Positions 1 through 64,000 of a DNA stretch of 64,000 nt are shown here, piece by piece. Each line of letters begins with the position of its first letter. Within the stretch, counting starts at the first letter, position 1. The stretch comes from Escherichia coli O157:H7. GTDB lineage: Bacteria > Pseudomonadota > Gammaproteobacteria > Enterobacterales > Enterobacteriaceae. Below the pieces are notes generated by a model. It did not search any database, was not told the DNA's origin, and saw nothing but the letters and a program-made list of their open reading frames with translations. Both the position numbers and the translations under genes were made by a program. The stretch is taken from NCBI RefSeq assembly GCF_013167455.1, contig NZ_CP038328.1; one strand, written 5' to 3'.

Positions 1-249
1 TGCTGAAGCCCCTACCCGGTTGAGCGAGTTAAAGGCGCGCATCGGTGAACCAAGATGGAGCATAGAGGCGATAAAGCCAATGCCCATCAGCACCCATAAG
101 CCAAACATGCAGGCGATAACACGCTGCTGGGCTTCTGCTCGCAGGTCGCCTTTAAGCAGCGCCAAAGCCAGAACGATAAAACCACCCGCCACACATTGCC
201 CGAAGACCGTGAAGATCATCAGCGGCCATTCATGCCATCCACTTCCCAT
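1..249 (-). CDS. dmsC: DMSO reductase membrane anchor subunit DmsC, N-terminal 83 codons (3' end lies beyond window start)
   Basis: Reverse-strand translation of 1..249 reads MGSGWHEWPLMIFTVFGQCVAGGFIVLALALL..., hydrophobic, starting 2 nt after the dmsB stop; matches recalled DmsC N-terminus and operon order dmsABC. Confidence 0.85.
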   Translation of the reverse strand, partial: MGSGWHEWPLMIFTVFGQCVAGGFIVLALALLKGDLRAEAQQRVIACMFGLWVLMGIGFIASMLHLGSPMRAFNSLNRVGASA

Positions 250-250
250 C

Positions 251-868
251 TCACACCTCCTTCGGGTTTGCCAGATAGCCAGTGGTATCCCCGGTCGGGC
301 GGCTATTGGCATTGGGTTTGATCACAATATTCGGTTTGGTAAAGTGAGCTCGCGGCAACGGCGCAACGGCCGCCAGATCGCCATGTTTTTTACGCAGCTC
401 GTCGATAGGGCCGAAATCCAGCGCCCGCAGCGGACAAGATTCAACACAGATCGGCTTTTTACCCTCCGCAACACGGTCATAACAACCATCGCATTTGGTC
501 ATATGGCCTTTCGTTTCGTTATATTGCGGTGCGCCATACGGGCAAGCCATATGGCAGTAGCGGCAGCCAATGCACACATCTTCATCGACCACAACAAAAC
601 CATCTTCACGTTTATGCATCGCACCGCTCGGGCAGACTTTAGTACAAGCCGGATCTTCGCAGTGGTTGCACGAAATCGACAGATAGTAGGCAAACACGTT
701 CTGGTGCCAGACACCGTTATCTTCCTGCCAGTCGCCACCAGCATATTCATAAATGCGGCGGAAGCTGACTTCTGGCATCAAATCTTTGTAGTCTTTACAA
801 GCCAGCTCGCAGGTTTTGCAACCGGTGCAACGGCTGGAATCAATAAAAAATCCATACTGGGTTGTCAT
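251..868 (-). CDS. dmsB: DMSO reductase iron-sulfur subunit DmsB
   Basis: 205-aa ORF with four Cys clusters (CTGCKTCELAC, CNHCEDPACTKVCP, CIGCRYCHMACP, CDGCYDR...CVESCP) typical of 4Fe-4S ferredoxin subunits; immediately downstream of dmsA. Confidence 0.93.
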   Translation of the reverse strand: MTTQYGFFIDSSRCTGCKTCELACKDYKDLMPEVSFRRIYEYAGGDWQEDNGVWHQNVFAYYLSISCNHCEDPACTKVCPSGAMHKREDGFVVVDEDVCIGCRYCHMACPYGAPQYNETKGHMTKCDGCYDRVAEGKKPICVESCPLRALDFGPIDELRKKHGDLAAVAPLPRAHFTKPNIVIKPNANSRPTGDTTGYLANPKEV

Positions 869-878
869 CGGTTACTCC

Positions 879-3323
879 TTACACCTTTTCAACCTGAACA
901 AGGTTTGTATGTGACGGATTCCCCTTAGCGAGAGGAGACGGACGTTGAGTGGTCAGTACGTTAATACAACCACCCTTATCGACACGTTTTGCATCCGGGT
1001 CATACCAGGCACCTTCACCCAGTGCGACCACACCCGGCATCATTCGTGGCGTCACTTTCGCCTCAATATGAACCTCACCACGATCGTTAAAGATCCTGAC
1101 TTTATCGCCGTTGTGGATACCGCGTTTTTGGGCATCAAGCGGGTTGATCCACATTTCCTGACGGCAAGCCGCTTTCAGCACATCAACGTTGCCGTAAGTT
1201 GAGTGAACGCGAGATTTATAGTGGAAACCTGTAAGCTGCAGCGGATACTGTTTGTTCAGCGGATCCTGATAACTTTCAAAGCCCGGCGTGTAGATCGGCA
1301 GTGGATCGATCACATCGCCTTCTGGCAATTCCCAGGTAGCGGCAATGTCAGCCAGCGCCTGCGAATAAATCTCAATTTTACCCGATGGCGTGGTCAGTGG
1401 ATTTGCCTGCGGATCTTCACGGAAGGCTTTATAAGCAACGTGATGCCCTTGTGGGTCGCGCTTTTTAAAGATCCCCTGCTTGCGGAACTCTTCAAACGTT
1501 GGCAGTTCAGGAATCGCTTCCCGCGACTGGGCATACAGATGCCGCATCCACTCTTCCTGGGTACGGCCTTCAGTAAACTGTTGCTCAACGCCAAGACGTT
1601 TTGCCAGTTCGCTGGTCATTTCATAGATGGTCTTACATTCAAAGCGCGGTTTAATCACCTGATCGTTGAAAATCACGTAAGACATATTCCCGCAGGATGC
1701 ATCCAGTGCAAAGTCCATCTGTTCGGAAGCGGTGCAGTCAGGCAGCAGGATGTCAGCATATTTCGCCGATGAGGTCATGTGGCAGTCGATAACCACAATC
1801 AGCTCGCACTTCTTATCATCCTGAAGGATTTCATGGGTACGGTTGATTTCAGAATGCTGGTTAATCAGGCAGTTACCGGCATAGTTCCAGATCATTTTGA
1901 TCGGCACATCCAGCTTATCTTTCCCGCGCACACCATCACGTAGCGCCGTCATTTCCGGGCCACGTTCAATGGCATCGGTCCACATAAACATCGAAATGCT
2001 GGTCTGGATCGGGTTTTCCAAGGTCGGCATACGGACAAACGGTAAACTGTATGAACCTTCACGCGCGCCGCTGTTCCCTCCATTAATACCAACGTTACCG
2101 GTCAGAATCGCCAGCATCGAGATAGCACGGGTTGCGATTTCACCGTTAGCGTGACGCTGCGGGCCCCATCCCTGGCTGATAAACGCCGGTTTGGTACTGC
2201 CGATTTCACGAGCCAGTTTGATGATTTTGTCTGCCGGAACACCGGTGATTTGCGAGGCCCATTCCGGTGTTTTAGCCACGCCATCTGGCCCTTCACCCAG
2301 AATATAAGCTTTATAGTGGCCATTTTTCGGCGCACTGGCTGGCAGGGTTTTCTCATCGTAGCCAACGCAATATTTATCGAGGAATGCCTGATCCACCAGG
2401 TTTTCAGTGATCATGACGTACGCCAGACCGTTAACCAGTGCGGCATCTGTTCCCGGACGAATAGGGATCCACTCATCTTCGCGCCCGGCACCGGTGTCGG
2501 TATAGCGCGGATCGATGATGATCATGCGGGCATTAGATTTCTGGCGTGCCTGTTCAAGATAGTAAGTCACCCCACCGCCACTCATTCGCGTTTCGCCAGG
2601 GTTATTACCAAACAGCACTACCAGCTTACTGTTTTCGATATCCGACGGGCTGTTGCCATCTGCCCAGCCGCCGTAGGTATAGTTCAGACCTTCCGCAATT
2701 TGCGCGGAGGAGTAGTCGCCGTAATGGTTCAGATAGCCGCCGCAGCAGTTCATCAGCCGCGCGACCAGGGTATTTCCCGGCGGCCAGGAGCGGGTCATGG
2801 TGCCACCCAGCGTACCGGTGCCATAGTTCAGATAGATGGATTCGTTGCCGTACTCTTTGATCAGGCGCTGCATATTGGTCGCGATGATGTCGTAGGCTTC
2901 TTCCCAGCTAATGCGCTCGAATTTGCCTTCACCGCGCGCCCCGACTCGTTTCATCGGATATTTCAGGCGGTCCGGATTGTAGACACGGCGACGCATGGAA
3001 CGCCCACGCAGGCAGGCGCGAACCTGGTGCAGGCCGTCGTAATTGTCATCGCCGGTATTGTCCGTTTCGACATATTTGATTTCACCGTCCACGACGTGCA
3101 TACGTAGCGGGCAGCGACTACCACAGTTAACTGTACAGGCGCTCCAGATAACCTTTTCGCCTGATTTTGTTGGAATGGCGCTATCGACAGCGTGCGCAAT
3201 CCGACTAAAAGGTAATGTTAATGCGCTGCTGGCCATTGCCAGGCCGCCGATCGCTGTCGTTTTTACCAAACCACGGCGACTCACCTCAGCAGCCAATACC
3301 GCATCAGGGATTTTCGTTTTCAT
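879..3323 (-). CDS. dmsA: DMSO reductase catalytic molybdopterin subunit DmsA
   Basis: 814-aa ORF; N-terminal twin-arginine motif SRRGLVK; N-terminal Cys cluster CTVNCGSRCPLR; length matches recalled DmsA. Confidence 0.93.
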   Translation of the reverse strand: MKTKIPDAVLAAEVSRRGLVKTTAIGGLAMASSALTLPFSRIAHAVDSAIPTKSGEKVIWSACTVNCGSRCPLRMHVVDGEIKYVETDNTGDDNYDGLHQVRACLRGRSMRRRVYNPDRLKYPMKRVGARGEGKFERISWEEAYDIIATNMQRLIKEYGNESIYLNYGTGTLGGTMTRSWPPGNTLVARLMNCCGGYLNHYGDYSSAQIAEGLNYTYGGWADGNSPSDIENSKLVVLFGNNPGETRMSGGGVTYYLEQARQKSNARMIIIDPRYTDTGAGREDEWIPIRPGTDAALVNGLAYVMITENLVDQAFLDKYCVGYDEKTLPASAPKNGHYKAYILGEGPDGVAKTPEWASQITGVPADKIIKLAREIGSTKPAFISQGWGPQRHANGEIATRAISMLAILTGNVGINGGNSGAREGSYSLPFVRMPTLENPIQTSISMFMWTDAIERGPEMTALRDGVRGKDKLDVPIKMIWNYAGNCLINQHSEINRTHEILQDDKKCELIVVIDCHMTSSAKYADILLPDCTASEQMDFALDASCGNMSYVIFNDQVIKPRFECKTIYEMTSELAKRLGVEQQFTEGRTQEEWMRHLYAQSREAIPELPTFEEFRKQGIFKKRDPQGHHVAYKAFREDPQANPLTTPSGKIEIYSQALADIAATWELPEGDVIDPLPIYTPGFESYQDPLNKQYPLQLTGFHYKSRVHSTYGNVDVLKAACRQEMWINPLDAQKRGIHNGDKVRIFNDRGEVHIEAKVTPRMMPGVVALGEGAWYDPDAKRVDKGGCINVLTTQRPSPLAKGNPSHTNLVQVEKV

Positions 3324-3493
3324 AATGGCTCACTCAAGCTTGCTCACGATTGATTCCAGTAACAAACCGTATTGTGTAATTATTTCTATAGCAGATCGCT
3401 ATATAGGCTTGTATACATCGAATAATTTGAAAATCAAAGAGATAGGTAGATTTTCACTCGAAAGTAGTATTACGTGTAAGTGAGGAGTAATTA

Positions 3494-3507
3494 TTGTTCG
3501 GTATCAA
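3494..3507 (-). promoter_or_regulatory. Candidate FNR box (TTGATACCGAACAA on minus strand) in dmsA upstream region
   Basis: Minus-strand sequence TTGATACCGAACAA fits TTGAT-N4-ATCAA at 8 of 10 half-site positions; dmsABC is known to be FNR-activated; exact position relative to the transcription start not verified. Confidence 0.45.
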
Positions 3508-3513
3508 AGGGAG

Positions 3514-3542
3514 ACAAAAAAAGCGCCCGTAGGCGCTTTTTA
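3514..3542 (-). terminator. Intrinsic terminator downstream of serS (A-run / GC hairpin / T-run, potentially bidirectional)
   Basis: aaaaaaaGCGCCcgtaGGCGCttttt; perfect GC stem flanked by A-run and T-run, 20 nt past the serS stop. Confidence 0.6.
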
Positions 3543-3561
3543 GATTCAGAAAAATTGGGTA

Positions 3562-4875
<1,314 letters not shown>

Positions 4876-4944
4876 TTAAATGGGAGATGTGGCCACAGCC
4901 TGCGACCACAGGGATACAGTAACAACATTACCGCAACGATAACA

Positions 4945-6288
4945 TTAACGGTAGCGTTTTATGGGGCTATTTTGATCCTGTTCAGCCAGCCAGGCGAGCT
5001 TTTCGCCAATCTTGCCTTCAAGGCCCCTGTTTGTCGGGAAATAATAGCGTGTTTGTGCTATTTCCGGCGGGAAGTAAACCTCACCGGCAGCATAAGCGTT
5101 TGCTTCATCATGAGCGTAACGATATTCCTGCCCGTAGCCCATTTCCTTCATTAATTTCGTCGGCGCATTACGCAAATGAACCGGCACGTCATAATCCGGG
5201 CGTTCGCGAGCATCGGCCAGCGCGGCTTTAAACGCAGTGTAGACAGCGTTGCTTTTTGGCGCGCAGGCCAGGTAAACAATCGCCTGAGCAATGGCGCGTT
5301 CACCTTCCGCCGGGCCAACGCGAGTAAAGCAATCCCAGGCCGCAATTGCCACCTGCATCGCCCGTGGATCGGCATTACCGACGTCTTCAGACGCAATCGC
5401 CAGACAGCGACGCGCGACATATAACGGATCGCCACCAGCGGTAATAATTCGCGCATACCAGTACAGCGCCGCATCGGGTGCGCTACCACGTACCGACTTA
5501 TGCAGTGCGGAAATCAGATCGTAAAAGCGATCGCCTTTGTTATCAAAGCGGGCGCTACGTTCACCGGCGATTTCGGTCAGTAATTCAGGCTTCAGGACCC
5601 GCTTACCGCTATCATCGACTTCGGCCATATCCGCCATCATTTCCAGCGTATTTAACGCCCGGCGCGCGTCGCCATTCACCAGTTCTGCAATGGCACGTCG
5701 TGTTTCATCTGGCAGAACAATATCCTGACCACCATAGCCACGGGTTTTGTCTTCCATCGCCTGAGTTAGTACTTGCTCAATATCCTCTGTACTCAGGGAT
5801 TTCAACAGATAAACACGGGCACGGGAAAGCAGTGCCGAATTAAGCTCAAACGACGGGTTTTCAGTGGTTGCGCCAATAAAAGTGATGGTGCCGTCTTCAA
5901 TATGTGGCAGAAATGCATCCTGCTGGCTTTTGTTGAAACGGTGAACTTCGTCAACAAAAAGAATAGTGCGGCGACCTGCATTGCGGTTTTGCCGGGCGCG
6001 CTCGATCGCCTCGCGAATCTCTTTCACACCAGAGGTGACGGCAGAAATACGTTCCACATCAGCGTTCGCATAGCGGGCAATCACTTCAGCGAGGGTTGTT
6101 TTGCCGGTACCCGGTGGCCCCCAGAGGATCATAGAATGTAAATGCCCGGCTTCGATAGCGCGCGGCAACGGCTTCCCCGCAGCCAGCAAATGTTGCTGAC
6201 CGATATACTGTGCTAAATTTTCTGGCCGCATACGCGCGGCCAGAGGTTGAAAAGTATTATCCGAAAAATCGAGCGACAGATTGCTCAC
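4945..6288 (-). CDS. rarA: Replication-associated recombination protein A (AAA+ ATPase RarA/MgsA)
   Basis: 447-aa ORF; Walker [10 protein letters not shown]; Walker [11 protein letters not shown]; position between lolA and serS. Confidence 0.93.
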
Positions 6289-6298
6289 TCAGGTGCCT

Positions 6299-6910
6299 CT
6301 ACTTACGTTGATCATCTACCGTGACGCCTTGCGGCGGGGTGAAGGTAAATTTCGCTGCATCCACAGCCCCATTTTGCTGGGATTTCAGTTGATAACTGCT
6401 GCGCTGATCGTCCTGCTCCACCGCGCTAAACTGATGGATTGTGCCATCACGTCCCACGTTAATGGTGAACTGCTTCAGATTGCCATTGCTGGCTTTCGGC
6501 GTCAGGACAAAGTCATCGCCATTCTGTTTGATATTGTACTGCTGCCAGTCGCTGGACTGGTTGCGGGCAATCAGCATAAACGGCGTATTACCGGTGGCAT
6601 CTTTCAGCCAGGTTGCCGTAGCTTGCTCAACGAACGGGTTATAGAACCACAGTGTTTTACCGTCAGAAACCAGAATGCTTTCATCAGGTTGTGTCATATG
6701 CCAGTTGAATAAGTTTGGACGTTTCACCCACAGATCGCCCTGACCTTCCTGCACCGCCGCGCCGCTACCGTCAGTCACTTTTTGTGTGAAGCTGGCGTGG
6801 AAGCTGCTGACTTTATCCAGGCGGCTTTTCAGATCGCTTGCGGCATCAGCCCAAACGCTGCTTGCTACTAAGCTTGAGAGTAATGCACAGGTGATGGCAA
6901 TTTTTTTCAT
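6299..6910 (-). CDS. lolA: Outer-membrane lipoprotein carrier protein LolA
   Basis: [25 protein letters not shown]... with signal peptide; start set at the second Met to give the recalled 203-aa product; the upstream Met at 6913 is also possible. Confidence 0.92.
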
Positions 6911-7022
6911 CATTATTCCTCAAATTACGTCACTCCCGATCGGGAGTTCCCTCTACTCTCTATTCCAGGCTAATAATCAGCTTGAGGAAAGAAGAAAATA
7001 CTGAATTTTCAGTTGATAGAGT

Positions 7023-7054
7023 GCCGGATGCGACGCTACCGCGCCTTATCCGGC
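7023..7054. repeat. REP (repetitive extragenic palindromic) element between ftsK and lolA
   Basis: gccggatgcgacgctaccgcgccttatccggc resembles the canonical E. coli REP (GCCGGATGCGGCG...CGCCTTATCCGGCCTAC). Confidence 0.7.
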
Positions 7055-7064
7055 AATGCATTAA

Positions 7065-10000
7065 TTAGTCAAACGGCGGTGGGGACAGCACTTCACGATT
7101 ACCGTTGTGCCCCTGTTCGCTGACAATCCCCTGCGCTTCCATCTGTTCGATAATACGCGCTGCACGGTTATAACCAATGCGGAACTGACGTTGTACGCCA
7201 GAAATTGACGCTTTGCGTTTTTCAGTGACAAACTGCACCGCCTGATCGAACAACGGATCCAGTTCTTCAGCGCCATCGAAACCACCCGCACCACCTTCGC
7301 TTTCGCTGTCGGAGGTGATGCCATCAACATACTGTGGGCGACCACGCGCTTTCCAGTCCTGCACCACGGCATGAACTTCCTGATCGCGAACAAAAGCACC
7401 ATGGACACGTACCGGCAACGTGGAGTTCGGCCCAGAGTAGAGCATATCCCCCATACCCAGCAGTGATTCCGCGCCAGCCTGATCAAGAATGGTACGTGAG
7501 TCAATCTTACTGGATACGGTAAAGGCGATACGGGTCGGAATATTCGCTTTAATCAGACCAGTAATAACATCAACCGATGGACGCTGAGTTGCCAGTACGA
7601 GGTGGATACCCGCGGCACGGGCTTTTTGCGCCAGACGTGCTATCAGCTCTTCCACTTTTTTACCTACTGTCATCATCAGGTCGGCAAATTCGTCCACCAA
7701 CACCACAATGTATGGTTCTTTTTTCAGCACCGGATGCTGGGCATCCATACTGTCACCCGGCTTCCAGTACGGGTCTGGAATCGGACGCATCATGCGATCG
7801 GCTTCAGCAATTTTTTCGTTATAACCCGCCAGATTACGCACACCCAGCGCAGACATCAGTTTATAACGACGCTCCATCTCGTTAACACACCAGCGCAGCG
7901 CGTTGGCGGCATCTTTCATATCAGTAACGACTTCCGTTAACAGGTGCGGAATGCCTTCATACACCGAAAGCTCCAGCATTTTCGGGTCGATCATGATGAA
8001 ACGCACATCTTCTGGCTGTGCTTTATAAAGCATGCTCAGGATCATCGCGTTCACACCGACAGATTTACCGGAACCGGTAGTCCCCGCAACTAACAAGTGC
8101 GGCATTTTCGCCAGATCGGCAACCACCGGCTCACCGGCGATATCTTTACCCAGCACCACGGTTAATGGCGATGGATTATCGCGGAATTTGGCGTTATCCA
8201 ATACTTCGCGCAGATAAACGGTTTGTCGTTTTTTATTCGGTAACTCCAGACCTACATAGGGTTTGCCAGGAATAACTTCAACGACACGCACCGCCACCGT
8301 CGAAAGTGAACGGGCAAGGTCCCGTGACAAGTTAGAAATGCGCGCCGCTTTTACGCCCGGTGCCAGGTTAAGTTCAAAGCGAGTGATAACCGGCCCCGGA
8401 GAGTAATTGACGACATCGGCTTTAATACGGAAATCAGCCAGACGCGCTTCCACCAGGCGAGCCATTTGTTCAAGCGCAAAGGTATCTACCGGCTCCACTT
8501 CGCTCGGCGGCGGTGTCAGCAAATCCAGAGAAGGCAGCGGCGTCGTCGGTTTATGCAACGGACGGCTGTCGCCATTACGCATCAACAGCGGATGAAGCAG
8601 AGTATCCTGCGGCTGTGGCGCAACTGGCTGTTGTGGCTGCTGATACTGCGGCTGCGGTGCAACCGGTTGTTGCGGCTGTTGATACTGCGGCTGCGGCGCA
8701 ACTGGTTGTTGCGGCTGCTGATATTGCTGCTGTGGCGCAACCGGTTGTTGCGGCTGCTGATATTGTGGCTGCGGCGCAACCTGCTGTTGTGGCTGCTGAT
8801 ACTGCGGCTGTGGCGCAACCGGCTGTTGTGGCTGCTGATACTGCTGCTGCGGTGCAACCGGTTGTTGCGGCTGCTGTACAGGTTCAACAATTGGCGTAAA
8901 CAGCGGTTCGTGTGGACCATCATCCAGCAACGCTTTCATTGGCGAAAATTCAAAATCATCCAGCGAGAACGGATTCGCCCCAGCCGGTTGTTCGCCGGAA
9001 TAACGTTGTTGTTGAGTTTGCGCAAACTGACGAGCCAGTTCAGCCTCTGCCGCAGCATCTGCATCTTCTGCATTTACGGGCACATCATGTTGATACTGTT
9101 CGCCATAGCGTTGCTGCTGTGTCTGGGCGAACTGACGTGCCAGTTCATCCTGCTGCATCGCATCGATTTCATCATCGTTGTACTGATCGCCAGAATCGTA
9201 CTGATTGCGCTGGGCTTCACGGGCTTTTTCTTCCGCCGCACGCTGTGAGGGCAGCTTAATACCGTAAGACGCCAATTCACGACGAGTTGGCACGCGGATA
9301 CGTTTCGGTCGTGGCAACTGCGGGCCAATCCCCTCTTTGACCTGCGGACGCGGTCCACCGCTATTTGCCAGACTGAAGACTGGCGCGGCAACGGTTGCGG
9401 CAGCCCCCGTCGCCAGTGTCGCTTTTTTCACGCCAGATGCCAGCGGAGAAACAGCGGCAGCGGCTTCTACTGGAGGTACTGCTGCAACAGAAGGTGCTTT
9501 CAGCGAAGATTTGATCGGTTCTGGTTCTTTAACCGGTTCTGGAATCGGTTGATACCAGGCCGCAAGTTGTTCACGTTCACGGGCTCGCTTCTCTTCAACT
9601 TCTTCAAAGTAGTAAAGCGGCGGACGCGCGGGTTTTGTCTCTTCTACAACGGGTTCAGGCTCCACAACAGGCTGCTGTTCAACGGGTTGCGGCTGTTGGT
9701 ACAACGGCTCCTGAGCGGCTGGCTGCTGATAAGTTTGCTCAGTCTGGTATGTAGACTGTGGAGCAAAAGTGGATTGCTGCTCTTCGGCTTGCCAGGCGTT
9801 ACCTGCCACCGGTTGTTCTGGCGCAGGGGCATAATACGGCTGTTGCGCAGGTTGTTCAGCTGCAGGTGCATAATACGGCTGCTGCGGCTGTACTGGTTGT
9901 TGCAGCGGCTCATTATATTGCACTGCAGGCTGCGCATATTGTGACTGCTGTGGGTAACCTTCCGGTGCAGGAGCAATAACCGGCTCTCCCGTTTGTGGAC

Positions 10001-11093
10001 CCGGTACAGGCTGCCAGGCTACTGTAGGTTGCGAAGGTGGAACATCAACAGAGGCAACAGGCGGCGTCTGAGTCACAGGTTCAACCGGCGCAGCCCAGCT
10101 TTGTGTCGCCGTGGTAGCAGCAGCTGCTACAGCGACAGGTTCGGTAATTGGCGCACCGTTTAATAATGGATCGTATTCGTCATATTCTGGCTGCGTTGCA
10201 CGATTGCCCGAAAATAGGACGTCGTCCGGGTCGGCAGCCACACCGCGTGCAGTGTAGGTAATCTCTTCGTCATCATCCATCCGCTTACCGGAGAACAACG
10301 CAGCGTCTGTTTGCCGCCCCATCGGATTAATGAATTTTTCCGCCAACCGTTTACGACGCGCTAGCGCGCCGCGAAGAATACGGGCACGGCGTGATTCATG
10401 CTGTTTGCCGTGGTTTTCATCTTCATACTCTTCGTCGTCTTCATACTCATCTTCATCGACCCAGGTATCATCGCGACGGGTACGATTACTGGCGAAGGTG
10501 AGAATGTTTAAAATCCAGCCGCCGAGTTTTTCAGCAATGGTCACCCATGACCAACCGGTGAACAACGTCAGGCCCGCTGCCCAAACGCAGAGCAGCGCAA
10601 TAGTTCCCCCGCTACTGTGTAGCAGTGGTTGTAGCGTAGTGCTTAGTAAGCTGCCAATGACGCCACCGGAGGCAAAATACCAGATATCGTCAGCGTTGAT
10701 TGCCGCCAGACCACAGGAGGTAAGGATGAGCGCCAAAACGCCAATGATGCGTAGCGAAACGGCAAAATAATCAATGTTTTCGTCGCTGGACTGATGACGC
10801 CAGGCAAACCAACAACCGCCGACAATAATGACGGGAATGGTGTAAGCCATCACGCCAAAAATAAAGAACAGCGTATCTGCCAACCACGCACCGGGCATCC
10901 CACCTAAATTATGGATAGGTTCATGCCAGGCCGTTTGCGACCAGCTGGGGTCCGAAGGGTTAAAGCTTAGTAAGGCAGCCATCAACCAGACGGCAAACAG
11001 GACAATAAGGATCAGCAACGCCTCCAGAAGGCGGCGGCCGCTACTTAACTTTGTCAATGTGACTTCTTTGTCTTCAGTGTATTCCTGGCTCAA
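7065..11093 (-). CDS. ftsK: DNA translocase FtsK
   Basis: 1342-aa ORF; N-terminal membrane domain, long Pro/Gln-rich linker, C-terminal motor with Walker A GTTGSGKS; the recalled K-12 protein is 1329 aa, a difference of exactly one 13-aa linker repeat. Confidence 0.95.
8607..8877. repeat. 39-bp tandem repeat (about 6.9 units) within ftsK encoding the PQQPVAPQ(P/Q)QYQQ linker repeats
   Basis: Unit boundaries read directly at 8607, 8646, 8685, 8724, 8763, 8802, 8841; units differ by a few substitutions. Confidence 0.9.
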
Positions 11094-11171
11094 GAAAGGC
11101 TCTCCAGGTTACAGGCTTTTCCTGCCCGATGCTAAAACGGACAACAGTACCAGGTTACCCCAGTACTGTTG

Positions 11172-11187
11172 CTGTATGGATTAACAG
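11172..11187. promoter_or_regulatory. LexA (SOS) box CTGT-N8-ACAG upstream of ftsK
   Basis: CTGTATGGATTAACAG fits CTGT-N8-ACAG; ftsK was originally described as the damage-inducible gene dinH; site lies about 80-95 nt upstream of the ftsK start. Confidence 0.6.
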
Positions 11188-11227
11188 GAGTGTAATCAAA
11201 ATACGCCGATTTTGCACCTGTTCCGTG

Positions 11228-11722
11228 TTAGCGCGTCTTAATAACCAGACGATTACTCTGCTTGACTTCTTCCATAACAACGTATGTCCGTGTGTCATTG
11301 ACGCCAGGCAGACGCAGCAGGGTTTCCCCCAGCAACTTACGGTAGGCTGACATATCCGGCACGCGTGTTTTCAACAGGTAGTCGAAATCACCAGATACTA
11401 AATGACACTCCTGAATTTCTTCAAGTTTTTGTACAGCGGTATTGAATTGTTCAAACACATCCGGTGCGCCACGATTCAGAGTAATCTCAACGAATACCAG
11501 AAGTGATGCATCCAGATAATGGGGGTTAAGCAGCGCCGTATAGCCCTGAATAAACCCTTGTCTTTCCAGCCGACGCACACGCTCAAGGCACGGCGTTGGG
11601 GAAAGTCCCACACGTTTAGAAAGCTCGACGTTAGAAATACGCCCATCCTTTTGCAACTCATTAAGAATGTTACGATCGATACGGTCGAGATCTTTGCCAG
11701 GGCGCTTCTTGCTATCTACCAT
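11228..11722 (-). CDS. lrp: Leucine-responsive regulatory protein Lrp
   Basis: ORF contains MVDSKKRPGKDLDRIDRNILNELQKDGRISNVELSKRVGLSPTPCLERVRRLERQGFIQGY...; start set at the Met giving the recalled 164-aa product. Confidence 0.95.
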   Translation of the reverse strand: MVDSKKRPGKDLDRIDRNILNELQKDGRISNVELSKRVGLSPTPCLERVRRLERQGFIQGYTALLNPHYLDASLLVFVEITLNRGAPDVFEQFNTAVQKLEEIQECHLVSGDFDYLLKTRVPDMSAYRKLLGETLLRLPGVNDTRTYVVMEEVKQSNRLVIKTR

Positions 11723-12149
11723 TATTATTGTCTCTCTGTATTCCTTCCCTACTCCTGTCTGACCCTGAAACATCACTGTTCAGAGTCGCTACCCGTCACG
11801 ATAGACCGAAATCATGAAGATTCACGGCGCGCAATGCCTGGGTCTACGGTGAGAAGACCGTTGCCTTGTGGCAGCTATCGACATCACGAATGGCGTCTGT
11901 CCACGCCATACGTAGATTTCACTAGCACGGTAAACATGGTATTTACATGCATGGTTATGCGCATATAAGAATACTGTTTTTTTTCTTCCTCGAATGTTTT
12001 CGCAAAACACCAGGGGATTGTCAAAGCAAAACATCGATTTTTAGTACAACATGCCAGATATTCATTAACAGGGGCGTTTATTCATCATTTAATCGGCTTA
12101 TAAAGCGGGAAATTTAAGTAGCAGAGGTGATAATGACGGGAGAATTTGA

Positions 12150-13232
<1,083 letters not shown>

Positions 13233-13259
13233 TTTTACAAATCAGTAACAAAAGTAAAG

Positions 13260-13299
13260 AAGGCGACACCATGCGACTATGGGTCGCCTTTATTTTTTC
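13260..13299 (+). terminator. Intrinsic terminator downstream of trxB
   Basis: AAGGCGAC...GTCGCCTT hairpin followed by TATTTTTTCC. Confidence 0.65.
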
Positions 13300-13354
13300 C
13301 CCGTTGTAACATTGCTCTGCAAATAATTCTGATAACTCACCTGCTAAGCGTGCA

Positions 13355-15121
13355 ATGAATAAATCTCGTCAAAAAGAGTTAACCCGCTGGTTAAAACAGC
13401 AAAGCGTCATCTCCCAACGTTGGCTGAATATTTCTCGTCTGCTGGGCTTTGTGAGCGGCATATTGATCATTGCCCAGGCATGGTTCATGGCGCGAATTCT
13501 GCAACATATGATTATGGAGAATATTCCCCGTGAAGCCCTGCTGCTTCCCTTTACGTTACTGGTTCTGACCTTTGTACTGCGCGCATGGGTGGTCTGGTTA
13601 CGCGAACGGGTGGGTTATCACGCCGGGCAGCATATCCGCTTTGCCATCCGCCGTCAGGTTCTCGACCGTCTGCAACAAGCAGGGCCAGCGTGGATTCAGG
13701 GTAAACCTGCGGGGAGCTGGGCGACGCTGGTACTCGAGCAAATTGACGATATGCATGATTACTATGCACGCTACCTGCCGCAAATGGCGCTGGCAGTGTC
13801 GGTGCCGTTGCTGATTGTGGTGGCGATCTTCCCCTCTAACTGGGCTGCGGCGCTCATTCTGCTGGGCACTGCACCGTTAATTCCGTTGTTTATGGCGCTG
13901 GTTGGGATGGGGGCTGCCGATGCTAACCGACGTAACTTTCTCGCTCTTGCTCGCTTAAGTGGGCATTTCCTCGATCGCCTGCGCGGCATGGAAACATTGC
14001 GTATTTTTGGTCGTGGTGAAGCTGAAATTGAAAGTATTCGTTCTGCTTCGGAAGATTTCCGCCAACGGACAATGGAAGTGCTACGGCTGGCGTTTTTATC
14101 CTCCGGCATTCTCGAATTTTTTACCTCGCTGTCAATTGCTCTGGTGGCGGTCTACTTTGGTTTTTCCTATCTCGGCGAGCTGGATTTTGGTCACTACGAT
14201 ACTGGCGTGACGCTGGCTGCGGGTTTTCTGGCCCTGATCCTTGCGCCAGAGTTTTTCCAGCCATTACGCGATCTCGGTACGTTTTATCATGCTAAAGCCC
14301 AGGCTGTTGGTGCAGCTGACAGTCTGAAAACGTTTATGGAAACCCCGCTCGCCCATCCGCAGCGCGGTGAGACGGAATTAGCATCAACCGATCCGCTGAC
14401 CATTGAGGCCGAGGATCTGTTTATCACGTCGCCGGAAGGTAAAACGCTGGCCGGACCGCTGAACTTTACTTTGCCAGCAGGCCAACGTGCAGTGTTGGTT
14501 GGTCGCAGCGGTTCAGGTAAAAGCTCACTGCTGAACGCGCTTTCTGGTTTTCTCTCATATCAGGGATCATTACGAATCAACGGGATAGAATTACGCGATT
14601 TATCACCAGAATCATGGCGTAAACATCTCTCCTGGGTTGGTCAAAACCCACAATTACCGGCAGCAACATTACGGGATAACGTACTACTGGCGCGACCTGA
14701 TGCCAGCGAACAAGAATTACAAGCAGCGCTGGATAACGCCTGGGTCAGCGAGTTTCTACCGCTCCTGCCACAAGGCGTTGATACGCCTGTTGGCGACCAG
14801 GCTGCCCGCCTTTCCGTGGGGCAGGCGCAGCGCGTGGCGGTGGCCCGTGCGTTACTAAATCCCTGTTCGCTATTACTGTTGGATGAACCCGCTGCCAGCC
14901 TTGATGCTCACAGTGAACAGCGCGTAATGGAGGCGCTGAATGCCGCCTCTCTGCGCCAGACAACGTTAATGGTCACCCACCAGTTAGAAGATCTTGCTGA
15001 CTGGGATGTCATTTGGGTTATGCAGGATGGCCGGATTATTGAGCAAGGACGTTACGCGGAATTAAGTGTGGCTGGTGGCCCATTCGCCACATTACTGGCC
15101 CATCGTCAGGAGGAGATTTAA
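13355..15121 (+). CDS. cydD: Glutathione/cysteine ABC exporter subunit CydD
   Basis: 588-aa ORF with N-terminal TM domain and C-terminal ABC ATPase (Walker A GRSGSGKSS, signature LSVGQAQR, Walker B LLLLDEP). Confidence 0.93.
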   Translation: MNKSRQKELTRWLKQQSVISQRWLNISRLLGFVSGILIIAQAWFMARILQHMIMENIPREALLLPFTLLVLTFVLRAWVVWLRERVGYHAGQHIRFAIRRQVLDRLQQAGPAWIQGKPAGSWATLVLEQIDDMHDYYARYLPQMALAVSVPLLIVVAIFPSNWAAALILLGTAPLIPLFMALVGMGAADANRRNFLALARLSGHFLDRLRGMETLRIFGRGEAEIESIRSASEDFRQRTMEVLRLAFLSSGILEFFTSLSIALVAVYFGFSYLGELDFGHYDTGVTLAAGFLALILAPEFFQPLRDLGTFYHAKAQAVGAADSLKTFMETPLAHPQRGETELASTDPLTIEAEDLFITSPEGKTLAGPLNFTLPAGQRAVLVGRSGSGKSSLLNALSGFLSYQGSLRINGIELRDLSPESWRKHLSWVGQNPQLPAATLRDNVLLARPDASEQELQAALDNAWVSEFLPLLPQGVDTPVGDQAARLSVGQAQRVAVARALLNPCSLLLLDEPAASLDAHSEQRVMEALNAASLRQTTLMVTHQLEDLADWDVIWVMQDGRIIEQGRYAELSVAGGPFATLLAHRQEEI

Positions 15122-16843
15122 ATGCGCGCTTTGCTACCCTATCTGGCACTGTATAAACGTCATAAATGGATGTTAAGTCTTGGTATTGTGCTGGCAATTG
15201 TGACGCTGCTCGCCAGTATCGGTCTGTTGACACTTTCCGGCTGGTTCCTCTCGGCCTCAGCGGTTGCGGGGGTTGCCGGACTGTACAGCTTCAACTATAT
15301 GCTACCCGCTGCGGGCGTGCGTGGTGCAGCAATCACCCGTACTGCCGGGCGTTATTTTGAACGTCTGGTAAGTCACGACGCGACTTTCCGCGTGTTGCAG
15401 CATCTGCGCATTTACACCTTCAGCAAATTGTTGCCCCTCTCCCCTGCCGGACTGGCGCGCTATCGTCAGGGCGAATTGCTCAACCGCGTGGTGGCGGATG
15501 TTGATACGCTCGATCATCTTTACCTGCGCGTTATCTCGCCGCTGGTGGGCGCTTTTGTGGTGATTATGGTGGTGACAATCGGGTTAAGTTTCCTTGATTC
15601 CACCCTCGCCTTTACGCTGGGCGGCATTATGTTACTGACGCTTTTCCTGATGCCACCGCTGTTTTATCGTGCGGGAAAAAGCACCGGGCAAAATCTGACT
15701 CATCTTCGCGGACAGTATCGCCAACAACTGACGGCCTGGCTGCAAGGGCAAGCTGAGCTGACCATTTTTGGTGCCAGCGATCGTTATCGCACGCAACTAG
15801 AGAATACAGAAATTCAATGGCTGGAAGCGCAACGCCGTCAATCTGAACTGACCGCATTGTCGCAAGCGATAATGCTGCTCATTGGCGCGTTAGCGGTGAT
15901 CCTGATGCTGTGGATGGCGTCTGGCGGCGTTGGCGGCAATGCTCAACCCGGCGCGTTAATTGCCCTGTTTGTCTTTTGCGCGTTAGCCGCGTTTGAAGCA
16001 CTGGCACCAGTAACGGGTGCATTTCAGCATCTGGGGCAAGTCATTGCCTCTGCCGTACGTATCTCTGACTTAACGGATCAAAAACCGGAGGTCACCTTCC
16101 CTGATACCCAAACTCGTGTTGCCGATCGCGTTTCGCTGACATTACGGGATGTTCAGTTCACTTATCCGGAGCAATCCCAACAGGCACTTAAAGGGATTTC
16201 TCTTCAGGTAAACGCCGGGGAACATATAGCGATTCTCGGGCGAACCGGATGCGGCAAATCAACACTGTTACAACTGCTGACCCGCGCATGGGACCCGCAA
16301 CAGGGCGAGATTTTGCTTAACGATAGCCCCATAGCCAGCCTGAATGAAGCGGCTCTACGACAGACCATCAGCGTTGTTCCTCAGCGAGTGCATCTGTTTA
16401 GCGCCACGCTGCGTGATAATCTGTTACTCGCCTCGCCTGGCAGTAGTGATGAGGCTCTGGCGGTGATCTTACGTCGCGTTGGTCTGGAGAAGCAGCTCGA
16501 GGATGCAGGTCTCAACAGTTGGTTAGGTGAAGGCGGACGCCAGCTCTCCGGTGGTGAACTGCGCCGTCTGGCTATCGCCCGTGCGCTGTTACATGATGCG
16601 CCACTGGTGTTGCTGGATGAACCTACCGAAGGCTTAGATGCCACAACCGAAAGCCAGATCCTTGAATTGCTTGCAGAAATGATGCGTGAGAAAACGGTGT
16701 TAATGGTCACCCATCGACTTCGCGGACTCTCTCGTTTCCAACAAATAATAGTGATGGACAACGGGCAAATTATTGAGCAAGGTACTCACGCAGAACTGCT
16801 TGCCAGACAGGGGCGTTATTACCAGTTCAAGCAGGGTTTGTAA
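15122..16843 (+). CDS. cydC: Glutathione/cysteine ABC exporter subunit CydC
   Basis: 573-aa ORF starting immediately after the cydD stop; Walker A GRTGCGKST, signature LSGGELRR, Walker B LVLLDEP. Confidence 0.93.
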   Translation: MRALLPYLALYKRHKWMLSLGIVLAIVTLLASIGLLTLSGWFLSASAVAGVAGLYSFNYMLPAAGVRGAAITRTAGRYFERLVSHDATFRVLQHLRIYTFSKLLPLSPAGLARYRQGELLNRVVADVDTLDHLYLRVISPLVGAFVVIMVVTIGLSFLDSTLAFTLGGIMLLTLFLMPPLFYRAGKSTGQNLTHLRGQYRQQLTAWLQGQAELTIFGASDRYRTQLENTEIQWLEAQRRQSELTALSQAIMLLIGALAVILMLWMASGGVGGNAQPGALIALFVFCALAAFEALAPVTGAFQHLGQVIASAVRISDLTDQKPEVTFPDTQTRVADRVSLTLRDVQFTYPEQSQQALKGISLQVNAGEHIAILGRTGCGKSTLLQLLTRAWDPQQGEILLNDSPIASLNEAALRQTISVVPQRVHLFSATLRDNLLLASPGSSDEALAVILRRVGLEKQLEDAGLNSWLGEGGRQLSGGELRRLAIARALLHDAPLVLLDEPTEGLDATTESQILELLAEMMREKTVLMVTHRLRGLSRFQQIIVMDNGQIIEQGTHAELLARQGRYYQFKQGL

Positions 16844-16884
16844 GCTATTATTGAACGATCCGACTTGCGTGGAGTTTTGCGGTC

Positions 16885-17589
16885 ATGCGCCTGGTTCAGC
16901 TTTCTCGCCATTCAATAGCCTTCCCTTCCCCGGAAGGCGCATTACGTGAGCCTAACGGCCTGCTGGCACTTGGGGGCGATCTTAGCCCTGCGCGCCTGTT
17001 AATGGCTTACCAGCGTGGTATTTTTCCGTGGTTTTCTCCAGGCGACCCCATCCTCTGGTGGTCGCCCGATCCCCGCGCGGTGCTATGGCCAGAATCACTG
17101 CATATCAGCCGTAGTATGAAGCGATTTCATAAACGCTCGTCCTATCGTGTCACGATGAATTACGCTTTTGGTCAGGTCATTGAAGGCTGTGCCAGCGATC
17201 GCGAAGAAGGAACCTGGATCACGCGTGGCGTGGTCGAAGCCTACCATCGCCTTCACGAACTCGGTCATGCCCACTCCATTGAAGTCTGGCGTGAAGATGA
17301 GCTTGTCGGCGGTATGTACGGCGTGGCCCAGGGAACGCTATTTTGTGGCGAGTCCATGTTCAGCCGGATGGAAAATGCGTCTAAAACGGCGCTTCTGGTA
17401 TTCTGTGAGGAATTTATCGGTCATGGCGGTAAGCTTATCGACTGCCAGGTCCTTAACGATCACACAGCATCGCTTGGTGCCTGCGAAATTCCCCGCCGGA
17501 ATTACCTTAATTATCTCAATCAAATGCGCCTCGGACGATTGCCGAATAATTTCTGGGTACCACGATGCTTGTTTTCACCACAAGAATGA
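16885..17589 (+). CDS. aat: Leucyl/phenylalanyl-tRNA--protein transferase
   Basis: 234-aa ORF; position between cydC and infA; length matches recalled Aat. Confidence 0.9.
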
Positions 17590-17870
17590 ATGTTTTCGGC
17601 ACATTTCTCCCCAGAGTGTTATAATTGCGGTCGCAGAGTTGGTTACGCTCATTACCCCGCTGCCGATAAGGAATTTTTCGCGTCAGGTAACGCCCATCGT
17701 TTATCTCACCGCTCCCTTATACGTTGCGCTTTTGGTGCGGCTTAGCCGTGTGTTTTCGGAGTAATGTGCCGAACCTGTTTGTTGCGATTTAGCGCGCAAA
17801 TCTTTACTTATTTACAGAACTTCGGCATTATCTTGCCGGTTCAAATTACGGTAGTGATACCCCAGAGGAT

Positions 17871-18092
<222 letters not shown>

Positions 18093-18133
18093 TTGTTTTA
18101 CCGCCTGATGGGCGAAGAGAAAGAACGAGTAAA

Positions 18134-18160
18134 AGGTCGGTTTAACCGGCCTTTTTATTT
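18134..18160 (+). terminator. Intrinsic terminator downstream of infA
   Basis: AGGTCGGtttaaCCGGCCT hairpin (one U-G wobble as RNA) followed by TTTTTATTTT. Confidence 0.6.
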
Positions 18161-18273
18161 TGTGATATGCATGAAGTACTTTGGAAGTATAAGTCCATAA
18201 CTTGTCTCGATGTAGATATACTGCACAAGTTGTTTACAGTATGAGCAAACAATAATTATCATTAAAATTCTTC

Positions 18274-18302
18274 TTGACCGTTTTACTCCAACTCCCTATA
18301 GT
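18274..18302 (+). promoter_or_regulatory. Candidate sigma70 promoter of serW (TTGACC -35, 17-nt spacer, TATAGT -10, GC-rich discriminator)
   Basis: TTGACC at 18274-18279 and TATAGT at 18297-18302, followed by the GC-rich discriminator agcgcccc typical of stringently controlled stable-RNA promoters; about 45 nt upstream of the tRNA. Confidence 0.5.
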
Positions 18303-18345
18303 AGCGCCCCGTTGCCACCCATGAGGTTTGGCAGCAAAACAATTT

Positions 18346-18433
18346 GGTGAGGTGTCCGAGTGGCTGAAGGAGCACGCCTGGAAAGTGTGTATACGGCAAC
18401 GTATCGGGGGTTCGAATCCCCCCCTCACCGCCA
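18346..18433 (+). tRNA. serW: tRNA-Ser (anticodon GGA)
   Basis: 88-nt GGTGAGGTGTCCGAGTGGCTGAAGGAGCACGCCTGGAAAGTGTG...GGGGGTTCGAATCCCCCCCTCACCGCCA; long variable arm, acceptor stem pairs, encoded CCA, anticodon loop cctGGAaa. Confidence 0.95.
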
Positions 18434-18445
18434 TATTTAAAGAAG

Positions 18446-18474
18446 AGCTCGTACGAAAGTACGGGCTTTTTTTT
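18446..18474 (+). terminator. Intrinsic terminator downstream of serW
   Basis: AGCTCGTAC-gaaa-GTACGGGCT hairpin (GNRA loop) followed by eight T. Confidence 0.7.
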
Positions 18475-18476
18475 CG

Positions 18477-18564
18477 CATTTTATCTGCCTGTACGGCAGT
18501 GAACATGGTGGGCGGGTGGAGTATGTTACCAGTGAATTTCTAAGCTGCCTGTACGGCAGTGAAC
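18477..18564 (-). CRISPR. Orphan type I-F CRISPR remnant: two 28-bp repeats (one degenerate) and one 32-bp spacer
   Basis: 18537..18564 is the exact reverse complement of the E. coli type I-F repeat GTTCACTGCCGTACAGGCAGCTTAGAAA; 18477..18504 shares its first 20 nt and is degenerate over the last 8; intervening spacer is exactly 32 nt (18505..18536); no cas genes in the window. Confidence 0.8.
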
Positions 18565-18713
18565 TCAAATACTACACGTTTAGCCCGTTGTTAATAAAGC
18601 AAAACCATCTCATTTTCCTGCTGTCACCCTTTTTTATCCTTACCTTTTCCAGCAGCACTAATTATCAACAAATTACCTTCACCTCCAAAAATAGGTTTTT
18701 CACCGTTCCACCC

Positions 18714-18754
18714 CATAAATAAAAAGTCCGTAACCTCTTTCGAGATTACGGACT
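18714..18754 (-). terminator. Intrinsic terminator downstream of clpA
   Basis: On the minus strand AGTCCGTAA...TTACGGACT hairpin followed by TTTTTATTTAT; 25 nt past the clpA stop. Confidence 0.65.
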
Positions 18755-18778
18755 TCACCAACCTACCTGACAATCAGA

Positions 18779-21055
18779 TTAATGCGCTGCTTCCGCCTTG
18801 TGCTTTTGTGCACTCTGGAATCCGTAAGTCAGCTCATTTTTCTCTTTATCCAGCGCGACGGTGACCTGACCGCCGTCCACCAGCGAACCAAACAGCAGTT
18901 CGTTGGCGAGCGGTTTTTTCAGGTTGTCCTGGATGACACGCGCCATCGGACGTGCGCCCATTGCCCGGTCGTAACCTTTCTCGGCCAGCCAGTTACGCGC
19001 TTCCTGGCTCACTTCCAGAGAAACACCTTTCTGATCCAGCTGAACCTGCAACTCGACGATGAATTTATCCACCACCTGATGGATCACGTCAGTTGACAGA
19101 TGATCGAACCAGATAATGTTGTCGAGACGGTTACGGAATTCCGGTGTAAAGATCTTCTTGATCTCTTCCATCGCATCGGTGCTGTTATCCTGGTGGATAA
19201 GACCAATGGATTTGCGCTCAGTTTCCCGTACCCCGGCGTTAGTGGTCATCACCAGTACCACGTTACGGAAGTCCGCTTTGCGTCCGTTGTTATCGGTCAG
19301 CGTACCGTTGTCCATCACCTGCAACAGAATATTGAACACGTCCGGGTGCGCTTTCTCGATTTCGTCCAGCAGCAGCACCGCATGTGGATGCTTGATGACC
19401 GCATCAGTCAGCAAACCGCCCTGATCAAAACCAACGTATCCCGGAGGCGCACCAATAAGACGGCTGACAGTATGGCGTTCCATATACTCGGACATATCAA
19501 AGCGCAGAAGCTCAATGCCCAAAGCTTTCGAAAGCTGTACCGTCACCTCTGTTTTCCCGACCCCGGTAGGGCCGGCAAACAGGAACGAACCGACCGGTTT
19601 ATGTTCGTGACCTAAACCTGCACGCGCCATCTTAATGGCTTCAGTCAGCGCCTCAATGGCTTTATCCTGACCGAAGACCAGCATTTTCAGGCGATCGCCG
19701 AGGTTTTTCAGGGTATCGCGGTCACTCTGAGAAACACTCTTCTCTGGAATGCGTGCAATACGGGCCACCACGGACTCAATATCCGCCACATTAACGGTTT
19801 TCTTGCGTTTGCTTACCGGCATCAGACGTGCGCGAGCGCCCGCTTCGTCGATAACATCAATGGCTTTATCCGGCAGATGACGATCGTTAATGTATTTCAC
19901 CGCCAGCTCTACCGCCGCACGCACCGCTTTTGCGGTATAACGCACGTCGTGGTGTGCTTCATACTTCGGTTTCAGGCCATTGATGATTTGAACAGTTTCT
20001 TCGATCGACGGTTCAGTAATATCAATTTTCTGGAAGCGACGCGCCAGAGCACGGTCTTTCTCGAAAATGTTGCTGAACTCCTGATAGGTTGTCGAACCAA
20101 TTACGCGAATTTTACCGCTGGAGAGCAACGGTTTGATTAGGTTAGCCGCATCAACCTGACCACCAGACGCTGCACCCGCACCGATAATGGTGTGGATCTC
20201 ATCAATAAACAGGATGCTGTTAGTGTCCTGCTCCAGCTGCTTGAGCAACGCTTTAAAACGTTTTTCAAAGTCGCCGCGATATTTTGTGCCCGCTAACAGA
20301 GAACCGATATCGAGAGAGTAAATCGTACAGTCAGCCATCACTTCCGGCACATCGCCCTGAACAATTCGCCAGGCAAGACCTTCTGCAATCGCGGTTTTAC
20401 CGACACCAGATTCCCCCACTAGCAGCGGGTTGTTTTTACGGCGACGGCAGAGAACCTGAATAGCACGCTCCAGCTCCTTCTCACGACCAATCAGTGGGTC
20501 GATTCCGCCCACGCGCGCAAGCTGATTCAGGTTCGTCGTGAAATTCTCCATACGTTCCTCCCCACCAGCTTGTTCTTCGCTGTTTGGCTGGCTGCCAGGA
20601 TCAGAAGACTGTGTCGGCTCGTCTTTACGCGTGCCATGAGAGATAAAGTTCACCACATCGAGACGGCTGACTTCATGTTTACGCAACAGATATGCCGCCT
20701 GCGACTCCTGTTCGCTAAAGATAGCGACCAGAACGTTTGCACCGGTAACCTCATTGCGACCGGAGGACTGGACATGGAAGACCGCACGTTGCAGTACACG
20801 CTGAAAACTCAGCGTCGGCTGTGTGTCGCGCTCCTCTTCACTGGCAGGCAGAACGGGTGTGGTTTGTTCAATAAAGGCTTCCAGTTCCTGACGGAGCGCA
20901 ACCAAATCCACAGAACACGCTTCCAGCGCCTCCCGGGCAGATGGGTTACTGAGCAGCGCCAGTAACAAGTGCTCGACGGTCATAAACTCATGACGGTGCT
21001 CGCGCGCTCTGGCGAAAGCCATATTTAAACTGAGTTCCAGTTCTTGATTGAGCAT
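18779..21055 (-). CDS. clpA: ATP-dependent Clp protease ATP-binding subunit ClpA
   Basis: Start set at [24 protein letters not shown] (758 aa); two AAA+ modules with Walker A GESGVGKT and GPTGVGKT. Confidence 0.95.
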
Positions 21056-21085
21056 AGGCACCTCCCCCAATTTTTATGCCTGCAT

Positions 21086-21406
21086 TCAGGCTTTTTCTAG
21101 CGTACACAGCAATGGATGCTCATTCTCCCTCGCGTACTTGTTCACCATCGCCACTTTGGTTTCTGCAACCTCGGCGGTAAAGACTCCGCAAATGGCCTTC
21201 CCCTGGTAGTGAACAGCGAGCATCAATTGCGTTGCACGTTCTACATCATAAGAAAAGAATTTTTGTAACACGTCAATAACAAACTCCATCGGAGTGTAAT
21301 CATCATTGACTAATATCACTTTATACATAGATGGCGGTTTTAGCGCGTCGCGAACTTTTTCTTCCGCCAGTTGATCAAAGTCCAGCCAGTCGTTCGTTTT
21401 ACCCAT
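21086..21406 (-). CDS. clpS: ClpA adaptor protein ClpS
   Basis: 106-aa ORF immediately upstream of clpA on the same strand; sequence [17 protein letters not shown]... Confidence 0.93.
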
Positions 21407-21728
21407 TGTCAGTTATCATCTTCGGTTACGGTTATCGGCAGAACGCCCTGCCGCTGACAAGAGCTTATTTGCCTGACCAATCTACTCCACATGATAGATA
21501 ACTATCATCTATCGTTGGCATCAGCGACATCTGTCACATTCCTGTCAATAGCGTTAACTGCTTCAAATTTTTGATTCATACCTGCCCCCTGTCCCCTGTC
21601 AAATGCTTGACGGCTCGCCCTAATTCTCTAAATTGTATTTCTAGAGTTGGCGAGGTTTTGAACAGCCCCCTCTCTGACCCCGGTTTATTCCATCTTACTT
21701 GTATAAGATTTGCGAAGGATGTCGAAGC

Positions 21729-21953
21729 ATGGAAAAGGGTACTGTTAAGTGGTTCAACAATGCCAAAGGGTTTGGTTTCATCTGCCCTGAAGGCGGCGGC
21801 GAAGATATTTTCGCTCATTATTCCACCATTCAGATGGATGGTTACAGAACGCTAAAAGCTGGACAATCCGTTCAGTTTGATGTCCACCAGGGGCCAAAAG
21901 GCAATCACGCCAGTGTTATTGTGCCCGTCGAAGTAGAAGCGGCAGTCGCATAG
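21729..21953 (+). CDS. cspD: Cold-shock-domain protein CspD (stationary-phase replication inhibitor)
   Basis: 74-aa product MEKGTVKWFNNAKGFGFICPEGGGEDIFAHYSTIQMDGYRTLKAGQSVQFDV... with RNP1-like motif KGFGFI; start set at the internal ATG. Confidence 0.93.
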   Translation: MEKGTVKWFNNAKGFGFICPEGGGEDIFAHYSTIQMDGYRTLKAGQSVQFDVHQGPKGNHASVIVPVEVEAAVA

Positions 21954-21990
21954 CTCTTCTGTCTCATTGTGTACATCCTAAAGGCAAAAT

Positions 21991-22016
21991 GCCAGCCCGA
22001 TCGGCTGGCATTTTTA
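21991..22016 (+). terminator. Intrinsic terminator between convergent cspD and macB
   Basis: GCCAGCC-cgatc-GGCTGGC hairpin followed by ATTTTTAT. Confidence 0.65.
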
Positions 22017-22025
22017 TCTCAAAAA

Positions 22026-23972
22026 TTACTCTCGTGCCAGAGCATCTACTGGATCCAGTCGTGCCGCATTTCGTGCGGGTAACCAGCCAAATAAAATCCC
22101 GGTGACCGTCGAGCAGAGAAACGCCAGCAGCAGTGCCAACGGTGAAAAACCAATCTCCCAGCCGGGTAAGAAAAGCTGCAAGGTGAAAGCAATTAACAGT
22201 GACAGTGTTATTCCCAACGCGCCACCGACCAGGCAAACCAGTACGGCTTCGATCAGGAACTGTTGCAAAACATCGCTTGCTCGCGCACCTACAGCCATGC
22301 GAATGCCAATTTCCCGCGTCCGCTCGGTCACTGACACCAGCATAATATTCATTACACCAATACCGCCCACTACCAGCGAAATCACCGCCACCAGCGTCAT
22401 AAACAGTTGTAAAGTACGTGTGGTCTTTTCAACGGTTTTCAAGACGCCGTCCATGTTCCAGGTAAAGAAATCCTTCTTACCGTGGCGCAGTGAAAGTAAA
22501 CGCGTGAGTTGCTGTTCCGCCTCGGCGCTGTCAAATCCTTCTTTCACCCTGACAGTAATGGAGTTCAGCCACGACTGGCCCATAACTCGCCCGGACATCG
22601 TGCTGTAAGGTAGCCAGACACGCAGCACTTTACTGCTACCAAACATCGACTGTTTTTCTTCCGCCACACCAATGACTCTGGCGGGCATATTGCCGACCAG
22701 AATCACCTCGCCAACCACATCTGCTTTATGGGGGAAAAGCTGGCGGCGAGTATTACTGTCGAGAACCACGACCTGCGCACGACCGTTCAGCTGTTCCTGG
22801 TTAAAGGTGTTTCCTTCACTGAAGGTCATGCCATAGACATTAAAATAATCGCCGCTCACGCCATTGGCACTGGCAGCAACATCAACATTGTTATAACGCA
22901 GGCGCAGGTTTTGCGAGACGGCAGGTGTGGCTGAAGCGACCCACGGTTGTTTTTGGATGGCGATTAAGTCATCGTACTTCAGCGCCTGTTGATATTGCGG
23001 ATCGTCATCGCCAAAATCTTTCCCGGGATAGACATCAATAGTATTCGTACCAATAGAACGAATATCCGCCAGCACCATTTGTTTGGCGGCGTCGCCCACC
23101 ACGACAATGGAAACCACCGACGCAATACCGATTATAATCCCCAGCATGGTCAGTAAAGTACGCATTTTATTCGCTGCCAGCGCCCGCCATGCCATCGTCA
23201 GCGCCTCATTAAAACCGCTGACAAACTGCCGCCAGCCAGACGCCGTGTTGACAACAGGTTCCGTCCCGCCAGCAACATTCACTTTTTCAATGGCGGGAGG
23301 ATTGCGCACAATTTCGCCGTCGCGAATTTCGATCACCCGCTCGGCCTGAGCAGCGACCTGCGGATCGTGAGTGACGATAATCACCGTATGCCCGCGATCG
23401 CGCAGCTGATGCAGGATCGCCATCACCTCTTCGCCTGAATGGCTGTCCAGTGCGCCGGTCGGTTCATCGGCAAGAATTACCTGACCGCCGTTCATCAATG
23501 CCCGCGCGATGCTAACGCGCTGTTGCTGACCACCCGAAAGCTGTGCCGGATAATACTCTGTACGGTCTTCCAGCCCCAGTCGTTGCAGCAACTCCTGGGC
23601 GCGAAGCAGCCGCTGTTTCCGCTCAAGACCAGCATAGACGGCTGGTACTTCAACGTTCTGCTCGGCGGTTAAATGCGAAAGCAAATGGTAACGCTGGAAA
23701 ATAAAGCCGAAATGCTCGCGGCGCAGTTGCGCCAGCGCATCGGCGTCCAGCGTGGCAACATCCTGACCGGCGACGCGATAGGTGCCGCTGGTGGCCTTAT
23801 CCAGACAGCCGAGAATATTCATCAGGGTCGATTTACCGGAACCCGAAGCGCCAACAATCGCTACCATCTCACCGGCATAAATATCGAGGGTGATGCCCTT
23901 CAGCACCTCAACCTGCTCATCACCGGCAGGATAGCTGCGACGAATATCCTTTAATTCGAGCAAAGGCGTCAT
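22026..23972 (-). CDS. macB: Macrolide export ABC transporter ATP-binding/permease protein MacB
   Basis: 648-aa ORF; N-terminal ABC ATPase (Walker [10 protein letters not shown], signature LSGGQQQR, Walker B ILADEP) fused to a C-terminal FtsX-like permease. Confidence 0.93.
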
Positions 23973-25084
23973 TGTGCAGCTCCTGGTTTGGCCTCACCAA
24001 TCACCACTTCATCGCCCGCTTCCAGCCCTTTGACAATCTCAACATCGGTATCGTTACGTGCGCCAATCGTCACTTCACGCTCGCGTGTTTCACCATTACG
24101 CAACAATTTGACTTTATAACGATTATCGCCAACCGGATCGCCTAACGCCGACAGAGGGATCGTCAGCACATTTTTCACATCGGTGAGCTGAATATGCACT
24201 TGCGCAGTCATATCCAGCCGCAGCAAACCATTGGGGTTGGGGACTTCAAAACGGGCGTAATAGAAAATAGCGTCGTTAACCTTTTCCGGCGTCGGTAGTA
24301 CATCCTTGATTTGCCCCTCGTAGCGCGTCAGTGGATCGCCAAGTACCGTAAACCAGGCTTTTTGCCCCGGCTTCAGGTGGATTACATCCGCTTCAGAAAC
24401 CTGCGCTTTTACCAGCATGGTGCTCATATCTGCCAGCGTCAGAATGTTCGGTGCTTGTTGTGCGGCAATCACCGTCTGGCCTTGCAGAGTGGTGATTTGC
24501 GTGACTTCCCCGGCCATCGGGGCAACGATGCGAGTGTAATCGAGATTGGTTTTAGCCGTATCGAGAGAAGCCTGATTGCGCTTGATTTGCGCGTCAATGG
24601 TGCCAATTTGCGCCTGTTTCACAGCCATCTCCGTCGCGGCGGTGTCGAGATCCTGCAGTGAAACCGCCTGCGTTTGTGCCAGACGTTGCTGACGGGAATA
24701 CGTCACCCGCGCCAGTTTCAGCTCCGCTTCCGCCTGCTGCCGCTGCGCGCGTAGCTCCATCAGCGTTGCTTCGACCTCCTTGATCTGGTTTTCAGCCTGT
24801 TCAGGATCAATAACCCCTAAAAGCTGGTCTTTTTTTACTTTATCGCCAATCGCCACCGACAGCGTTTTCAACTGACCGCTGACCTGCGCGCCCACGTCAA
24901 CCTTACGCAGCGCGTCCAGCTTTCCGGTCGCCAGCACGCTTTGCTGTAAATCACCGGGGCGCACAATCAGTGTCTGATAAGTCGGCACGGGTGCGTTAAG
25001 AATTCTCCATAACGTAATCAGTCCGGCGATGACTATCACCAGCGCAATAACGTAACGCTTCTTCACGGTTTTCCGCTTTTTCAT
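23969..25084 (-). CDS. macA: Macrolide export periplasmic adaptor protein MacA
   Basis: Start set at [18 protein letters not shown] (371 aa); membrane-fusion-protein family; overlaps macB start by 4 nt. Confidence 0.9.
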
Positions 25085-25198
25085 AAATATTCTGAATACT
25101 CCATATGCCAATCCGGGTCATTAACTTCAACGAAATATCAACAAAACCCTAAAATTTACGTTAGTAATCACACTATTGATGTTTGGTTAAGATACGCA

Positions 25199-26191
25199 AT
25201 GGTGAAATCGACGTCATGTACAACCATTGATTTCATGAATATGTCGCAGCTAACCGAACGGACCTTTACGTCATCTGAATCTCTCAGCAGCCTGTCACTT
25301 TTTCTTAGTCTGGCACGTGGACAGTGTCGGCCGGGTAAATTCTGGCATCGCCGTAGTTTTCGCCAGAAATTTTTGCTGCGCTCGTTGATTATGCCGCGTT
25401 TAAGCGTTGAGTGGATGAACGAACTTTCCCACTGGCCTAATCTCAATGTATTGTTAACGCGCCAGCCGCGACTGCCTGTGCGTCTGCATCGCCCTTACCT
25501 TGCGGCGAATCTTAGCCGTAAGCAATTGCTGGAGGCGTTACGTTACCATTATGCGTTACTCCGTGGATGTATGTCGGCGGAAGAATTCAGCTTATATTTG
25601 AATACCCCCGGGCTGCAACTGGCGAAGCTGGAAGGCAAAAACGGCGAGCAGTTCACGCTTGAGCTGACCATGATGATCTCAATGGATAAAGAAGGTGACA
25701 GCACAATCCTGTTCCGCAACAGCGAAGGTATTCCTCTGGCAGAAATCACGTTTACCCTGTGTGAATATCAGGGGAAAAGAACGATGTTTATTGGTGGACT
25801 GCAAGGCGCAAAATGGGAAATTCCACATCAGGAAATCCAGAATGCGACGAAAGCCTGCCACGGGCTATTTCCCAAACGCCTCGTGATGGAAGCGGCCTGT
25901 CTGTTTGCCCAACGTTTGCAGGTAGAGCAGATTATTGCCGTCAGCAATGAAACGCATATTTACCGCAGCCTGCGTTATCGCGATAAAGAAGGCAAGATCC
26001 ATGCCGATTACAACGCTTTCTGGGAATCGGTTGGCGGCGTATGTGATGCTGAACGCCATTACCGCCTTCCAGCACAGATAGCACGAAAAGAGATTGCCGA
26101 AATCGCCAGTAAAAAACGGGCTGAATACCGTCGGCGCTATGAGATGCTCGACGCTATTCAGCCACAAATGGCCACGATGTTTCGCGGTTAA
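25199..26191 (+). CDS. ybjX: VirK-like protein YbjX (DUF535)
   Basis: 330-aa ORF divergent from macA; length matches recalled YbjX; true start could be at a downstream Met. Confidence 0.8.
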   Translation: MVKSTSCTTIDFMNMSQLTERTFTSSESLSSLSLFLSLARGQCRPGKFWHRRSFRQKFLLRSLIMPRLSVEWMNELSHWPNLNVLLTRQPRLPVRLHRPYLAANLSRKQLLEALRYHYALLRGCMSAEEFSLYLNTPGLQLAKLEGKNGEQFTLELTMMISMDKEGDSTILFRNSEGIPLAEITFTLCEYQGKRTMFIGGLQGAKWEIPHQEIQNATKACHGLFPKRLVMEAACLFAQRLQVEQIIAVSNETHIYRSLRYRDKEGKIHADYNAFWESVGGVCDAERHYRLPAQIARKEIAEIASKKRAEYRRRYEMLDAIQPQMATMFRG

Positions 26192-27846
26192 TCCGCGCGA
26201 CCGCGCGCCAGCCACAGCACGCGTGAGAACATTTTTTTCAGCAGCGTCGGTACGGAGTCCACACCACGACGTCCGGCCTCCATTGCCACTTCAATGGCAA
26301 GATCGGGTTTGGAAGAGCGATGGATCGCTTTCGAGATAATTTTGCGCAGATTCATCGGGACATTTTCCGGGATTTGCGCCACGCGGTGGAACACATCGGA
26401 AAATCCCTGGCGATACATAAAATGTTCCATATCCAGCGCCGGTAACGCCGTTAAATGTTCTCGTTCGGCTTCCCGATCATTATTCAACAGGCTGCGTACC
26501 GTAGCGGCATATTTCTTCCCTGCTTCATCGCCATCGACCAGTACATGCCATTCAATCCCCATTCGGCGGGCAAATTTAACCAGTGGCTTTAGCCCGGACT
26601 GGGCAAACTCAATGACCTTGATCCCTTCGGCATCAAAATGATGTCCGCACTGACGCGCCAGTTCATTGATAACCCAGGTTTCCGTTTCCCCTTCCACCAG
26701 CAACCAGCAGCGAGCAAACAGCGATGACGGACGATTAAAACGAATGTGAAAAGAGATGCGGCGGCTGTCTTCGGTGCTCAAGCCACTTGGCCCCAGACGC
26801 CAGGCGGCAACACGAGAAGATTCACGCACCAGGCGGCAAACATGTTCCACTGGAGTTAACGAAAGCAGCTCGCCAGAGTTGGTGGTAGCAATACGTTGTA
26901 AAGGCAAAAGATTCAACAGATGCCAGGCAACTGAAAGCATAATGGGGTGTAAACGCGTTTCTGGATCTTCGATCAGCAACAATGGACGGGCGTCTTTATC
27001 CAGTCGCAATGTGCCTTTTGCCTGCAATAAAGTAGCAAACAGGCCGAGCAAAATAACCCGATACGAGCGCCCTCCAGGTCGGTCAATCATCCGGTTGATG
27101 ATGTCCAGATAGCGCCAGCTTCGTTGCTCATTGCTGGCCCGCCGCCGCATTAAACGATATCGCGCCTGTCCAGCCCCCTGCTCAGAGAAATAATGCTCAA
27201 GCAACTGCACCATTGCGGAAAGTCCCTGACGAATCTGTCCATCAGAGAGATTTTGCGGATGTGAGGACAACTCACGGGCGAGGAAATCGAGCTGGCGCGC
27301 GGTGACTTCCACATTGGGGACATTTGGCACCGTGCCGTTACGAATACGGCGCATAAAACGGGCATCACGCAAGCGCAGCACCGGCATTAAACGCACCAGA
27401 TGGTGTGCCTGATCGTTAATATCCTCAACATCAATCGGATGTCCGTCTTTATCGAGAAAACTGCGCAGTGTCATCACGCTGCCGTCTTCCGCACTCTCCC
27501 CTTCCAGACGATAAAAAATACGGTGATAGCCATCGGTGCATGGCGTCCAGCACGCTTCCAGCGGCCGATAACGGCGAACCCGATGTCGACCTGGCAGCGA
27601 TTCGCGGAAGGTCAAAATAATATGCAGATGATGTTCTCGCCCGTTGATATCTCCCGGCGGGAACCAGAAATCGTCGCGCTCAAAATGGTAGAGATCTGAT
27701 TCTGGCGATAGCAGCAGGGTTAAGGCGTCCAGCAAGCTGGATTTACCCCACGCGTTCTCCCCAATCAGGACGTTGTTTTGTTCCAGCATCAACGACAAAC
27801 GGTTGATACCGCGAAAACCCACAATTTCAACGCGCTCAAGAATCAT
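26188..27846 (-). CDS. ybjD: OLD-family (AAA ATPase + Toprim) protein YbjD
   Basis: 552-aa ORF; N-terminal Walker A GENAWGKSSLLDAL; C-terminal Toprim-like motifs LLVEGETE and VLVDGDEAG. Confidence 0.88.
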   Translation of the reverse strand: MILERVEIVGFRGINRLSLMLEQNNVLIGENAWGKSSLLDALTLLLSPESDLYHFERDDFWFPPGDINGREHHLHIILTFRESLPGRHRVRRYRPLEACWTPCTDGYHRIFYRLEGESAEDGSVMTLRSFLDKDGHPIDVEDINDQAHHLVRLMPVLRLRDARFMRRIRNGTVPNVPNVEVTARQLDFLARELSSHPQNLSDGQIRQGLSAMVQLLEHYFSEQGAGQARYRLMRRRASNEQRSWRYLDIINRMIDRPGGRSYRVILLGLFATLLQAKGTLRLDKDARPLLLIEDPETRLHPIMLSVAWHLLNLLPLQRIATTNSGELLSLTPVEHVCRLVRESSRVAAWRLGPSGLSTEDSRRISFHIRFNRPSSLFARCWLLVEGETETWVINELARQCGHHFDAEGIKVIEFAQSGLKPLVKFARRMGIEWHVLVDGDEAGKKYAATVRSLLNNDREAEREHLTALPALDMEHFMYRQGFSDVFHRVAQIPENVPMNLRKIISKAIHRSSKPDLAIEVAMEAGRRGVDSVPTLLKKMFSRVLWLARGRAD

Positions 27847-28271
27847 ATCCCCTCCAGAAATATGTGACTTATCCTTTACGCTGGCAGTATAACGGGAAAG
27901 GCCTTGCTAATACGTGATGACATCACATTTAAGCATGGCAAATGTCTGAAAAATGAGCGAATAATCGCGTTATACTCCCTCTTGCTGATAAGTCTGCAAA
28001 AACAACAAAATCAAATAATTAGCATGATAAATTATTTTTTATTACGCCTAAAGGATTAAATCTTTTGCTTGCACTACACTGTCAATCAGACAAATGACTA
28101 TATGGGGCAACCCGCTGTTGCCCTAAATCAAATTTACTGGATTTATTTATCTGGTGAATGACTCGCCTTCGTTTTTAAAATAGCCGCGCATTATTTCCGT
28201 CGTCACTTTTTTACGACGACCCTATAAAACGACCATATTTTTCACAGGGTCAATTTTTAATTGAGGTGGAT

Positions 28272-28967
28272 ATGTTCAGAAAATTAGCAGCTGAATGTTT
28301 TGGTACTTTCTGGCTTGTTTTTGGTGGCTGTGGTAGTGCTGTACTGGCCGCAGGCTTCCCGGAATTAGGCATTGGTTTTGCCGGCGTGGCGTTGGCGTTC
28401 GGTCTGACCGTTCTGACGATGGCCTTTGCTGTTGGTCATATTTCTGGTGGTCATTTTAACCCGGCGGTCACTATTGGTTTATGGGCTGGCGGACGTTTTC
28501 CGGCAAAAGAAGTCGTTGGCTACGTAATTGCCCAGGTTGTCGGCGGTATTGTTGCGGCAGCGCTGCTGTATTTAATTGCCAGTGGTAAAACGGGTTTTGA
28601 CGCGGCAGCCAGCGGTTTTGCTTCTAACGGTTATGGCGAGCATTCACCAGGCGGTTATTCCATGCTTTCCGCGCTGGTAGTTGAACTGGTATTGAGTGCG
28701 GGCTTCCTGTTAGTGATCCACGGTGCAACCGACAAATTCGCTCCGGCAGGTTTTGCGCCGATCGCTATTGGTCTGGCCTTAACCCTGATTCACTTAATCA
28801 GTATTCCGGTGACTAACACTTCTGTTAACCCGGCGCGCAGCACCGCGGTTGCCATCTTCCAGGGCGGCTGGGCATTAGAACAACTGTGGTTCTTCTGGGT
28901 GGTGCCAATTGTCGGTGGCATTATCGGTGGTCTGATTTACCGGACTCTGCTGGAAAAGCGTAATTAA
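28272..28967 (+). CDS. aqpZ: Aquaporin Z
   Basis: 231-aa product [21 protein letters not shown]...; two NPA motifs (HFNPAV and VNPARS). Confidence 0.95.
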
Positions 28968-29424
28968 TTAGCATTGGCATTTTATCTGCCCTGGTTGTTT
29001 TATCTTCGACATTACAAACCGCACGGGTATTGGTGGCGTCAAAATCGCTGAAGCGTTCCCCGAAGGCCGGGGCAGCCCACATGGATGTGGGCTGAGGGCG
29101 CGTCTTACAGGACGTTACCTCGCGCCCGACCCGGTTGCCGAAGGGGATAAGCTGAAGGTACCGCGCAGCGGCGATTTTGTTCGCCAGAGCCCGGGGGTGC
29201 AGGGGGCGGCGGCGACTGGCCGCCCCCTGCGCGCTCCCTGCGCCAGTGGCTTTATATGGCATTGCACATGAAAGGAGCGCAACAATGCTAAACACTCATA
29301 TAGAATTAAAAATCCCCCTCTGATGCATAACATTTCCTTTTAATTGCAACTTTACTCGTCCTTCCGCTTTCAGTAGTGTGTCATCGCGCATTTCGACTTC
29401 TTTCTTTGCAAGGGCTGGTTTTTC

Positions 29425-30324
29425 ATGTTTTCTGGGTTGTTAATCATTCTGGTTCCCCTGATTGTGGGTTACCTCATTCCGCTTCGCCAACAAGCTGCGT
29501 TAAAAGTTATTAATCAGCTATTAAGCAGGATGGTTTACCTTATTCTCTTTTTTATGGGTATCAGTCTGGCGTTTCTCGATAACCTCGCCAGTAACCTGTT
29601 GGCGATTCTGCATTATTCTGCCGTCAGTATTACCGTTATTTTACTGTGTAATATTGCCGCCCTTATGTGGCTGGAGCGCGGTCTGCCGTGGCGCAACCAC
29701 CATCAGCAAGAAAAACTCCCGTCGCGTATTGCGATGGCGCTTGAGTCGCTAAAACTGTGCGGCGTAGTAGTGATTGGTTTTGCCATTGGCCTGAGTGGAC
29801 TGGCTTTCTTACAACACGCGACCGAAGCCAGTGAATACACGTTAATTCTGCTACTTTTCCTCGTCGGTATTCAGTTGCGCAATAATGGCATGACCTTAAA
29901 GCAGATTGTCCTTAATCGCCGGGGAATGATTGTCGCCGTGGTGGTGGTTGCCAGTTCATTAATTGGTGGTTTAATTAACGCCTTTATTCTTGATCTACCC
30001 ATCAATACCGCGCTGGCAATGGCCTCTGGTTTCGGCTGGTATTCTCTTTCCGGTATTTTATTGACCGAATCTTTTGGTCCGGTAATCGGGAGCGCGGCGT
30101 TTTTTAATGATCTGGCCCGTGAGCTGATTGCAATTATGTTGATCCCTGGGCTGATTCGCCGCAGCCGCTCTACCGCACTGGGCTTATGCGGTGCGACGTC
30201 GATGGATTTCACCCTGCCCGTTCTTCAACGTACTGGCGGGCTGGATATGGTCCCGGCAGCAATTGTTCACGGTTTTATTCTTAGCCTGTTAGTGCCGATC
30301 CTCATCGCCTTTTTCTCCGCGTAA
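29425..30324 (+). CDS. lysO: Lysine exporter LysO (YbjE)
   Basis: 299-aa polytopic membrane ORF at the conserved position between aqpZ and hcp. Confidence 0.88.
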   Translation: MFSGLLIILVPLIVGYLIPLRQQAALKVINQLLSRMVYLILFFMGISLAFLDNLASNLLAILHYSAVSITVILLCNIAALMWLERGLPWRNHHQQEKLPSRIAMALESLKLCGVVVIGFAIGLSGLAFLQHATEASEYTLILLLFLVGIQLRNNGMTLKQIVLNRRGMIVAVVVVASSLIGGLINAFILDLPINTALAMASGFGWYSLSGILLTESFGPVIGSAAFFNDLARELIAIMLIPGLIRRSRSTALGLCGATSMDFTLPVLQRTGGLDMVPAAIVHGFILSLLVPILIAFFSA

Positions 30325-30357
30325 TACCTCTCTGGCGGTAGATCCCTGCCGCCAAAA

Positions 30358-30371
30358 TTGCGCTAAATCAA
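30358..30371 (+). promoter_or_regulatory. Candidate FNR box (TTGCGCTAAATCAA) upstream of hcp
   Basis: 8 of 10 half-site positions match TTGAT-N4-ATCAA; hcp-hcr is known to be anaerobically induced via FNR; position not verified against a mapped transcription start. Confidence 0.4.
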
Positions 30372-30430
30372 TCTCCCTTAAAGTTGCATGAAAAATCCCT
30401 TTTATCCCCGCGTTAAGCGTCTTAACCTTA

Positions 30431-30453
30431 AACATGTATATTAAATATAACTT
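30431..30453 (+). promoter_or_regulatory. Candidate NsrR operator (imperfect 11-1-11 palindrome) upstream of hcp
   Basis: aacatgtatattaaatataactt matches the recalled NsrR consensus AAGATGCATTTAAAATACATCTT at about 17 of 23 positions; hcp is a known NsrR target. Confidence 0.4.
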
Positions 30454-30467
30454 TAAAAGGTGTGATC

Positions 30468-32120
30468 ATGTTTTGTGTGCAATGTGAACAAACTATCCGT
30501 ACTCCGGCAGGAAACGGCTGCTCATACGCGCAGGGGATGTGTGGTAAAACGGCGGAAACTTCTGACCTTCAGGATTTACTCATCGCGGCGCTGCAAGGGC
30601 TTTCTGCCTGGGCGGTAAAAGCGCGTGAATACGGCATCATCAACCACGATGTCGACAGCTTCGCGCCACGTGCCTTTTTCTCAACCCTGACCAACGTTAA
30701 CTTCGATTCTCCGCGTATTGTCGGCTACGCTCGTGAAGCGATTGCCTTGCGCGAGGCGCTGAAAGCACAATGCCTGGCTGTAGATGCCAACGCCCGCGTC
30801 GATAACCCGATGGCTGACCTGCAACTGGTGAGCGACGATCTCGGCGAACTGCAACGTCAGGCAGCAGAATTTACCCCTAACAAAGATAAAGCGGCGATTG
30901 GCGAAAACATTCTCGGCCTGCGTCTGCTGTGCCTGTATGGCCTGAAAGGTGCGGCGGCCTATATGGAACACGCACACGTTCTCGGTCAATACGACAACGA
31001 TATTTATGCCCAGTATCATAAAATCATGGCGTGGCTGGGGACCTGGCCTGCCGATATGAACGCGCTTCTTGAGTGTTCAATGGAAATCGGCCAGATGAAC
31101 TTCAAAGTGATGAGCATTCTGGATGCAGGCGAAACCGGTAAATACGGTCACCCGACGCCAACCCAGGTCAACGTCAAAGCGACGGCGGGTAAATGCATCC
31201 TGATTTCCGGTCACGATCTCAAAGATCTCTACAACCTGCTGGAACAGACCGAAGGCACGGGCGTTAATGTCTACACCCACGGCGAAATGCTGCCTGCGCA
31301 TGGCTACCCGGAGCTGCGTAAATTCAAGCATCTGGTCGGTAACTACGGCAGCGGCTGGCAGAATCAGCAAGTGGAGTTCGCTCGTTTCCCTGGCCCCATC
31401 GTGATGACCTCGAACTGCATCATCGACCCAACCGTAGGCGCTTATGACGATCGTATCTGGACCCGCAGCATCGTTGGCTGGCCTGGCGTGCGTCATCTGG
31501 ATGGCGAAGATTTCTCTGCGGTCATTGCCCAGGCGCAACAAATGGCAGGCTTCCCATACAGCGAAATTCCGCACCTGATCACCGTGGGCTTTGGCCGCCA
31601 GACGCTGCTTGGCGCAGCGGATACGCTAATTGATCTGGTGAGCCGTGAAAAACTGCGTCATATCTTCCTGCTTGGTGGCTGTGACGGCGCACGCGGCGAA
31701 CGTCACTACTTCACCGATTTCGCCACCAGCGTGCCAGATGACTGCCTGATCCTGACTCTCGCCTGTGGTAAATATCGCTTTAACAAACTTGAGTTTGGCG
31801 ATATCGAAGGTCTGCCTCGTCTGGTGGATGCCGGTCAGTGTAACGATGCTTACTCAGCAATTATTCTGGCGGTTACGCTGGCAGAAAAACTGGGCTGCGG
31901 TGTCAACGATCTGCCGCTGTCGCTGGTGCTCTCCTGGTTTGAACAGAAAGCGATTGTCATTCTGCTGACGCTGCTTTCTCTGGGCGTGAAAAATATCGTC
32001 ACCGGCCCGACTGCACCTGGTTTCCTGACACCAGATCTGCTGGCGGTGCTGAACGAGAAATTCGGCCTGCGTTCTATCACCACTGTTGAAGAAGACATGA
32101 AGCAACTGTTGAGCGCGTAA
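30468..32120 (+). CDS. hcp: Hybrid-cluster protein (hydroxylamine reductase / NO-detoxifying) Hcp
   Basis: 550-aa product MFCVQCEQT...; N-terminal Cys motif [25 protein letters not shown]. Confidence 0.95.
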
Positions 32121-32131
32121 GGAGTTTGTCG

Positions 32132-33100
32132 ATGACGATGCCAACGAATCAATGCCCGTGGCGGATGCAGGTTCATCACATTAAGCAAGAAACGCCGGAT
32201 GTGTGGACGATTTCCCTGATTTGCCACGATTACTACCCATACCGCGCCGGGCAATATGCACTGGTCAGCGTGCGTAACTCAGCGGAAACGCTGCGTGCTT
32301 ACACCATTTCCTCCACGCCAGGCGTGAGTGAATATATCACCCTGACCGTGCGGCGGATTGATGACGGTGTCGGCTCCCAGTGGCTGACCCGCGATGTAAA
32401 ACGCGGTGATTATCTCTGGCTTTCAGACGCGATGGGGGAATTTACCTGCGACGATAAAGCAGAAGATAAATTCCTGTTGCTGGCTGCAGGCTGCGGCGTC
32501 ACGCCGATTATGTCGATGCGTCGCTGGCTGGCGAAGAACCGTCCACAGGCCGATGTGCGGGTGATCTACAACGTGCGTACGCCGCAGGATGTTATTTTCG
32601 CCGATGAGTGGCGTAACTATCCGGTAACGCTGGTGGCGGAAAATAACGTTACCGAAGGCTTTATCGCTGGTCGTCTCACTCGCGAACTCCTGACTCGCGT
32701 TCCTGACTTAGCTTCACGTACCGTGATGACCTGCGGCCCGGCTCCGTATATGGATTGGGTAGAGCAGGAAGTGAAAGCACTCGGCGTGACGCGTTTCTTT
32801 AAAGAGAAATTCTTCACCCCAGTAGCGGAAGCTGCGACCAGCGGTCTGAAATTCACCAAACTGCAACCGGCGCAAGAATTTTACGCTCCTGTTGGCACCA
32901 CGCTGCTGGAGGCGCTGGAAAGCAATAACGTTCCGGTTGTCGCCGCCTGCCGCGCGGGTGTTTGCGGCTGCTGTAAGACGAAAGTGGTTTCCGGTGAATA
33001 TACGGTGAGCAGTACAATGACGCTGACCGACGCCGAAATCGCTGAAGGTTACGTACTGGCCTGCTCCTGCCATCCGCAGGGGGATTTGGTTCTCGCATAA
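32132..33100 (+). CDS. hcr: NADH oxidoreductase for Hcp (Hcr)
   Basis: 322-aa product MTMPTNQCPWRM...; ferredoxin-NADP reductase-like fold with C-terminal 2Fe-2S motif CRAGVCGCCKTK. Confidence 0.93.
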   Translation: MTMPTNQCPWRMQVHHIKQETPDVWTISLICHDYYPYRAGQYALVSVRNSAETLRAYTISSTPGVSEYITLTVRRIDDGVGSQWLTRDVKRGDYLWLSDAMGEFTCDDKAEDKFLLLAAGCGVTPIMSMRRWLAKNRPQADVRVIYNVRTPQDVIFADEWRNYPVTLVAENNVTEGFIAGRLTRELLTRVPDLASRTVMTCGPAPYMDWVEQEVKALGVTRFFKEKFFTPVAEAATSGLKFTKLQPAQEFYAPVGTTLLEALESNNVPVVAACRAGVCGCCKTKVVSGEYTVSSTMTLTDAEIAEGYVLACSCHPQGDLVLA

Positions 33101-33232
33101 TCGCCTTATGCCCGATGATATTCCTTTCATCGGGCTATTTAACCGTTAGTGCCTCCTTTCTCTCCCATCCCTTCCCCCTCCGTCAGATGAACTAAACTTG
33201 TTACCGTTATCACATTCAGGAGATGGAGAACC

Positions 33233-34951
33233 ATGAAACAAACGGTTGCAGCTTATATCGCCAAAACACTCGAATCGGCAGGCGTGAAACGCATCTGGGG
33301 AGTCACGGGCGACTCTCTGAACGGTCTTAGCGACAGTCTTAATCGCATGGGCACCATCGAGTGGATGTCCACCCGCCATGAAGAAGTGGCGGCGTTTGCC
33401 GCTGGCGCTGAAGCACAACTTTCAGGAGAACTGGCGGTCTGTGCTGGATCGTGCGGCCCCGGCAACCTGCACTTAATCAACGGCCTGTTCGATTGCCACC
33501 GCAATCACGTTCCGGTACTGGCGATTGCCGCTCATATTCCTTCCAGCGAAATTGGCAGCGGCTATTTCCAGGAAACCCACCCACAAGAGCTATTCCGCGA
33601 ATGTAGTCACTATTGCGAGCTGGTTTCCAGCCCGGAGCAGATCCCACAAGTGCTGGCGATTGCCATGCGCAAAGCGGTGCTTAACCGTGGCGTTTCCGTT
33701 GTCGTGTTACCGGGCGACGTGGCGTTAAAACCTGCGCCAGAAGGGGCAACTACCCACTGGTATCATGCGCCACAGCCAGTCGTGACGCCGGAAGAAGAAG
33801 AGTTACGCAAACTGGCGCAACTGCTGCGTTATTCCAGCAATATCGCTCTGATGTGTGGCAGCGGCTGCGCGGGGGCGCATAAAGAGTTAGTTGAGTTTGC
33901 CGGGAAAATTAAAGCACCTATTGTTCATGCCCTACGCGGTAAAGAGCATGTCGAATACGATAATCCGTATGATGTTGGAATGACCGGGTTAATCGGATTC
34001 TCGTCAGGTTTCCATACCATGATGAACGCCGACACGTTAGTGCTACTCGGTACTCAGTTCCCCTACCGTGCGTTCTACCCGACCGATGCCAAAATTATTC
34101 AGATTGATATCAACCCAGCCAGCATCGGCGCACACAGCAAGGTGGATATGGCGCTGGTCGGCGATATCAAGTCGACCCTGCGTGCATTGCTGCCATTGGT
34201 GGAAGAAAAAGCCGATCGCAAGTTTCTGGATAAAGCGCTGGAAGATTACCGCGATGCCCGCAAAGGGCTGGACGATTTAGCTAAACCGAGCGAGAAAGCC
34301 ATTCACCCGCAATATCTGGCGCAGCAAATTAGTCATTTTGCCGCCGATGACGCCATCTTTACCTGTGACGTCGGCACGCCAACGGTGTGGGCGGCGCGTT
34401 ATCTGAAAATGAACGGCAAGCGTCGCCTGTTAGGTTCGTTTAACCACGGTTCGATGGCTAACGCCATGCCGCAGGCGCTGGGCGCGCAGGCAACCGAGCC
34501 GGAACGTCAGGTGGTCGCCATGTGCGGCGATGGCGGTTTTAGCATGTTGATGGGCGATTTCCTCTCGGTAGTGCAGATGAAACTGCCGGTGAAAATTATC
34601 GTCTTTAATAACAGCGTGCTGGGCTTTGTGGCGATGGAGATGAAAGCCGGAGGCTACCTGACAGACGGTACTGAGCTGCACGACACCAACTTTGCCCGCA
34701 TTGCCGAAGCGTGCGGAATTACGGGTATTCGTGTAGAAAAAGCCTCTGAAATCGATGAAGCCCTGCAACGCGCCTTCTCCATCGACGGTCCGGTATTGGT
34801 GGATGTGGTGGTCGCCAAAGAAGAGTTAGCCATTCCACCGCAGATCAAACTCGAACAGGCCAAAGGTTTCAGCCTGTATATGCTGCGCGCAATCATCAGC
34901 GGACGCGGTGATGAAGTGATCGAACTGGCGAAAACGAACTGGCTAAGGTAA
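33233..34951 (+). CDS. poxB: Pyruvate oxidase (ubiquinone-dependent pyruvate dehydrogenase) PoxB
   Basis: 572-aa [35 protein letters not shown]...; thiamine-diphosphate enzyme with GDGGF motif. Confidence 0.95.
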
Positions 34952-34987
34952 AAAGGGTGGCATTTCCCGTCATAATAAGGACATGCC

Positions 34988-35989
34988 ATGATTGATTTAC
35001 GCAGTGATACCGTAACCCGACCGAGCCGCGCCATGCTCGAAGCGATGATGGCCGCCCCGGTTGGGGACGACGTTTACGGAGACGACCCTACCGTTAATGC
35101 TCTGCAGGACTATGCAGCAGAGCTTTCCGGTAAAGAAGCCGCCATTTTTCTGCCTACCGGCACTCAGGCCAACCTGGTCGCTCTGCTCAGTCACTGCGAA
35201 CGCGGCGAAGAGTATATTGTCGGTCAGGCCGCGCATAACTATCTGTTTGAAGCCGGTGGCGCGGCGGTGCTGGGCAGTATTCAACCGCAACCCATCGACG
35301 CGGCTGCCGACGGCACGCTACCGCTGGATAAAGTGGCGATGAAAATCAAACCCGACGATATCCATTTCGCCCGCACCAAATTACTCAGTCTGGAAAACAC
35401 CCACAACGGCAAAGTGTTGCCGCGTGAATACCTTAAAGATGCATGGGAATTTACCCGCGAGCGCAATCTGGCGCTGCATGTTGACGGTGCGCGCATCTTT
35501 AATGCCGTGGTGGCTTACGGCAGCGAACTGAAAGAGCTCACGCAATATTGTGATTCGTTCACCATTTGCCTGTCGAAAGGTCTTGGGACGCCAGTCGGTT
35601 CATTACTCGTCGGTAATCGTGATTACATTAAACGTGCCATTCGCTGGCGGAAAATGACAGGTGGCGGGATGCGCCAGTCCGGCATTCTGGCTGCCGCCGG
35701 GATGTATGCGCTGAAAAATAACGTCGCACGGTTGCAGGAAGATCACGACAACGCCGCCTGGATGGCGGAGCAACTGCGTGAAGCAGGCGCGGATGTGATG
35801 CGTCAGGACACTAATATGCTGTTTGTTCGCGTCGGCGAAGAAAATGCTGCCGCGTTAGGCGAATACATGAAAGCGAGAAACGTACTGATTAACGCCTCGC
35901 CGATTGTCCGCCTGGTGACCCATCTTGACGTCTCGCGCGAACAACTGGCAGAAGTCGCCGCCCACTGGCGCGCATTCCTGGCGCGTTAA
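34988..35989 (+). CDS. ltaE: Low-specificity L-threonine aldolase
   Basis: 333-aa [43 protein letters not shown]...; PLP-dependent aldolase family. Confidence 0.93.
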
Positions 35990-35999
35990 GGAGGGAGAC

Positions 36000-46956: not shown

Positions 46957-46984
46957 GCCGGAGTGGGCGAACACCCACTCCGGC
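46957..46984. terminator. Perfect 11-bp GC-rich hairpin between convergent artJ and the accessory sulfatase gene (putative bidirectional terminator)
   Basis: GCCGGAGTGGG-cgaaca-CCCACTCCGGC; lies in the 50-bp gap between the two stop codons; no strong U-run on either side. Confidence 0.45.
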
Positions 46985-46996
46985 AAAATCACTTCT

Positions 46997-48478
46997 CTAC
47001 GCTAATCCCAGGCGCTGAAACTGCTCTGGCGGCGCATCATTATCTTTCATCAACTGAATCAGCAACGCGATCATCCGGGACTCGATCACATCATCATGAA
47101 TCGGATGTAGCTGCTGCGGATCGTTTTGCAGATCAAACAGCAAATGACCAAACTGATTCAACCCCTTATATTTTTCCTGTGCCGGGATGCGTAATACCTG
47201 TAACCCTTTGGTAAAACGAAACGGTGGGGCCAGCGATAAAGCCCGCATCTCATCCACCGGATAGCGGCTGTTCATTTTGCAGGACATCAACGTGTAGTTG
47301 GCAATATCATCCTCACGCCCCGGCAGCGCTGCACGCATATACACATAACGCCCATCAGTTACGTTAGCATGACCACTGAAAACACCAAACATCGCCGAGC
47401 TGCGTACTGGTTCATCGTGACTGACCGTTTTCGCCAGCGGTTGCCCCTGCACATCGGGCGGCACTGGCTGTTGAAAAAAGTCATACAACGTTGGCGCCCA
47501 GTCGATCATTTGTACCAGTGCCTGTCGCCGCTCTCCTTTTACACCACTGCGCGGGTTCCAGATAAACAACGGATTATTGGCAACTTCGTTGTAATAAGGC
47601 ATCTGGTTTTTCGCCCACCAGCCATGCTCACCGAGTAAAAAGCCGTGGTCAGTGCCGACAATCAGCATGGTATCTCGCCACAGATCGTGCTCATCCATCA
47701 GGTCGAGAATGCGCCCCAGGTTGCGATCGCACATCGACACCAGCGAACGATACCGGCAACGGATGTGCTCCACGGCCTCGTCGCTTTCCTGCACCCGGCC
47801 ACGCGGCCAGTCATAATGCGGTCCATCCCAGTTATCTTCATACAAGGAAAGATACTCTTCCGTTGTGTGAAACGGCTCGTGCGGATCAAACGTTTCGATC
47901 TGCAATAACCAGTTATCTTCCGCGTGATTTTTGTGGATAAAGGCACAGCCTGCATCAAACACTTTAGTTTGTGGAAAATCCGCTTCCTGCTGAATATATT
48001 CCCGGTTTGCCCAGTCATGGCGCCACAGACCAGAAACACCGCCACCGGTCTGCTTTTGCGGCACCCGTAGCACCTCGGGAATAGGCGGTTGCGCAACGCT
48101 TGCATGCCAGTGATCGCCTTCCTGTCCGCGCACAATCTCCCACGAACTGTAGCGATTATGATAATTCCCGCCGCCATCTTCCCAGTAATGCAAATGATCG
48201 CTTATCAGGTGGGTATAGATCCCCGCCTTTTTAAGCAGCTCCGGCATGGAATCGTCAAACGGTTCTAACGGCCCCCACTCCCGATGCAGGAAGTTACATC
48301 GCCCGGTATGCAACTCCCGCCGGGCAGGCATACACGGCATACTGCCGACGTAACTGTTTTCAAAGGTGGCGGCATGAGCCGCCAGACGTTGGAAATTAGG
48401 CGCTTTGGTTAACGCATCGCCATAAGGTGGCAGATAACGTTTATTCAGACTATCGAACAGCAGAATAATCGCTCTCAT
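46997..48478 (-). CDS. Accessory Cys-type sulfatase-family protein (alkaline-phosphatase superfamily), predicted cytoplasmic
   Basis: 493-aa ORF; sulfatase signature C49-M-P-A-R53 followed by RELHTGRC; no N-terminal signal peptide; last gene of a three-gene minus-strand cluster. Confidence 0.85.
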   Translation of the reverse strand: MRAIILLFDSLNKRYLPPYGDALTKAPNFQRLAAHAATFENSYVGSMPCMPARRELHTGRCNFLHREWGPLEPFDDSMPELLKKAGIYTHLISDHLHYWEDGGGNYHNRYSSWEIVRGQEGDHWHASVAQPPIPEVLRVPQKQTGGGVSGLWRHDWANREYIQQEADFPQTKVFDAGCAFIHKNHAEDNWLLQIETFDPHEPFHTTEEYLSLYEDNWDGPHYDWPRGRVQESDEAVEHIRCRYRSLVSMCDRNLGRILDLMDEHDLWRDTMLIVGTDHGFLLGEHGWWAKNQMPYYNEVANNPLFIWNPRSGVKGERRQALVQMIDWAPTLYDFFQQPVPPDVQGQPLAKTVSHDEPVRSSAMFGVFSGHANVTDGRYVYMRAALPGREDDIANYTLMSCKMNSRYPVDEMRALSLAPPFRFTKGLQVLRIPAQEKYKGLNQFGHLLFDLQNDPQQLHPIHDDVIESRMIALLIQLMKDNDAPPEQFQRLGLA

Positions 48479-48489
48479 TACGCCCTACC

Positions 48490-48810
48490 TTATTGATTAA
48501 TTAAATGCGGAAAATGTTGCTGAACCACTTCATAAATTTGCTGACCAATAGTTTCACCGTCCATAATATTCTCTATCGGAATCAAATATTGCCCTTGTTT
48601 CGGGTCAAGACTAACCACATCGAGTAATTTTTTGGAAATAGCAAAAATATCCGCCCAGTCGGTAAATCCGCCGACTTCACCTGCGGCGGTATGTTCCATT
48701 TCAACTTTGAAATCATATTTGGTCAGCGCTTTTTTAACGACCGTTTGTAACATAACGCTACTGCCTACACCGTAACCACAGACAAACAGAATATTAATTG
48801 TATCTTTCAT
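48490..48810 (-). CDS. Accessory PTS EIIB component, L-ascorbate (UlaB/SgaB)-like family
   Basis: 106-aa ORF MKDTINILFVCGYGVGSSVM... with the CGxGxGSS phospho-cysteine loop characteristic of ascorbate-family EIIB. Confidence 0.8.
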   Translation of the reverse strand: MKDTINILFVCGYGVGSSVMLQTVVKKALTKYDFKVEMEHTAAGEVGGFTDWADIFAISKKLLDVVSLDPKQGQYLIPIENIMDGETIGQQIYEVVQQHFPHLINQ

Positions 48811-48831
48811 TTTTAAACCCTTAATATTTAA

Positions 48832-50175
48832 TTAACCCGCGTAAGGACCAAGATGGAATGTTGCAGCGATAAATTTCAGAACTTCACAAATAGCAGGCCA
48901 TACGGTTGCCCAGTCAAATATTCCTGTCCAGCCGACGCCATTTTCAGCAAGCCCGGTTAACGGAATAGCCCACACCGTACCGAAGGTCTGAATAATACCC
49001 AGCAAGAACGTACAGATAATTACGGAACGGTATCCGCCCATGCGGTTTGCTAATACGCCAATTGGACCGCCAGAGAAAAACAGAGGTACAAAGCCAGGCA
49101 ATACCATAATTGGGCTGTGAACCAGTAATAAGATCCCCATCGAAAAAATGGTGCCAAAAGTACAGAAGACGAAGCCTAACGTTGCGGCATTGGGTGAAAA
49201 AGGTAACAGCGCTGCAACATCGACAGCAGGAATAGCGTTAGGAATAAAGCGATCTTGCCAGCCTTTAAACGAACCGTTAATTTCGCCCACCATCATGCGC
49301 ACACCCTGCAGCAGAATGACCATATACATGGAGAACTGTAAGCCAAGGTTGATGATATAGATGTACCAGGGCTTGCCTTTCGCCATTAACTGGACATTAT
49401 CGATACCCGTTGATAGCAAGAAACCACCGACAAACAGCGTCATCACAATGGCGATAGCCGTTACGTTATGGTTAAAAATCGCCAGCCACCCGGGAAGTTT
49501 CAGGTTTTCAGCATCGTGCTTTTCAGGGTCACCAAATTTATGGGCGAATTTGGAGAAAAACCACAATCCCAACATCTGGTTATGAGCAATGGTAAAACCG
49601 GCATCTTTGGTAACTTTGGCAATGGGCTTAACAATGAGCGTGGTGGAGAACGCCCAGAATACACCCGTTAATATTCCGGCAATAATAATGGATGTAGTCC
49701 AGCTAAAACCCAGCCAAAAGACAATCAACCATAATACCGCCTGAGAATGTGAAACACCGGTATTCCCTGTCAAAAATATCCCTTTGGCACCAGTATACCG
49801 ACCAAATAATACCAGCAGCAGGTTGGTAAAAAACGCCAGTACAAATACATACCCGACATAACCAAAATTATCCCCCAATGCAATTTGCGTTGCCGCTTTC
49901 ATTGCGTAGGAATCCATTAAATATCCGTGAACACCATAGGCTTTACTTACGGCTTCTGCTACCGGTTTAAATGTTGCGGAAAACTGGAAACCACCAAATA
50001 ACACCATCATTAATCCCACCATGGCGCTGACCATGCCGGTAATAATTTTTATTGGCGATTTCTTATCAAGGGCATAACCAATACCCACCAGCAAACCAAT
50101 TAAAATTGCCGGTTCAGTTAAAAACGTTTGAATAACATCTATGAATTTGGCAAACATCGTCGGAACGCCCTCCAT
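48832..50175 (-). CDS. Accessory PTS EIIC permease, L-ascorbate (UlaA/SgaT)-like family
   Basis: 447-aa polytopic membrane ORF; N-terminal third resembles recalled UlaA (e.g. ...FKPVAEAVSKAYGVHGYLMDSYAMKA... versus UlaA ...[27 protein letters not shown]...); an alternative start at the Met 6 codons downstream has a better GGAGG Shine-Dalgarno. Confidence 0.85.
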   Translation of the reverse strand: MEGVPTMFAKFIDVIQTFLTEPAILIGLLVGIGYALDKKSPIKIITGMVSAMVGLMMVLFGGFQFSATFKPVAEAVSKAYGVHGYLMDSYAMKAATQIALGDNFGYVGYVFVLAFFTNLLLVLFGRYTGAKGIFLTGNTGVSHSQAVLWLIVFWLGFSWTTSIIIAGILTGVFWAFSTTLIVKPIAKVTKDAGFTIAHNQMLGLWFFSKFAHKFGDPEKHDAENLKLPGWLAIFNHNVTAIAIVMTLFVGGFLLSTGIDNVQLMAKGKPWYIYIINLGLQFSMYMVILLQGVRMMVGEINGSFKGWQDRFIPNAIPAVDVAALLPFSPNAATLGFVFCTFGTIFSMGILLLVHSPIMVLPGFVPLFFSGGPIGVLANRMGGYRSVIICTFLLGIIQTFGTVWAIPLTGLAENGVGWTGIFDWATVWPAICEVLKFIAATFHLGPYAG

Positions 50176-50365
50176 ACGCGTACATTTCCGTTGTCAATGC
50201 ATGAACCTTCTGCTGACGTTAATAATGTCTCAGGAAATTTTGTGTTTCGCTAAGCAATGCCTCTGTATGTATTCGGTAAGTGCACTGTAGTAATCAAAAC
50301 AGTTCAATTAAAGATCTTATTTGATTATTTGTGATTTGATTTGCAAAAATAGAGCAATATATAAC

Positions 50366-50401
50366 CGTGATCGATCGGTTATTATTAATCGATCGATCAC
50401 G
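50366..50401. promoter_or_regulatory. Perfect 12-bp inverted repeat with 12-nt AT spacer upstream of the accessory PTS cluster (candidate operator or RNA structure)
   Basis: CGTGATCGATCG-gttattattaat-CGATCGATCACG, about 190-225 nt upstream of the EIIC start and 54-89 nt downstream of the rlmC stop. Confidence 0.35.
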
Positions 50402-50454
50402 ATTATTATTTTGGATGGATGTATGCCGAGGTGATATTGATTTGAATGATGTAT

Positions 50455-51582
50455 TTACATTTTTACCAGCAGCGTCAGCACTTCATAGTGCGCGGTGTGC
50501 GGGAACATATCAAAAAGCTGTACCCGTTCGATGCGGTAACCTGGCAGTTCGCGGATATCTTTCGCCATGGTTTGGGCGTTACAGCTGGAGTAGATAATAA
50601 AACGCGGTGCCATCGTTGAGAGATAATCACACAGCGGTTTACCAATGCCGCGGCGCGGCGGGTTAACCAGCACCAGCTCCGGCACCTCCCCCTGAGCGGT
50701 GGCAAACTGAGTGGAGTCCAGCGCCTGAAATTGCAGACGCGTTAAGCCCAGTTCAGCGGCTGACTGCTTTGCACAGGCAATGGCCTCTAGCGCAATTTCG
50801 ATCCCGGTTAACTGCATGTCAGGCGTCGCGCAGTGTAAACCAAAGCCCCCCACACCGCAGAACAGATCCCACATATGTTTAACCGGCAGCTGTCGTACCC
50901 AGTCGCGCGCGGTAGCGTACAGCTGGCTGGCGACCGCCGGATTAGTCTGGAAGAAACTTTGCGGACGGATCCACAGCGGCACATCGTTAAAACGCTCTAC
51001 CAGCGCCTGTTGTTCGGTCAGGTAGATCTCCGTCTCCCCTTCCATAATCGCCATATGTACCGGCTGAATATTGACGGTGATAACTTTTAGCTGCGGCAAT
51101 TGTGCCTGTAACCACGGCAATGCCTTACGCAGTTGTGCTAGTTTGGTTTCAGAACGCAGTACAAAGCGCAGCATCATGCCGCCATCGCTCTGGCTTTCAG
51201 TCAGCAGAATGTATTTCAGTTCGCCACGCTTACGCGCCACGTTGTAGGGCGTTAACCCCGCTCGGGCGATAAACGGTTTTAGCGCCGCAAAAACGGGCGC
51301 AAATGAGGCAGGATAAAGCGGGCAGTCACAAAGGTCTTCCGGTGTGCCGTCGCGATGCAGCATACCGAGCAGTGGTTTTTCAACGCTACCACTCACCACC
51401 ATTTTGGCTTTATTACGAAACCCTTGTTCCGGGCCTGACACCGGCGCGCACCATTCCTCAACCGGAAAGTCGGCGAGCAGATTTTTAAGATCGGCGGTTT
51501 TAGCGGAGAGTTGCTCTGGAATCGGCTGCGTTATCCACTGACAGGAACGACAGCGACCCGCGTCGTAAAGTGCGCACTGCAT
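50455..51582 (-). CDS. rlmC: 23S rRNA (uracil747-C5)-methyltransferase RlmC (RumB)
   Basis: 375-aa [28 protein letters not shown]... with N-terminal Cys cluster and SAM-dependent methyltransferase core. Confidence 0.93.
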
Positions 51583-51622
51583 ACATTGACCTTCACATCA
51601 TCAGGGGCGACGATTATACACA

Positions 51623-52111
51623 TTATTGCAACTGGAAGAACCGCCGACTGGTCGAGGGAACGAACAGCAGCATCAGGATGAGCATATCCGGCAGCTTCTG
51701 CAGCATCAGGCTATGGAAGATTTCACGTTTTGATTCACCGGGAATGCTGAACAGCTCCGGATAACCGTACCCCAGCGAAGCCGCCCACAAGTAACTTGCG
51801 GCAGTGATTTGTGTCAGCAGATACAGCCAGCGCGCCCAGCGACGCCCTTTCACCAGTGAAAACGCACACCAGATCTCAATGAAAACCAGCACCAGACTGC
51901 TTAAAAAGACCAGCGTTAAACTCCAGGTTTGTACGCTGCGATGAATGAACTCGCCAATACCGCGCACGCCCAGCGTATTGAAAATCATCAGCACGTCGAG
52001 GCCACGGATCATAATAATGGCGAGCGCCGCCACCTGCACAAGCGCAGGCACATTCAGGCGAGCATGAGATGAAGATGTTTTCTTAAAAAATCCCAACGTT
52101 TCGTCTTCCAT
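51623..52111 (-). CDS. ybjO: Inner-membrane protein YbjO
   Basis: 162-aa hydrophobic ORF at the conserved position between potI and rlmC. Confidence 0.85.
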   Translation of the reverse strand: MEDETLGFFKKTSSSHARLNVPALVQVAALAIIMIRGLDVLMIFNTLGVRGIGEFIHRSVQTWSLTLVFLSSLVLVFIEIWCAFSLVKGRRWARWLYLLTQITAASYLWAASLGYGYPELFSIPGESKREIFHSLMLQKLPDMLILMLLFVPSTSRRFFQLQ

Positions 52112-52170
52112 GAAAACAATGCCGCGACATACGCGGCATTATGTAGCCAGGTTGGCAAATTTTAGTGTCT

Positions 52171-53016
52171 TCAGCCACGTCTTGCACACTGGATGTCGCG
52201 TATCCGCTGTTTTTCTGCGCGAGCCATCAGATACCAGGCGATAAATCCGACAATTCCGACCGCGCCGAGGATCAATGTTGCTAGGGCGTTGATTTCCGGA
52301 TTCACCCCCATCCGCACGCTGGAAAAGACCAGCATCGGTAACGTGGTGGCTCCCGGCCCGGATACAAAGCTGGCGATCACCAGATCATCAAGCGACAAAG
52401 TAAAAGCCAGTAACCAGCCAGAAATGACCGCGGGCATGATCATCGGTAGCGTAATGACGAAAAACACTTTCAGCGGCGTCGCACCGAGATCCATCGCTGC
52501 TTCTTCTATCGAGCGATCCAGTTCCCGAAGACGCGACGAAATAACGACTGCCACATAAGCCGTACAGAAAGTGACATGCGCCAGCCAGATGGTAAGCATA
52601 CCGCGGTCCGCAGGCCAGCCAATGGCATGAGCAAGCGCGACGAATAATAACAACAGCGACAAGCCCGTGATGACATCTGGCATTACCAGCGGCGCGGTGA
52701 TCATAAAGGCAAAGCCATTTGATCCGCGAAACCTGCCAAAGCGCACCAGCACCACCGCCGCAATAGTTCCGAGGATCGCCGCCGCCGTCGCCGCACAGGC
52801 CGCAATTGTCAGACTTAAACCAACCGCACTCATCATCGCGTCATCGCGCAATAATTCGCCATACCAGCGCGTTGACCAGCCGGCCCACACCGTCACCAGC
52901 TTCGAGCTGTTAAACGAATAGATAACCAGCATCAGCATTGGCGCGTAGAGAAAGGTGAAGCCCAACAGCAAAATCACAATCCGCCAGGGCGAACGAACTA
53001 CCGGTAAATTATTCAT
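52171..53016 (-). CDS. potI: Putrescine ABC transporter permease PotI
   Basis: Start set at MNNLPVVRSPWRIVILLLGF (281 aa); overlaps the potH stop. Confidence 0.92.
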   Translation of the reverse strand: MNNLPVVRSPWRIVILLLGFTFLYAPMLMLVIYSFNSSKLVTVWAGWSTRWYGELLRDDAMMSAVGLSLTIAACAATAAAILGTIAAVVLVRFGRFRGSNGFAFMITAPLVMPDVITGLSLLLLFVALAHAIGWPADRGMLTIWLAHVTFCTAYVAVVISSRLRELDRSIEEAAMDLGATPLKVFFVITLPMIMPAVISGWLLAFTLSLDDLVIASFVSGPGATTLPMLVFSSVRMGVNPEINALATLILGAVGIVGFIAWYLMARAEKQRIRDIQCARRG

Positions 53017-53966
53017 CCGTGTTCTCCCACGCTTTTTTGCTGGTGTTTGTGAAACCACATTATCGGCACAATTAGCAGCAGCAACATGATGATCGCTACC
53101 GCCGAGGCCACCGGCCAGTCGCGGTTATTGAAAAACTCTTGCCATAGCACGCGCCCGATCATGATGCTGTCCGGGCCACCGAGCAGTTCCGGGATCACAA
53201 ACTCGCCCACAGCCGGGATAAACACCAGCATCGATCCGGCAATAATCCCACCTTTAGTCAGCGGCACGATCACAGTAAAGAACGTTTTCAGCGGTCGTGC
53301 ACCGAGATCCAGCGCTGCTTCCACCAGCGAATAATCAATACGAATCAACGCGGTATAAATCGGCAGCACCATAAACGGCACGTAGGCGTAAACAATGCCA
53401 ATATAAACTGCCAGATTGGTATGAAGAATGGTCAGCGGTTGATCGATAACCCCCAGCCACAGCAGAAAATTATTCAGCACACCGTTGTTTTTTAATATTC
53501 CCATCCAGGCGTAGACACGAATCAGAAACGAGGTCCACGACGGCAGGATCACCAGTAGTAATAAGATATTACGGGTCGAAGGCTTACTGTGCGCCACCGC
53601 CCACGCCAGCGGATAGCCGATCAGTAAACAGCAAAATGTCGAAATCGCCGCCACCTGTAACGACTGGAGATAAGCATCGAAATAGAGCGGATCGCCGGTC
53701 AGTTGCAGGAAATTACCGAAATTAAGGGTGATGGACAGTTGCCCGTCAGCCCACTCCATCAGTTCGGTATAAGGTGGAATAGCGCGCGCCATCTCCGCCA
53801 GGCTTATTTTAAAGACAATCAGAAATGGCAGCAGAAACAGCAAGATCAACCAGATATACGGCAACGCAATGACCAGTTTGCGCCCATGCTTCATTTGCAA
53901 CTGCGACAACCACAGCTTAAATCCGCCCGGCGGTTTCGACTGGGCAGCAGGTTCAAGTGTACTCAT
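53013..53966 (-). CDS. potH: Putrescine ABC transporter permease PotH
   Basis: 317-aa polytopic membrane ORF in pot operon order. Confidence 0.92.
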   Translation of the reverse strand: MSTLEPAAQSKPPGGFKLWLSQLQMKHGRKLVIALPYIWLILLFLLPFLIVFKISLAEMARAIPPYTELMEWADGQLSITLNFGNFLQLTGDPLYFDAYLQSLQVAAISTFCCLLIGYPLAWAVAHSKPSTRNILLLLVILPSWTSFLIRVYAWMGILKNNGVLNNFLLWLGVIDQPLTILHTNLAVYIGIVYAYVPFMVLPIYTALIRIDYSLVEAALDLGARPLKTFFTVIVPLTKGGIIAGSMLVFIPAVGEFVIPELLGGPDSIMIGRVLWQEFFNNRDWPVASAVAIIMLLLLIVPIMWFHKHQQKSVGEHG

Positions 53967-53975
53967 CTTTGCTCC

Positions 53976-55109
53976 TTAAACCGTCAGCACCACACAGCTG
54001 TCCACTTCCCAGCACAAACGCACTTCGTCGCCCCAGGTCGGTAACCCTTTACGATGACGATGGGCGTTTTGTAGCTGGGCGCTAATCATCTGCCCACTTT
54101 TCAGACGAACGTGATACACCGAAAGATCGCCGAGATAGGCAATGTGTATCACCTCCCCCACCGCGAAGTTACAACCATTGGCGGGCGGCTCTTCGCAAAG
54201 CATGATTTTTTCCGGACGCAGCGCTACGTGTACCGGCACGTTATCGACCACTGAAGCATCCGCATCGACTTTCAGTGGATGCACCAGCCCCGGCGAATAA
54301 AGCACCAGACCATCTTCCTGACGCTCTTTGAGTACACCTTCAAAGACATTAACCGAGCCAATAAATTCGGCGCTATAGCGGGTAGTCGGATGCTCGTAGA
54401 TCTCTTCCGGTTCGCCAATCTGGACAAATTTCCCACGATTCATAATGGCGATACGCCCCGCCATGGTCATCGCCTCTTCCTGATCGTGGGTGACCATCAC
54501 ACAAGTCACACCGACGCGTTCCAGAATATCCACCACTTCAAGCTGCATCCGGTCACGCAGCTTTTTATCCAGCGCGCCCATCGGCTCGTCGAGCAGTAAT
54601 AGTTTCGGGCGCTTGGCAAGGCTTCGGGCCAGTGCCACACGCTGTCGCTGACCACCGGAAAGCTGATGCGGTTTGCGTTTGGCGAACTCCTGCATATGCA
54701 CAAGGCCGAGCATCTCATTGACCCGGCTGGCAATTTCCGCTTTCGGTAGTTTGTCCTGTTTCAGGCCAAAAGCGATGTTCTGTTCCACGGTCATATGCGG
54801 AAACAGCGCGTAAGACTGAAACATCATATTGATGGGGCGCAGGTAAGGCGGCACCTGTGACAAATCGACGCCATCAAGCATAATCTGCCCGGCTGAAGGT
54901 TGTTCGAAACCTGCCAGCATACGCAGCAGCGTGGACTTGCCACAGCCGGATGCGCCCAGCAGCGCAAAGATTTCACCTTTGTAGATGGTCAGGCTGACAT
55001 CATCAACCGCATGCTGACCATCGTAGGATTTGGTCAGATTGCGGATTTCTAATAGCGGGGTCAGCGCCTTACGGGTTTTCGCCTGGGGGCGAGGGATAGC
55101 GTCATTCAC
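53976..55109 (-). CDS. potG: Putrescine ABC transporter ATP-binding protein PotG
   Basis: 377-aa ORF; Walker A GASGCGKST, signature LSGGQRQR, Walker B LLLLDEP. Confidence 0.93.
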   Translation of the reverse strand: MNDAIPRPQAKTRKALTPLLEIRNLTKSYDGQHAVDDVSLTIYKGEIFALLGASGCGKSTLLRMLAGFEQPSAGQIMLDGVDLSQVPPYLRPINMMFQSYALFPHMTVEQNIAFGLKQDKLPKAEIASRVNEMLGLVHMQEFAKRKPHQLSGGQRQRVALARSLAKRPKLLLLDEPMGALDKKLRDRMQLEVVDILERVGVTCVMVTHDQEEAMTMAGRIAIMNRGKFVQIGEPEEIYEHPTTRYSAEFIGSVNVFEGVLKERQEDGLVLYSPGLVHPLKVDADASVVDNVPVHVALRPEKIMLCEEPPANGCNFAVGEVIHIAYLGDLSVYHVRLKSGQMISAQLQNAHRHRKGLPTWGDEVRLCWEVDSCVVLTV

Positions 55110-55203
55110 GGCTGCTCTCCGGCATTAAATGTGTGCAAGCGCACCATGTTGGTGCGAATTGCCGGAGGGAGTGGCGCTCCCGCCCGGCATCTAAGGCTGC
55201 GGA

Positions 55204-64000: not shown

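Follow-up and report, generated by a model that had tools for sequence, protein, structure and literature searches.

A 39-bp in-frame tandem repeat in the FtsK linker of Escherichia coli O157:H7 is the MLVA locus CVN001

The window analyzed here, a stretch of 64,000 nucleotides from the genome of an E. coli O157:H7 strain, contains the ftsK gene on the minus strand (7065..11093). According to the ORF list, the Pfam search and the RefSeq annotation of the identical region, the gene starts with TTG and encodes a protein of 1342 aa. The neighboring ORFs in the window follow the K-12 order lrp-ftsK-lolA-rarA. PF13491, PF17854, PF01580 and PF09397 were all found above the gathering thresholds in this ORF, which thus shows the full FtsK/SpoIIIE translocase architecture: FtsK_4TM at aa 20-191, FtsK_alpha at aa 853-953, FtsK_SpoIIIE at aa 961-1174 and FtsK_gamma at aa 1277-1336. 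The linker carries a tandem repeat array (8607..8882, minus strand; FtsK aa 738-829), which is located outside every Pfam domain, 24 aa ahead of the alpha domain. Tandem Repeats Finder (TRF) reported a period of 39 bp with 6.9 copies, 87% matches, 0 indels and a score of 400 at 8607..8876 of the window. This agrees with a preliminary description of the locus, in which about seven 39-bp tandem repeats had been noticed at 8607..8877. Read in the ftsK frame, the array comprises 92 codons, namely seven units of 13 codons and one CAG codon. In gene order the units are located at 8882-8844 (unit 1), 8843-8805 (unit 2), 8804-8766 (unit 3), 8765-8727 (unit 4), 8726-8688 (unit 5), 8687-8649 (unit 6) and 8648-8610 (unit 7). 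They encode the peptide (P/Q)(V/Y)QQPQQ(P/Q)VAPQ(P/Q), with a first 13-aa unit followed by six units of the form QYQQPQQ(P/Q)VAPQ(P/Q). The unit PQQPVAPQ(P/Q)QYQQ, as it had been written before, is the same peptide in another register. TRF also flagged an 18-bp sub-period within the array. The slot which holds the repeats is bordered upstream by EPLFTPIVE (8883..8909, minus strand), whose EPLFTP anchor is kept across genera, and downstream by the conserved sequence (D/E)(T/S)L(L/I)HPLLMRNG (8571..8606, minus strand). On the plus strand, a 260-aa ORF antisense to ftsK (8466-9248) was rejected as a gene. Its repetitive translation, LLRLLILRL..., is the mirror reading of the CAG/CCG repeats.

The array is CVN001, an already known locus of the generic E. 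coli MLVA scheme. That the polymorphism is a published typing marker had not been recognized in the preliminary description. Two primer pairs are published for the locus, the original one (PMC8143711) and a second one (PMC11773471). Both match the window with 0 mismatches and are convergent on either side of the array. The forward primer site is located at 8971..8991 on the minus strand (ACAACCGGCTGGGGCGAATCC at 8971-8989 and AACCGGCTGGGGCGAATCC at 8971-8991), the reverse primer sites at 8506..8536 on the plus strand (GGCGGCGGTGTCAGCAAATC at 8506-8525 and GTCAGCAAATCCAGAGAAGGCA at 8515-8536), all of them as exact matches. The sizing rule of the locus is (PS-250)/39 with a unit of 39 bp (PMC8143711). 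The in-silico product of 484 bp in the window therefore converts to 6.0, i.e., MLVA allele 6, and the product of 445 bp in K-12 to 5.0, i.e., allele 5. The MLVA count is one unit below the count of TRF, because the fixed offset of 250 bp absorbs about one unit. Three papers count CVN001 among the seven loci with which the generic E. coli MLVA began, credited to Lindstedt et al. 2007, and the scheme is named GECM-7/GECM-10 (PMC5217547, PMC3877011, PMC8143711). It is also listed with primers as "CNV001 (ftsK)" among the MLVA loci in a paper on avian E. coli (PMC11773471). In a Swedish ESBL collection, alleles 4 (1%), 5 (40%), 6 (40%), 7 (13%) and 8 (5%) were found, and the O25b-ST131 isolates all carried allele 6, so that the locus was monomorphic within ST131 (PMC5217547). 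An O25b:H4-ST131 genome in our sample of 60 genomes (see below) has an array of 276 bp, which converts to allele 6 and agrees with the published ST131 allele. Primers, 39-bp unit, location in ftsK and polymorphism between strains all agree, and nothing was found that differs in kind. Alleles with partial units (222, 252 and 291 bp) are visible by sequence but are rounded away in MLVA sizing. Coding VNTRs also exist in other E. coli proteins of the envelope and of cell division, within Pro-rich disordered stretches. By description, one of them, CVN004 in tolA (PMC11773471), is similar to the ftsK array: its tandem repeats are in frame, the linker which holds them is of low complexity, the protein is conserved and the locus serves as a typing marker. 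It differs in the gene and in the unit length (15 bp instead of 39 bp).

In the preliminary description, the O157 protein had been compared with a K-12 length of 1329 aa, and the 13-aa surplus had been assigned to one repeat unit. The MG1655 ftsK gene (NC_000913 933224..937213) has 3990 bp and encodes 1329 aa, so this length was correct. The protein alignment shows one single gap, at O157 aa 790-802, within the array. A location of the 13-aa difference elsewhere in the low-complexity linker is therefore ruled out. Besides the gap, seven substitutions separate the two proteins, three of them in the array. The idea that the difference goes back to slippage or recombination in the array holds insofar as the gap corresponds to one unit of the array, but not as one clean and recent step between K-12 and O157. 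Whichever O157 unit is removed, 10 or more mismatches to K-12 remain in 234 bp (4.3%), and a single recent duplication or deletion was rejected as the whole difference. Over 600 bp, the flanks of the two strains are 99.2% identical (0.8% divergence). The O157 units 1, 3, 4 and 7 show 0-1 mismatches to the K-12 units 1, 3, 4 and 6, respectively. Unit 5 is nearest to K-12 unit 2, and unit 6 differs from every K-12 unit by at least four mismatches. Each pair of adjacent O157 units differs by at least three bases, so that nothing points to a fresh duplication. Both arrays are old, with internal reshuffling.

For a survey of copy number across E. coli, 5,426 complete genomes were searched with the two 300-bp flanks only, and the span of the hit was taken as the array length. 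The counts come from a systematic sample of 60 records down the ranking, 59 of which were scored. This query replaced a first megablast survey with array and flanks, in which 53 of 60 records gave usable spans and seven gave partial hits, because BLAST does not connect segments in which one repeat is used twice. The picture was similar there, with 7, 6 and 5 units in 24, 22 and 3 records. In the flank-only survey, seven units (276 bp) were found in 29 of the 60 genomes and six units (237 bp) in 21, which together account for 83% of the sample. Three genomes carry eight units (315 bp). Five units (198 bp), two units (81 bp, strain GF60) and one unit (42 bp) were found once each, and the same is true for the partial-unit forms of 222, 252 and 291 bp. 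The odd-length alleles contain either an extra QYQQP (15 bp) or a unit without QYQQP (24 bp). All 59 intact alleles are in frame, with lengths divisible by 3. The repeat number is thus variable between strains and in-frame, as had been proposed, and the copy-number check suggested along with this claim gave a range of 1 to 8 units among the 60 sampled complete genomes. The one-unit allele is annotated as an intact CDS of 1277 aa, and 21 contigs of independent runs code for exactly this protein. It is therefore a real allele.

A single array length was found in all sampled O157:H7 records, in the K-12 records of MG1655 and MC4100, and in the genomes with the ST131 flank haplotype, for each group respectively. 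CVN001 is a slow marker which follows lineages: clones are uniform in it whereas lineages differ, and for this reason it works as a typing marker. The one record which was not scored is frameshifted. In this strain, CRE10 (NZ_CP034404.1 223370-226994), the annotation gives ftsK as a pseudogene with a frameshift. The array region measures 458 bp, which is not a multiple of 3, and a segment of the flank is duplicated in it. As the gene is an essential one, this has the look of an error of assembly and not of a biological change. Eight matches of the ftsK flanks were located on records labelled as plasmids, and one of the 5,426 genomes gave no match. These records could be mislabelled replicons or incomplete assemblies.

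The annotated FtsK lengths of the strains examined (1277-1381 aa) did not fit the CVN001 unit counts, and a whole-gene alignment revealed a second array with a 39-bp unit further upstream in the linker. In the window it is located at 9810..9884 on the minus strand (aa 404-428) and consists of two units (TRF: 9811..9886, 1.9 copies). In the flank-only survey of 60 genomes, two units were found in 19, three units in 17 and four units in 24 genomes. O157 and K-12 both carry two units, whereas other strains have three or four. The length arithmetic of the preliminary description worked because K-12 and O157 share this two-copy allele. K-12 and strain UID2309220026 both encode an FtsK of 1329 aa, yet they combine 6+2 and 5+3 units of CVN001 and the second VNTR, respectively. 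The two VNTRs vary independently, and the protein length alone therefore cannot identify the CVN001 allele. A paper naming the second array as a typing locus was not found in our literature search, which was not aimed at this array.

The repeat slots were compared across Enterobacteriaceae by a degenerate-pattern scan with one genome per species, which yielded at least 120 loci. In the Enterobacteriaceae inspected, the CVN001 slot is fixed between DDGPxEPLFTP and (D/E)(T/S)L(L/I)HPLLMRNGD. The downstream boundary is kept in 19 of 20 species inspected, the exception being Enterobacteriaceae LSJC7 with HPFLMRNG. Arrays of 39 bp which belong to one unit family occupy the slot in Escherichia species, Salmonella enterica subsp. 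arizonae and Citrobacter species. In other genera it holds Pro/Gln/Tyr-rich units of 36, 42, 45 or 51 bp, and a clear array is missing from this slot in some of the species examined, e.g., Klebsiella pneumoniae and Enterobacter hormaechei. In E. albertii NBRC 107761 the slot is degenerate, with 11 consecutive alanines (PVQQQPAAAAAAAAAAAPQPQ) in place of most units and only about two recognizable units left; this array was missed by TRF and was read by eye from the in-frame translation. The upstream slot contains 39-bp arrays in Escherichia and Kluyvera (up to 13.6 copies) and 72-bp arrays in Klebsiella and Raoultella. The 13.6 copies belong to Kluyvera genomosp. 3, with the 39-bp unit QQPAYEQPQYAQP about 1200-1300 bp upstream of the NYSPGPV motif. 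In Klebsiella (three loci at a like distance from this motif: L132, L086 and L133) and Raoultella, 5.5-6.5 copies of the 72-bp unit were counted, so that the upstream array can far exceed its size in E. coli.

A 39-bp VNTR in ftsK is also known from Salmonella as STTR7/SENTR2, with 9.3 copies in S. Enteritidis (PMC2430564). Gene and period agree with CVN001. In the S. enterica subsp. arizonae genome examined, a 39-bp array is located 198 bp upstream of the NYSPGPV motif, and here the slot between EPLFTP and the downstream boundary as well as the peptide unit agree, too. Judged by gene, slot, period and homologous unit, CVN001 is most probably the ortholog of STTR7/SENTR2. The copy number differs, with 9.3 copies in S. 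Enteritidis and 4.5 in the arizonae genome, and the Salmonella units are far more homogeneous (0.7 differences per unit compared to 4.5 in E. coli). Between species the distances are larger. The S. arizonae units show 3.8-7.2 differences to all arrays except for the divergent one of C. werkmanii. In Escherichia sp. E1V33, 3.2 differences per unit were counted within the array and 6.8-7.8 to the E. coli arrays. That units are more alike within species than between them points to moderate concerted evolution.

Differences between the units are mostly silent. When the six full O157 units were compared in pairs after Nei-Gojobori, 58 of the differences were synonymous and 10 nonsynonymous, i.e., a pN/pS of 0.05, where only counts and ratio are used as the absolute pS is inflated by the twofold-degenerate Gln codons. 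Ten positions are variable, and eight of them fall on the third base of a codon. For the units of other E. coli alleles, pN/pS is 0.07-0.11. The peptide unit is probably kept by purifying selection while the DNA drifts. In E. coli the units are about 11% divergent from one another, and such drift lowers the identity between units and should slow down slippage.

Taken together, the array is very probably a slowly changing coding minisatellite (VNTR) whose changes in length are tolerated, in the Pro/Gln-rich linker of FtsK, a DNA translocase of cell division. From the repeat structure we infer that units are gained or lost by misaligned pairing between units, most likely through replication slippage or unequal homologous recombination. 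As a unit of 39 bp corresponds to 13 codons, gain or loss of whole units preserves the reading frame. Occasional out-of-register events at the internal QQP-QQP sub-repeat could produce the 15-bp and 24-bp variants. The odd allele lengths fit such a misalignment, and the 18-bp sub-period reported by TRF flags the same sub-repeat. The linker of E. coli FtsK is about 650 aa long, unstructured and rich in Pro and Gln, and its length varies between species; FtsK needs it in order to work normally, and contacts with FtsZ, FtsQ, FtsL and FtsI are described for parts of it (PMC5357621, PMC3870252, PMC3646729). A change in copy number would be tolerated because the segment lies between membrane anchor and motor domain, in a tether of roughly 650 aa whose length is presumably only loosely constrained. 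The natural alleles of 1 to 8 units show a wide tolerance. When an 84-bp in-frame indel in the ftsK linker repeat was exchanged between two S. Enteritidis strains, survival in egg white remained unchanged (PMC6137255). For E. coli, an experiment on array copy number was not found in the literature. The predominance of six or seven units could reflect stabilizing selection on length rather than near-neutrality, but common descent is just as good an explanation. The strong synonymous bias and the fact that Escherichia, Salmonella and Citrobacter have kept the 13-aa motif suggest that the array may be more than a passive spacer.

This raises the question whether the repeated peptide is a functional module, e.g., a semi-rigid polyproline-II ruler or a multivalent docking motif, whose sequence is selected and whose number sets reach or avidity. 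The low pN/pS among E. coli units (0.05-0.11) and the motif shared by the three genera would fit, as would the presence of some Pro/Gln/Tyr-rich repeat in the slot of most genera examined within Enterobacteriaceae. Contacts with FtsZ, FtsQ, FtsL and FtsI are reported for other parts of the linker (PMC5357621). However, an allele with one unit circulates in nature, unit length (36 to 51 bp) and sequence differ between genera, and K. pneumoniae and E. hormaechei lack a clear array in the slot. Moreover, the bias towards synonymous changes is in part to be expected, because a nonsynonymous change in a CAR codon often gives a stop codon or a charged residue. To our knowledge, no partner of the repeated peptide has been described. 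On this balance we consider a functional module unlikely. Still more doubtful is an extended version, according to which the FtsK linker of Enterobacteriaceae would possess a pair of conserved slots for repeats, the first shortly before the alpha domain and the second about 350 aa upstream. In these slots, lineage-specific tandem modules rich in Pro, Gln and Tyr would be renewed continually and yet be selected for their peptide, acting as a ruler or multivalent docking element. If this were true, the number of units (in E. coli 1 to 8 in the first slot and 2 to 4 in the second) would set the distance from the septum and the firmness with which the DNA motor is held, and would thereby adjust when chromosome dimers are resolved with respect to the closure of the septum.

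Since a tandem repeat lies inside an essential gene and several alleles circulate in E. coli, the array might also be taken for a contingency locus, i.e., a phase-variable or hypermutable site at which fast changes in copy number serve as an adaptive switch of FtsK activity. This is very improbable. With a unit of 13 codons no allele turns ftsK off, as seen in the 59 of 59 intact alleles in frame, and the divergence of about 11% between units suppresses slippage. Judged by the array lengths, the sampled genomes show neither a shift of the frame nor variation inside clones, the length being fixed within O157:H7, the sampled K-12 records and ST131. Finally, repeat arrays are prone to mis-assembly by collapse or expansion, and the frameshifted, garbled array of CRE10, annotated as part of a pseudogene, is an example. 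For the repeat count of the window, an artefact of this kind is very unlikely: several complete O157:H7 genomes which were assembled independently have a 901-bp region around the array with 100% identity, the identity is 99% or more in 310 records, the array has merely 276 bp, and the allele converts to an integer MLVA value. The slow in-frame minisatellite accounts best for the length difference between O157:H7 and K-12.

What had been noticed as a length difference is therefore a typing marker in routine use since 2007, and the allele of the window belongs to its two most frequent ones. Our analysis adds to the known CVN001 in a modest way, with the second VNTR, the conserved slots and the purifying selection on the unit. 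Given two 39-bp VNTRs in the gene, length differences of FtsK between strains are not assignable to one array. Short-read or early long-read assemblies can garble the array region, as in CRE10. From the natural alleles with one or two units it follows that almost the whole array is dispensable for viability, and the natural allelic series represents a cheap resource for studies on the function of the FtsK linker.

Another motif occurs twice, about 42 aa apart, in the part of the linker located directly upstream of the array (FtsK aa about 640-700; about 9000-9170 of the window). Both copies have the form ELARQFAxxQQQRY and can be seen in most of the genera inspected within Enterobacteriaceae, among them Salmonella, Klebsiella, Enterobacter and Kluyvera. 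This conservation suggests that the doubled motif may be a functional element within an otherwise variable linker.

Follow-up and report, generated by a model that had tools for sequence, protein, structure and literature searches.

Orphan I-F arrays of Escherichia coli and related systems

The CRISPR-III locus of Escherichia coli corresponds to the clpA–infA interval, and a single array found there without cas-F genes has been named CRISPR4.1-2; at least one such repeat unit was present in all E. coli strains analysed, with cas-F genes in few (PMC3903273). In E. coli the PAM of the I-F system has been defined as GG, read on the target strand and located at the leader-proximal end (PMC3506596). 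In passages of two reviews from the Mojica laboratory, the orphan CRISPR4 arrays termed "anti-cas" are attributed to Diez-Villasenor 2010 and to Almendros et al. 2016, the latter cited there as Nat Microbiol 1:16081 (PMC8616872, PMC5972030). As given in those passages, Almendros et al. (2016) found orphan I-F arrays to be constitutively expressed, to elicit interference against plasmids with the full I-F cas set, and to prevent the establishment of an I-F system (PMC8616872, PMC5972030). The initial annotation of the locus described here had mentioned a proposal that spacers in such arrays match I-F cas genes and so block re-acquisition of the system; the same passages attribute an experimental test of this proposal to Almendros et al. 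(2016). Minimal arrays have also been described in phages and mobile elements, where mini-CRISPR arrays with one spacer, one full repeat and one truncated repeat borrow the Cas proteins of the host (PMC8616872).

The window analysed here is a 64,000-nucleotide stretch of DNA from E. coli O157:H7 (NZ_CP038328.1). Between serW and clpA, where most E. coli have a short array of this kind, it carries an orphan type I-F CRISPR array, confirming the original observation. Every sequence-level feature by which an orphan CRISPR4 (CRISPR4.1-2) anti-cas array is recognized was found, and by its sequence the array is assigned to that class. The comparisons below concern its architecture, the target of its single spacer, and its relation to complete I-F loci and to the orphan arrays of other strains.

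Architecture of the array

The coordinates of the array and its surroundings are collected in Table 1. The leader-proximal repeat (GTTCACTGCCGTACAGGCAGCTTAGAAA) is complete. It is the only site of its kind in the 64-kb window when up to three mismatches are allowed, and 100 dinucleotide-preserving shuffles gave 0 matches. It matches Rfam RF01317 (CRISPR-DR4; gathering score 35) over the full model, including the 5-bp stem CUGCC/GGCAG, and is identical to the repeats of the I-F strain arrays in E. coli ZJ3920 (L001) and in L004. The terminal repeat (GTTCACTGCCGTACAGGCAGATAAAATG) is identical to the complete copy over its first 20 nt (18485–18504), which include the Cas6f hairpin, and matches it at 3/8 positions in the last 8 nt (18477–18484), which merge into the region downstream of the serW terminator; its CRISPR-DR4 score lies under the gathering score. 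The two copies are 60 nt apart from start to start and thus enclose a spacer of 32 nt, which reads TTCACTGGTAACATACTCCACCCGCCCACCAT in repeat orientation. The initial annotation had described an exact reverse-complement copy of the I-F repeat, a second copy degenerate in its last 8 nt, a separation of 32 nt and this spacer sequence, and all four descriptions hold. In local folds both repeat hairpins are intact in the window allele, with equal energies (Table 1). When the whole array RNA is folded, the two identical repeats pair together in the minimum-free-energy structure, which is no better than that of shuffles (z = -1.2), so that the whole-array fold is uninformative and it is the individual repeat hairpins that carry information.

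Table 1. Features of the serW–clpA interval and Rfam matches elsewhere in the window.
Feature	Coordinates	Strand	Evidence
serW with its terminator, convergent with the array; distal boundary	18346..18474	+	ARAGORN; Rfam tRNA; terminator scan
Terminal repeat, last 8 nt degenerate	18477..18504	-	29.7 bits (Rfam CRISPR-DR4); hairpin -8.6 kcal/mol; junction in 7/7 other sampled orphan arrays
Predicted mature 60-nt crRNA, if Cas6f is supplied	18485..18544	-	Predicted from the Cas6f/Csy4 cleavage site
Single 32-nt spacer against I-F cas1	18505..18536	-	cas1f matches of 31/32, or 32/32 (E69); 5'-CC PAM
Leader-proximal I-F repeat, complete	18537..18564	-	Exact match; Rfam CRISPR-DR4, 50.1 bits; hairpin -8.6 kcal/mol
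Array leader, A/T-rich, between clpA terminator and first repeat	18565..18722	-	Homology with the leader of the clpA-proximal I-F array
clpA intrinsic terminator; upstream boundary of the leader	18723..18756	-	Terminator scan: 15-pair stem, then T run
STnc130	3414..3548	+	Rfam
naRNA4 (CssrE)	45957..46037	-	Rfam
RybB	62046..62124	+	Rfam

The array is embedded in the usual E. coli gene order, cydC-aat-infA-serW-array-clpA-clpS-cspD. It lies within the clpA–infA interval (aat-infA-serW-array-clpA-clpS), and no I-F cas gene is present in the window: searches with the six Cas proteins of ZJ3920 (tblastn) gave no match at E<=0.01. What is present is thus an orphan array rather than a complete system. 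On its distal side, serW encodes a tRNA-Ser with anticodon GGA (18346–18433). Its terminator (18439–18474) ends 2 nt before the degenerate repeat, in agreement with the initial description of that repeat as adjoining the serW terminator. On the other side, clpA is encoded on the - strand, with its stop codon at 18779–18781. Since the array reads towards serW, its leader is the stretch directly downstream of the clpA terminator. Ordinary enterobacterial sRNAs are present elsewhere in the window, with Rfam matches to STnc130, naRNA4 and RybB above the gathering score.

The leader is homologous to those of cas-linked I-F arrays, as seen both in a 95% alignment to ZJ3920 (below) and in a ten-leader alignment spanning orphan and cas-linked arrays, in which the ~60 nt next to the first repeat are nearly invariant. 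When the - strand of the leader was scanned for promoters with a simple consensus search, no sigma-70 site was found. The sequence TTGATA at 18663–18668 (-) was noticed by eye as a possible promoter element; no convincing -10 element accompanies it, and no promoter was assigned. Position 18696 of the window, within the leader, is T on the + strand and G in 9/9 other clpA-side leaders as well as in the infA-side leader of ZJ3920. This single-base difference is private to the window and falls inside a conserved ACCCT motif (repeat orientation). It accounts for the best database match of the interval 18434–18780, to O145 and O157-like strains, being 99.7% and not 100%.

The region immediately downstream of serW varies among related strains. 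O145 strain RM9872 (L002) has a 179-bp insertion right after serW (L002 2822–3000) that is absent from the window, where the insertion point corresponds to 18433/18434. The inserted element, annotated as "RtT sRNA", has at its flanks a direct duplication comprising the 3' end of serW and the terminator. RtT is likewise annotated in ETEC6334, under the match to the 18434–18780 region.

Comparison with a complete I-F locus

The clpA–infA interval had been named in the initial annotation as the chromosomal site of the E. coli I-F system, and this is borne out by E. coli ZJ3920, in which the order is infA - CRISPR - serW - cas6f-csy3-csy2-csy1-cas3f-cas1f - CRISPR - clpA, with the six cas genes flanked by two arrays. 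Window positions 18265–18473 align to L001 3503–3711, from serW through its terminator, and homology ends at 18473. It resumes at 18536: positions 18536–19200 align at 95% to L001 12601–13263, comprising the first repeat, the leader and clpA of the clpA-proximal array, which places the leader on the clpA side as had been suggested. In comparison with ZJ3920, the window is without an 8.9-kb segment (L001 3712–12600) that begins just past the serW terminator and reaches the first repeat of the clpA-proximal array; the bulk of this array and all six cas genes lie in it. The infA-side array (L001 2853–3241) is likewise gone, with no remnant left. A leftover of this array or its leader was looked for in window positions 18157–18264, which have no similarity to that region of L001 and are the same in K-12. 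A weak direct repeat in the window (D2), considered as a leader remnant, was not supported as such. In ZJ3920 itself, csy2 (L001 5359–6282) is annotated as a pseudogene with an internal stop, and that I-F system may be inactive.

The spacer target

The spacer was searched against 5426 complete E. coli genomes (28 Gb), and matches were found in 2578 of them. Matches with no annotated feature beneath them were taken as orphan arrays; the remaining matches lie in genes annotated as cas1f. In I-F-bearing E. coli the spacer matches cas1f at 31/32 positions (E = 6e-6 in 28 Gb). It is a copy of the antisense strand of cas1f across codons 33–43. The protospacer in ZJ3920 lies at L001 12001–12032, on the strand antisense to cas1f, with CC directly upstream. 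CC is found immediately 5' of the protospacer in L001, L004 and E. coli strain E69 (L011) and in six metagenome contigs, in agreement with a PAM of GG on the target strand (PMC3506596).

The sole mismatch to the ZJ3920 gene is at spacer position 4, where the gene has G and the spacer has A. The base in question is the third of the Ser42 codon, which reads AGC in the gene and AGT in the spacer; the change is thus synonymous. Another cas1f allele, with 96% identity to this one, has an additional mismatch at position 10 and matches at 30/32. The position-4 mismatch is present in all 241 cas1f-bearing complete E. coli genomes, giving a match of 31/32 at best. A 121-nt cas1f query engineered to carry the A of the spacer matched these 241 genomes at no more than 99.2% identity, so that the collection of complete E. 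coli genomes contains no perfect target. The metagenomes likewise yielded no perfect target, all six contigs with this part of cas1f having G at position 4.

A perfect 32/32 match with CC was found in the cas1f of a single genome, that of E69 (CP089930.1), in a scan of one genome per species. The E69 cas1f is 91.9% identical to the common allele, and the leader and clpA end of E69 are 88% identical to the window. E69 (L011, 69–1052 and 924–955) is a divergent Escherichia labelled E. coli, whose I-F locus occupies the same site and includes an array of 37 repeats.

A cas gene, a phage and a plasmid had been named at the outset as possible sources of the spacer. The best match is to an I-F cas gene, cas1f, with its CC PAM. 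No match was found in the phage collection, and the plasmid collection gave weak partial matches only (E>=3), ruling out a phage or plasmid as the target. One of the weak plasmid matches, 22/25, falls in cas1f on a Vitreoscilla plasmid. The interpretation given in the initial annotation is thus supported, with the refinement that the cas1f match is 31/32 at best in 241 E. coli genomes and perfect only against E69.

Population pattern and other orphan arrays

The exact spacer occurs outside any annotated gene in 545 of the 5426 complete genomes, and cas1f occurs in 241 (~4%). No genome has both. This exclusivity is partly structural, since an array counts as orphan when the cas operon has been deleted from its site. 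Variants of the spacer occur at two positions in no more than four records, and one exact copy is on a record labelled as a plasmid; these cases could reflect misassembly, duplication, or a genome with both spacer and cas1f.

Short orphan arrays were said in the initial annotation to be retained at this site by strains without cas genes, and comparison with the CRISPR4 arrays of other E. coli bears this out. The seven other orphan arrays sampled (L002, L003 and L005–L009) have one to three spacers each. All seven share with the window the junction at which GGCAG is followed by ATAAAATGCGAAAAAAAAGC and the serW terminator, and all of their spacers match cas1f or cas3f of ZJ3920. Five of these spacers differ from that of the window, and four of the five have CC upstream of the matched sequence. 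That the anti-cas spacers differ while the junction is common to all implies that a single old deletion came first and that the spacers have since turned over. In nearly all strains sampled, the leader, the complete first repeat and the hairpin-forming 20 nt of the second remain intact. A further relative, a metagenome-assembled genome labelled "Proteobacteria bacterium" (L010), carries a K-12-type orphan array and adds nothing.

Some of these arrays show decay. The K-12 spacer (L003) has two mismatches to cas1f, the second at position 6, and the second repeat of K-12 (L003 1533–1560) has a G17-to-A change that weakens the Cas6f hairpin, to -1.4 from -8.6 kcal/mol. L006 and L009 have a 4-nt deletion that reduces the spacer to 28 nt. 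The decay in these three arrays fits with relaxed selection. Compared with the K-12 allele, that of the window has a single different spacer base (position 6: T, against A in K-12) and a second hairpin that is intact; the window allele, of the O157:H7/O145 type and carried by the 545 genomes with the exact spacer, is better preserved than the K-12 allele.

Proposed function and alternative explanations

It is likely that the array (CRISPR4, or CRISPR4.1-2) is an orphan I-F array left after cas deletion, with an anti-cas1 spacer that blocks incoming I-F systems. The proposed sequence of events begins with deletion of the six I-F cas genes between serW and clpA, which would have left behind the array's original leader, a complete repeat with its single spacer, and the second repeat over its first 20 nt. 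The window allele is predicted to be transcribed from its leader. On its own the array would be inert, because the cell is without Cas6f, the Csy complex or Cas2-3. Should the DNA of an I-F cas operon enter the cell, the incoming Cas6f would be expected to cut the resident transcript at its two intact hairpins. Cas6f/Csy4 cleaves at the 3' base of the repeat hairpin, and the predicted product is one 60-nt crRNA made up of an 8-nt 5' handle (CUUAGAAA), the 32-nt spacer and a 20-nt 3' hairpin (GUUCACUGCCGUACAGGCAG). The degenerate last 8 nt of the terminal repeat lie outside this crRNA, so that their decay would be without consequence. The incoming Csy complex would then load the crRNA and recognize the incoming cas1, and Cas2-3 would degrade the DNA that carries it. 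As the incoming Cas proteins would be degrading their own carrier DNA, the I-F system would be unable to establish.

The strength of this response should depend on the cas1f allele encountered. Position 4 is in the seed, where a mismatch is expected to make direct interference less effective and to promote priming. With the cas1f alleles found in E. coli genomes as targets, weaker direct interference and a shift towards primed spacer acquisition would thus be predicted; an E69-like allele would be matched perfectly. It is possible, though rather doubtful, that the synonymous Ser42 difference reflects escape of the circulating E. coli I-F systems from the orphan anti-cas1 spacer, or capture of the spacer from an E69-like system outside E. 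coli proper. A silent escape in the seed, if true, would be a record of an arms race between I-F systems and a widespread orphan anti-cas1 spacer.

An alternative that is unlikely, but that survives best among those considered, is that the array is an inert relic, a small neutral scar of the cas deletion without present function. The window has no cas genes, no promoter consensus was found in the leader, every cas1f allele encountered in the E. coli genomes and the metagenome contigs carries the seed mismatch, and the hairpin mutation and two mismatches of K-12 and the 28-nt spacers of L006 and L009 show decay elsewhere, all of which would suit a relic. A relic is harder to reconcile with the conservation of the leader, the first repeat and the 20-nt hairpin of the second repeat in nearly all sampled strains, even though the last 8 nt of that repeat are degenerate. 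A single junction combined with varied spacers, all against cas1f or cas3f, implies turnover by active I-F machinery after the deletion, and interference by native orphan arrays was reported in the published experiments, as these are described in the review passages (PMC8616872, PMC5972030).

Less likely still is a purely historical role, in which the anti-cas1 spacer was gained while the operon was present, self-targeting drove deletion of the operon, and the array has been idle since. The targeted cas1 would once have been ~300 bp from the array, which is in keeping with such an event. The same junction with different anti-cas spacers in different lineages is, however, hard to derive from one self-targeting event, and the variety of spacers suggests repeated encounters with I-F systems after the loss; moreover, a self-targeting origin is compatible with the main explanation rather than exclusive of it. 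The idea that the repeats are a chance match or a repeat of another kind, for example a REP element or a portion of either the serW or the clpA terminator, could appeal to there being only two copies, the second of which is under the Rfam gathering score and abuts a terminator, but it has a negligible probability and is refuted by the exact 28-nt I-F repeat match with none in shuffles, the Rfam score of the first repeat, the exact 28+32 periodicity, a leader homologous to those of real arrays, and a PAM-flanked protospacer in cas1f.

The favoured explanation, a resident array directed against incoming I-F systems, would make this a CRISPR array that acts against CRISPR-Cas itself, with the incoming I-F system made to destroy its own carrier DNA. 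Resident anti-cas arrays may help to explain why I-F cas genes are found in only ~4% of complete E. coli genomes (241 of 5426).

Comparison with known systems

Arrays of this class have been described before and examined by experiment, and the one in the window adds no new biology. What the present comparisons add is small: E69 has a perfect target, every other allele seen has the synonymous seed mismatch, and the O157/O145 allele is better preserved than that of K-12. One point possibly beyond the literature consulted is that, of the cas1f alleles seen, only a divergent one is matched perfectly by the O157/O145-type spacer, which differs from the cas1f of all 241 cas1f-bearing E. coli genomes by a silent change in the seed.

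The closest described systems are the orphan CRISPR4 anti-cas arrays of K-12 and the other sampled strains, with which the window array shares its locus, repeat, leader and the junction of terminal repeat and serW. Like them it has a spacer against an I-F cas gene with a CC PAM, and there is no difference in kind. With the complete E. coli I-F loci (ZJ3920, LF82, UTI89 and ATCC 11775) it has in common the chromosomal site, the repeat, the leader and the 60-nt periodicity. It resembles the mini-CRISPR arrays of phages and mobile elements in its minimal one-spacer architecture and in its reliance on Cas proteins encoded elsewhere. In contrast to those mobile-element arrays, it is chromosomal, and the Cas proteins available to it would come from the incoming DNA, its own target.

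Follow-up and report, generated by a model that had tools for sequence, protein, structure and literature searches.

YbjD of Escherichia coli O157:H7: a stand-alone chromosomal OLD-family protein with a modelled catalytic region of the Class 2 type

The analysed window is a stretch of 64,000 nucleotides of Escherichia coli O157:H7 (contig NZ_CP038328.1), in which ybjD occupies positions 26188..27846 of the minus strand. According to the list of open reading frames, it encodes 552 amino acids followed by a stop codon; the start codon is ATG and a ribosome-binding site (GGAGGGG, 27849..27855, minus strand) can be read 6 nt upstream of it. The designation of this CDS as an OLD-family ATPase-nuclease relies on the reading frame, on its identity to annotated ybjD (100% at the DNA level with the copy of E. 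coli O157:H7 PV15-279) and on the Pfam matches given below; database records annotate the E. coli copies as "ATP-dependent endonuclease". The ybjX gene (25199..26191, plus strand) is convergent with ybjD, the stop codons of both lying in a TTAA palindrome (26188..26191), and the pair has been listed as a convergent excludon (PMC12288877). On the other side, aqpZ (28272..28967, plus strand) is divergent from ybjD, and the AT-rich region between them (27847..28271, GC 0.40) is the presumed promoter site. No strong sigma-70 consensus match was found in this region, and promoter and terminator consensus scans near ybjD gave no score beyond shuffled expectation. Regulation of ybjD by the SOS response was rejected, as no LexA box was found upstream of the gene. 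Neither the window ORFs nor the orthologous loci place a helicase, a reverse transcriptase or another candidate partner next to ybjD, and no Rfam family, structured RNA or retron RNA was found between 25000 and 29500. The position assigned to the gene in the preliminary description, between ybjX and aqpZ and without a partner gene, is borne out by these neighbours; the locus is syntenic in 80 Enterobacterales species.

YbjD matches Pfam DUF2813 over residues 1-375 (E=2.9e-160, 534 bits, cutoff 21) and OLD-like_TOPRIM (PF20469) over residues 376-440 (E=3.8e-16, 59.8 bits, cutoff 23.2). Given these scores, the motifs from which a single-gene OLD-like protein had been proposed, namely an N-terminal ABC-type P-loop (GENAWGKSSLLDAL, residues 29-42) and the C-terminal Toprim motifs LLVEGETE (residues 382-389) and VLVDGDEAG (residues 435-443), are not due to chance, and that proposal is supported. 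The OLD-family reading is thus right but already known. YbjD was reportedly listed in the original Toprim paper of 1998; in 2019, it served as a seed for the definition of the OLD classes and was assigned to Class 1.

The N-terminal ABC (Rad50/SMC/RecF-like) ATPase region covers residues 1-355, helical insert included (26782..27846, minus strand, as for all features below), and contains a Walker A, a Walker B, a D-loop and an H-loop. Conservation was examined among 112 representatives of the family. In the Walker A motif (GENAWGKS, residues 29-36, 27739..27762), G29 and E30 are invariant and K35 is kept in 98 of the 112, with Arg in 10. The Walker B and D-loop segment (LLLIEDPETRLHP, residues 289-301, 26944..26982) carries E293 (99/112), D294 and H300 (110/112), and the spacing of +7 between E293 and H300 is that of E276 and H283 in Thermus scotoductus (Ts) OLD. 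The H-loop (TTNS, residues 321-324, 26875..26886) has Asn323 where a His is canonical, this position being N in 68, H in 19, Q in 13 and Y in 9 representatives; a His/Asn exchange at the H-loop has been noted in Class 1 OLDs (PMC7049728). With this Asn and with no clear signature motif, the ABC site of YbjD is degenerate. The structure model shows four helices inserted in the ATPase domain (residues 180-195, 202-225, 238-255 and 259-277; the loops have a lower pLDDT), and we delimit the insertion to residues ~160-280 (27007..27369) as the equivalent of the OLD dimerisation domain. Indeed, the dimerisation domain of Ts OLD also consists of four helices inserted into the ATPase (PMC7049728), and YbjD probably dimerises through this insert as well. 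By structure comparison, the ATPase head resembles SMC, Rad50, RecF and RecN.

The Toprim core (residues 378-467, 26446..26715), delimited from PF20469 and the model, has modelled strands at residues 380-384, 409-413, 432-437 and 465-467, and an Insert-3-type helix (458-464) located between alpha3 and beta4. Its EGETE motif (E385, E387, E389; 26680..26694) is predicted to supply the metal A Glu and the first metal B ligand; E385 and E387 are present in all 112 representatives and E389 in 111, and the motif corresponds to E400/E404 of Burkholderia pseudomallei (Bp) OLD and to E377/D381 of Ts OLD. The DxD motif D438-G439-D440 (26527..26535; 110/112 and 112/112 for the two Asp) would also bind metal A. 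The Toprim core is followed, in the model, by a Class 2 type C-terminal helical domain (residues 468-552, 26191..26445; helices 473-490, 500-510, 513-527 and 534-548). There, D472-M-E474 (26425..26433; D472 107/112, E474 111/112) provides predicted metal B ligands, which share their position in the motif order with T506/E508 of Bp OLD and S478/E480 of Ts OLD. K513 (26308..26310), in an S-K-P sequence (K513 111/112, P514 112/112), is the predicted catalytic Lys: it opens a helix 39 residues past E474, K562 of Bp OLD lying 54 past E508, and G481 (E474+7, the catalytic position of Class 1) is an invariant Gly. Alignments by phmmer and profiles with solved OLD structures end at or before the DxD, and the likely equivalence of K513 with K562 is based on the fold match and on invariance. 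From sequence and fold, the essentially invariant E389, D472, E474 and K513 occur in the order expected for a two-metal site, in a fold that matches Bp OLD. Throughout the 112 representatives, the nuclease residues are more strictly kept than the ATPase motifs.

The whole model aligns with Ts OLD and GajA over 372-412 residues, and its Toprim fold matches OLD C-terminal regions. The comparison with Class 1 and Class 2 OLDs, suggested at the outset as a check, separates the two: the model restricted to the C-terminal part fits the Class 2 regions of Bp and Xcc from end to end with a TM of 0.67-0.69, versus 0.37 for Ts OLD. In Class 1, which includes phage P2 Old, Ts OLD (6P74) and Vibrio cholerae (Vc) OLD, the archetypes Ts OLD and P2 Old are marked structurally by the lack of a C-terminal helical domain and Insert-3 helix and by a catalytic Arg/Lys at +7 from the metal B Glu (PMC7049728), as seen in Ts OLD; YbjD has instead the helix, the helical domain, a Gly at +7 and a Lys in the helical domain. 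We therefore conclude that its catalytic region, as modelled, is of the Class 2 (GajA/Bp OLD) type and not of the Thermus Class 1 type. The gene is isolated, with no UvrD-like helicase, retron or AriA-type partner, so that the "Class 1" label fits its context only. Conversely, the partner expected for Class 2, a GajB/UvrD-like helicase, is missing from the window and from the 80 orthologous loci. As for the other classes, ybjD has no nearby reverse-transcriptase ORF or retron RNA, in contrast to the Class 3 OLD of Retron Eco8, and PARIS (Class 4) has its ATPase (AriA) and Toprim (AriB, DUF4435) in two genes, whereas YbjD is a single fused protein whose match to the AriA model is limited to residues 1-51. 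OLD proteins have been sorted by gene neighbourhood, with structure assumed to follow, and YbjD breaks this correspondence.

Among the closest known systems are Class 2 and the Gabija protein GajA (B. cereus GajA 8SM3/8U7I; Bp OLD C-terminal region 6NK8; Xanthomonas 6NJV/6NJW). With B. cereus GajA, however, YbjD shares only 12-17% identity; it also differs by its H-loop Asn instead of His, by the lack of a helicase partner, and because ybjD is part of the vertically transmitted core genome, not of an island. The closest relatives of YbjD in the defence database are GajA proteins, and the best PADLOC model on YbjD, PDLC00094, represents a genuine GajA subfamily, as it matches a real GajA adjoining a GajB. 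PADLOC "GajA" names alone were rejected as proof of Gabija membership, because PADLOC requires the partner gene before it calls a system. The DUF2813 family does contain a genuine GajA-GajB clade, in which a GajB helicase adjoins the members L089 and P0264. No GajB/UvrD-like helicase was found beside nine distant solo relatives of YbjD, and distant members adjoin pyrG-eno, a peptidase gene with DinB_2 or an RNase J-like beta-CASP gene, and not defence islands. R362 is conserved solely in the non-Gabija members. The giant relatives (1000-1900 aa) are not OLD-helicase fusions, Pfam finding only insertions and unannotated tails and no helicase domain.

These data bear on the idea that YbjD is an orphaned GajA, left functionless or decaying after the loss of GajB from a former Gabija system, which its Class 2-type catalytic region, its best PADLOC model and the missing helicase might suggest. 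In the neighbour-joining tree, which is effectively unrooted and poorly resolved, the Gabija clade is however a minor branch surrounded by solo members, and the YbjD clade does not descend from it. Moreover, 5424 of the 5426 complete E. coli genomes carry ybjD with its frame intact (99.96%; 95-100% identity) and its dN/dS is 0.02-0.06 (rough in the more distant comparisons, where dS is saturated); together with the invariant active site, these values rule out decay, and we consider a relic very improbable.

The flanking genes change across the 80 species while ybjD is kept, and it has no obligate neighbour. Within Enterobacterales, ybjD belongs to the core genome, is passed on vertically and is strongly constrained by purifying selection. 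Plasmid carriage was rejected for the high-identity matches: the records concerned are megabase-sized or chromosome fragments and also carry ybjX, which identifies them as mislabelled chromosome. Likewise, the one viral contig with a near-identical copy is host chromosome from the edge of a provirus, and P2 old gives a weak, partial match (28%, residues 252-440 only); ybjD is effectively absent from phages. P2 Old is phage-borne, unlike the chromosomal YbjD, and its toxicity is RecBC-dependent whereas that of YbjD is RecBC-independent (PMC13261556).

A paper of May 2026 tested YbjD and proposed the name oldB (PMC13261556). Induced expression reduced plaquing by Bas18 and Bas20 and gave smaller plaques with Bas64-68, K35A was more toxic, and none of the phenotypes observed required the Toprim domain or its acidic residues (PMC13261556). 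With these plaque effects and its GajA relatives, in a Pfam family that holds true Gabija pairs, YbjD could be an anti-phage defence protein. Yet chromosomal deletion had no effect on any of the 68 BASEL phages screened, the anti-phage effects depend on a plasmid and on induction and occur near toxic levels (PMC13261556), and they do not need the Toprim domain, the active site of which is nonetheless invariant. As a rule, known defence genes are patchily distributed and lie on islands, whereas ybjD is nearly universal in E. coli, syntenic, constrained and, among high-identity matches, found neither on phages nor on true plasmids. We thus regard a defence role as less likely than not.

Alternatively, YbjD may be a housekeeping nuclease for genome maintenance (repair, recombination, replication or chromosome processing), the phage and toxic effects being side-effects of an overexpressed DNA-binding Rad50/SMC-like head. 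Conservation and context speak more for such a role in housekeeping or surveillance than for a typical mobile defence gene: the gene is core, syntenic and strongly constrained, the distant members have the neighbours described above, and the head resembles that of SMC, Rad50, RecF and RecN. Two related proteins point the same way. The archaeal OLD Cran1 is reported to act in cell-cycle progression rather than in defence (PMC12796447); as there described, it is, like YbjD, a conserved chromosomal OLD-family protein with an apparently non-antiviral role, but it is archaeal, essential and of a separate class, whereas YbjD is bacterial and non-essential. A Salmonella old homologue is said to matter under temperature stress, in a screen cited by Schiltz 2019. 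Against this, ybjD is listed among the completely uncharacterised, non-essential genes of E. coli (PMC13261556), its upstream region lacks a LexA box, and neither a repair nor another housekeeping phenotype is reported in the literature searched. A repair role drawn from two lesion-tolerance papers was rejected, as ybjD is mentioned there merely as adjacent to an insertion site: the aqpZ-ybjD intergenic region served other authors as a neutral insertion site (PMC9203016). A housekeeping nuclease is thus a serious possibility, to which we give somewhat less than even credence.

Considering all these elements, we hold the following picture, taken as a whole, to be probable: YbjD is a stand-alone, chromosomally fixed OLD member, for which we propose an ATP-gated two-metal mechanism. 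A homo-oligomer would form via the helical insert, and ATP bound to the degenerate ABC site would keep the enzyme inactive, as nucleotides do for GajA. Upon loss of nucleotide binding or some trigger, the ATPase/dimerisation module would engage its target, a step that could alone account for the overexpression toxicity and the weak anti-phage effect. The Toprim and helical domains would subsequently cleave nucleic acid in a two-metal reaction, with metal A held by E385, D438 and D440, metal B by E389, D472 and E474, and K513 assisting; since this site is invariant, the cutting step is presumably needed for the native role. The dispensability of the Toprim domain, the neutral deletion and the lack of a housekeeping phenotype in the literature searched count against this proposal; its gating step is borrowed by analogy from GajA, whereas Vc OLD and P2 Old need ATPase activity, and the literature searched reports neither ATPase nor nuclease activity for YbjD. 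The mismatch between phenotypes that are Toprim-independent and a Toprim active site more strictly conserved than any other part of YbjD suggests that the real function of the protein is as yet unobserved, which makes YbjD a target among the genes of E. coli, about 15% of the total, without a known role. More tentatively, and with a chance that we judge to be low, YbjD/DUF2813 could be a vertical, housekeeping-type branch of OLDs with a GajA (Class 2) catalytic module, whose native role in surveillance or genome maintenance needs the nuclease site. If so, the PDLC00094 Gabija proteins and YbjD would be direct relatives, and a core gene of bacteria would share a recent common origin with a defence system that is widespread.

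The gene ybjD (26188..27846, minus strand) encodes a protein of 552 aa from an ATG start with GGAGG ahead of it, and its DNA is 100% identical to ybjD from an E. coli O157:H7 genome. Residues 1-375 match Pfam DUF2813 (E 2.9e-160) and residues 376-440 match OLD-like_TOPRIM (E 3.8e-16), both far over the curated cutoffs, and the three motifs quoted in the preliminary description (P-loop, LLVEGETE and VLVDGDEAG) were all found in the translation. We consider the identity of YbjD and its architecture, an OLD-family ATPase with a Toprim domain, as secure; the original observation is confirmed and its interpretation supported. E. coli YbjD served as the query with which Schiltz et al. 2019 (PMC6755086) gathered 837 OLD homologues, and they assigned it to Class 1 ('single, isolated genes'). 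The published experiments of Atahualpa et al. (PMC13261556), who put forward the new name oldB, are close to those which the preliminary description had proposed, and the finding as first written is therefore already known. The new points are modest: a Class 2-type catalytic region, a family shared with a real Gabija clade, and a quantified core-gene behaviour.

ybjD had been described as a lone gene without partner at a conserved core locus, and this holds across Enterobacterales. It is present at 95-100% identity in 5424 of the 5426 complete E. coli genomes, annotated as 'ATP-dependent endonuclease' and adjoining ybjX. When 1.84 billion representative proteins were searched exhaustively with HMMER, 334 clusters were obtained at E<=1e-30. 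In a separate data set with one genome per species, the best 80 loci are all from Enterobacterales, from 99% identity in Escherichia down to 66-68% in Serratia, Pectobacterium and Brenneria, with the common gene order hcp-ybjE-(aqpZ)-ybjD-(ybjX)-macAB. Since ybjX (25199-26191, +) and aqpZ (28272..28967, +) occur in only 57 and 56 of these loci, against 80/80 for ybjD, neither is an obligate partner. Solo genes were also seen for all nine of the distant representatives (28-45% identity); where the contig is long enough, they lie beside housekeeping genes (for example pyrG-eno, 5'-nucleotidase, PTS genes, copCD, peptidase with DinB_2, beta-CASP RNase). The family also includes giant DUF2813/OLD relatives of 1000-1900 aa (P0152, P0163, P0165, P0166 and P0175), in which big insertions, perhaps coiled coils, interrupt the ATPase head and the C-terminus extends into a long tail without Pfam match; Pfam detected no helicase domain in these five.

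Structure comparison with OLD nucleases and GajA agreed with the proposed architecture. The AlphaFold model, built from 48 family representatives (mean pLDDT 86.2, pTM 0.85), matched GajA (E 1.3e-18), Thermus scotoductus (Ts) OLD (7e-17) and retron Eco8 OLD (6e-14) in a Foldseek search of the PDB. It predicts an ABC head, a four-helix insert (180-277) placed where Ts OLD carries its dimerisation domain, the expected C-terminal Toprim core and four C-terminal helices. In the Class 1 archetype, neither an Insert-3 helix nor a helical domain at the C-terminus is present, and the catalytic basic residue lies seven positions after the metal B Glu (Ts E480/R487, P2 E543/K550), whereas the Class 2 Burkholderia pseudomallei (Bp) OLD has both elements and takes K562 from the helical domain, 54 positions after E508 (PMC7049728). 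In YbjD, the position seven residues after E474 is Gly481 (Gly in 111/112 family representatives). Its conserved basic residue, K513, belongs to an S-K-P motif (111-112/112) where a C-terminal helix begins, and a helix is predicted at 458-464 between alpha3 and beta4. YbjD is thus Class 1 by context with a Class 2-type catalytic region, a mismatch of which we found no mention in the literature examined. As sequence alignments to solved OLD structures end at the DxD motif, we infer, from its conservation and the matching fold, that K513 is the equivalent of Bp K562.

The nuclease residues are nearly invariant among the 112 representatives (E385, E387 and D440 in 112; E389, E474 and K513 in 111; D438 in 110; D472 in 107), whereas the ATPase motifs are less strict (K35 in 98, with Arg in 10; E293 in 99). 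Within Enterobacteriaceae, dN/dS against seven species ranges from 0.017 (E. albertii) to 0.064, dS being saturated in more distant comparisons; these values are similar to those of macB, aqpZ, ybjE and hcp and well under those of ybjX (0.07-0.24). A decaying Gabija relic is an unlikely description of YbjD. The family does contain Gabija members. A DUF2813 protein (206 bits; 31% identity to YbjD along its whole length), found in the viral-contig scan at locus L089, is followed with a 4-bp overlap by a UvrD-like helicase gene, and PADLOC matched the first to its GajA model PDLC00094 from end to end (757 bits) and the second to its GajB model PDLC00114 (882 bits). PDLC00094 is also the best PADLOC model for YbjD (267 bits vs 84 bits for the Old model). 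The island also encodes a HEPN_Swt1 and DUF499 protein (PADLOC HmaC, 1115 bits) and, on the opposite strand, an Eco57I/MmeI-type methyltransferase; positions 1-10203 of this contig (IMG/VR UViG_3300021604_000070) form a compact defence island. Another representative, P0264, shares 57% identity with the L089 GajA, and downstream of it lies a GajB fragment with 65% identity. In a neighbour-joining tree of the 112 members, these two Gabija members form a small clade amid solo members, distinct from the YbjD clade, which contains the solo P0126, P0133 and P0158; given its star-like shape and rooting only at the midpoint, no direction of evolution was read from this tree. The H-loop position (YbjD 323) is N in 68, H in 19, Q in 13 and Y in 9 representatives, and R362 is Arg in 108/112, whereas both Gabija-context members carry His, the canonical residue, in the H-loop and either Leu or Gln at position 362. 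Judging from sequence, H-loop Asn and R362 could be markers of helicase-independent function.

Arabinose-induced YbjD reduces plaquing of Bas18 and Bas20 and gives smaller plaques with Bas64-68; the effect is lost on deletion of the ATPase domain, unchanged by Toprim deletion or acidic-residue mutation, and retained in K35A with higher toxicity, and YbjD, unlike P2 Old, does not kill recBC(ts) cells (PMC13261556). The dispensability of a Toprim domain whose active site is near-perfectly conserved in a strongly constrained core gene suggests that these overexpression phenotypes differ from the native function. We favour a nucleotide-gated OLD enzyme, in which ATP bound at the degenerate ABC site would keep the enzyme off, in parallel with GajA; the head and dimerisation module would engage the target, which would be enough for the overexpression effects, and, in its native role, the enzyme would then cleave by a two-metal mechanism at the invariant Toprim and helical-domain site. 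The higher toxicity of K35A would follow from loss of the ATP-held off state. For this native role, low-level surveillance of foreign DNA and genome maintenance seem to us about equally likely.

Among phage genomes, the sole match to YbjD was P2 old, weak and partial (28% over residues 252-440), and only two of 2.9 million viral contigs encode a relative, one being host chromosome and the other the L089 Gabija island. Viral carriage was rejected for the former (L088, IMG/VR UViG_2534681697_000018), which carries an identical ybjD on host chromosome from aqpZ to ybjX, collinear with the window; its positions 1-3766 do not match the window and may represent an insertion or prophage boundary just past aqpZ. 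Plasmid carriage was likewise rejected, the high-identity plasmid matches being mislabelled chromosomal records.

The genes ybjX and ybjD converge, and their stop codons overlap in a TTAA palindrome (26188-26191), which therefore leaves no room for an intergenic terminator; the pair was reported as a convergent excludon in an RNA-seq survey (PMC12288877). The evolution of YbjX is much more rapid than that of any neighbour (46-74% aa identity to other Enterobacteriaceae genera vs 80-95%), and in Klebsiella, Raoultella and Pectobacterium the locus has no ybjX (set L004-L080). The divergent ybjD-aqpZ intergenic region (27847-28271) is AT-rich (GC ~0.40 vs ~0.52 in the flanks). Of the two top ChIP peaks recorded in Edwardsiella for EnrR, an anti-H-NS protein, one maps upstream of ybjD (PMC9023278), a hint of nucleoid-protein control. 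No LexA box was found upstream of ybjD, nor any Rfam family near it, and the scan for promoter and terminator signals gave nothing over expectation. Elsewhere in the window, a perfect LexA-box-like palindrome, CTGTATGGATTAACAG (11172-11187), lies ~80 bp upstream of a 1342-aa ORF (7065-11093, minus strand), which is probably ftsK; the palindrome would then belong to the SOS-regulated dinH promoter of that gene.

Follow-up and report, generated by a model that had tools for sequence, protein, structure and literature searches.

The closest described system is the TRIP1 repeat, first named by Rudd in 1999 and surveyed across 6725 genomes by Li et al. in 2024 (PMC10888264), who place 99% of the E. 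coli copies in five fixed loci. The loci given in that survey are the aqpZ-ybjE (lysO) spacer (TRIP1a), the regions after putP (TRIP1b) and after yohI (dusC) (TRIP1c), and further the alx-sstT (TRIP1d) and copA-ybaP (TRIP1e) intervals. A GC content of 62% to 65% and a very stable predicted "double-Y" fold are reported as characteristic. TRIP1a was found in reverse orientation in 1255 and in forward orientation in 3448 of 4703 genomes and TRIP1c in both directions, the reverse form being counted without relating orientation to replication.

The same repeat, by its authors' own statement, has been studied as the "replication risk sequence" RRS (Pham et al. 2023, 2024; PMC10287960, PMC11194060), which is also treated in a 2026 preprint by Kusi-Appauh et al. 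The RRS papers describe a pair of GC-rich repeats, 222 bp in length, one near lysO and the other near dusC and both ~650 kb from dif, and these two main copies flank the terminus region of K-12 (PMC10287960, PMC11194060). Its G-rich strand carries the G4 motif GGGGGTGCAGGGGGCGGCGG (PMC11194060) and blocks Pol I, II, III and IV; with this strand as the lagging-strand template in K-12, a transient post-replication gap of up to ~2 kb is formed, which loads SSB and RecA and has an influence on supercoiling of the chromosome. Conditional essentiality is reported for at least one copy, and global supercoiling changes when both are deleted or inverted (PMC10287960, PMC11194060). With the K-12 sequences, either strand can fold on an exposed lagging-strand template: in vitro the G4 strand gives a block at nearly every replisome passage with gaps of ~650 nt, and the C strand (G4 strand on the leading template) a block at ~66% of passages with gaps of ~325 nt. 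When an inverted RRS was engineered in vivo, neither a RecA nor an SSB peak was detectable. The K-12 arrangement is called "native" in the accessible text of these papers (PMC10287960, PMC11194060), where natural inversions are not mentioned.

The DNA analyzed here, hereafter the window, is a 64,000-nt stretch of E. coli O157:H7. The gene order around the element is ybjD (26188-27846, minus strand), aqpZ (28272-28967, plus strand), lysO (29425-30324, plus strand) and hcp, and the aqpZ-lysO spacer (28968-29424) is 100% identical to that of O157:H7 PV15-279. A full TRIP1a/RRS-lysO copy occupies positions 29011-29285 of the plus strand, in the very spacer that defines TRIP1a; the K-12 copy of this spacer (MG1655-derived record) aligns to it over 276 bp on the opposite strand and is 90.6% identical. 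Identity to the TRIP1c/RRS-dusC and TRIP1b (putP) copies is 93% to 94%. On sequence grounds, membership in the TRIP1/RRS family is secure because the exact published G4 motif is present and because of the 90.6% identity to the K-12 copy; the element itself is therefore not novel, having been named since 1999 and given a proposed function in 2023. We consider it the best explanation, with a probability of roughly 0.85, that the spacer segment is the aqpZ-lysO copy of the TRIP1/RRS family (TRIP1a, RRS-lysO), an extragenic element of ~275 bp with several helices plus a G-rich tract, whose G-rich strand would fold when single-stranded.

A sequence-only reading of the window had proposed a GC-rich, hairpin-dense segment between the two genes, which is borne out by GC fractions per 100-bp window of 0.58 to 0.75 across 29000-29299 vs 0.35 to 0.45 in both flanks, in agreement with the TRIP1 expectation, and by the folding energies given below; the unit is nevertheless somewhat larger than proposed, ~29011-29285. 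That reading had also set the segment apart from REP, rightly so given its ~275-bp unit and a median of three places per genome, and had offered a different repeat family as one possibility. The dispersed, non-REP repeat stands, but the family is one that already had a name and was not recognized as such. Its further suggestion of a relic of a degraded element finds no support, as no part of the copy is missing and every helix is preserved and shows covariation. It had also proposed a comparison with the K-12 spacer: the same element does occur there, though in inverted form and with no more than 90.6% identity, and further copies exist elsewhere in the genome. As to the structured RNA it had thought of, an Rfam 15 scan at E <= 10 gave no meaningful match, the hits being at chance level and the best within the element an archaeal sRNA (15.9 bits, E = 6.1).

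The block that differs from K-12 spans 28972-29322 and comprises the conserved repeat (~29011-29285) between two allele-specific AT-rich flanks, at 28972-29010 on the left and 29286-29322 on the right of the plus strand, as defined by comparison of the K-12 and window spacers; sequence shared with K-12 starts again at 29323 (ATGCATAACATTTCC). A core of ~220 bp common to Escherichia and Klebsiella lies at 29026-29245 of the plus strand, where the Klebsiella copies align (query positions 22-241, 82% to 87% identity), and probably corresponds to the published 222-bp RRS. The consensus structure is composed of two multi-branch parts. A multi-branch domain with helices H2 to H9 (29022-29196, plus strand; RNAalifold consensus and pair counts) is closed by a long-range helix between 29022-29047 and 29172-29196, which includes CAAAATCGC/GCGATTTTG, and contains the hairpin CAGCCCACA-TGGA-TGTGGGCTG (29073-29094, plus strand) with a stem of 9 to 10 bp, the GCCCACA/TGTGGGC palindrome of the sequence-only reading. 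The G4-forming motif follows at 29193-29212, with one exact match on the plus strand, none on the minus strand and a G4Hunter-type score of 1.80; it overlaps a perfect 12-bp GC hairpin, GCAGGGGGCGGC-GGCGACTG-GCCGCCCCCTGC, at 29199-29230 of the plus strand, in which 29199-29210 pairs with 29219-29230. The 9-bp GC stem noticed earlier (GGGGGCGGC/GCCGCCCCC, 29202-29210 and 29219-29227) is part of this longer stem. At the 3′ end, helix 11 (GCGCTCCC/AGGAGCGC; 29231-29280, plus strand, from the consensus structure and pair counts) is formed around a variable loop, and a Shine-Dalgarno-like AGGAG is paired in it (29273-29280 with 29231-29238).

The minimum free energy of the plus strand from 29020 to 29290 is −144.1 kcal/mol, close to the ensemble free energy of −143.99 given for TRIP1a (PMC10888264), vs −119.7 ± 5.8 for 200 dinucleotide shuffles (z = −4.2), none of which folded as well. 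The complementary strand over the same interval gives −129.5 kcal/mol (z = −4.5). For covariation we aligned 20 copies, 10 from Escherichia (seven E. coli, one divergent copy labelled E. coli, one E. albertii and one E. whittamii) and 10 of Klebsiella type. Their consensus structure has 78 pairs in 11 helices with 98.8% of cells paired, and 17 pairs show two-sided changes that preserve pairing vs 8.9 ± 1.5 after column shuffling and 0 to 4 when partners are slid by one to three columns. Compensation is seen in the closing helix (GGCG/CGCC in Escherichia vs GGCC/GGCC in Klebsiella) and in the hairpin at 29073-29094 (GCCCACA/TGTGGGC vs GCCCGCA/TGCGGGC), where the A-T to G-C change is shared by the 10 Klebsiella-type copies and the Escherichia copy Ec_64A, the latter also having a C-G to G-C change. 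In the 12-bp hairpin four of the 12 pairs carry compensatory changes, for example GGGGGCGGC/GCCGCCCCC to GGGGGAGGA/TCCTCCCCC at dusC and GAGGG/CCCTC in K. aerogenes-type copies, and helix 11, with eight pairs and 97.5% pairing, has one (C-G to U-A, in six copies).

G·T wobbles outnumber A·C mismatches (47 cells in 11 pairs vs 8 cells in six pairs), which puts the selected fold on the G-rich strand, where it is better preserved than on the complementary one. Together, the covariation and the G·T excess fit a folded G-rich single-stranded DNA or an RNA of that polarity. The G4Hunter-type score is 1.76 to 2.8 in most copies and ~1.0 in three K. aerogenes-type copies (GGGAGTACAGAGGG...), which keep the hairpin through the matching CCCTC change. 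Coming from few and related sequences, this is a hint that constraint on the hairpin and multi-helix fold is no weaker than that on the G-quadruplex potential, and the three low-scoring Klebsiella copies indicate that the G4 may not be the selected feature.

All but one of 5426 complete E. coli genomes contain the element, at 1 to 10 places per genome (median 3), so that the dispersed copies sought by the sequence-only reading do exist. The window itself, over its 64 kb, holds no second copy. Other E. coli copies lie at yohP-dusC and efeU-putP, the TRIP1c and TRIP1b loci. Copies with 82% to 87% identity occur in Klebsiella pneumoniae, K. aerogenes and K. variicola, with one more match in a Citrobacter record. 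One K. pneumoniae chromosome (CP125156.1) has the element at 13 places, and judged from this record Klebsiella is richer in the family than E. coli; the same record has a tandem pair 437 bp apart (L007, 2501-2715 and 2938-3152), downstream of a mechanosensitive-channel gene. A phage collection gave no match to the element, and there is therefore no sign of a phage origin. Matches listed from a plasmid collection are largely chromosome-sized or mis-labelled, several with chromosomal genes, and give no evidence of plasmid carriage; the PLSDB "plasmid" records CP125156.1, NZ_OL790696.1, NZ_CP141089.1 and NZ_CP134663.1 are 4.8 to 5.4 Mb long and evidently chromosomes.

A contig scan with the pattern TCAAAATCGC-N(112-132)-GCGATTTTG, whose halves are reverse complements and whose gap range spans 21 nt, returned mostly chance matches, ~11 of 120 loci being real among the matches listed; these are from E. 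albertii, E. whittamii, E. coli and Klebsiella. A 2.9-kb contig labelled as a Sporobacter termitidis metagenome-assembled genome (JAJUHI010000243.1) carries a Klebsiella-type copy with 84% identity (L083, 2300-2514) and is most likely a mis-binned enterobacterial contig in a Clostridia-labelled bin. Several copies are internally deleted. The lysO allele of strain KC-Dl-1 has lost ~137 bp between GTTC..CCGGGG direct repeats 124 bp apart, which lie at 29055-29072 and 29179-29196 in the window, and the endpoints of a deleted putP copy (L006) seem to be near the same repeats. Strains 131 and 06-00048 have a deletion of ~75 to 80 bp in a lysO allele of K-12 orientation. In each of these deletion alleles the GC hairpin and the G-rich tract are retained, and the multi-branch domain is partly or wholly gone.

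The window copy departs from its K-12 counterpart in orientation, being flipped with respect to the two neighbouring genes: the plus strand of the window, which is the sense strand of both aqpZ and lysO, carries the G-rich "RRS-G4" sequence. Allele counts were obtained with locus-specific queries over the 5426 complete E. coli genomes, "neither" meaning no type at >=80% coverage. At aqpZ-lysO the window (O157) type is found in 895 genomes (16.5%), the K-12 type in 4028 (74.2%) and neither in 503, and at yohP-dusC the corresponding numbers are 1999 (36.8%), 3309 (61.0%) and 118. These counts agree in trend with those of Li et al. (PMC10888264). It follows by arithmetic from the locus totals that a K-12-type lysO allele and an O157-type dusC allele occur together in at least 601 genomes. 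In all four inverted-lysO genomes sampled (PV15-279, E69, 14EC033 and O8:H28 BMH-17-0027) the dusC copy is inverted as well. The K-12 orientation at lysO is shared by E. albertii, E. whittamii and a divergent Escherichia (L053); at dusC, E. whittamii is of the O157 orientation.

The GC skew of the window plus strand is −0.032 and that of the strand bearing the G-rich sequence over 50 kb around dusC in PV15-279 is −0.026; from these values and the synteny to K-12, the G-rich strand is placed as the leading-strand template at both lysO and dusC in O157:H7. In PV15-279 the G-rich sequence occupies the minus strand at 1.023 Mb (lysO) and the plus strand at 3.013 Mb (dusC), so that the two copies, one on each replichore, are inverted repeats of one another, as in the described RRS pair. 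The window copy does not have the "native" orientation, with the G4 strand as lagging-strand template, which is a property of the K-12 allele and not of the TRIP1 family, both orientations being included by Li et al. (PMC10888264). In the same PV15-279 chromosome, a gentisate/3-hydroxybenzoate cluster (mhbT, gtdA, maiA and others) that K-12 does not have adjoins RRS-dusC, between dusC and yohJ (L133, 24318-30328). The literature search found no paper that ties the TRIP1 orientation counts to the RRS replication model. The natural inversion is thus visible in published counts, and its undiscussed bearing on the RRS model is the sole part of our analysis with some novelty.

The conserved cores of the K-12 and O157 alleles align in reverse with ~90% identity. 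A simple in-place inversion between K-12 and O157 was rejected, since reverse complementarity to the K-12 flanks is not clear for the AT-rich flanks within 28972-29322; the candidates are an inversion with later divergence and an independent acquisition. Copies within one genome are closer to each other (93% to 94%, for the window copy vs the dusC type and for K-12 lysO vs K-12 dusC) than copies of the two allele types (88.6% to 90.6%), and because same-genome copies are closer than same-locus copies of the other allele, exchange between copies or replacement of both is suggested. A non-autonomous, MITE-like mobile element, or its remnant scar, that had entered sites downstream of genes in separate events and in either direction would account for the varying copy number (1 to 10 per E. 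coli genome, 13 places in the K. pneumoniae chromosome), the tandem pair in Klebsiella, the two orientations with different immediate flanks at the same two loci, and the ~10% divergence of the orientation alleles against 95% to 96% identity of the surrounding DNA. A perfect 9-bp inverted repeat, TTAGCATTG/CAATGCTAA, also brackets the window copy. However, this repeat is seen only in the present allele lineage (window and KC-Dl-1) and not in the flanks at the dusC locus, and chance alone would yield ~0.3 of them; neither terminal inverted repeats shared by the family nor target-site duplications were found, the two ends of the element do not form an inverted repeat, the copy flanks are unrelated, and no associated transposase was found. 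The five fixed loci (PMC10888264) hold 99% of the E. coli copies, no empty aqpZ-lysO site was detected among 60 sampled genomes with an artificial flank-to-flank query, the shorter spacers from which are internal-deletion alleles, and the phage collection is without a match. Mobility of this kind is therefore regarded as quite improbable. The arms of the 9-bp repeat, at 28968-28976 directly after the aqpZ stop and at 29283-29291 at the 3′ edge of the core, with 306 nt between them, might be the breakpoint scar of an inversion or a coincidence. A protein product of any overlapping open reading frame, whether the 124-aa and 72-aa frames of the minus strand or the 48-aa frame of the plus strand, can practically be dismissed. 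Such frames do exist, and one Klebsiella record annotates an "Uncharacterised protein" across a copy, but a Pfam search of all three gave no match, no annotated CDS lies under the element in the E. coli RefSeq records among the matches listed, and the substitutions across the frames track base pairing in the stems and not codons, that is, they are compensatory rather than synonymous. The protein-coding reading was rejected on the missing Pfam matches and on 1-bp indels between copies that break the frames, and neither the 124-aa (28921-29295) nor the 72-aa (29115-29333) minus-strand frame is a gene, both having already been taken for GC-driven artefacts from the sequence.

The other reading to be weighed is that the element acts mainly as a structured RNA, either as an aqpZ 3′ UTR or as a lysO leader, which stabilizes or ends the aqpZ transcript or masks the AGGAG in the 3′ helix. 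In the window, 43 nt separate the aqpZ stop from the sense-oriented copy, and a search for terminator-like sites found no intrinsic terminator between the aqpZ stop and lysO, thus neither before nor after the element, whereas the K-12 allele has a classic intrinsic terminator hairpin right after aqpZ (AGGCCTGGCGTAATGTCAGGCCTTTTTTT; K-12 spacer, L001, 2851-3344). Since the window allele has no such hairpin, aqpZ and lysO might be co-transcribed in this lineage. The covariation with its G·U excess on the G-rich strand is in line with an RNA, as is the dusC locus, where either orientation puts the G-rich strand in sense to one of two convergent genes; Li et al. likewise predict a "double-Y" RNA fold and suggest transcription (PMC10888264). 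On the other hand, orientation relative to the neighbouring genes varies, with K-12 TRIP1a antisense to aqpZ and lysO and the putP copy antisense to putP, no Rfam family was matched even at the permissive cutoff, and no promoter-like site was found in or next to the element. The reported experimental phenotypes are moreover at the DNA level, and folded single-stranded DNA also tolerates G·T wobbles. A mainly RNA-based role thus appears unlikely, although it is compatible with the DNA reading and the two are not mutually exclusive. At the end of the element, an AAAGGAG is followed after 7 nt by the ATG of a 12-codon open reading frame (MLNTHIELKIPL, 29285-29323; region 29270-29323). Other copies have ATG(ATG) at the same distance with different peptides (eg, MMNQHITTS in K-12), and owing to these differences between copies the frame is probably not a conserved small protein.

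Returning to the assignment as RRS-lysO, the window element would be an intact RRS that offers its weaker, C-rich strand to lagging-strand synthesis. By analogy with the K-12 experiments, it would go on obstructing replication, but the gaps left in the lagging strand would be less frequent and shorter, and attenuated gap formation would be expected at lysO and likewise at dusC in this lineage. With no terminator between them, transcription of aqpZ probably runs on into the element, which would then form the 3′ end of that mRNA. The gap-forming function may even be largely absent in the inverted orientation, since the engineered inverted RRS gave no RecA or SSB peak, though the element is intact and conserved. 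Non-K-12 orientations in 16.5% (lysO) and 36.8% (dusC) of genomes sit uneasily with a strictly lagging-strand-dependent function. A tentative alternative, which we hold to be possible but doubtful, is that selection keeps the folded G-rich strand itself, as single-stranded DNA in either replication context or as RNA, and not the lagging-strand G-quadruplex block; it is based on the natural inversion of RRS copies (both of them in the four inverted-lysO genomes sampled, one of the two in at least 601 further genomes), the covariation on the G-rich strand, and the low-G4 Klebsiella copies that keep the hairpin. If this were true, the K-12-based "topological relief valve" model would need revision.

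In the window, nature thus provides the inverted RRS arrangement for which Pham et al. relied on engineering; their engineered form abolished the single-stranded DNA gap signal and changed supercoiling genome-wide. O157:H7 and about one-sixth of sequenced E. coli have the inverted lysO allele, and because natural inverted strains exist, the orientation dependence of RRS function is testable in nature, with the covariation data pointing to which strand's fold is selected.

Among known systems, a further G4 is that of pilE in Neisseria gonorrhoeae, the sole other example cited by the RRS authors. It is alike in that a G-rich structure is said to trigger a replication-associated gap, but it is a single short motif tied to pilin antigenic variation, with no sequence relationship to the window element and no multi-helix domain. 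REP/BIME elements share with the window element a GC-rich, extragenic and self-pairing nature, a place just downstream of genes in either orientation, and proposed roles in DNA topology. They differ in having units of ~35 to 40 bp, hundreds of copies and a consensus of their own, against ~275 bp, 1 to 10 copies and a complex multi-helix fold here. TRIP1c (RRS-dusC) and TRIP1b (putP) are paralogous copies with 93% to 95% identity and the same structure, located at other loci; TRIP1c likewise occurs in two orientations, and TRIP1b of K-12 has a 125-bp internal deletion, seemingly at the same short direct repeats as the lysO deletion of KC-Dl-1. The nearest relative is TRIP1a/RRS-lysO of K-12, which has the same locus, G4 motif, predicted helices and GC content as the window copy, and from which the latter is distinguished by its flipped orientation, its different AT-rich flanks and a spacer without the aqpZ terminator hairpin.

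Follow-up and report, generated by a model that had tools for sequence, protein, structure and literature searches.

We analysed a 64,000-nucleotide stretch of the Escherichia coli O157:H7 genome (the window), in which the gap between rlmC and artJ holds genes for a PTS EIIC, a PTS EIIB, and a sulfatase homologue (Table 1). The earlier note on this DNA had treated the sulfatase gene by itself, which proved incomplete: it closes a conserved PTS IIC-IIB-sulfatase cassette, and this context gives an indication of what the sulfatase does. The cassette is found in 566 of the 5426 complete E. coli genomes and is missing from K-12, where a REP element sits at the same position. Salmonella and Yokenella carry it in the same slot. 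Between E. coli and Salmonella, identity is 85-86% for the sulfatase and 95% for IIC, compared with 88% for RlmC and 90% for ArtJ. Both the shared slot and a divergence like that of core genes argue against a recent foreign insertion. The cassette is an accessory locus of O157, Shigella, and Salmonella.

Table 1. Features of the cassette and its flanks, with coordinates given as positions in the window.
Feature	Position	Strand	Details
Hairpin, GC-rich, between convergent artJ and sulfatase genes	46957..46984	.	Read from sequence
S1 (formylglycine-type) sulfatase homologue, cytoplasmic	46997..48478	-	493 aa; cassette gene 3; ORF and translation
Cys49 codon, predicted formylglycine precursor in C-M-P-A-R	48332..48334	-	Coordinate arithmetic (48478 - 3*48) and alignment
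PTS EIIB, ascorbate/galactitol type	48490..48810	-	106 aa; phospho-accepting Cys in ILFVCGYGVGSS
PTS EIIC, L-ascorbate (SgaT/UlaA) family	48832..50175	-	447 aa; NF009550 964 bits, cut-off 583
Promoter/operator block, conserved, preceding the IIC gene; candidate UlaR operator	50283..50335	-	Resembles ulaA promoter
Perfect 12-bp inverted repeat, GATC-rich (CGTGATCGATCG-N12-CGATCGATCACG)	50366..50401	.	Between rlmC stop and cassette promoter

The sulfatase ORF begins with ATG, and its product is identical to the sequence quoted in the earlier note. It matches Pfam Sulfatase PF00884 (E 6e-28, residues 4-334) and SGSH_C, and together with a CxPxR motif on the catalytic position this bears out its description as a Cys-type S1 sulfatase homologue. 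Its ATG is already the earliest start codon after a stop, and 11 nt separate it from the IIB stop codon, which leaves no way to lengthen the ORF at its 5' end. In alignments to solved sulfatases, residues 1-9 fall on the first beta strand, which carries a metal-binding Asp, and the start point (MKAI..FDSLN) is identical in 20 of 20 aligned relatives. With no room upstream, a first beta strand at the N terminus, and relatives that all start alike, we agree with the note that a signal peptide is absent. The cytoplasmic location it predicted also holds, but its view that such a location is unusual does not, since this is the rule for the whole family to which the cassette sulfatase belongs. Another Cys-type sulfatase homologue of E. 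coli that has no signal peptide is YidJ. Like the cassette sulfatase it is cytoplasmic and lacks an adjacent maturase, but it is distant and not PTS-linked, and Bacteroides structures named YidJ match the cassette protein at E 1e-7.

In the cassette sulfatase, C49-M-P-A-R53 is followed by R54-E-L-H-T-G-R-C61. The C49 motif aligned on the catalytic Cys/formylglycine motifs of choline sulfatase 6fny (SSPLCAPAR) and SpAS2 4upl (SPICGSSR), which rules out a misaligned CxPxR motif and confirms that the Cys-type signature is intact. C-M-P-A-R was invariant in 20 relatives, and C-[MIV]-P-[AC]-R occurred at 59 of 62 family loci. The metal ligands D9 (FDSLN, aligned with FDQL and TDDH) and D277-H278 (GTDHGF) are present and invariant, and Ser10 takes the place of the second Asp in the usual 'DD' pair. 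H200 (FDPHEPF) aligns with PHWPY of 4upi and 4upl as the second His ('PH.P'), and K290 aligns with the distal Lys of 7p24 and 5g2v. The Lys of 'GKxH', which binds sulfate and the formylglycine hydrate, was not found in the alignments: D94 stands in its column, with a gap or His in alternative alignments, and the His of this region is present (H95 or H97). The earlier note missed this replacement, which is invariant across the family of the cassette sulfatase (S-D94-H-L-H-Y-W-E-D-G-G), and because of it the active-site chemistry may differ from that of classical sulfatases.

An AF2 model of the protein, built from an alignment of only 20 sequences that are 61-86% identical to the query, has the S1 sulfatase fold (pTM 0.85); with the active-site loops at pLDDT <50, we drew on the fold alone. 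A Foldseek search of the PDB returned S1 sulfatases (probability 1.00, TM about 0.6, identity at most 19%; top match 1fsu), all of them distant, and no close characterised enzyme. By sequence, the nearest solved sulfatases are the S1_11 GlcNAc-6-sulfatases 7p24 and 5g2v. The best PDB profile matches (E 1e-27 to 1e-22) belong to the SpAS1/SpAS2 group, with phosphonate monoester hydrolases close behind, again at no more than 19% identity. S1 sulfatases with structures (5g2v, 7p24, 6fny, 4upi, and 4upl) share the fold, and their C-x-P-x-R motif, metal Asp, D-H pair, 'PH.P' His, and distal Lys all align with those of the cassette enzyme. They are, however, secreted and carry the 'GKxH' Lys, whereas the cassette sulfatase is cytoplasmic, has SDHLHYWEDGG instead, is at most 19% identical to them, and is coupled to a PTS.

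The EIIC is 38.5% identical to UlaA and belongs to a separate NCBIfam equivalog (NF009550) rather than the UlaA model; other NF0095xx models, named 'PTS sugar transporter subunit IIC', match it as well. Translation probably begins at the ATG at 50157, which we favor because the annotated ATG-GAG-G reads as a Shine-Dalgarno sequence in other genera. The EIIB, with the active-site Cys motif VCGYGVGSS, matches NCBIfam ascorbate IIB models below their cut-off and is 28.6% identical to E. coli UlaB. Orthologues of the two proteins carry PF03611 EIIC-GAT and PF02302 PTS_IIB. When 15 UlaA sites were compared, 7 were invariant and 5 were replaced in every cassette IIC. Y87, H194, D314, F362, and R288 of the ascorbate pocket are retained, and H135, I136, Q139, Q195, and S59 are replaced, mostly by smaller residues, in 13 of 13 cassette IICs examined. 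No cognate EIIA was found in the 64-kb window or at any enterobacterial locus, and the Escherichia, Salmonella, and Yokenella loci examined likewise contain no EIIA, DeoR regulator, or anaerobic sulfatase maturase (anSME).

The promoter block upstream of the IIC gene is invariant in 6 enterobacterial genomes from five genera. Aligned with K-12 PulaA, it gives 34 ungapped matches over 53 positions (shuffle mean 28.9, maximum 33; 0 of 200 shuffles reached 34), and 27 of its 30 invariant columns match PulaA (hypergeometric p 8.7e-6). From this statistical similarity in sequence, we propose the matched 53 nt as a candidate UlaR operator. The half-site TKTGATTA occurs 9 times in the window against 4.6 expected, which is not significant enrichment, with two of these sites flanking the promoter core. 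The ula regulon is present in 5425 of the 5426 complete E. coli genomes but at another locus, and no linkage of ulaG, ulaD, ulaE, or ulaF to the cassette was seen in E. coli.

To place the cassette in a wider context, we took the 41 species with a sulfatase of at least 60% identity as a clade and considered the 10 kb around each gene. In 35 of these species the gene immediately preceding the sulfatase, in the same orientation, is IIB, and 36 have IIC. The Firmicutes relatives (60-68% identity) are nearly always found behind an IIC-IIB pair, often accompanied by a DeoR regulator and an EIIA. An EIIA is present or fused in 15 of the 41 species, and in two protein clusters (P0044 and P0082) an EIIA_2 is fused to the C terminus of the sulfatase. 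The sulfatase clade is large: its members in Enterobacteriaceae, Lachnospiraceae, Clostridia, and Bacilli number in the thousands. In a more distant clade at 46-57% identity (Paenibacillus, actinobacteria, SAR86, and Brachyspira), no PTS was found nearby.

Genes for the ula catabolic enzymes (UlaG/D/E/F) lie within 10 kb in 10 of the 41 species, in varied orders. Neobacillus niacini has a single operon of IIA-IIC-IIB-sulfatase-UlaG-UlaD-UlaE-UlaF and, after it, an anSME-like stretch seen as split tblastn hits, Bacillus sp. SD088 has the cassette divergent from DeoR-IIA-UlaG-UlaD-UlaE-UlaF, and a Clostridium sp. has UlaG-IIA-IIC-IIB-sulfatase...UlaF-UlaE; ula genes are also near the cassette in Olsenella and an Oscillospiraceae genome. 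These identities were checked, with UlaG scoring 653-663 bits against a cut-off of 306 and UlaD, UlaE, and UlaF above the cut-offs of their models. At two Clostridium loci (L027 and L031), the sulfatase is near UlaG and UlaF, and tblastn detected no PTS IIC or IIB within 10 kb. Of the 41 loci, the 31 others, including all enterobacterial ones, have no ula catabolic gene within that distance. A published survey of ula regulons describes a sulfatase 'inserted' in that of Sebaldella (PMC3219644).

A sulfatase of this type depends on a maturase, and the earlier note had reported none nearby. For E. coli this was correct: tblastn with the anSME-type AslB of E. coli as its sole query found no maturase in the 64-kb window at E<1e-4, and none is annotated within 9 kb on either side in a 100%-identical O157 genome. 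As a trait of the family the claim fails and is limited to the enterobacterial copy, as an AslB-like anSME lies within 10 kb in 11 of the 41 clade species, mostly adjoining the cassette. This co-location lends indirect support to formylglycine chemistry. A genome-wide search for an anSME homologue, which the note had suggested, identified aslB elsewhere in the genome in 5425 of the 5426 complete E. coli genomes. E. coli also reportedly turns Cys into formylglycine by machinery not yet identified (PMC6189696).

Compared with the E. coli Ula system, the cassette has an EIIC and EIIB of the same PTS family, partly conserved pocket residues, and an ulaA-like promoter, and elsewhere it shares an operon with ula genes. 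It differs in its added sulfatase, in five replaced binding-site residues, and, in enterobacteria, in lacking its own EIIA, regulator, and catabolic genes. With modest confidence, we read the cassette as a route for PTS uptake and cytoplasmic desulfation of L-ascorbate 2-sulfate that would feed the Ula pathway. In the reaction order that we infer, the vitamin C transporter paralogue (EIIC and EIIB) would import a sulfated ascorbate, likeliest L-ascorbate 2-sulfate, and phosphorylate it at C6; coupled to a PTS, the sulfatase would receive its substrate already phosphorylated. A cytoplasmic maturase from another locus, either an AslB/YdeM-type anSME or the Cys-type system of E. coli, would turn Cys49 into formylglycine. 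The matured sulfatase would then cleave the 2-sulfate to yield L-ascorbate-6-phosphate. UlaG acts on this compound, which also serves as the inducer that frees UlaR, so carbon would pass through UlaG/D/E/F to xylulose-5-phosphate. The enterobacterial cassette has neither an EIIA nor a regulator of its own, and we propose that UlaC and UlaR of the ula regulon stand in for them; that the IIB works with UlaC is an assumption, given that it shares only 29% identity with UlaB.

Human arylsulfatases A and B hydrolyse ascorbate 2-sulfate. They belong to the same superfamily (1fsu) and carry out the same 2-sulfate reaction that we propose here, but they are lysosomal, broad in specificity, matured by FGE, and without transporter coupling, and they share 19% identity with the cassette sulfatase. 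Ascorbate 2-sulfate exists in nature, with reports from brine shrimp cysts (PMC6191929) and from mammalian plasma and faecal metabolomes (PMC11322087, PMC10416789). A literature search for its bacterial use, with a sulfatase or a PTS, returned metabolomics studies and reviews only, and ascorbate 2-sulfate as a bacterial food appears to be undescribed so far.

The earlier note had held the substrate class open, and we concur. An unlikely alternative, though the strongest of those considered, is that the cassette handles another sulfated sugar, sugar acid, or lactone (e.g., a sulfated hexose or uronate from host or diet) and that its association with ula genes reflects a shared pentose-phosphate route. 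This would fit the 31 loci that have no ula catabolic gene close by, the S1_11 carbohydrate sulfatases that are the nearest solved enzymes, and the existence of ascorbate-family EIICs with unassigned substrates among the NF0095xx matches. A Streptococcus pneumoniae accessory island likewise pairs a PTS with an intracellular putative sulfatase for a sulfated carbohydrate (PMC3283741); that PTS is of the Lac/cellobiose family, and the island has no link to ula genes. Against this alternative, UlaG, a lactonase with specificity for L-ascorbate-6-phosphate, is the ula gene most closely joined to the cassette (L022, L026, and L040), the cassette IIC keeps key ascorbate-binding residues of UlaA, and its promoter resembles PulaA.

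It is less probable still that the third gene encodes a formylglycine-dependent phosphoester or phosphonate-monoester hydrolase, one that might cleave, for example, the 2-phosphate of an ascorbate phosphate. The leading PDB profiles (4upi, 4upl, 2vqr, and 4upk) are those of SpAS1/SpAS2 and then phosphonate monoester hydrolases, whose FDQL resembles the N-terminal metal motif FDSL, and the missing 'GKxH' Lys is the one that binds sulfate. Identity to these enzymes is nevertheless no higher than 19%, many species have a dedicated anSME, a known sulfatase maturase, beside the cassette, and in animals the 2-ester of ascorbate that occurs naturally is the sulfate. The ula-operon context makes sulfated ascorbate a likelier substrate than a phosphonate or phosphate. 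Although the enterobacterial loci have no EIIA, DeoR regulator, or anSME and the cassette is gone from about 90% of complete E. coli genomes, with the REP element in its place in K-12, we consider it very improbable that the O157 copy is a silent or decaying remnant that stopped working after losing these partners, as none of its three ORFs is disrupted and their conservation resembles that of the core genes on either side, its catalytic motifs are invariant, its promoter block is kept across five genera, and the genome supplies ulaC, ulaR, and aslB from other loci.

If the ascorbate 2-sulfate reading is correct, a large, highly conserved, and uncharacterised sulfatase clade would gain a concrete, testable substrate, and the fermentation of vitamin C would gain a new entry branch in which a PTS hands a phosphorylated sulfate ester to a cytoplasmic sulfatase. 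It would also account for the accessory locus that O157, Shigella, and Salmonella have and K-12 lacks, possibly through a nutrient of the gut or urine niche. More tentatively, and with less assurance than we give the cassette's basic role, we suggest that gut and soil bacteria share a dedicated route for using ascorbate 2-sulfate, a metabolite of hosts and animals. In this route 2-sulfo-ascorbate-6-phosphate would reach the cytoplasmic sulfatase, whose active site is unusual (Lys to Asp), through a PTS like that of UlaA, the product would both feed and induce Ula, and the E. coli sulfatase would be a native cytoplasmic client of the Cys-type system. The cassette sulfatase may in that case serve as a natural E. 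coli substrate protein for finding the Cys-to-formylglycine machinery (PMC6189696).

Two smaller DNA elements flank the cassette. Of the 6 aligned promoters, those of E. coli and Salmonella alone carry the GATC-rich inverted repeat, and in a scan for terminator-like sequences this palindrome appeared terminator-like solely on the strand opposite rlmC. At the other end, the hairpin between the convergent artJ and sulfatase genes is likely a bidirectional terminator, judging from its sequence.

Both fold and signature place the 493-residue protein in the S1 sulfatase superfamily. The earlier note had read a Cys-type signature in this ORF, and our translation reproduced it; Pfam searches assigned residues 4-334 to Sulfatase (PF00884, E 6e-28) and also identified an SGSH_C extension. 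When aligned through PDB sequence and profile searches, Cys49 falls on the catalytic Cys/formylglycine (FGly) of choline sulfatase and the Silicibacter arylsulfatases (SpAS). AlphaFold predicts the S1 sulfatase fold (pTM 0.85, mean pLDDT 76), with poorly modeled active-site loops. Matches to the NCBIfam arylsulfatase, choline sulfatase, and PehA models were all below threshold, leaving the protein outside every curated equivalog, and we found neither a PDB structure more than 19% identical to it nor a close characterized relative. The proposed absence of a signal peptide also held, because the ORF leaves no space for one: the start codon lies 11 nt past the stop of the upstream gene, the first-strand metal-binding Asp is already at residue 9, and every aligned relative starts at the same position.

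Features of the sulfatase cassette, its surroundings, and loci fetched from other genomes (L-numbers)
Feature	Location	Strand	Details
Pentapeptide-repeat protein ORF	window 39900..41699	minus	599 aa
Sulfatase ORF	window 46997..48478	minus	493 aa; translation equals the protein first quoted for this locus
Cys49 codon	window 48334..48332	minus	C49-M-P-A-R53, then RELHTGRC
EIIB	window 48490..48810	minus	active-site Cys; 29% identical to UlaB
EIIC	window 48832..50175	minus	NF009550 'PTS sugar transporter subunit IIC', 964 bits (cut-off 583); 38.5% identical to UlaA
Annotated EIIC start	window 50157..50175		ATG GAG GGC ...; second ATG at 50157
Core of conserved upstream block	window 50283-50335
GATC-rich inverted repeat	window 50366..50401		perfect 12-bp repeat, CGTGATCGATCG-N12-CGATCGATCACG; four GATC (Dam) sites
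Sulfatase-EIIA fusion	L002 8001..9908
Unmatched protein of Clostridium ula operon	L040 6290..7327		345 aa
Clostridium locus with GntR regulator	L027 1..11479
K-12 rlmC-artJ spacer	L070 5647..5844		198 bp; REP-type palindromic element

The sulfatase is the final gene of its cassette and belongs to a very large, unusually conserved family, with 62-68% identity between the E. coli protein and those of Clostridia, Lachnospiraceae, and Bacilli. A scan of one genome per species recovered 63 loci, and neighbors within 10 kb were counted for the 41 whose sulfatase shares 60% or more identity with that of E. coli. EIIB lies immediately upstream on the same strand in 35 of these 41 species and EIIC is nearby in 36, followed by a DeoR-type regulator (23), EIIA (15), an AslB-like anaerobic sulfatase maturase (anSME; 11), at least one L-ascorbate catabolic gene (10), and UlaG itself (8). 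In metagenomic Firmicutes, a PTS EIIA domain is naturally fused to the sulfatase C terminus (protein clusters P0044 and P0082). PTS genes were absent from the neighborhoods of a distant clade (46-57% identity; L045-L067) with members in Paenibacillus, actinobacteria (Streptomyces, Microbacterium), marine SAR86, and Brachyspira, so the PTS link defines the sub-clade containing the E. coli gene. Since several distant-clade genes also adjoin other sulfatase genes, these relatives probably act on a different substrate.

In some members of that sub-clade, the cassette is joined to genes of vitamin C catabolism. The order in Neobacillus niacini is IIA-IIC-IIB-sulfatase-UlaG-UlaD-UlaE-UlaF, then an anSME-like stretch (split tblastn hits), while in Bacillus sp. 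SD088 IIC-IIB-sulfatase is divergent from DeoR-IIA-UlaG-UlaD-UlaE-UlaF. A Clostridium sp. has DeoR followed by UlaG-IIA-IIC-IIB-sulfatase-x-UlaF-UlaE and, beyond UlaE, a divergently transcribed regulator gene, then transketolase and a transaldolase-family gene; UlaG, UlaE, and UlaF adjoin the cassette in Olsenella and one Oscillospiraceae genome. This variation by lineage indicates that the ula linkage arose or was kept independently. NCBIfam models confirmed the L-ascorbate-6-phosphate lactonase (653-663 bits, cut-off 306) and, with scores above their cut-offs, the decarboxylase and the two epimerases in ula-linked loci, where EIIC is of the NF009550 type, as in E. coli. A 2011 survey of ula regulons recorded a sulfatase 'inserted' in that of Sebaldella and left it without interpretation (PMC3219644). 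The cassette EIIC is the sole ascorbate-family transporter in the loci fetched from N. niacini, Bacillus sp. SD088, and Clostridium sp. (L040). Because a transporter of plain ascorbate would need no sulfatase, the simplest reading is that the cassette substrate is sulfated ascorbate. It could instead handle another sulfated carbohydrate, with the ula genes linked merely downstream, an explanation we consider unlikely.

Two variants of these loci deserve mention. In the L040 operon, UlaD was not recognizable, and the protein encoded immediately after the sulfatase, which has no NCBIfam match, may be a non-homologous replacement. In two other Clostridium species (L027 and L031), a GntR regulator precedes the sulfatase, and UlaG, UlaF, an epimerase, and a split transketolase lie 6 kb upstream; tblastn found no PTS IIC/IIB at distances up to 10 kb. 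A non-PTS transporter could be encoded by three upstream ORFs that match no family (182, 164, and 499 aa).

The residues holding vitamin C are given by the crystal structures of UlaA (PMC6048161). Across 13 cassette EIICs, Y87, H194, D314, F362, R288, G58, and G286 are retained, whereas five positions are changed in every sequence: H135 to N (Q in one), I136 to T/A/S, Q139 to S/A, S59 to G, and Q195 to N. By sequence, the cassette EIIC thus keeps the UlaA scaffold, but the side chains at these five positions are mostly smaller, which would fit a ligand bearing an additional group.

L-Ascorbate 2-sulfate, a naturally occurring ester of ascorbate, resists oxidation. It has been reported in brine shrimp cysts (PMC6191929) and, in mammals, in the metabolomes of plasma and faeces (PMC11322087, PMC10416789). 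If it is the substrate, the UlaA-like EIIC/EIIB would import it and phosphorylate C6, with UlaC serving as EIIA in enterobacteria. The cytoplasmic FGly sulfatase would then free sulfate and L-ascorbate-6-phosphate, the latter passing to xylulose-5-phosphate via UlaG/D/E/F and also relieving UlaR repression. The ula regulon, ulaC and ulaR included, is present in 5425/5426 complete E. coli genomes. Such a system would operate as the Ula PTS does, apart from an additional desulfation step, and a report on a pneumococcal island (PMC3283741) provides a precedent for a PTS paired with an intracellular sulfatase. We found no literature linking ascorbate 2-sulfate, or any substrate, to this family in a search covering few subscription journals, so earlier work may exist.

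In 20 relatives from Enterobacteriaceae and Firmicutes, D9, C49, R53, H200 (within FDPHEPF), D277-H278 (within GTDHGF), and K290 are invariant. Two departures indicate that, while the signature is intact, the full catalytic set is not textbook. In the 'DD' pair, Ser takes the place of the second Asp (FDSLN, resembling the FDQL of SpAS1/2), and the 'GKxH' Lys is replaced by D94, within the invariant SDHLHYWEDGG, or by a gap, depending on the alignment; one residue defining S1 sulfatases is lacking. The missing Lys, together with best profile matches to the group of SpAS and phosphonate monoester hydrolases, would suit a phosphoester or phosphonate hydrolase, which we nevertheless judge to be quite improbable.

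Upstream of the EIIC gene lie 279 bp of cassette-specific sequence, containing a block conserved across six enterobacterial genomes of five genera. Its core shares 34/53 ungapped matches with the K-12 ulaA promoter region (mean 28.9 and maximum 33 in 200 dinucleotide shuffles of the same comparison), and 27 of the 30 invariant block positions match that promoter (hypergeometric p 8.7e-6). UlaR is induced by L-ascorbate-6-phosphate (PMC5934670), the predicted sulfatase product, and the resemblance is suggestive of UlaR control through a candidate operator. With its promoter conserved and its ORFs intact and conserved, the cassette is very unlikely to be a silent remnant in E. coli. The annotated EIIC start resembles a Shine-Dalgarno GGAGG preceding the second ATG, and both are kept in Silvania, Leclercia, and Yokenella.

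The window sequence, from E. coli O157:H7, is 100% identical to many O157 chromosomes, and the cassette is found in 566/5426 complete E. coli genomes. It fills the gap between convergent rlmC and artJ, and the K-12 spacer lies exactly at the site of the 3.5-kb O157 cassette; the final rlmC codons differ between the two. The same slot holds the cassette in other Escherichia species, Salmonella enterica subsp. arizonae and diarizonae, and Yokenella, and cassette proteins diverge between these enterobacteria about as much as flanking core genes do. Both observations point to an ancient locus that most E. coli have lost, and argue against recent import. The GATC-rich repeat lies in the interval from the rlmC stop to the promoter of the cassette. 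Its conservation is confined to E. coli and Salmonella, and it may serve either to terminate rlmC transcription or as a site sensitive to methylation.

As the earlier note had stated, no maturase gene lies near the E. coli sulfatase; our search for an AslB-like protein found none in the 64-kb window. This absence is a local loss. In most of the 11 species with an anSME gene within 10 kb, it is directly beside the cassette, and its presence in these species supports Cys49 as an intended site of FGly formation. The aslB gene occurs in 5425/5426 complete E. coli genomes, and PMC6189696, citing Benjdia et al. 2007, reports that E. coli converts Cys, not Ser, in heterologous sulfatases via unidentified machinery; AslB and this system are both candidates for maturing Cys49. 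Taken alone, a cytoplasmic Cys-type sulfatase without a neighboring maturase is a modest finding. Its genomic context predicts that vitamin C catabolism has a new branch, a specific proposal that is cheap to test, and the enzyme may offer a handle on the unidentified FGly system of E. coli.

Elsewhere in the window, the pentapeptide-repeat ORF is presumably absent from the K-12 gene order. It is one open frame here, yet in an O157 genome of 100% identity the annotation treats this stretch as a pseudogene with a frameshift.

Follow-up and report, generated by a model that had tools for sequence, protein, structure and literature searches.

A three-gene unit between rlmC and artJ

We analysed a 64-kb stretch of Escherichia coli O157:H7 DNA, hereafter the window, which carries an intact three-gene unit, EIIC-EIIB-sulfatase, on the minus strand. 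The EIIC and EIIB genes together occupy 48490-50175. Both PTS ORFs are genuine, and according to the RefSeq annotation of an identical O157:H7 chromosome, only the sulfatase, IIB and IIC genes lie between artJ and rlmC. The intergenic gaps within the trio are 21 and 11 nt, the sulfatase gene beginning 11 nt downstream of the EIIB gene. The three genes are therefore a single operon. The features of the locus are as follows.

46957..46984, strand not assigned: GC-rich stem-loop GCCGGAGTGGG / CCCACTCCGGC in the spacer where artJ and the sulfatase gene converge, from sequence
46997..48478, minus strand: Cys-type (formylglycine) sulfatase, cytoplasmic; PF00884; 493 aa
48490..48810, minus strand: UlaB-like EIIB; PF02302 PTS_IIB, NF007586; 106 aa
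48832..50175, minus strand: EIIC of the PTS L-ascorbate family (TC 4.A.7); PF03611, NF009550; 447 aa as annotated
50176..50454, minus strand: predicted promoter/regulatory region of the operon, from sequence features and conservation
50284-50289, minus strand: -10-like TACAGT, by sequence likeness
50291-50327: inverted repeat TAATCAAA...TTTGATTA
50330-50345, minus strand: CRP-like box TGCAAatcaaaTCACA, by sequence likeness
50366-50401: 36-nt palindrome just 3' of rlmC

The trio presumably corresponds to Sakai ECs0940-0942, a numbering that we derived from ECs0943 being artJ. In Salmonella LT2, the counterpart is STM0884 and the two genes downstream of it. Literature searches on the locus tags, on sulfatases with ascorbate PTSs and on bacterial use of ascorbate 2-sulfate yielded list entries and metabolomics papers only.

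In the putative control region, the sequence running from the CRP-like box as far as the -10-like element is kept in Escherichia, Salmonella, Silvania, Leclercia and Yokenella. A generic promoter and terminator scan of 46900-50500 gave nothing above chance, and the palindrome at 50366-50401 was flagged by the scan solely on the strand opposite rlmC. At the other end of the operon, the stem-loop may be a terminator shared by the artJ and sulfatase genes; this assignment is tentative because a T-run is missing on both sides. We also aligned the module promoter with the K-12 ulaG-ulaA control region. The best local alignment, at 24, was matched by 28 of 300 shuffles, leaving co-regulation by UlaR unsupported. 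Words of the TTTGATTA type are common to both regions, as expected by chance in AT-rich DNA.

The EIIC matched the Pfam EIIC-GAT model (PF03611) over residues 18-412, a full-length match to the membrane domain (E = 4e-97). Translation probably begins at the second ATG, at 50157, which would give a protein of 441 aa. The protein scored 964 bits against the NCBIfam equivalog NF009550 (cutoff 583), 321-354 bits against the ascorbate IIC models NF006919 and NF007094, under their cutoffs, and just 130 bits against the UlaA-type model. E. coli UlaA is thus a distant relative, so compatibility of UlaC with the module EIIB is not assured. The EIIC shares 95% of its residues with the Salmonella protein; its identity with the sulfatase-linked EIICs of Firmicutes is 56-69%.

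To relate the EIIC to UlaA, we took a published list of 15 substrate-pocket and pivot residues of UlaA (PMC6048161) and compared these sites in 34 distinct module EIICs. Seven of the 15 (G58, Y87, H194, G286, R288, D314 and F362) were identical in all 34, and M410 was kept in 25 more. Systematic departures from UlaA were H135N, I136A/T/S, Q139A/S, Q195N, S59G and T86S(/P). This pattern fits a substrate that would be related, though not identical, to that of UlaA. The uniformly smaller residues at 135, 136, 139 and 195 are compatible with a pocket that could have room for a bulkier ascorbate derivative.

The EIIB matched PF02302 (E = 8e-11) and the UlaB model NF007586 (43.6 bits). Its phospho-Cys loop reads FVCGYGVGSS, in which CGYGVGSS occupies nt 48757-48780 and residues 11-18, beginning with Cys11. 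The CGxGxGSS loop is thus intact, as the earlier note stated, and it does not vary across six enterobacterial genera, all EIIA-less.

The sulfatase matched PF00884 with an E value of 4e-28. The domain already begins at residue 4, indicating that the protein has no signal peptide. Its maturation motif, CMPAR, lies at nt 48320-48334 (residues 49-53); among five aligned orthologues, the C, P and R of the C/S-x-P-x-R motif were invariant and x was M or I. The solved sulfatase structures are distant relatives only: the best full-length matches were choline sulfatases, and the others were partial. E. coli homologues of the anaerobic sulfatase maturase anSME are AslB and YdeM.

Conservation and genomic context of the module

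Of 5426 complete E. coli genomes, 566 have the trio in the rlmC-artJ interval, a position that it shares with the Salmonella copy. Yokenella, Leclercia and Silvania have it too. The EIIA is missing in every case, and the enteric trio likewise lacks a local regulator and a maturase. Each of the 566 copies in E. coli spans 80% or more of the query, and the ORFs are intact in six genera, between which dS is saturated. The dN/dS values of the three genes were 0.01-0.06, including 0.04-0.06 for the sulfatase and 0.03 for the EIIB relative to E. whittamii. Against remoter genera, the EIIB gave a dN of 0.08-0.15 with dS saturated. The trio is under strong purifying selection. It is absent from ∼90% of complete E. 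coli genomes and is therefore dispensable; one strain carries an IS1 insertion. In K-12, the artJ-rlmC spacer is REP-like. This spacer contains no recognizable remnant of the module, so a deletion scar was rejected. Synteny with Salmonella and Yokenella favours the module being ancestral in E. coli. In Leclercia, the module lies beside an arylsulfotransferase gene and a radical-SAM/SPASM gene.

The sulfatase and the PTS genes are tightly linked. Sulfatases ∼60% or more identical to that of the window came from 39 species genomes, 38 at ≥60% identity and one (L036) at 57%; in 34 of these, the gene lies immediately behind EIIC-EIIB. Among the other 41 sulfatase loci, below 60% identity, there was no linkage to a PTS. 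In all 34 PTS-linked genomes, the EIIB gene adjoins the EIIC gene. The Firmicute orthologues of the sulfatase, at 62-64% identity, are all placed after EIIC-EIIB.

Orthologous EIIC-EIIB-sulfatase modules were present in 26 non-enteric species, with EIICs 56-69% identical to that of the window. A PF00359-type EIIA was encoded within 10 kb of 12 of these 26 modules, including all five of those nearest by EIIC identity. The best model for the module-linked EIIAs was UlaC (NF007694) in five of the seven tested and, by a slight margin, CmtB in the other two. A maturase of the radical-SAM/SPASM or FGE type was adjacent in 10 of the 26, which indicates that the enzyme is a genuine formylglycine sulfatase; the cluster in the window has none. 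Genes for ula catabolism lay within 10 kb of five of the 26 modules, in four cases including a bona fide UlaG. Permeases of the Asc family are often found near ula genes anyway, which lessens the weight of this linkage. The UlaG proteins of four PTS-linked lineages and of a non-PTS Clostridium locus (L029) scored 540-653 bits against the NCBIfam equivalog for L-ascorbate-6-phosphate lactonase, whose cutoff is 306. In the two nearest relatives, Neobacillus and Bacillus sp. SD088, the module is clustered with UlaG, UlaD, UlaE and UlaF and contains the sole EIIC within 10 kb. The EIIA gene of Bacillus SD088, like that of an Oscillospiraceae MAG, is grouped with the ula catabolic genes, apart from EIIC-EIIB-sulfatase. 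This placement is the split that we propose below for E. coli.

Proposed phosphoryl donor and predicted substrate

According to the earlier note, the cluster encodes an EIIC and an EIIB without an EIIA. Domain matches, annotation and a profile search agree with this. For the search, we built a profile HMM from UlaC and 13 module-linked EIIAs and applied it, with filters off, to six-frame stop-to-stop ORFs of at least 30 aa. At E ≤ 10, neither the 64-kb window nor any of the enterobacterial loci, a set comprising those of 8 species and Salmonella contigs, yielded an EIIA-like ORF. The EIIA domains of PRD regulators, although distant, were recovered in the same search at 1e-10. A small EIIA ORF overlooked in the cluster, which the note had itself named as a possible refutation, is thereby ruled out. 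The note also called the arrangement unusual, which is overstated: 14 of the 26 non-enteric orthologous modules also lack a nearby EIIA, as do 7 of the 16 that have at least 8 kb of flanking sequence on both sides. The missing EIIA is not remarkable by itself; what is new and testable is the coupling to a sulfatase and the predicted substrate. The informative context, which the note did not contain, comes from related clusters, in which the module is associated with UlaC-like EIIAs, with sulfatase maturases and with ascorbate-6-phosphate catabolic enzymes; these associations indicate a specific substrate and a specific donor.

Two routes had been offered for the permease, phosphorylation by an EIIA encoded elsewhere or non-phosphorylating transport. 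The former is favoured. The phosphoryl donor is most likely a trans-encoded EIIA, with UlaC the likeliest candidate and CmtB the second. Of 5426 E. coli genomes, 5422 have the genes for UlaB and UlaC, among them O157:H7 EDL933 at 99.6% identity.

On the basis of gene content and context, we propose that the trio is a plug-in module that would take up a sulfated ascorbate, likeliest L-ascorbate 2-sulfate, and remove its sulfate, operating with an EIIA in trans (UlaC) and the Ula pathway. We put the probability of this reading at roughly 0.5. The compound is described as a mammalian metabolite that is routinely detected. The module EIIB would receive its phosphoryl group, at Cys11, by way of EI, HPr and an EIIA of the mannitol/fructose/ascorbate type that is encoded in trans. 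The EIIC would bring in the sulfated substrate with phosphorylation at O6, and the cytoplasmic formylglycine sulfatase would then strip the sulfate to yield L-ascorbate 6-phosphate. This role for the sulfatase accords with the earlier suggestion that the permease feeds it. UlaG, UlaD, UlaE and UlaF, encoded elsewhere, would break down L-ascorbate 6-phosphate, which would also inactivate the UlaR repressor and so provide more UlaC. What is transported, which EIIA serves as donor and in what sequence the steps follow are inferences. A broader proposal, which we advance tentatively and at somewhat less than an even chance, is that these modules represent a widespread, so far undescribed pathway for L-ascorbate 2-sulfate, in which an L-Asc PTS would phosphorylate the substrate at position 6 and a new subfamily of cytoplasmic sulfatases would act on the phosphorylated intermediate. 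The version in EHEC O157:H7 and Salmonella would then be a three-gene reduction reliant on UlaC and Ula enzymes encoded megabases away.

The donor might instead be a trans-encoded EIIA other than UlaC, such as CmtB, PtsN, the IIA domains of MtlA, FruB or FryA, GatA, SgcA, FrvA, or an accessory EIIA of O157 or Salmonella, and the substrate might be another sulfated sugar or sugar acid. Consistent with such a donor, two of the seven module-linked EIIAs scored slightly better on the CmtB model, and no ula gene lies within 10 kb of 21 of the 26 non-enteric PTS-linked loci; the neighbours of the Leclercia module suggest a general sulfate-ester context. However, the nearest relatives of the enteric module lie within complete ula clusters, the orthology of UlaG is firm, most module EIIAs are UlaC-like, and most ascorbate-contacting residues are kept in the EIIC pocket. 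We therefore regard this alternative as unlikely, although it is the foremost of those considered.

It is improbable that the EIIC is a non-phosphorylating permease, either a facilitator or a secondary carrier, that hands a sulfate ester to the sulfatase and whose EIIB is vestigial or regulatory. No enteric genome has a local EIIA, as this alternative would predict, and Hvorup and colleagues, in a 2003 bioinformatic study of the L-Asc family, reportedly suggested that SgaT homologues without IIA and IIB are in some cases secondary carriers. By contrast, the module EIIB is encoded beside the EIIC throughout the PTS-linked genomes. Its Cys loop is invariant, and the protein has been selected in lineages whose lack of an EIIA predates the divergence of Escherichia from Salmonella; such strong purifying selection argues against non-phosphorylating transport. 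Moreover, R288, which is required in UlaA for UlaB-dependent transfer (PMC6048161), is invariant in the module EIICs. It is equally improbable that the module is defunct, the leftover of a Firmicute-type operon that was gained by horizontal transfer, has lost its EIIA, regulator and maturase and is leaving E. coli. The scarcity of the module among E. coli genomes, the REP-like site in K-12, the IS1 insertion and the lack of the three accessory functions in enteric versions are all in keeping with decay. The near-complete length of the E. coli copies, the intact ORFs, the low dN/dS over saturated between-genus distances and the promoter block kept across five genera are not.

If the proposed module is confirmed, a substrate and a pathway would be assigned to a conserved, unannotated gene set that many gut Firmicutes also carry. 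Ascorbate 2-sulfate, which is stable and comes from the host, would be a source of carbon and sulfur for enteric pathogens, and a cytoplasmic sulfatase subfamily acting on a sugar-acid phosphate would be defined. The locus would further provide a clean genetic system for EIIA sharing in the L-ascorbate PTS family, being a natural case of one EIIA for two ascorbate-family permeases. With respect to annotation practice, the census shows that a PTS without an EIIA need not be dead.

Comparison with known systems

Among the closest known systems is E. coli UlaABC (SgaTBA; TC 4.A.7), with UlaG, UlaDEF and UlaR. The module shares with it the PF03611 EIIC fold, a UlaB-type EIIB with an N-terminal Cys loop and most of the ascorbate-contacting and pivot residues of UlaA, and related clusters hold true UlaG, UlaD, UlaE and UlaF. 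In contrast to the ula system, the cluster in the window has no EIIA, regulator or catabolic genes and includes a sulfatase in the same operon. Its EIIC belongs to a different NCBIfam equivalog (NF009550), with H135, I136, Q139 and Q195 replaced.

Permease operons without an EIIA have precedents. E. coli PtsG, TreB and MalX are IIBC-type permeases without their own EIIA and are served by the separately encoded Crr; as proposed for the module, the phosphoryl donor comes from another locus. However, these are glucose-family IICB proteins that use EIIA-Glc (PF00358), whereas the module belongs to the L-Asc family and its expected donor is of the PF00359 type. We found no demonstrated case in the literature of EIIA sharing within the L-Asc PTS family.

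The clusters of Neobacillus niacini (L005/L024), Bacillus sp. SD088 (L026), Streptococcus pacificus (L006/L053) and an Erysipelotrichaceae (L007) are orthologous and have the same order, EIIC-EIIB-sulfatase. Their EIICs are 62-69% identical to that of the window in the comparison of genome loci, which did not include L007, and their sulfatases 62-64%. These clusters possess a UlaC-like EIIA, a DeoR, PRD or SorC regulator and an anSME or FGE maturase, and two include UlaG, UlaD, UlaE and UlaF as well; all of these are lacking from the enteric trio.

PTSs have been genetically coupled to intracellular sulfatases elsewhere. In Streptococcus pneumoniae, SPH1922-1929 encodes a sulfatase and a sulfatase-modifying enzyme together with a lactose-type PTS (PMC3302838), and in Sebaldella termitidis a sulfatase is inserted in the ula regulon (PMC3219644). 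The resemblance of both systems to the enteric module lies in gene context; the pneumococcal locus differs in belonging to the Lac PTS family and in having its own EIIA.

The EIIC-EIIB-sulfatase operon and its putative promoter

The window is chromosomal DNA of E. coli O157:H7, and its bases 46000-51700 were 100% identical to many O157:H7 genomes. This region carries three genes with generic RefSeq annotations, separated by gaps of 21 nt (EIIC/EIIB) and 11 nt (EIIB/sulfatase):

50455-51582, minus strand: rlmC, flanking the trio
48832-50175, minus strand: EIIC ORF, 447 aa
48490-48810, minus strand: EIIB ORF, 106 aa
46997-48478, minus strand: sulfatase ORF, 493 aa
46164-46946, plus strand: artJ, flanking the trio and convergent with it

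Profile searches identify the predicted product of 48832-50175 as an L-ascorbate-family EIIC. It matched PF03611 (E 4e-97) and the NCBIfam equivalog NF009550 (964 bits; cutoff 583), fell below threshold against the ascorbate IIC and IIBC models, and scored only 130 bits against the E. coli UlaA-type model. The EIIC start annotated at ATG 50175 (50155-50175, minus strand) is probably wrong: a second ATG at 50157, yielding 441 aa, is preceded by GGAGG at 11 nt, and the Silvania and Leclercia orthologues begin at the equivalent Met (MF..F..). The predicted product of 48490-48810 is a UlaB-like EIIB (PF02302). Its phospho-Cys loop, described as intact in an earlier note, indeed reads FVCGYGVGSS and is identical across six enteric genera. 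The third gene is predicted to encode a type I sulfatase (PF00884) with a Cys-type maturation motif, CMPAR. The sulfatase domain starts at residue 4 and the protein therefore has no signal peptide. Its closest relatives of solved structure are distant, the best full-length matches being choline sulfatases.

Upstream of EIIC, a block (50284-50345, minus strand) is conserved in five enteric genera, in which the half-sites are kept and the spacers vary. The block and an adjacent palindrome comprise:

50366-50401: 36-nt near-perfect palindrome, CGTGATCGATCG-N-CGATCGATCACG, directly beyond the 3' end of rlmC and ahead of the module promoter
50330-50345, minus strand: CRP-like box TGCAA-N6-TCACA, TGCAAatcaaaTCACA
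50291-50327, minus strand: inverted repeat, TAATCAAA...TTTGATTA
50284-50289, minus strand: -10-like hexamer TACAGT

The spacing from TACAGT would centre the CRP-like box near -61. The palindrome is kept in Escherichia and Salmonella and is missing from loci in which other genes flank the module; it could serve as a terminator for rlmC or be bound by a protein. No significant similarity was seen between the module promoter and the ulaG-ulaA control region, which leaves UlaR-regulon membership without support. Within EIIC lies a sigma-54-like sequence, TGGCACCATTTTTTCGAT (49139-49156, minus strand); chance matches occurred at the same stringency in 10 of 100 shuffles. Its counterpart in Salmonella STM0884, with three mismatches, has been reported as an intragenic site bound by RpoN (PMC3844500).

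Distribution, selection and the missing EIIA

The trio was present in 566 of 5426 complete E. coli genomes, always chromosomal and in single copy, as two alleles: one at least 99% identical to O157 (411 genomes) and one ~91% identical (155 genomes). This divergence suggests an old polymorphism or separate acquisitions. Genomes with the former allele include O157:H7, O145 and others; one E. coli strain carries an IS1 insertion. In K-12 the site is occupied by a REP-like spacer of 198 bp. The rlmC-artJ interval also holds the trio in Salmonella enterica (subspecies arizonae and diarizonae included), cryptic Escherichia species and Yokenella; in Silvania and Leclercia the trio is at other sites. 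In Leclercia sp. 29361 (fetched locus L014, 4434-7839), the module is downstream of an arylsulfotransferase (ASST) gene in divergent orientation and a radical-SAM/SPASM gene, a sulfate-ester neighbourhood, and the Silvania surroundings (L013) are similar.

Two other features were noted. GC content drops sharply to 0.32 at 39900-41699 (minus strand; within 40001-42000), versus ~0.51 in the rest of the window. The drop coincides with a frameshifted pentapeptide-repeat gene located between ybjQ and ybjP, which is probably a distinct pseudogene gained by horizontal transfer. The O157 annotation reference NZ_AP018488.1 carries a small satellite-phage-like element (integrase, primase, capsid) between cspD and clpS (1031452-1039655; 21453-29656 of fetched locus L091).

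We searched for an EIIA using a profile that combined UlaC with 13 EIIAs from orthologous module loci, run unfiltered against six-frame stop-to-stop ORFs of at least 30 aa from the window and all fetched loci. The profile recovered all known EIIAs (1e-48 to 1e-61) and, at 1e-10, the EIIA domains carried by PRD regulators, and found no EIIA in the 64-kb window or any enterobacterial locus. RefSeq annotation concurs. Thus the small EIIA ORF that the earlier note allowed might have been overlooked in the cluster did not emerge, and its observation of an EIIC/EIIB pair lacking a local EIIA is almost certainly correct. Nor was any EIIA, regulator or clear maturase found inside the cluster in the enteric carriers examined.

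The absence of EIIA might mean that the module is a decaying remnant, or that the permease works independently of phosphorylation and EIIB is vestigial. The dN/dS of all three genes was 0.01-0.06 where dS was measurable, dS being saturated between genera, which indicates strong purifying selection. Such selection, together with the invariant EIIB loop, makes both explanations unlikely. The operon is intact, under selection and without a local EIIA; it is likely that the EIIA is encoded in trans.

Linkage to EIIAs and ascorbate catabolism

The next-closest EIICs, 56-72% identical, belong to Firmicutes and to members of a few further phyla. An alignment of five sulfatase orthologues, 62-86% identical to the window protein, was scanned against one genome per species, and six-frame ORFs of the resulting 80 loci were searched with reference proteins including the K-12 ula genes. 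Sulfatases of at least ~60% identity directly followed EIIC-EIIB in 34 of 39 genomes (38 at ≥60% and one at 57%, L036); none of the 41 other sulfatase loci, at <60% identity, was PTS-linked. The 34 genomes comprise 8 enterics, with no EIIA in any of their loci, and 26 non-enterics. A PF00359 EIIA lies within 10 kb in 12 of the latter; among the 16 whose flanks reach at least 8 kb on each side, the number is 9. Lack of a local EIIA is thus common for this module and is not confined to E. coli, and the earlier note overstates it as unusual; EIIC/EIIB pairs without an EIIA are a familiar arrangement. Among the non-enteric relatives, an EIIA accompanies each of the five whose EIICs are nearest to that of E. 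coli. Of seven module-linked EIIAs that were scored, five fitted the UlaC model best and the other two did marginally better against CmtB. Also near the non-enteric modules were a DeoR-family regulator (20/26), a radical-SAM/SPASM maturase or FGE (10/26) and, within 10 kb, ula catabolic genes (5/26).

In Neobacillus niacini, the operon order is EIIA, EIIC, EIIB, sulfatase, UlaG, IIB, UlaD, UlaE, UlaF, HPr, with FGE and a PRD regulator upstream. The second, divergent EIIB and the operon's own HPr (12307-12600 and 14923-15189; loci L005/L024) suggest a dedicated phosphorelay branch. Bacillus sp. SD088 has a UlaF-UlaE-UlaD-UlaG-EIIA-DeoR operon divergent from EIIC-EIIB-sulfatase. UlaG, UlaE and UlaF lie within 10 kb of the module in Olsenella and in an Oscillospiraceae MAG; in the MAG, EIIA adjoins UlaG, not the permease. 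The sulfatase-linked EIIC is the sole EIIC within 10 kb in these clusters, and the two nearest non-enteric relatives by EIIC are those inside full ula clusters. The UlaG proteins scored 540-653 bits against the L-ascorbate-6-phosphate lactonase equivalog (cutoff 306), and UlaD, UlaE and UlaF, tested in Neobacillus, matched their models. Overall, orthologues of the module share their genomic neighbourhoods with genes for UlaC-like EIIAs, for sulfatase maturases and for true Ula enzymes. In two Clostridium genomes (L029, L033; 1000-11500), a 63% identical orthologous sulfatase clusters with UlaG, UlaF, a sugar epimerase, a split transketolase, a TctA-type transporter and a GntR regulator, with no PTS within the loci. 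The cluster may represent the same pathway in a form independent of the PTS, in which case a kinase would be required.

Proposed pathway and known systems

Of the ligand-contact residues of ecUlaA (PMC6048161), each of the 34 distinct module EIICs retains G58, Y87, H194, G286, R288, D314 and F362; each also carries H135N, Q195N and S59G, with smaller residues at 136 and 139. This pattern hints at a more spacious pocket that may hold an ascorbate-like ligand.

We infer that the substrate would be a sulfated ascorbate, for which L-ascorbate 2-sulfate is the obvious natural candidate. This common mammalian metabolite retains the O6 hydroxyl, the group phosphorylated by the PTS. EI and HPr would pass the phosphoryl group to a trans-encoded EIIA (UlaC first, CmtB second) and thence to EIIB Cys11; of the 5426 E. 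coli genomes, 5422 carry ulaB-ulaC, EDL933 among them. The cytoplasmic sulfatase would convert imported ascorbate-2-sulfate 6-phosphate to ascorbate 6-phosphate, which the core Ula enzymes would break down and which would also derepress the ula regulon. We give the full model, sulfated ascorbate with UlaC as donor, a probability of about 0.5.

In the literature searched, these genes appeared only as list entries, with no function put forward: in Sakai as ECs0940-0942, a numbering inferred from artJ being ECs0943, and in Salmonella LT2 through STM0884, labelled 'ulaA' and carrying the intragenic sigma-54 site. The same search found no paper on bacterial use of ascorbate 2-sulfate. What is new here is a directly testable, sulfatase-coupled L-Asc PTS module, one that probably relies on the Ula system in trans. 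As for known systems, the literature mentions in passing a sulfatase inserted into the ula regulon of Sebaldella and, in pneumococci, a Lac-type PTS accompanied by a sulfatase.

Follow-up and report, generated by a model that had tools for sequence, protein, structure and literature searches.

A hairpin with compensatory base-pair changes downstream of rlmC in Escherichia coli O157:H7 probably belongs to the end of the rlmC transcript

We analysed a stretch of 64,000 nucleotides from Escherichia coli O157:H7 (contig NZ_CP038328.1 of assembly GCF_013167455.1), hereafter called the window. In the region considered here, it is 100% identical to Sakai and EDL933. On the minus strand, potI, ybjO and rlmC are followed by the genes for an EIIC, an EIIB and a sulfatase, while artJ is convergent on the plus strand. 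A preliminary description had pointed to an inverted repeat in the gap between rlmC and the EIIC gene and had considered three roles for it, namely the operator of a dimeric repressor, a stem-loop terminating rlmC transcription, or the remnant of an insertion junction. The genes that frame the gap, and the repeat itself with its immediate flanks, are as follows.

50455–51582, minus strand: rlmC, the 23S rRNA U747 methyltransferase gene (TIGR02085, 731.7 bits), with its stop 54 nt upstream of the stem.
46997–50157, minus strand: PTS-sulfatase operon, comprising a SgaT/UlaA-type EIIC (48832–50157), an EIIB (48490–48810) and a sulfatase (46997–48478).
50366–50401, minus strand: core palindrome, in which 12-bp arms flank an AT-rich spacer of 12 nt; interpreted as a stem-loop in the RNA of the rlmC/PTS sense strand.
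50361–50406, minus strand: extended stem of 17 contiguous pairs, one U.G among them, plus three inner pairs closing a 4-nt loop (MFE structure).
50402–50411, minus strand: A-rich tract 5' of the stem, AAAATAATAAT, with the core AAATAATAA invariant in 12 of 12 alleles.
50356–50365, minus strand: U-rich tract 3' of the stem, GUUAUAUAUU, with UUAUAUAUU invariant in 12 of 12 alleles; candidate interrupted terminator tail.

The 279 bp given previously for the gap are correct if counted to the start at 50175, which opens a 447-aa EIIC reading frame. The conserved EIIC start codon is the ATG at 50157, and the distance to it is 297 bp. The gene content (EIIC, EIIB and sulfatase alone) bears out the earlier statement that the cluster encodes no regulator; it holds no EIIA either, and no regulator was found in or beside the cluster in any genus compared. 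By inspection, the sulfatase (46997–48478) has a Cys-type CMPAR motif and no obvious signal peptide, which suggests a cytoplasmic sulfatase coupled to a PTS without an EIIA and regulator of its own.

In Salmonella and Yokenella, too, the cluster lies between rlmC and artJ and shows a synonymous divergence like that of the flanking genes; it is therefore not a recent insertion. It is more likely, as judged from these comparisons, that the cluster is ancestral at rlmC-artJ and was lost in K-12. This makes the premise of an acquired insertion doubtful and marks the PTS-sulfatase cluster as long established at the locus, not as an island that arrived recently. Within E. coli, the cluster occurs as two deep haplotypes (46997–50157 versus loci L002 and L010), whose four-fold-site identity is 0.55–0.70 for EIIC, EIIB and sulfatase. 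The same comparison gives 0.975 for nearby ybjO, so that the divergence peak is centred on the cluster. Outside Escherichia and Salmonella, its surroundings differ. In Leclercia, Silvania and Enterobacter, the cluster adjoins an arylsulfotransferase gene, and Leclercia has a radical-SAM/SPASM (maturase-like) gene further upstream. In Yokenella (L009, 1977–5690), an OmpR-type two-component system and two oxidoreductase genes are inserted between rlmC and the PTS cluster; the oxidoreductases are of the molybdopterin-binding and cytochrome b561 types and resemble msrP/msrQ.

The letters at 50366–50401 read CGTGATCGATCG-GTTATTATTAAT-CGATCGATCACG, which is the perfect palindrome of 12-bp arms and 12-nt spacer that had been described, with CGATCG within both arms. 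It forms part of a longer repeat, whose 21-nt arms (50361–50381 and 50386–50406) are 90% complementary across a gap of 4 nt. Each arm comes close to being a 10-bp palindrome itself, and the two centres lie 22 bp apart, about two helical turns. To judge how exceptional such a repeat is, inverted repeats with perfect arms of 12 bp or more and a loop of 3–20 nt were counted in the window and in 100 first-order Markov simulations of it. The window holds five, against a simulated mean of 0.08 and a maximum of 2, which excludes chance as the origin of the repeat. Two of the other four have proper A and T tracts and are canonical terminators. On the sense strand, the O157 RNA is predicted to fold with −28.1 kcal/mol (z = −8.1), and the value is about −28 on either strand. 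The 12-mer of the arm occurs twice in the window, as the two arms themselves. Its GTGA and TCAC are 26 bp apart, compared with TGTGA-N6-TCACA for CRP, so the spacing is, as noted earlier, wrong for this regulator.

Within E. coli, the palindrome is confined to genomes that carry the PTS-sulfatase cluster. Of 5426 complete E. coli genomes, 566 have the intergenic region of 279 bp, each of them once and in every case with rlmC and the EIIC gene on either side, and the palindrome is found in none of the other 4860. A BLAST search with a 56-nt query centred on the palindrome, which followed the earlier proposal to look for further copies, returned no other place in the 5426 genomes; each genome shows two BLAST places because the palindrome aligns with itself on either strand. 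A plasmid collection yielded nothing relevant. In a metagenome scan for TGATCGATCG-N9-14-CGATCGATCA, the AT-rich spacer was seen at the E. coli locus only, among at least 120 matches listed, the remaining ones being high-GC coding DNA or (GATC)n microsatellites. Comparison with K-12, also proposed earlier, showed that this strain has neither the cluster nor the palindrome, which is accordingly no native part of its rlmC 3' region. In K-12, rlmC is directly followed by a different hairpin and by what by eye seem to be REP-type elements. The last rlmC codon differs as well (VKM* versus VKQ* in K-12), and the indel relative to K-12 begins at the rlmC stop.

The position of the palindrome relative to the operon promoter follows from conserved sequence blocks and a published start-site map, which together define these features.

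50277, minus strand: operon transcription start site, mapped to the window from EDL933 position 1024881; the base is an A, 7 nt after TACAGT.
50284–50289, minus strand: −10 hexamer TACAGT of the PTS-sulfatase operon, of which T, A and the final T are conserved.
50327–50348, no strand assigned: CRP-like 22-mer with the core TGTGATTTGATTTGCA at 50330–50345, centred at −60.5.
50391, plus strand: minor antisense start site inside the palindrome (EDL933 1024767, minus strand).

An alignment of the upstream regions of ten loci from five genera revealed a block common to all of them, consisting of TTTTGCA(A/T)AT-N-TCACAAA, the CRP-like site and TTTGATTAyTAcAGTG. The −10 hexamer (50289–50284) and a start near 50277 were first predicted from this block and then matched a site mapped by Cappable-seq. 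This is the single gene start site of EDL933_RS04920, at EDL933 position 1024881 (PMC10469882, Tables S5 and S7), and it was detected in four of four stationary-phase and zero of four exponential conditions (PMC10469882). The CRP-like 22-mer is identical at 22 of 22 positions in Salmonella arizonae and diarizonae, while three other genera keep the half-sites with a spacer that varies. By itself, the match to the consensus does not reach significance in the window; we therefore infer the CRP-like site from its conservation, its position and the growth-phase pattern. The promoter layout of the operon is thereby documented: hairpin, CRP-like site at −60.5, −10 hexamer and a start mapped only in stationary phase. 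Relative to this start, the palindrome occupies −89 to −124, upstream of the CRP-like site. With the start at 50277, it is therefore outside the PTS mRNA and in the 3' region of rlmC.

Several further elements were seen in this interval. A promoter-like TCGGCA-16-AATAAT just upstream of the palindrome was rejected, as its −35 and spacing are unconserved, its match is at chance level and no sense start maps there. The antisense start at EDL933 1024767 was seen in one of eight conditions (PMC10469882, supplementary file 7); TATTAT in the spacer (50380–50385) could be the −10 of this start at 50391. Between the CRP-like site and the −10 hexamer lies another inverted repeat, TAATCAAAACAGTTC / GATCTTATTTGATTA (50291–50305 and 50313–50327). 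Parts of the stretch 50291–50327 are conserved across all genera, also across those that lack the palindrome, and this repeat would be a better candidate operator for a specific regulator of the operon than the palindrome. The 58 nt directly upstream of the EIIC start (50158–50215) are 76–78% identical between E. coli and Salmonella, compared with about 40% for the remainder of the leader of about 120 nt; they may be a translational or small-RNA target site.

To follow the palindrome over a larger distance, we turned to Salmonella, for which additional loci were gathered through the protein cluster. In Salmonella enterica, rlmC is again directly upstream and the promoter is the same. The 45-nt slot of the palindrome is occupied by a hairpin of different sequence, ATACAATCAATTGA-9 nt-TCAATTGGTTGTAT, which contains no GATC. 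Its full form is ATACAA(T/C)CAATTGA-TTATTTAAT-TCAATTGGTTGTAT between AAATAATAA and TTATATATT (loci L160-L170, L172 and L173, also L163). From the arm CATGATCGATCG of S. arizonae to ATACAATCAATTGA of S. enterica, five to six positions per arm are replaced, and both symmetry and pairing are retained. All arm differences between the Salmonella lineages are transitions, and they occur in matched pairs on both arms. In the group of Escherichia, S. arizonae and S. diarizonae, the arms are conserved around an invariant core, ATCGATCG, with a spacer of 12 or 11 nt and with compensatory states at two pairs. Both the sequence of the loop and its length differ among lineages (12, 11 or 9 nt). In the alignment, the outer stem pairs 14-17/56-59 are invariant and the pair 18/55 covaries.

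Among 12 alleles, both sides have changed in 8 of 18 pairs, and 95.8% of cells are paired; the pairing of the hairpin is thus kept by compensatory change. The covariation score of these alleles is 0.431, compared with 0.214 ± 0.025 after shuffling (reached in 0 of 500 shuffles) and at most 0.133 with slid partners, with most of the double changes falling on one branch, S. enterica versus the rest. A first test with eight alleles had not been significant (59 of 500 shuffles reached the score), and the result became decisive once the S. enterica alleles were added. Every allele folds strongly, with −20 to −28 kcal/mol and z between −4 and −8. The allele of E. coli KK05-19 (L037), in which a single ATCG unit is gone from one arm, still gives a 16-pair hairpin of −23.4 kcal/mol; the unit was probably lost by slippage.

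How much of this conservation would be expected without selection can be gauged from four-fold sites, whose identity between O157 and Salmonella is 0.35–0.44 for the cluster genes and 52–57% for rlmC and ybjO. Neutral sites are therefore near saturation, so the conservation of the hairpin is selective and the constraint is on pairing. It is the structure and not the sequence that is conserved over the Escherichia-Salmonella divergence, which speaks for a terminator or a stem-loop at the 3' end of rlmC and against both an operator and a Dam switch.

The distribution across genera points in the same direction. Every locus at which rlmC lies directly upstream in the same orientation has the hairpin; this applies to Escherichia species, all sampled Salmonella lineages and locus L163. 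A comparable hairpin is missing from Leclercia, Silvania and Enterobacter, in which the CRP-like site and the −10 hexamer are retained and the upstream gene is the divergent arylsulfotransferase. In Yokenella, where the two-component system separates rlmC from the cluster, a different hairpin directly follows a co-directional kinase gene. The hairpin therefore tracks the end of a co-directional upstream gene and not the PTS promoter. At the O157 locus, no other strong hairpin was found between the rlmC stop and the operon promoter.

We consider it probable that the palindrome is an ordinary stem-loop in the rlmC RNA, where it ends or protects the message, likely as a weak or partial intrinsic terminator. 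This was one of the three options raised in the preliminary description, and it is the one best supported by a pairing that is kept while the letters change, in a hairpin that follows co-directional rlmC. The RNA running out of rlmC on the minus strand would fold into the stem-loop 54 nt past the stop codon. Set between the invariant A-rich tract and the U-rich UUAUAUAUU, the stem-loop would end the rlmC transcript and protect its 3' end, and it may act as a terminator in both directions. The stationary-phase promoter of CRP type from which the PTS-sulfatase operon is transcribed, starting 89 nt further on, would thus be shielded from read-through. The acting molecule would be the sense-strand RNA, and its effect termination or 3'-end formation. 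If so, the hairpin is an element of an ordinary kind, and a small, clear case of a stem-loop at a gene end that has evolved by compensatory change.

The comparison with known terminators supports this reading in part. Like intrinsic terminators, including bidirectional ones, the element is a stable stem-loop shortly past a stop codon and before the next promoter, with the stem 54 nt after the rlmC stop and 89 nt before the operon start. It also shares with them a pairing kept in evolution by compensatory change, as the covariation among the 12 alleles indicates, a loop free to vary, and invariant A-rich and U-rich flanks able to pair together. Unlike a canonical intrinsic terminator, it has an interrupted U-tract, with six U in nine on the sense strand. 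The weighted T score of this tail is 1.6–2.6, compared with 2.1–5.5 for the two canonical terminators of the window, and a rough d'Aubenton-Carafa-type score is −15 to −41 versus −7 to +42 for the same two. The stem is also unlike a canonical one in being 17–18 bp long and rich in A and U, above all at its base in S. enterica; the GC content of the hairpin is 42% in O157 and 19% in S. enterica. Where a short loop of 3–8 nt would be expected, the loop is up to 12 nt long: it measures 4 nt in E. coli only with the three inner pairs formed, and 9–12 nt in Salmonella. A consensus terminator scan called the plus strand only in O157, and neither strand in S. arizonae or S. enterica. The element may accordingly be a weak or factor-assisted terminator, a stem that protects the 3' end, or a processing site.

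With the REP/BIME elements that stabilise 3' ends, it has in common that it is a hairpin in a 3' untranslated region, and the rlmC-artJ gap of K-12 itself contains, by eye, elements of the REP type. REP/BIME elements are multi-copy and GC-rich, whereas this element is single-copy, with one place in each of 566 genomes, and unrelated in sequence. A repeated extragenic palindrome is ruled out by this copy number.

Which of the two strands acts is a question of its own. One-sided changes inside the stem appear as G.U on the sense strand at pairs 18/55, 20/53, 21/52 and 24/49 and as mismatches on the other strand, and only one internal cell goes in the opposite, antisense-favouring direction. At the pair that closes the loop, eight alleles have A.C on the sense strand, and with this pair counted, the strands pair equally well (96.0% versus 96.5%). 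The S. enterica hairpin folds with −20.3 kcal/mol as sense and −15.9 kcal/mol as antisense RNA. The sense strand is thus more likely, but not proven, to be the acting strand, a choice that rests on few events.

The alternative, that the hairpin acts mainly on the plus strand and halts antisense transcripts from the PTS region before they reach rlmC, appears rather unlikely to us. It would account for the better U-tract on that strand (AUUAUUAUUUU) and for the O157 scan, which calls a terminator there only. It would also give a role to antisense transcripts, which have start sites at EDL933 1026324 (window about 48834, plus strand) and within the palindrome, and the hairpin after K-12 rlmC likewise carries a T-run on the antisense side. 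Against this stand the G.U intermediates at four internal pairs, which favour the sense strand, the weak antisense fold in S. enterica (z = −2.1), and the antisense start sites themselves, which are minor and condition-specific.

A further question is whether the pairing reflects function at all. The arms of a palindrome can correct each other by intrastrand templating, a process known in E. coli as quasi-palindrome mutagenesis. Templated correction of this kind could produce compensatory-looking changes without any selection for RNA folding, and the palindrome would then be a functionless quasi-palindrome, kept symmetric through template switching and carried within a conserved regulatory block. 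The Salmonella arm differences, all of them transitions in matched pairs, would suit such a process, as would slippage in the allele that is one ATCG unit short. Yet the element has persisted since the Escherichia-Salmonella split despite near-saturated four-fold sites. Instant templated correction would leave no one-sided intermediates, but G.U states are found at four pairs. The A-rich and U-rich flanks are invariant, and the element is absent exactly where there is no co-directional upstream gene. We regard this explanation as unlikely.

It is similarly doubtful that the hairpin is a cis-acting RNA structure of an undescribed type rather than a plain terminator. RNase III might process such a structure, or it might serve as a roadblock or as an element of conditional read-through and so meter rlmC transcription into the operon. 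The hairpin is long, AU-rich and of two turns, and it has no canonical terminator features. No Rfam family matched at gathering score, the hits being microRNA-hairpin noise only (e.g. 21 bits versus 89). A literature search by locus tags, motif string and rlmC/artJ/sulfatase returned no account of the element, and a published small-gene list has no entry in the region. Counting against a terminator is also a contrast within the locus: the hairpin after the sulfatase gene has been swapped for unrelated ones in Salmonella and Yokenella, whereas the rlmC hairpin has stayed homologous.

The first option of the preliminary description, an operator, would here take the form of a DNA operator or auxiliary site at −106.5, beside CRP, for a dimeric or tetrameric regulator of the operon. 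A perfect dyad whose arms are each near-palindromic, with centres 22 bp apart, is what such a regulator might bind. The palindrome is also contiguous with the highly conserved block that runs through the CRP-like site, and the core ATCGATCG does not vary within Escherichia, S. arizonae and S. diarizonae. As a dyad upstream of a CRP-type site at about −61, the palindrome resembles lac O3 at −82, an auxiliary operator upstream of a class I CRP site. Unlike operators of the lac O3 type, however, it has half-sites and a spacing that vary among orthologous loci, and it has neither a cognate regulator nor a related main operator. The arms are replaced at five to six positions in S. enterica with their pairing kept, and no spacing is fixed (12, 11 or 9 nt by lineage). 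The cluster lacks a regulator gene in every genus compared, the 5426 E. coli genomes contain no second copy of the palindrome, and three genera have the same promoter without the element. The half-sites are not enriched in the window, where near-matches with up to two mismatches number nine against 6.1 expected. The position at −89 to −124, upstream of both start site and CRP-like site, also speaks against this option. None of the operator consensuses compared (LacI-family, FNR, Fur, LexA, NagC/Mlc, NikR and QacR IR1) fits by inspection. We find an operator improbable, which removes the tempting lead of an orphan operator for a repressor of the EHEC accessory sugar system.

The remnant of an island insertion junction, the other option raised earlier, is very improbable. 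The indel relative to K-12 does open at the rlmC stop, where the last codon differs, and the 40 bp next to rlmC are variable among alleles. The palindrome, however, is under constraint and placed about 50 bp inward of the junction, no matching repeat at the artJ end and no recombinase site was found, and Salmonella and Yokenella have the cluster at this locus too, with flank-like divergence. A Dam-methylation switch for epigenetic or phase-variable control, for which the four GATC sites inside 50369–50398 might be taken, is highly improbable given that the homologous S. enterica hairpin lacks any GATC and that the locus is unmentioned in the methylome papers checked.

Two minor observations concern the rest of the cluster. 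EIIC shares 68–69% identity with Bacillaceae proteins (from Neobacillus niacini and Bacillus species; L013, L014, P0006 and P0009), a value that looks unusually close for different phyla. At the far end of the operon, between the convergent artJ and sulfatase genes, lies a perfect 14-bp hairpin (46954–46987) with no T-run on either strand, whose loop is inverted between E. coli alleles, reading TGTTCG in one and CGAACA in the other.
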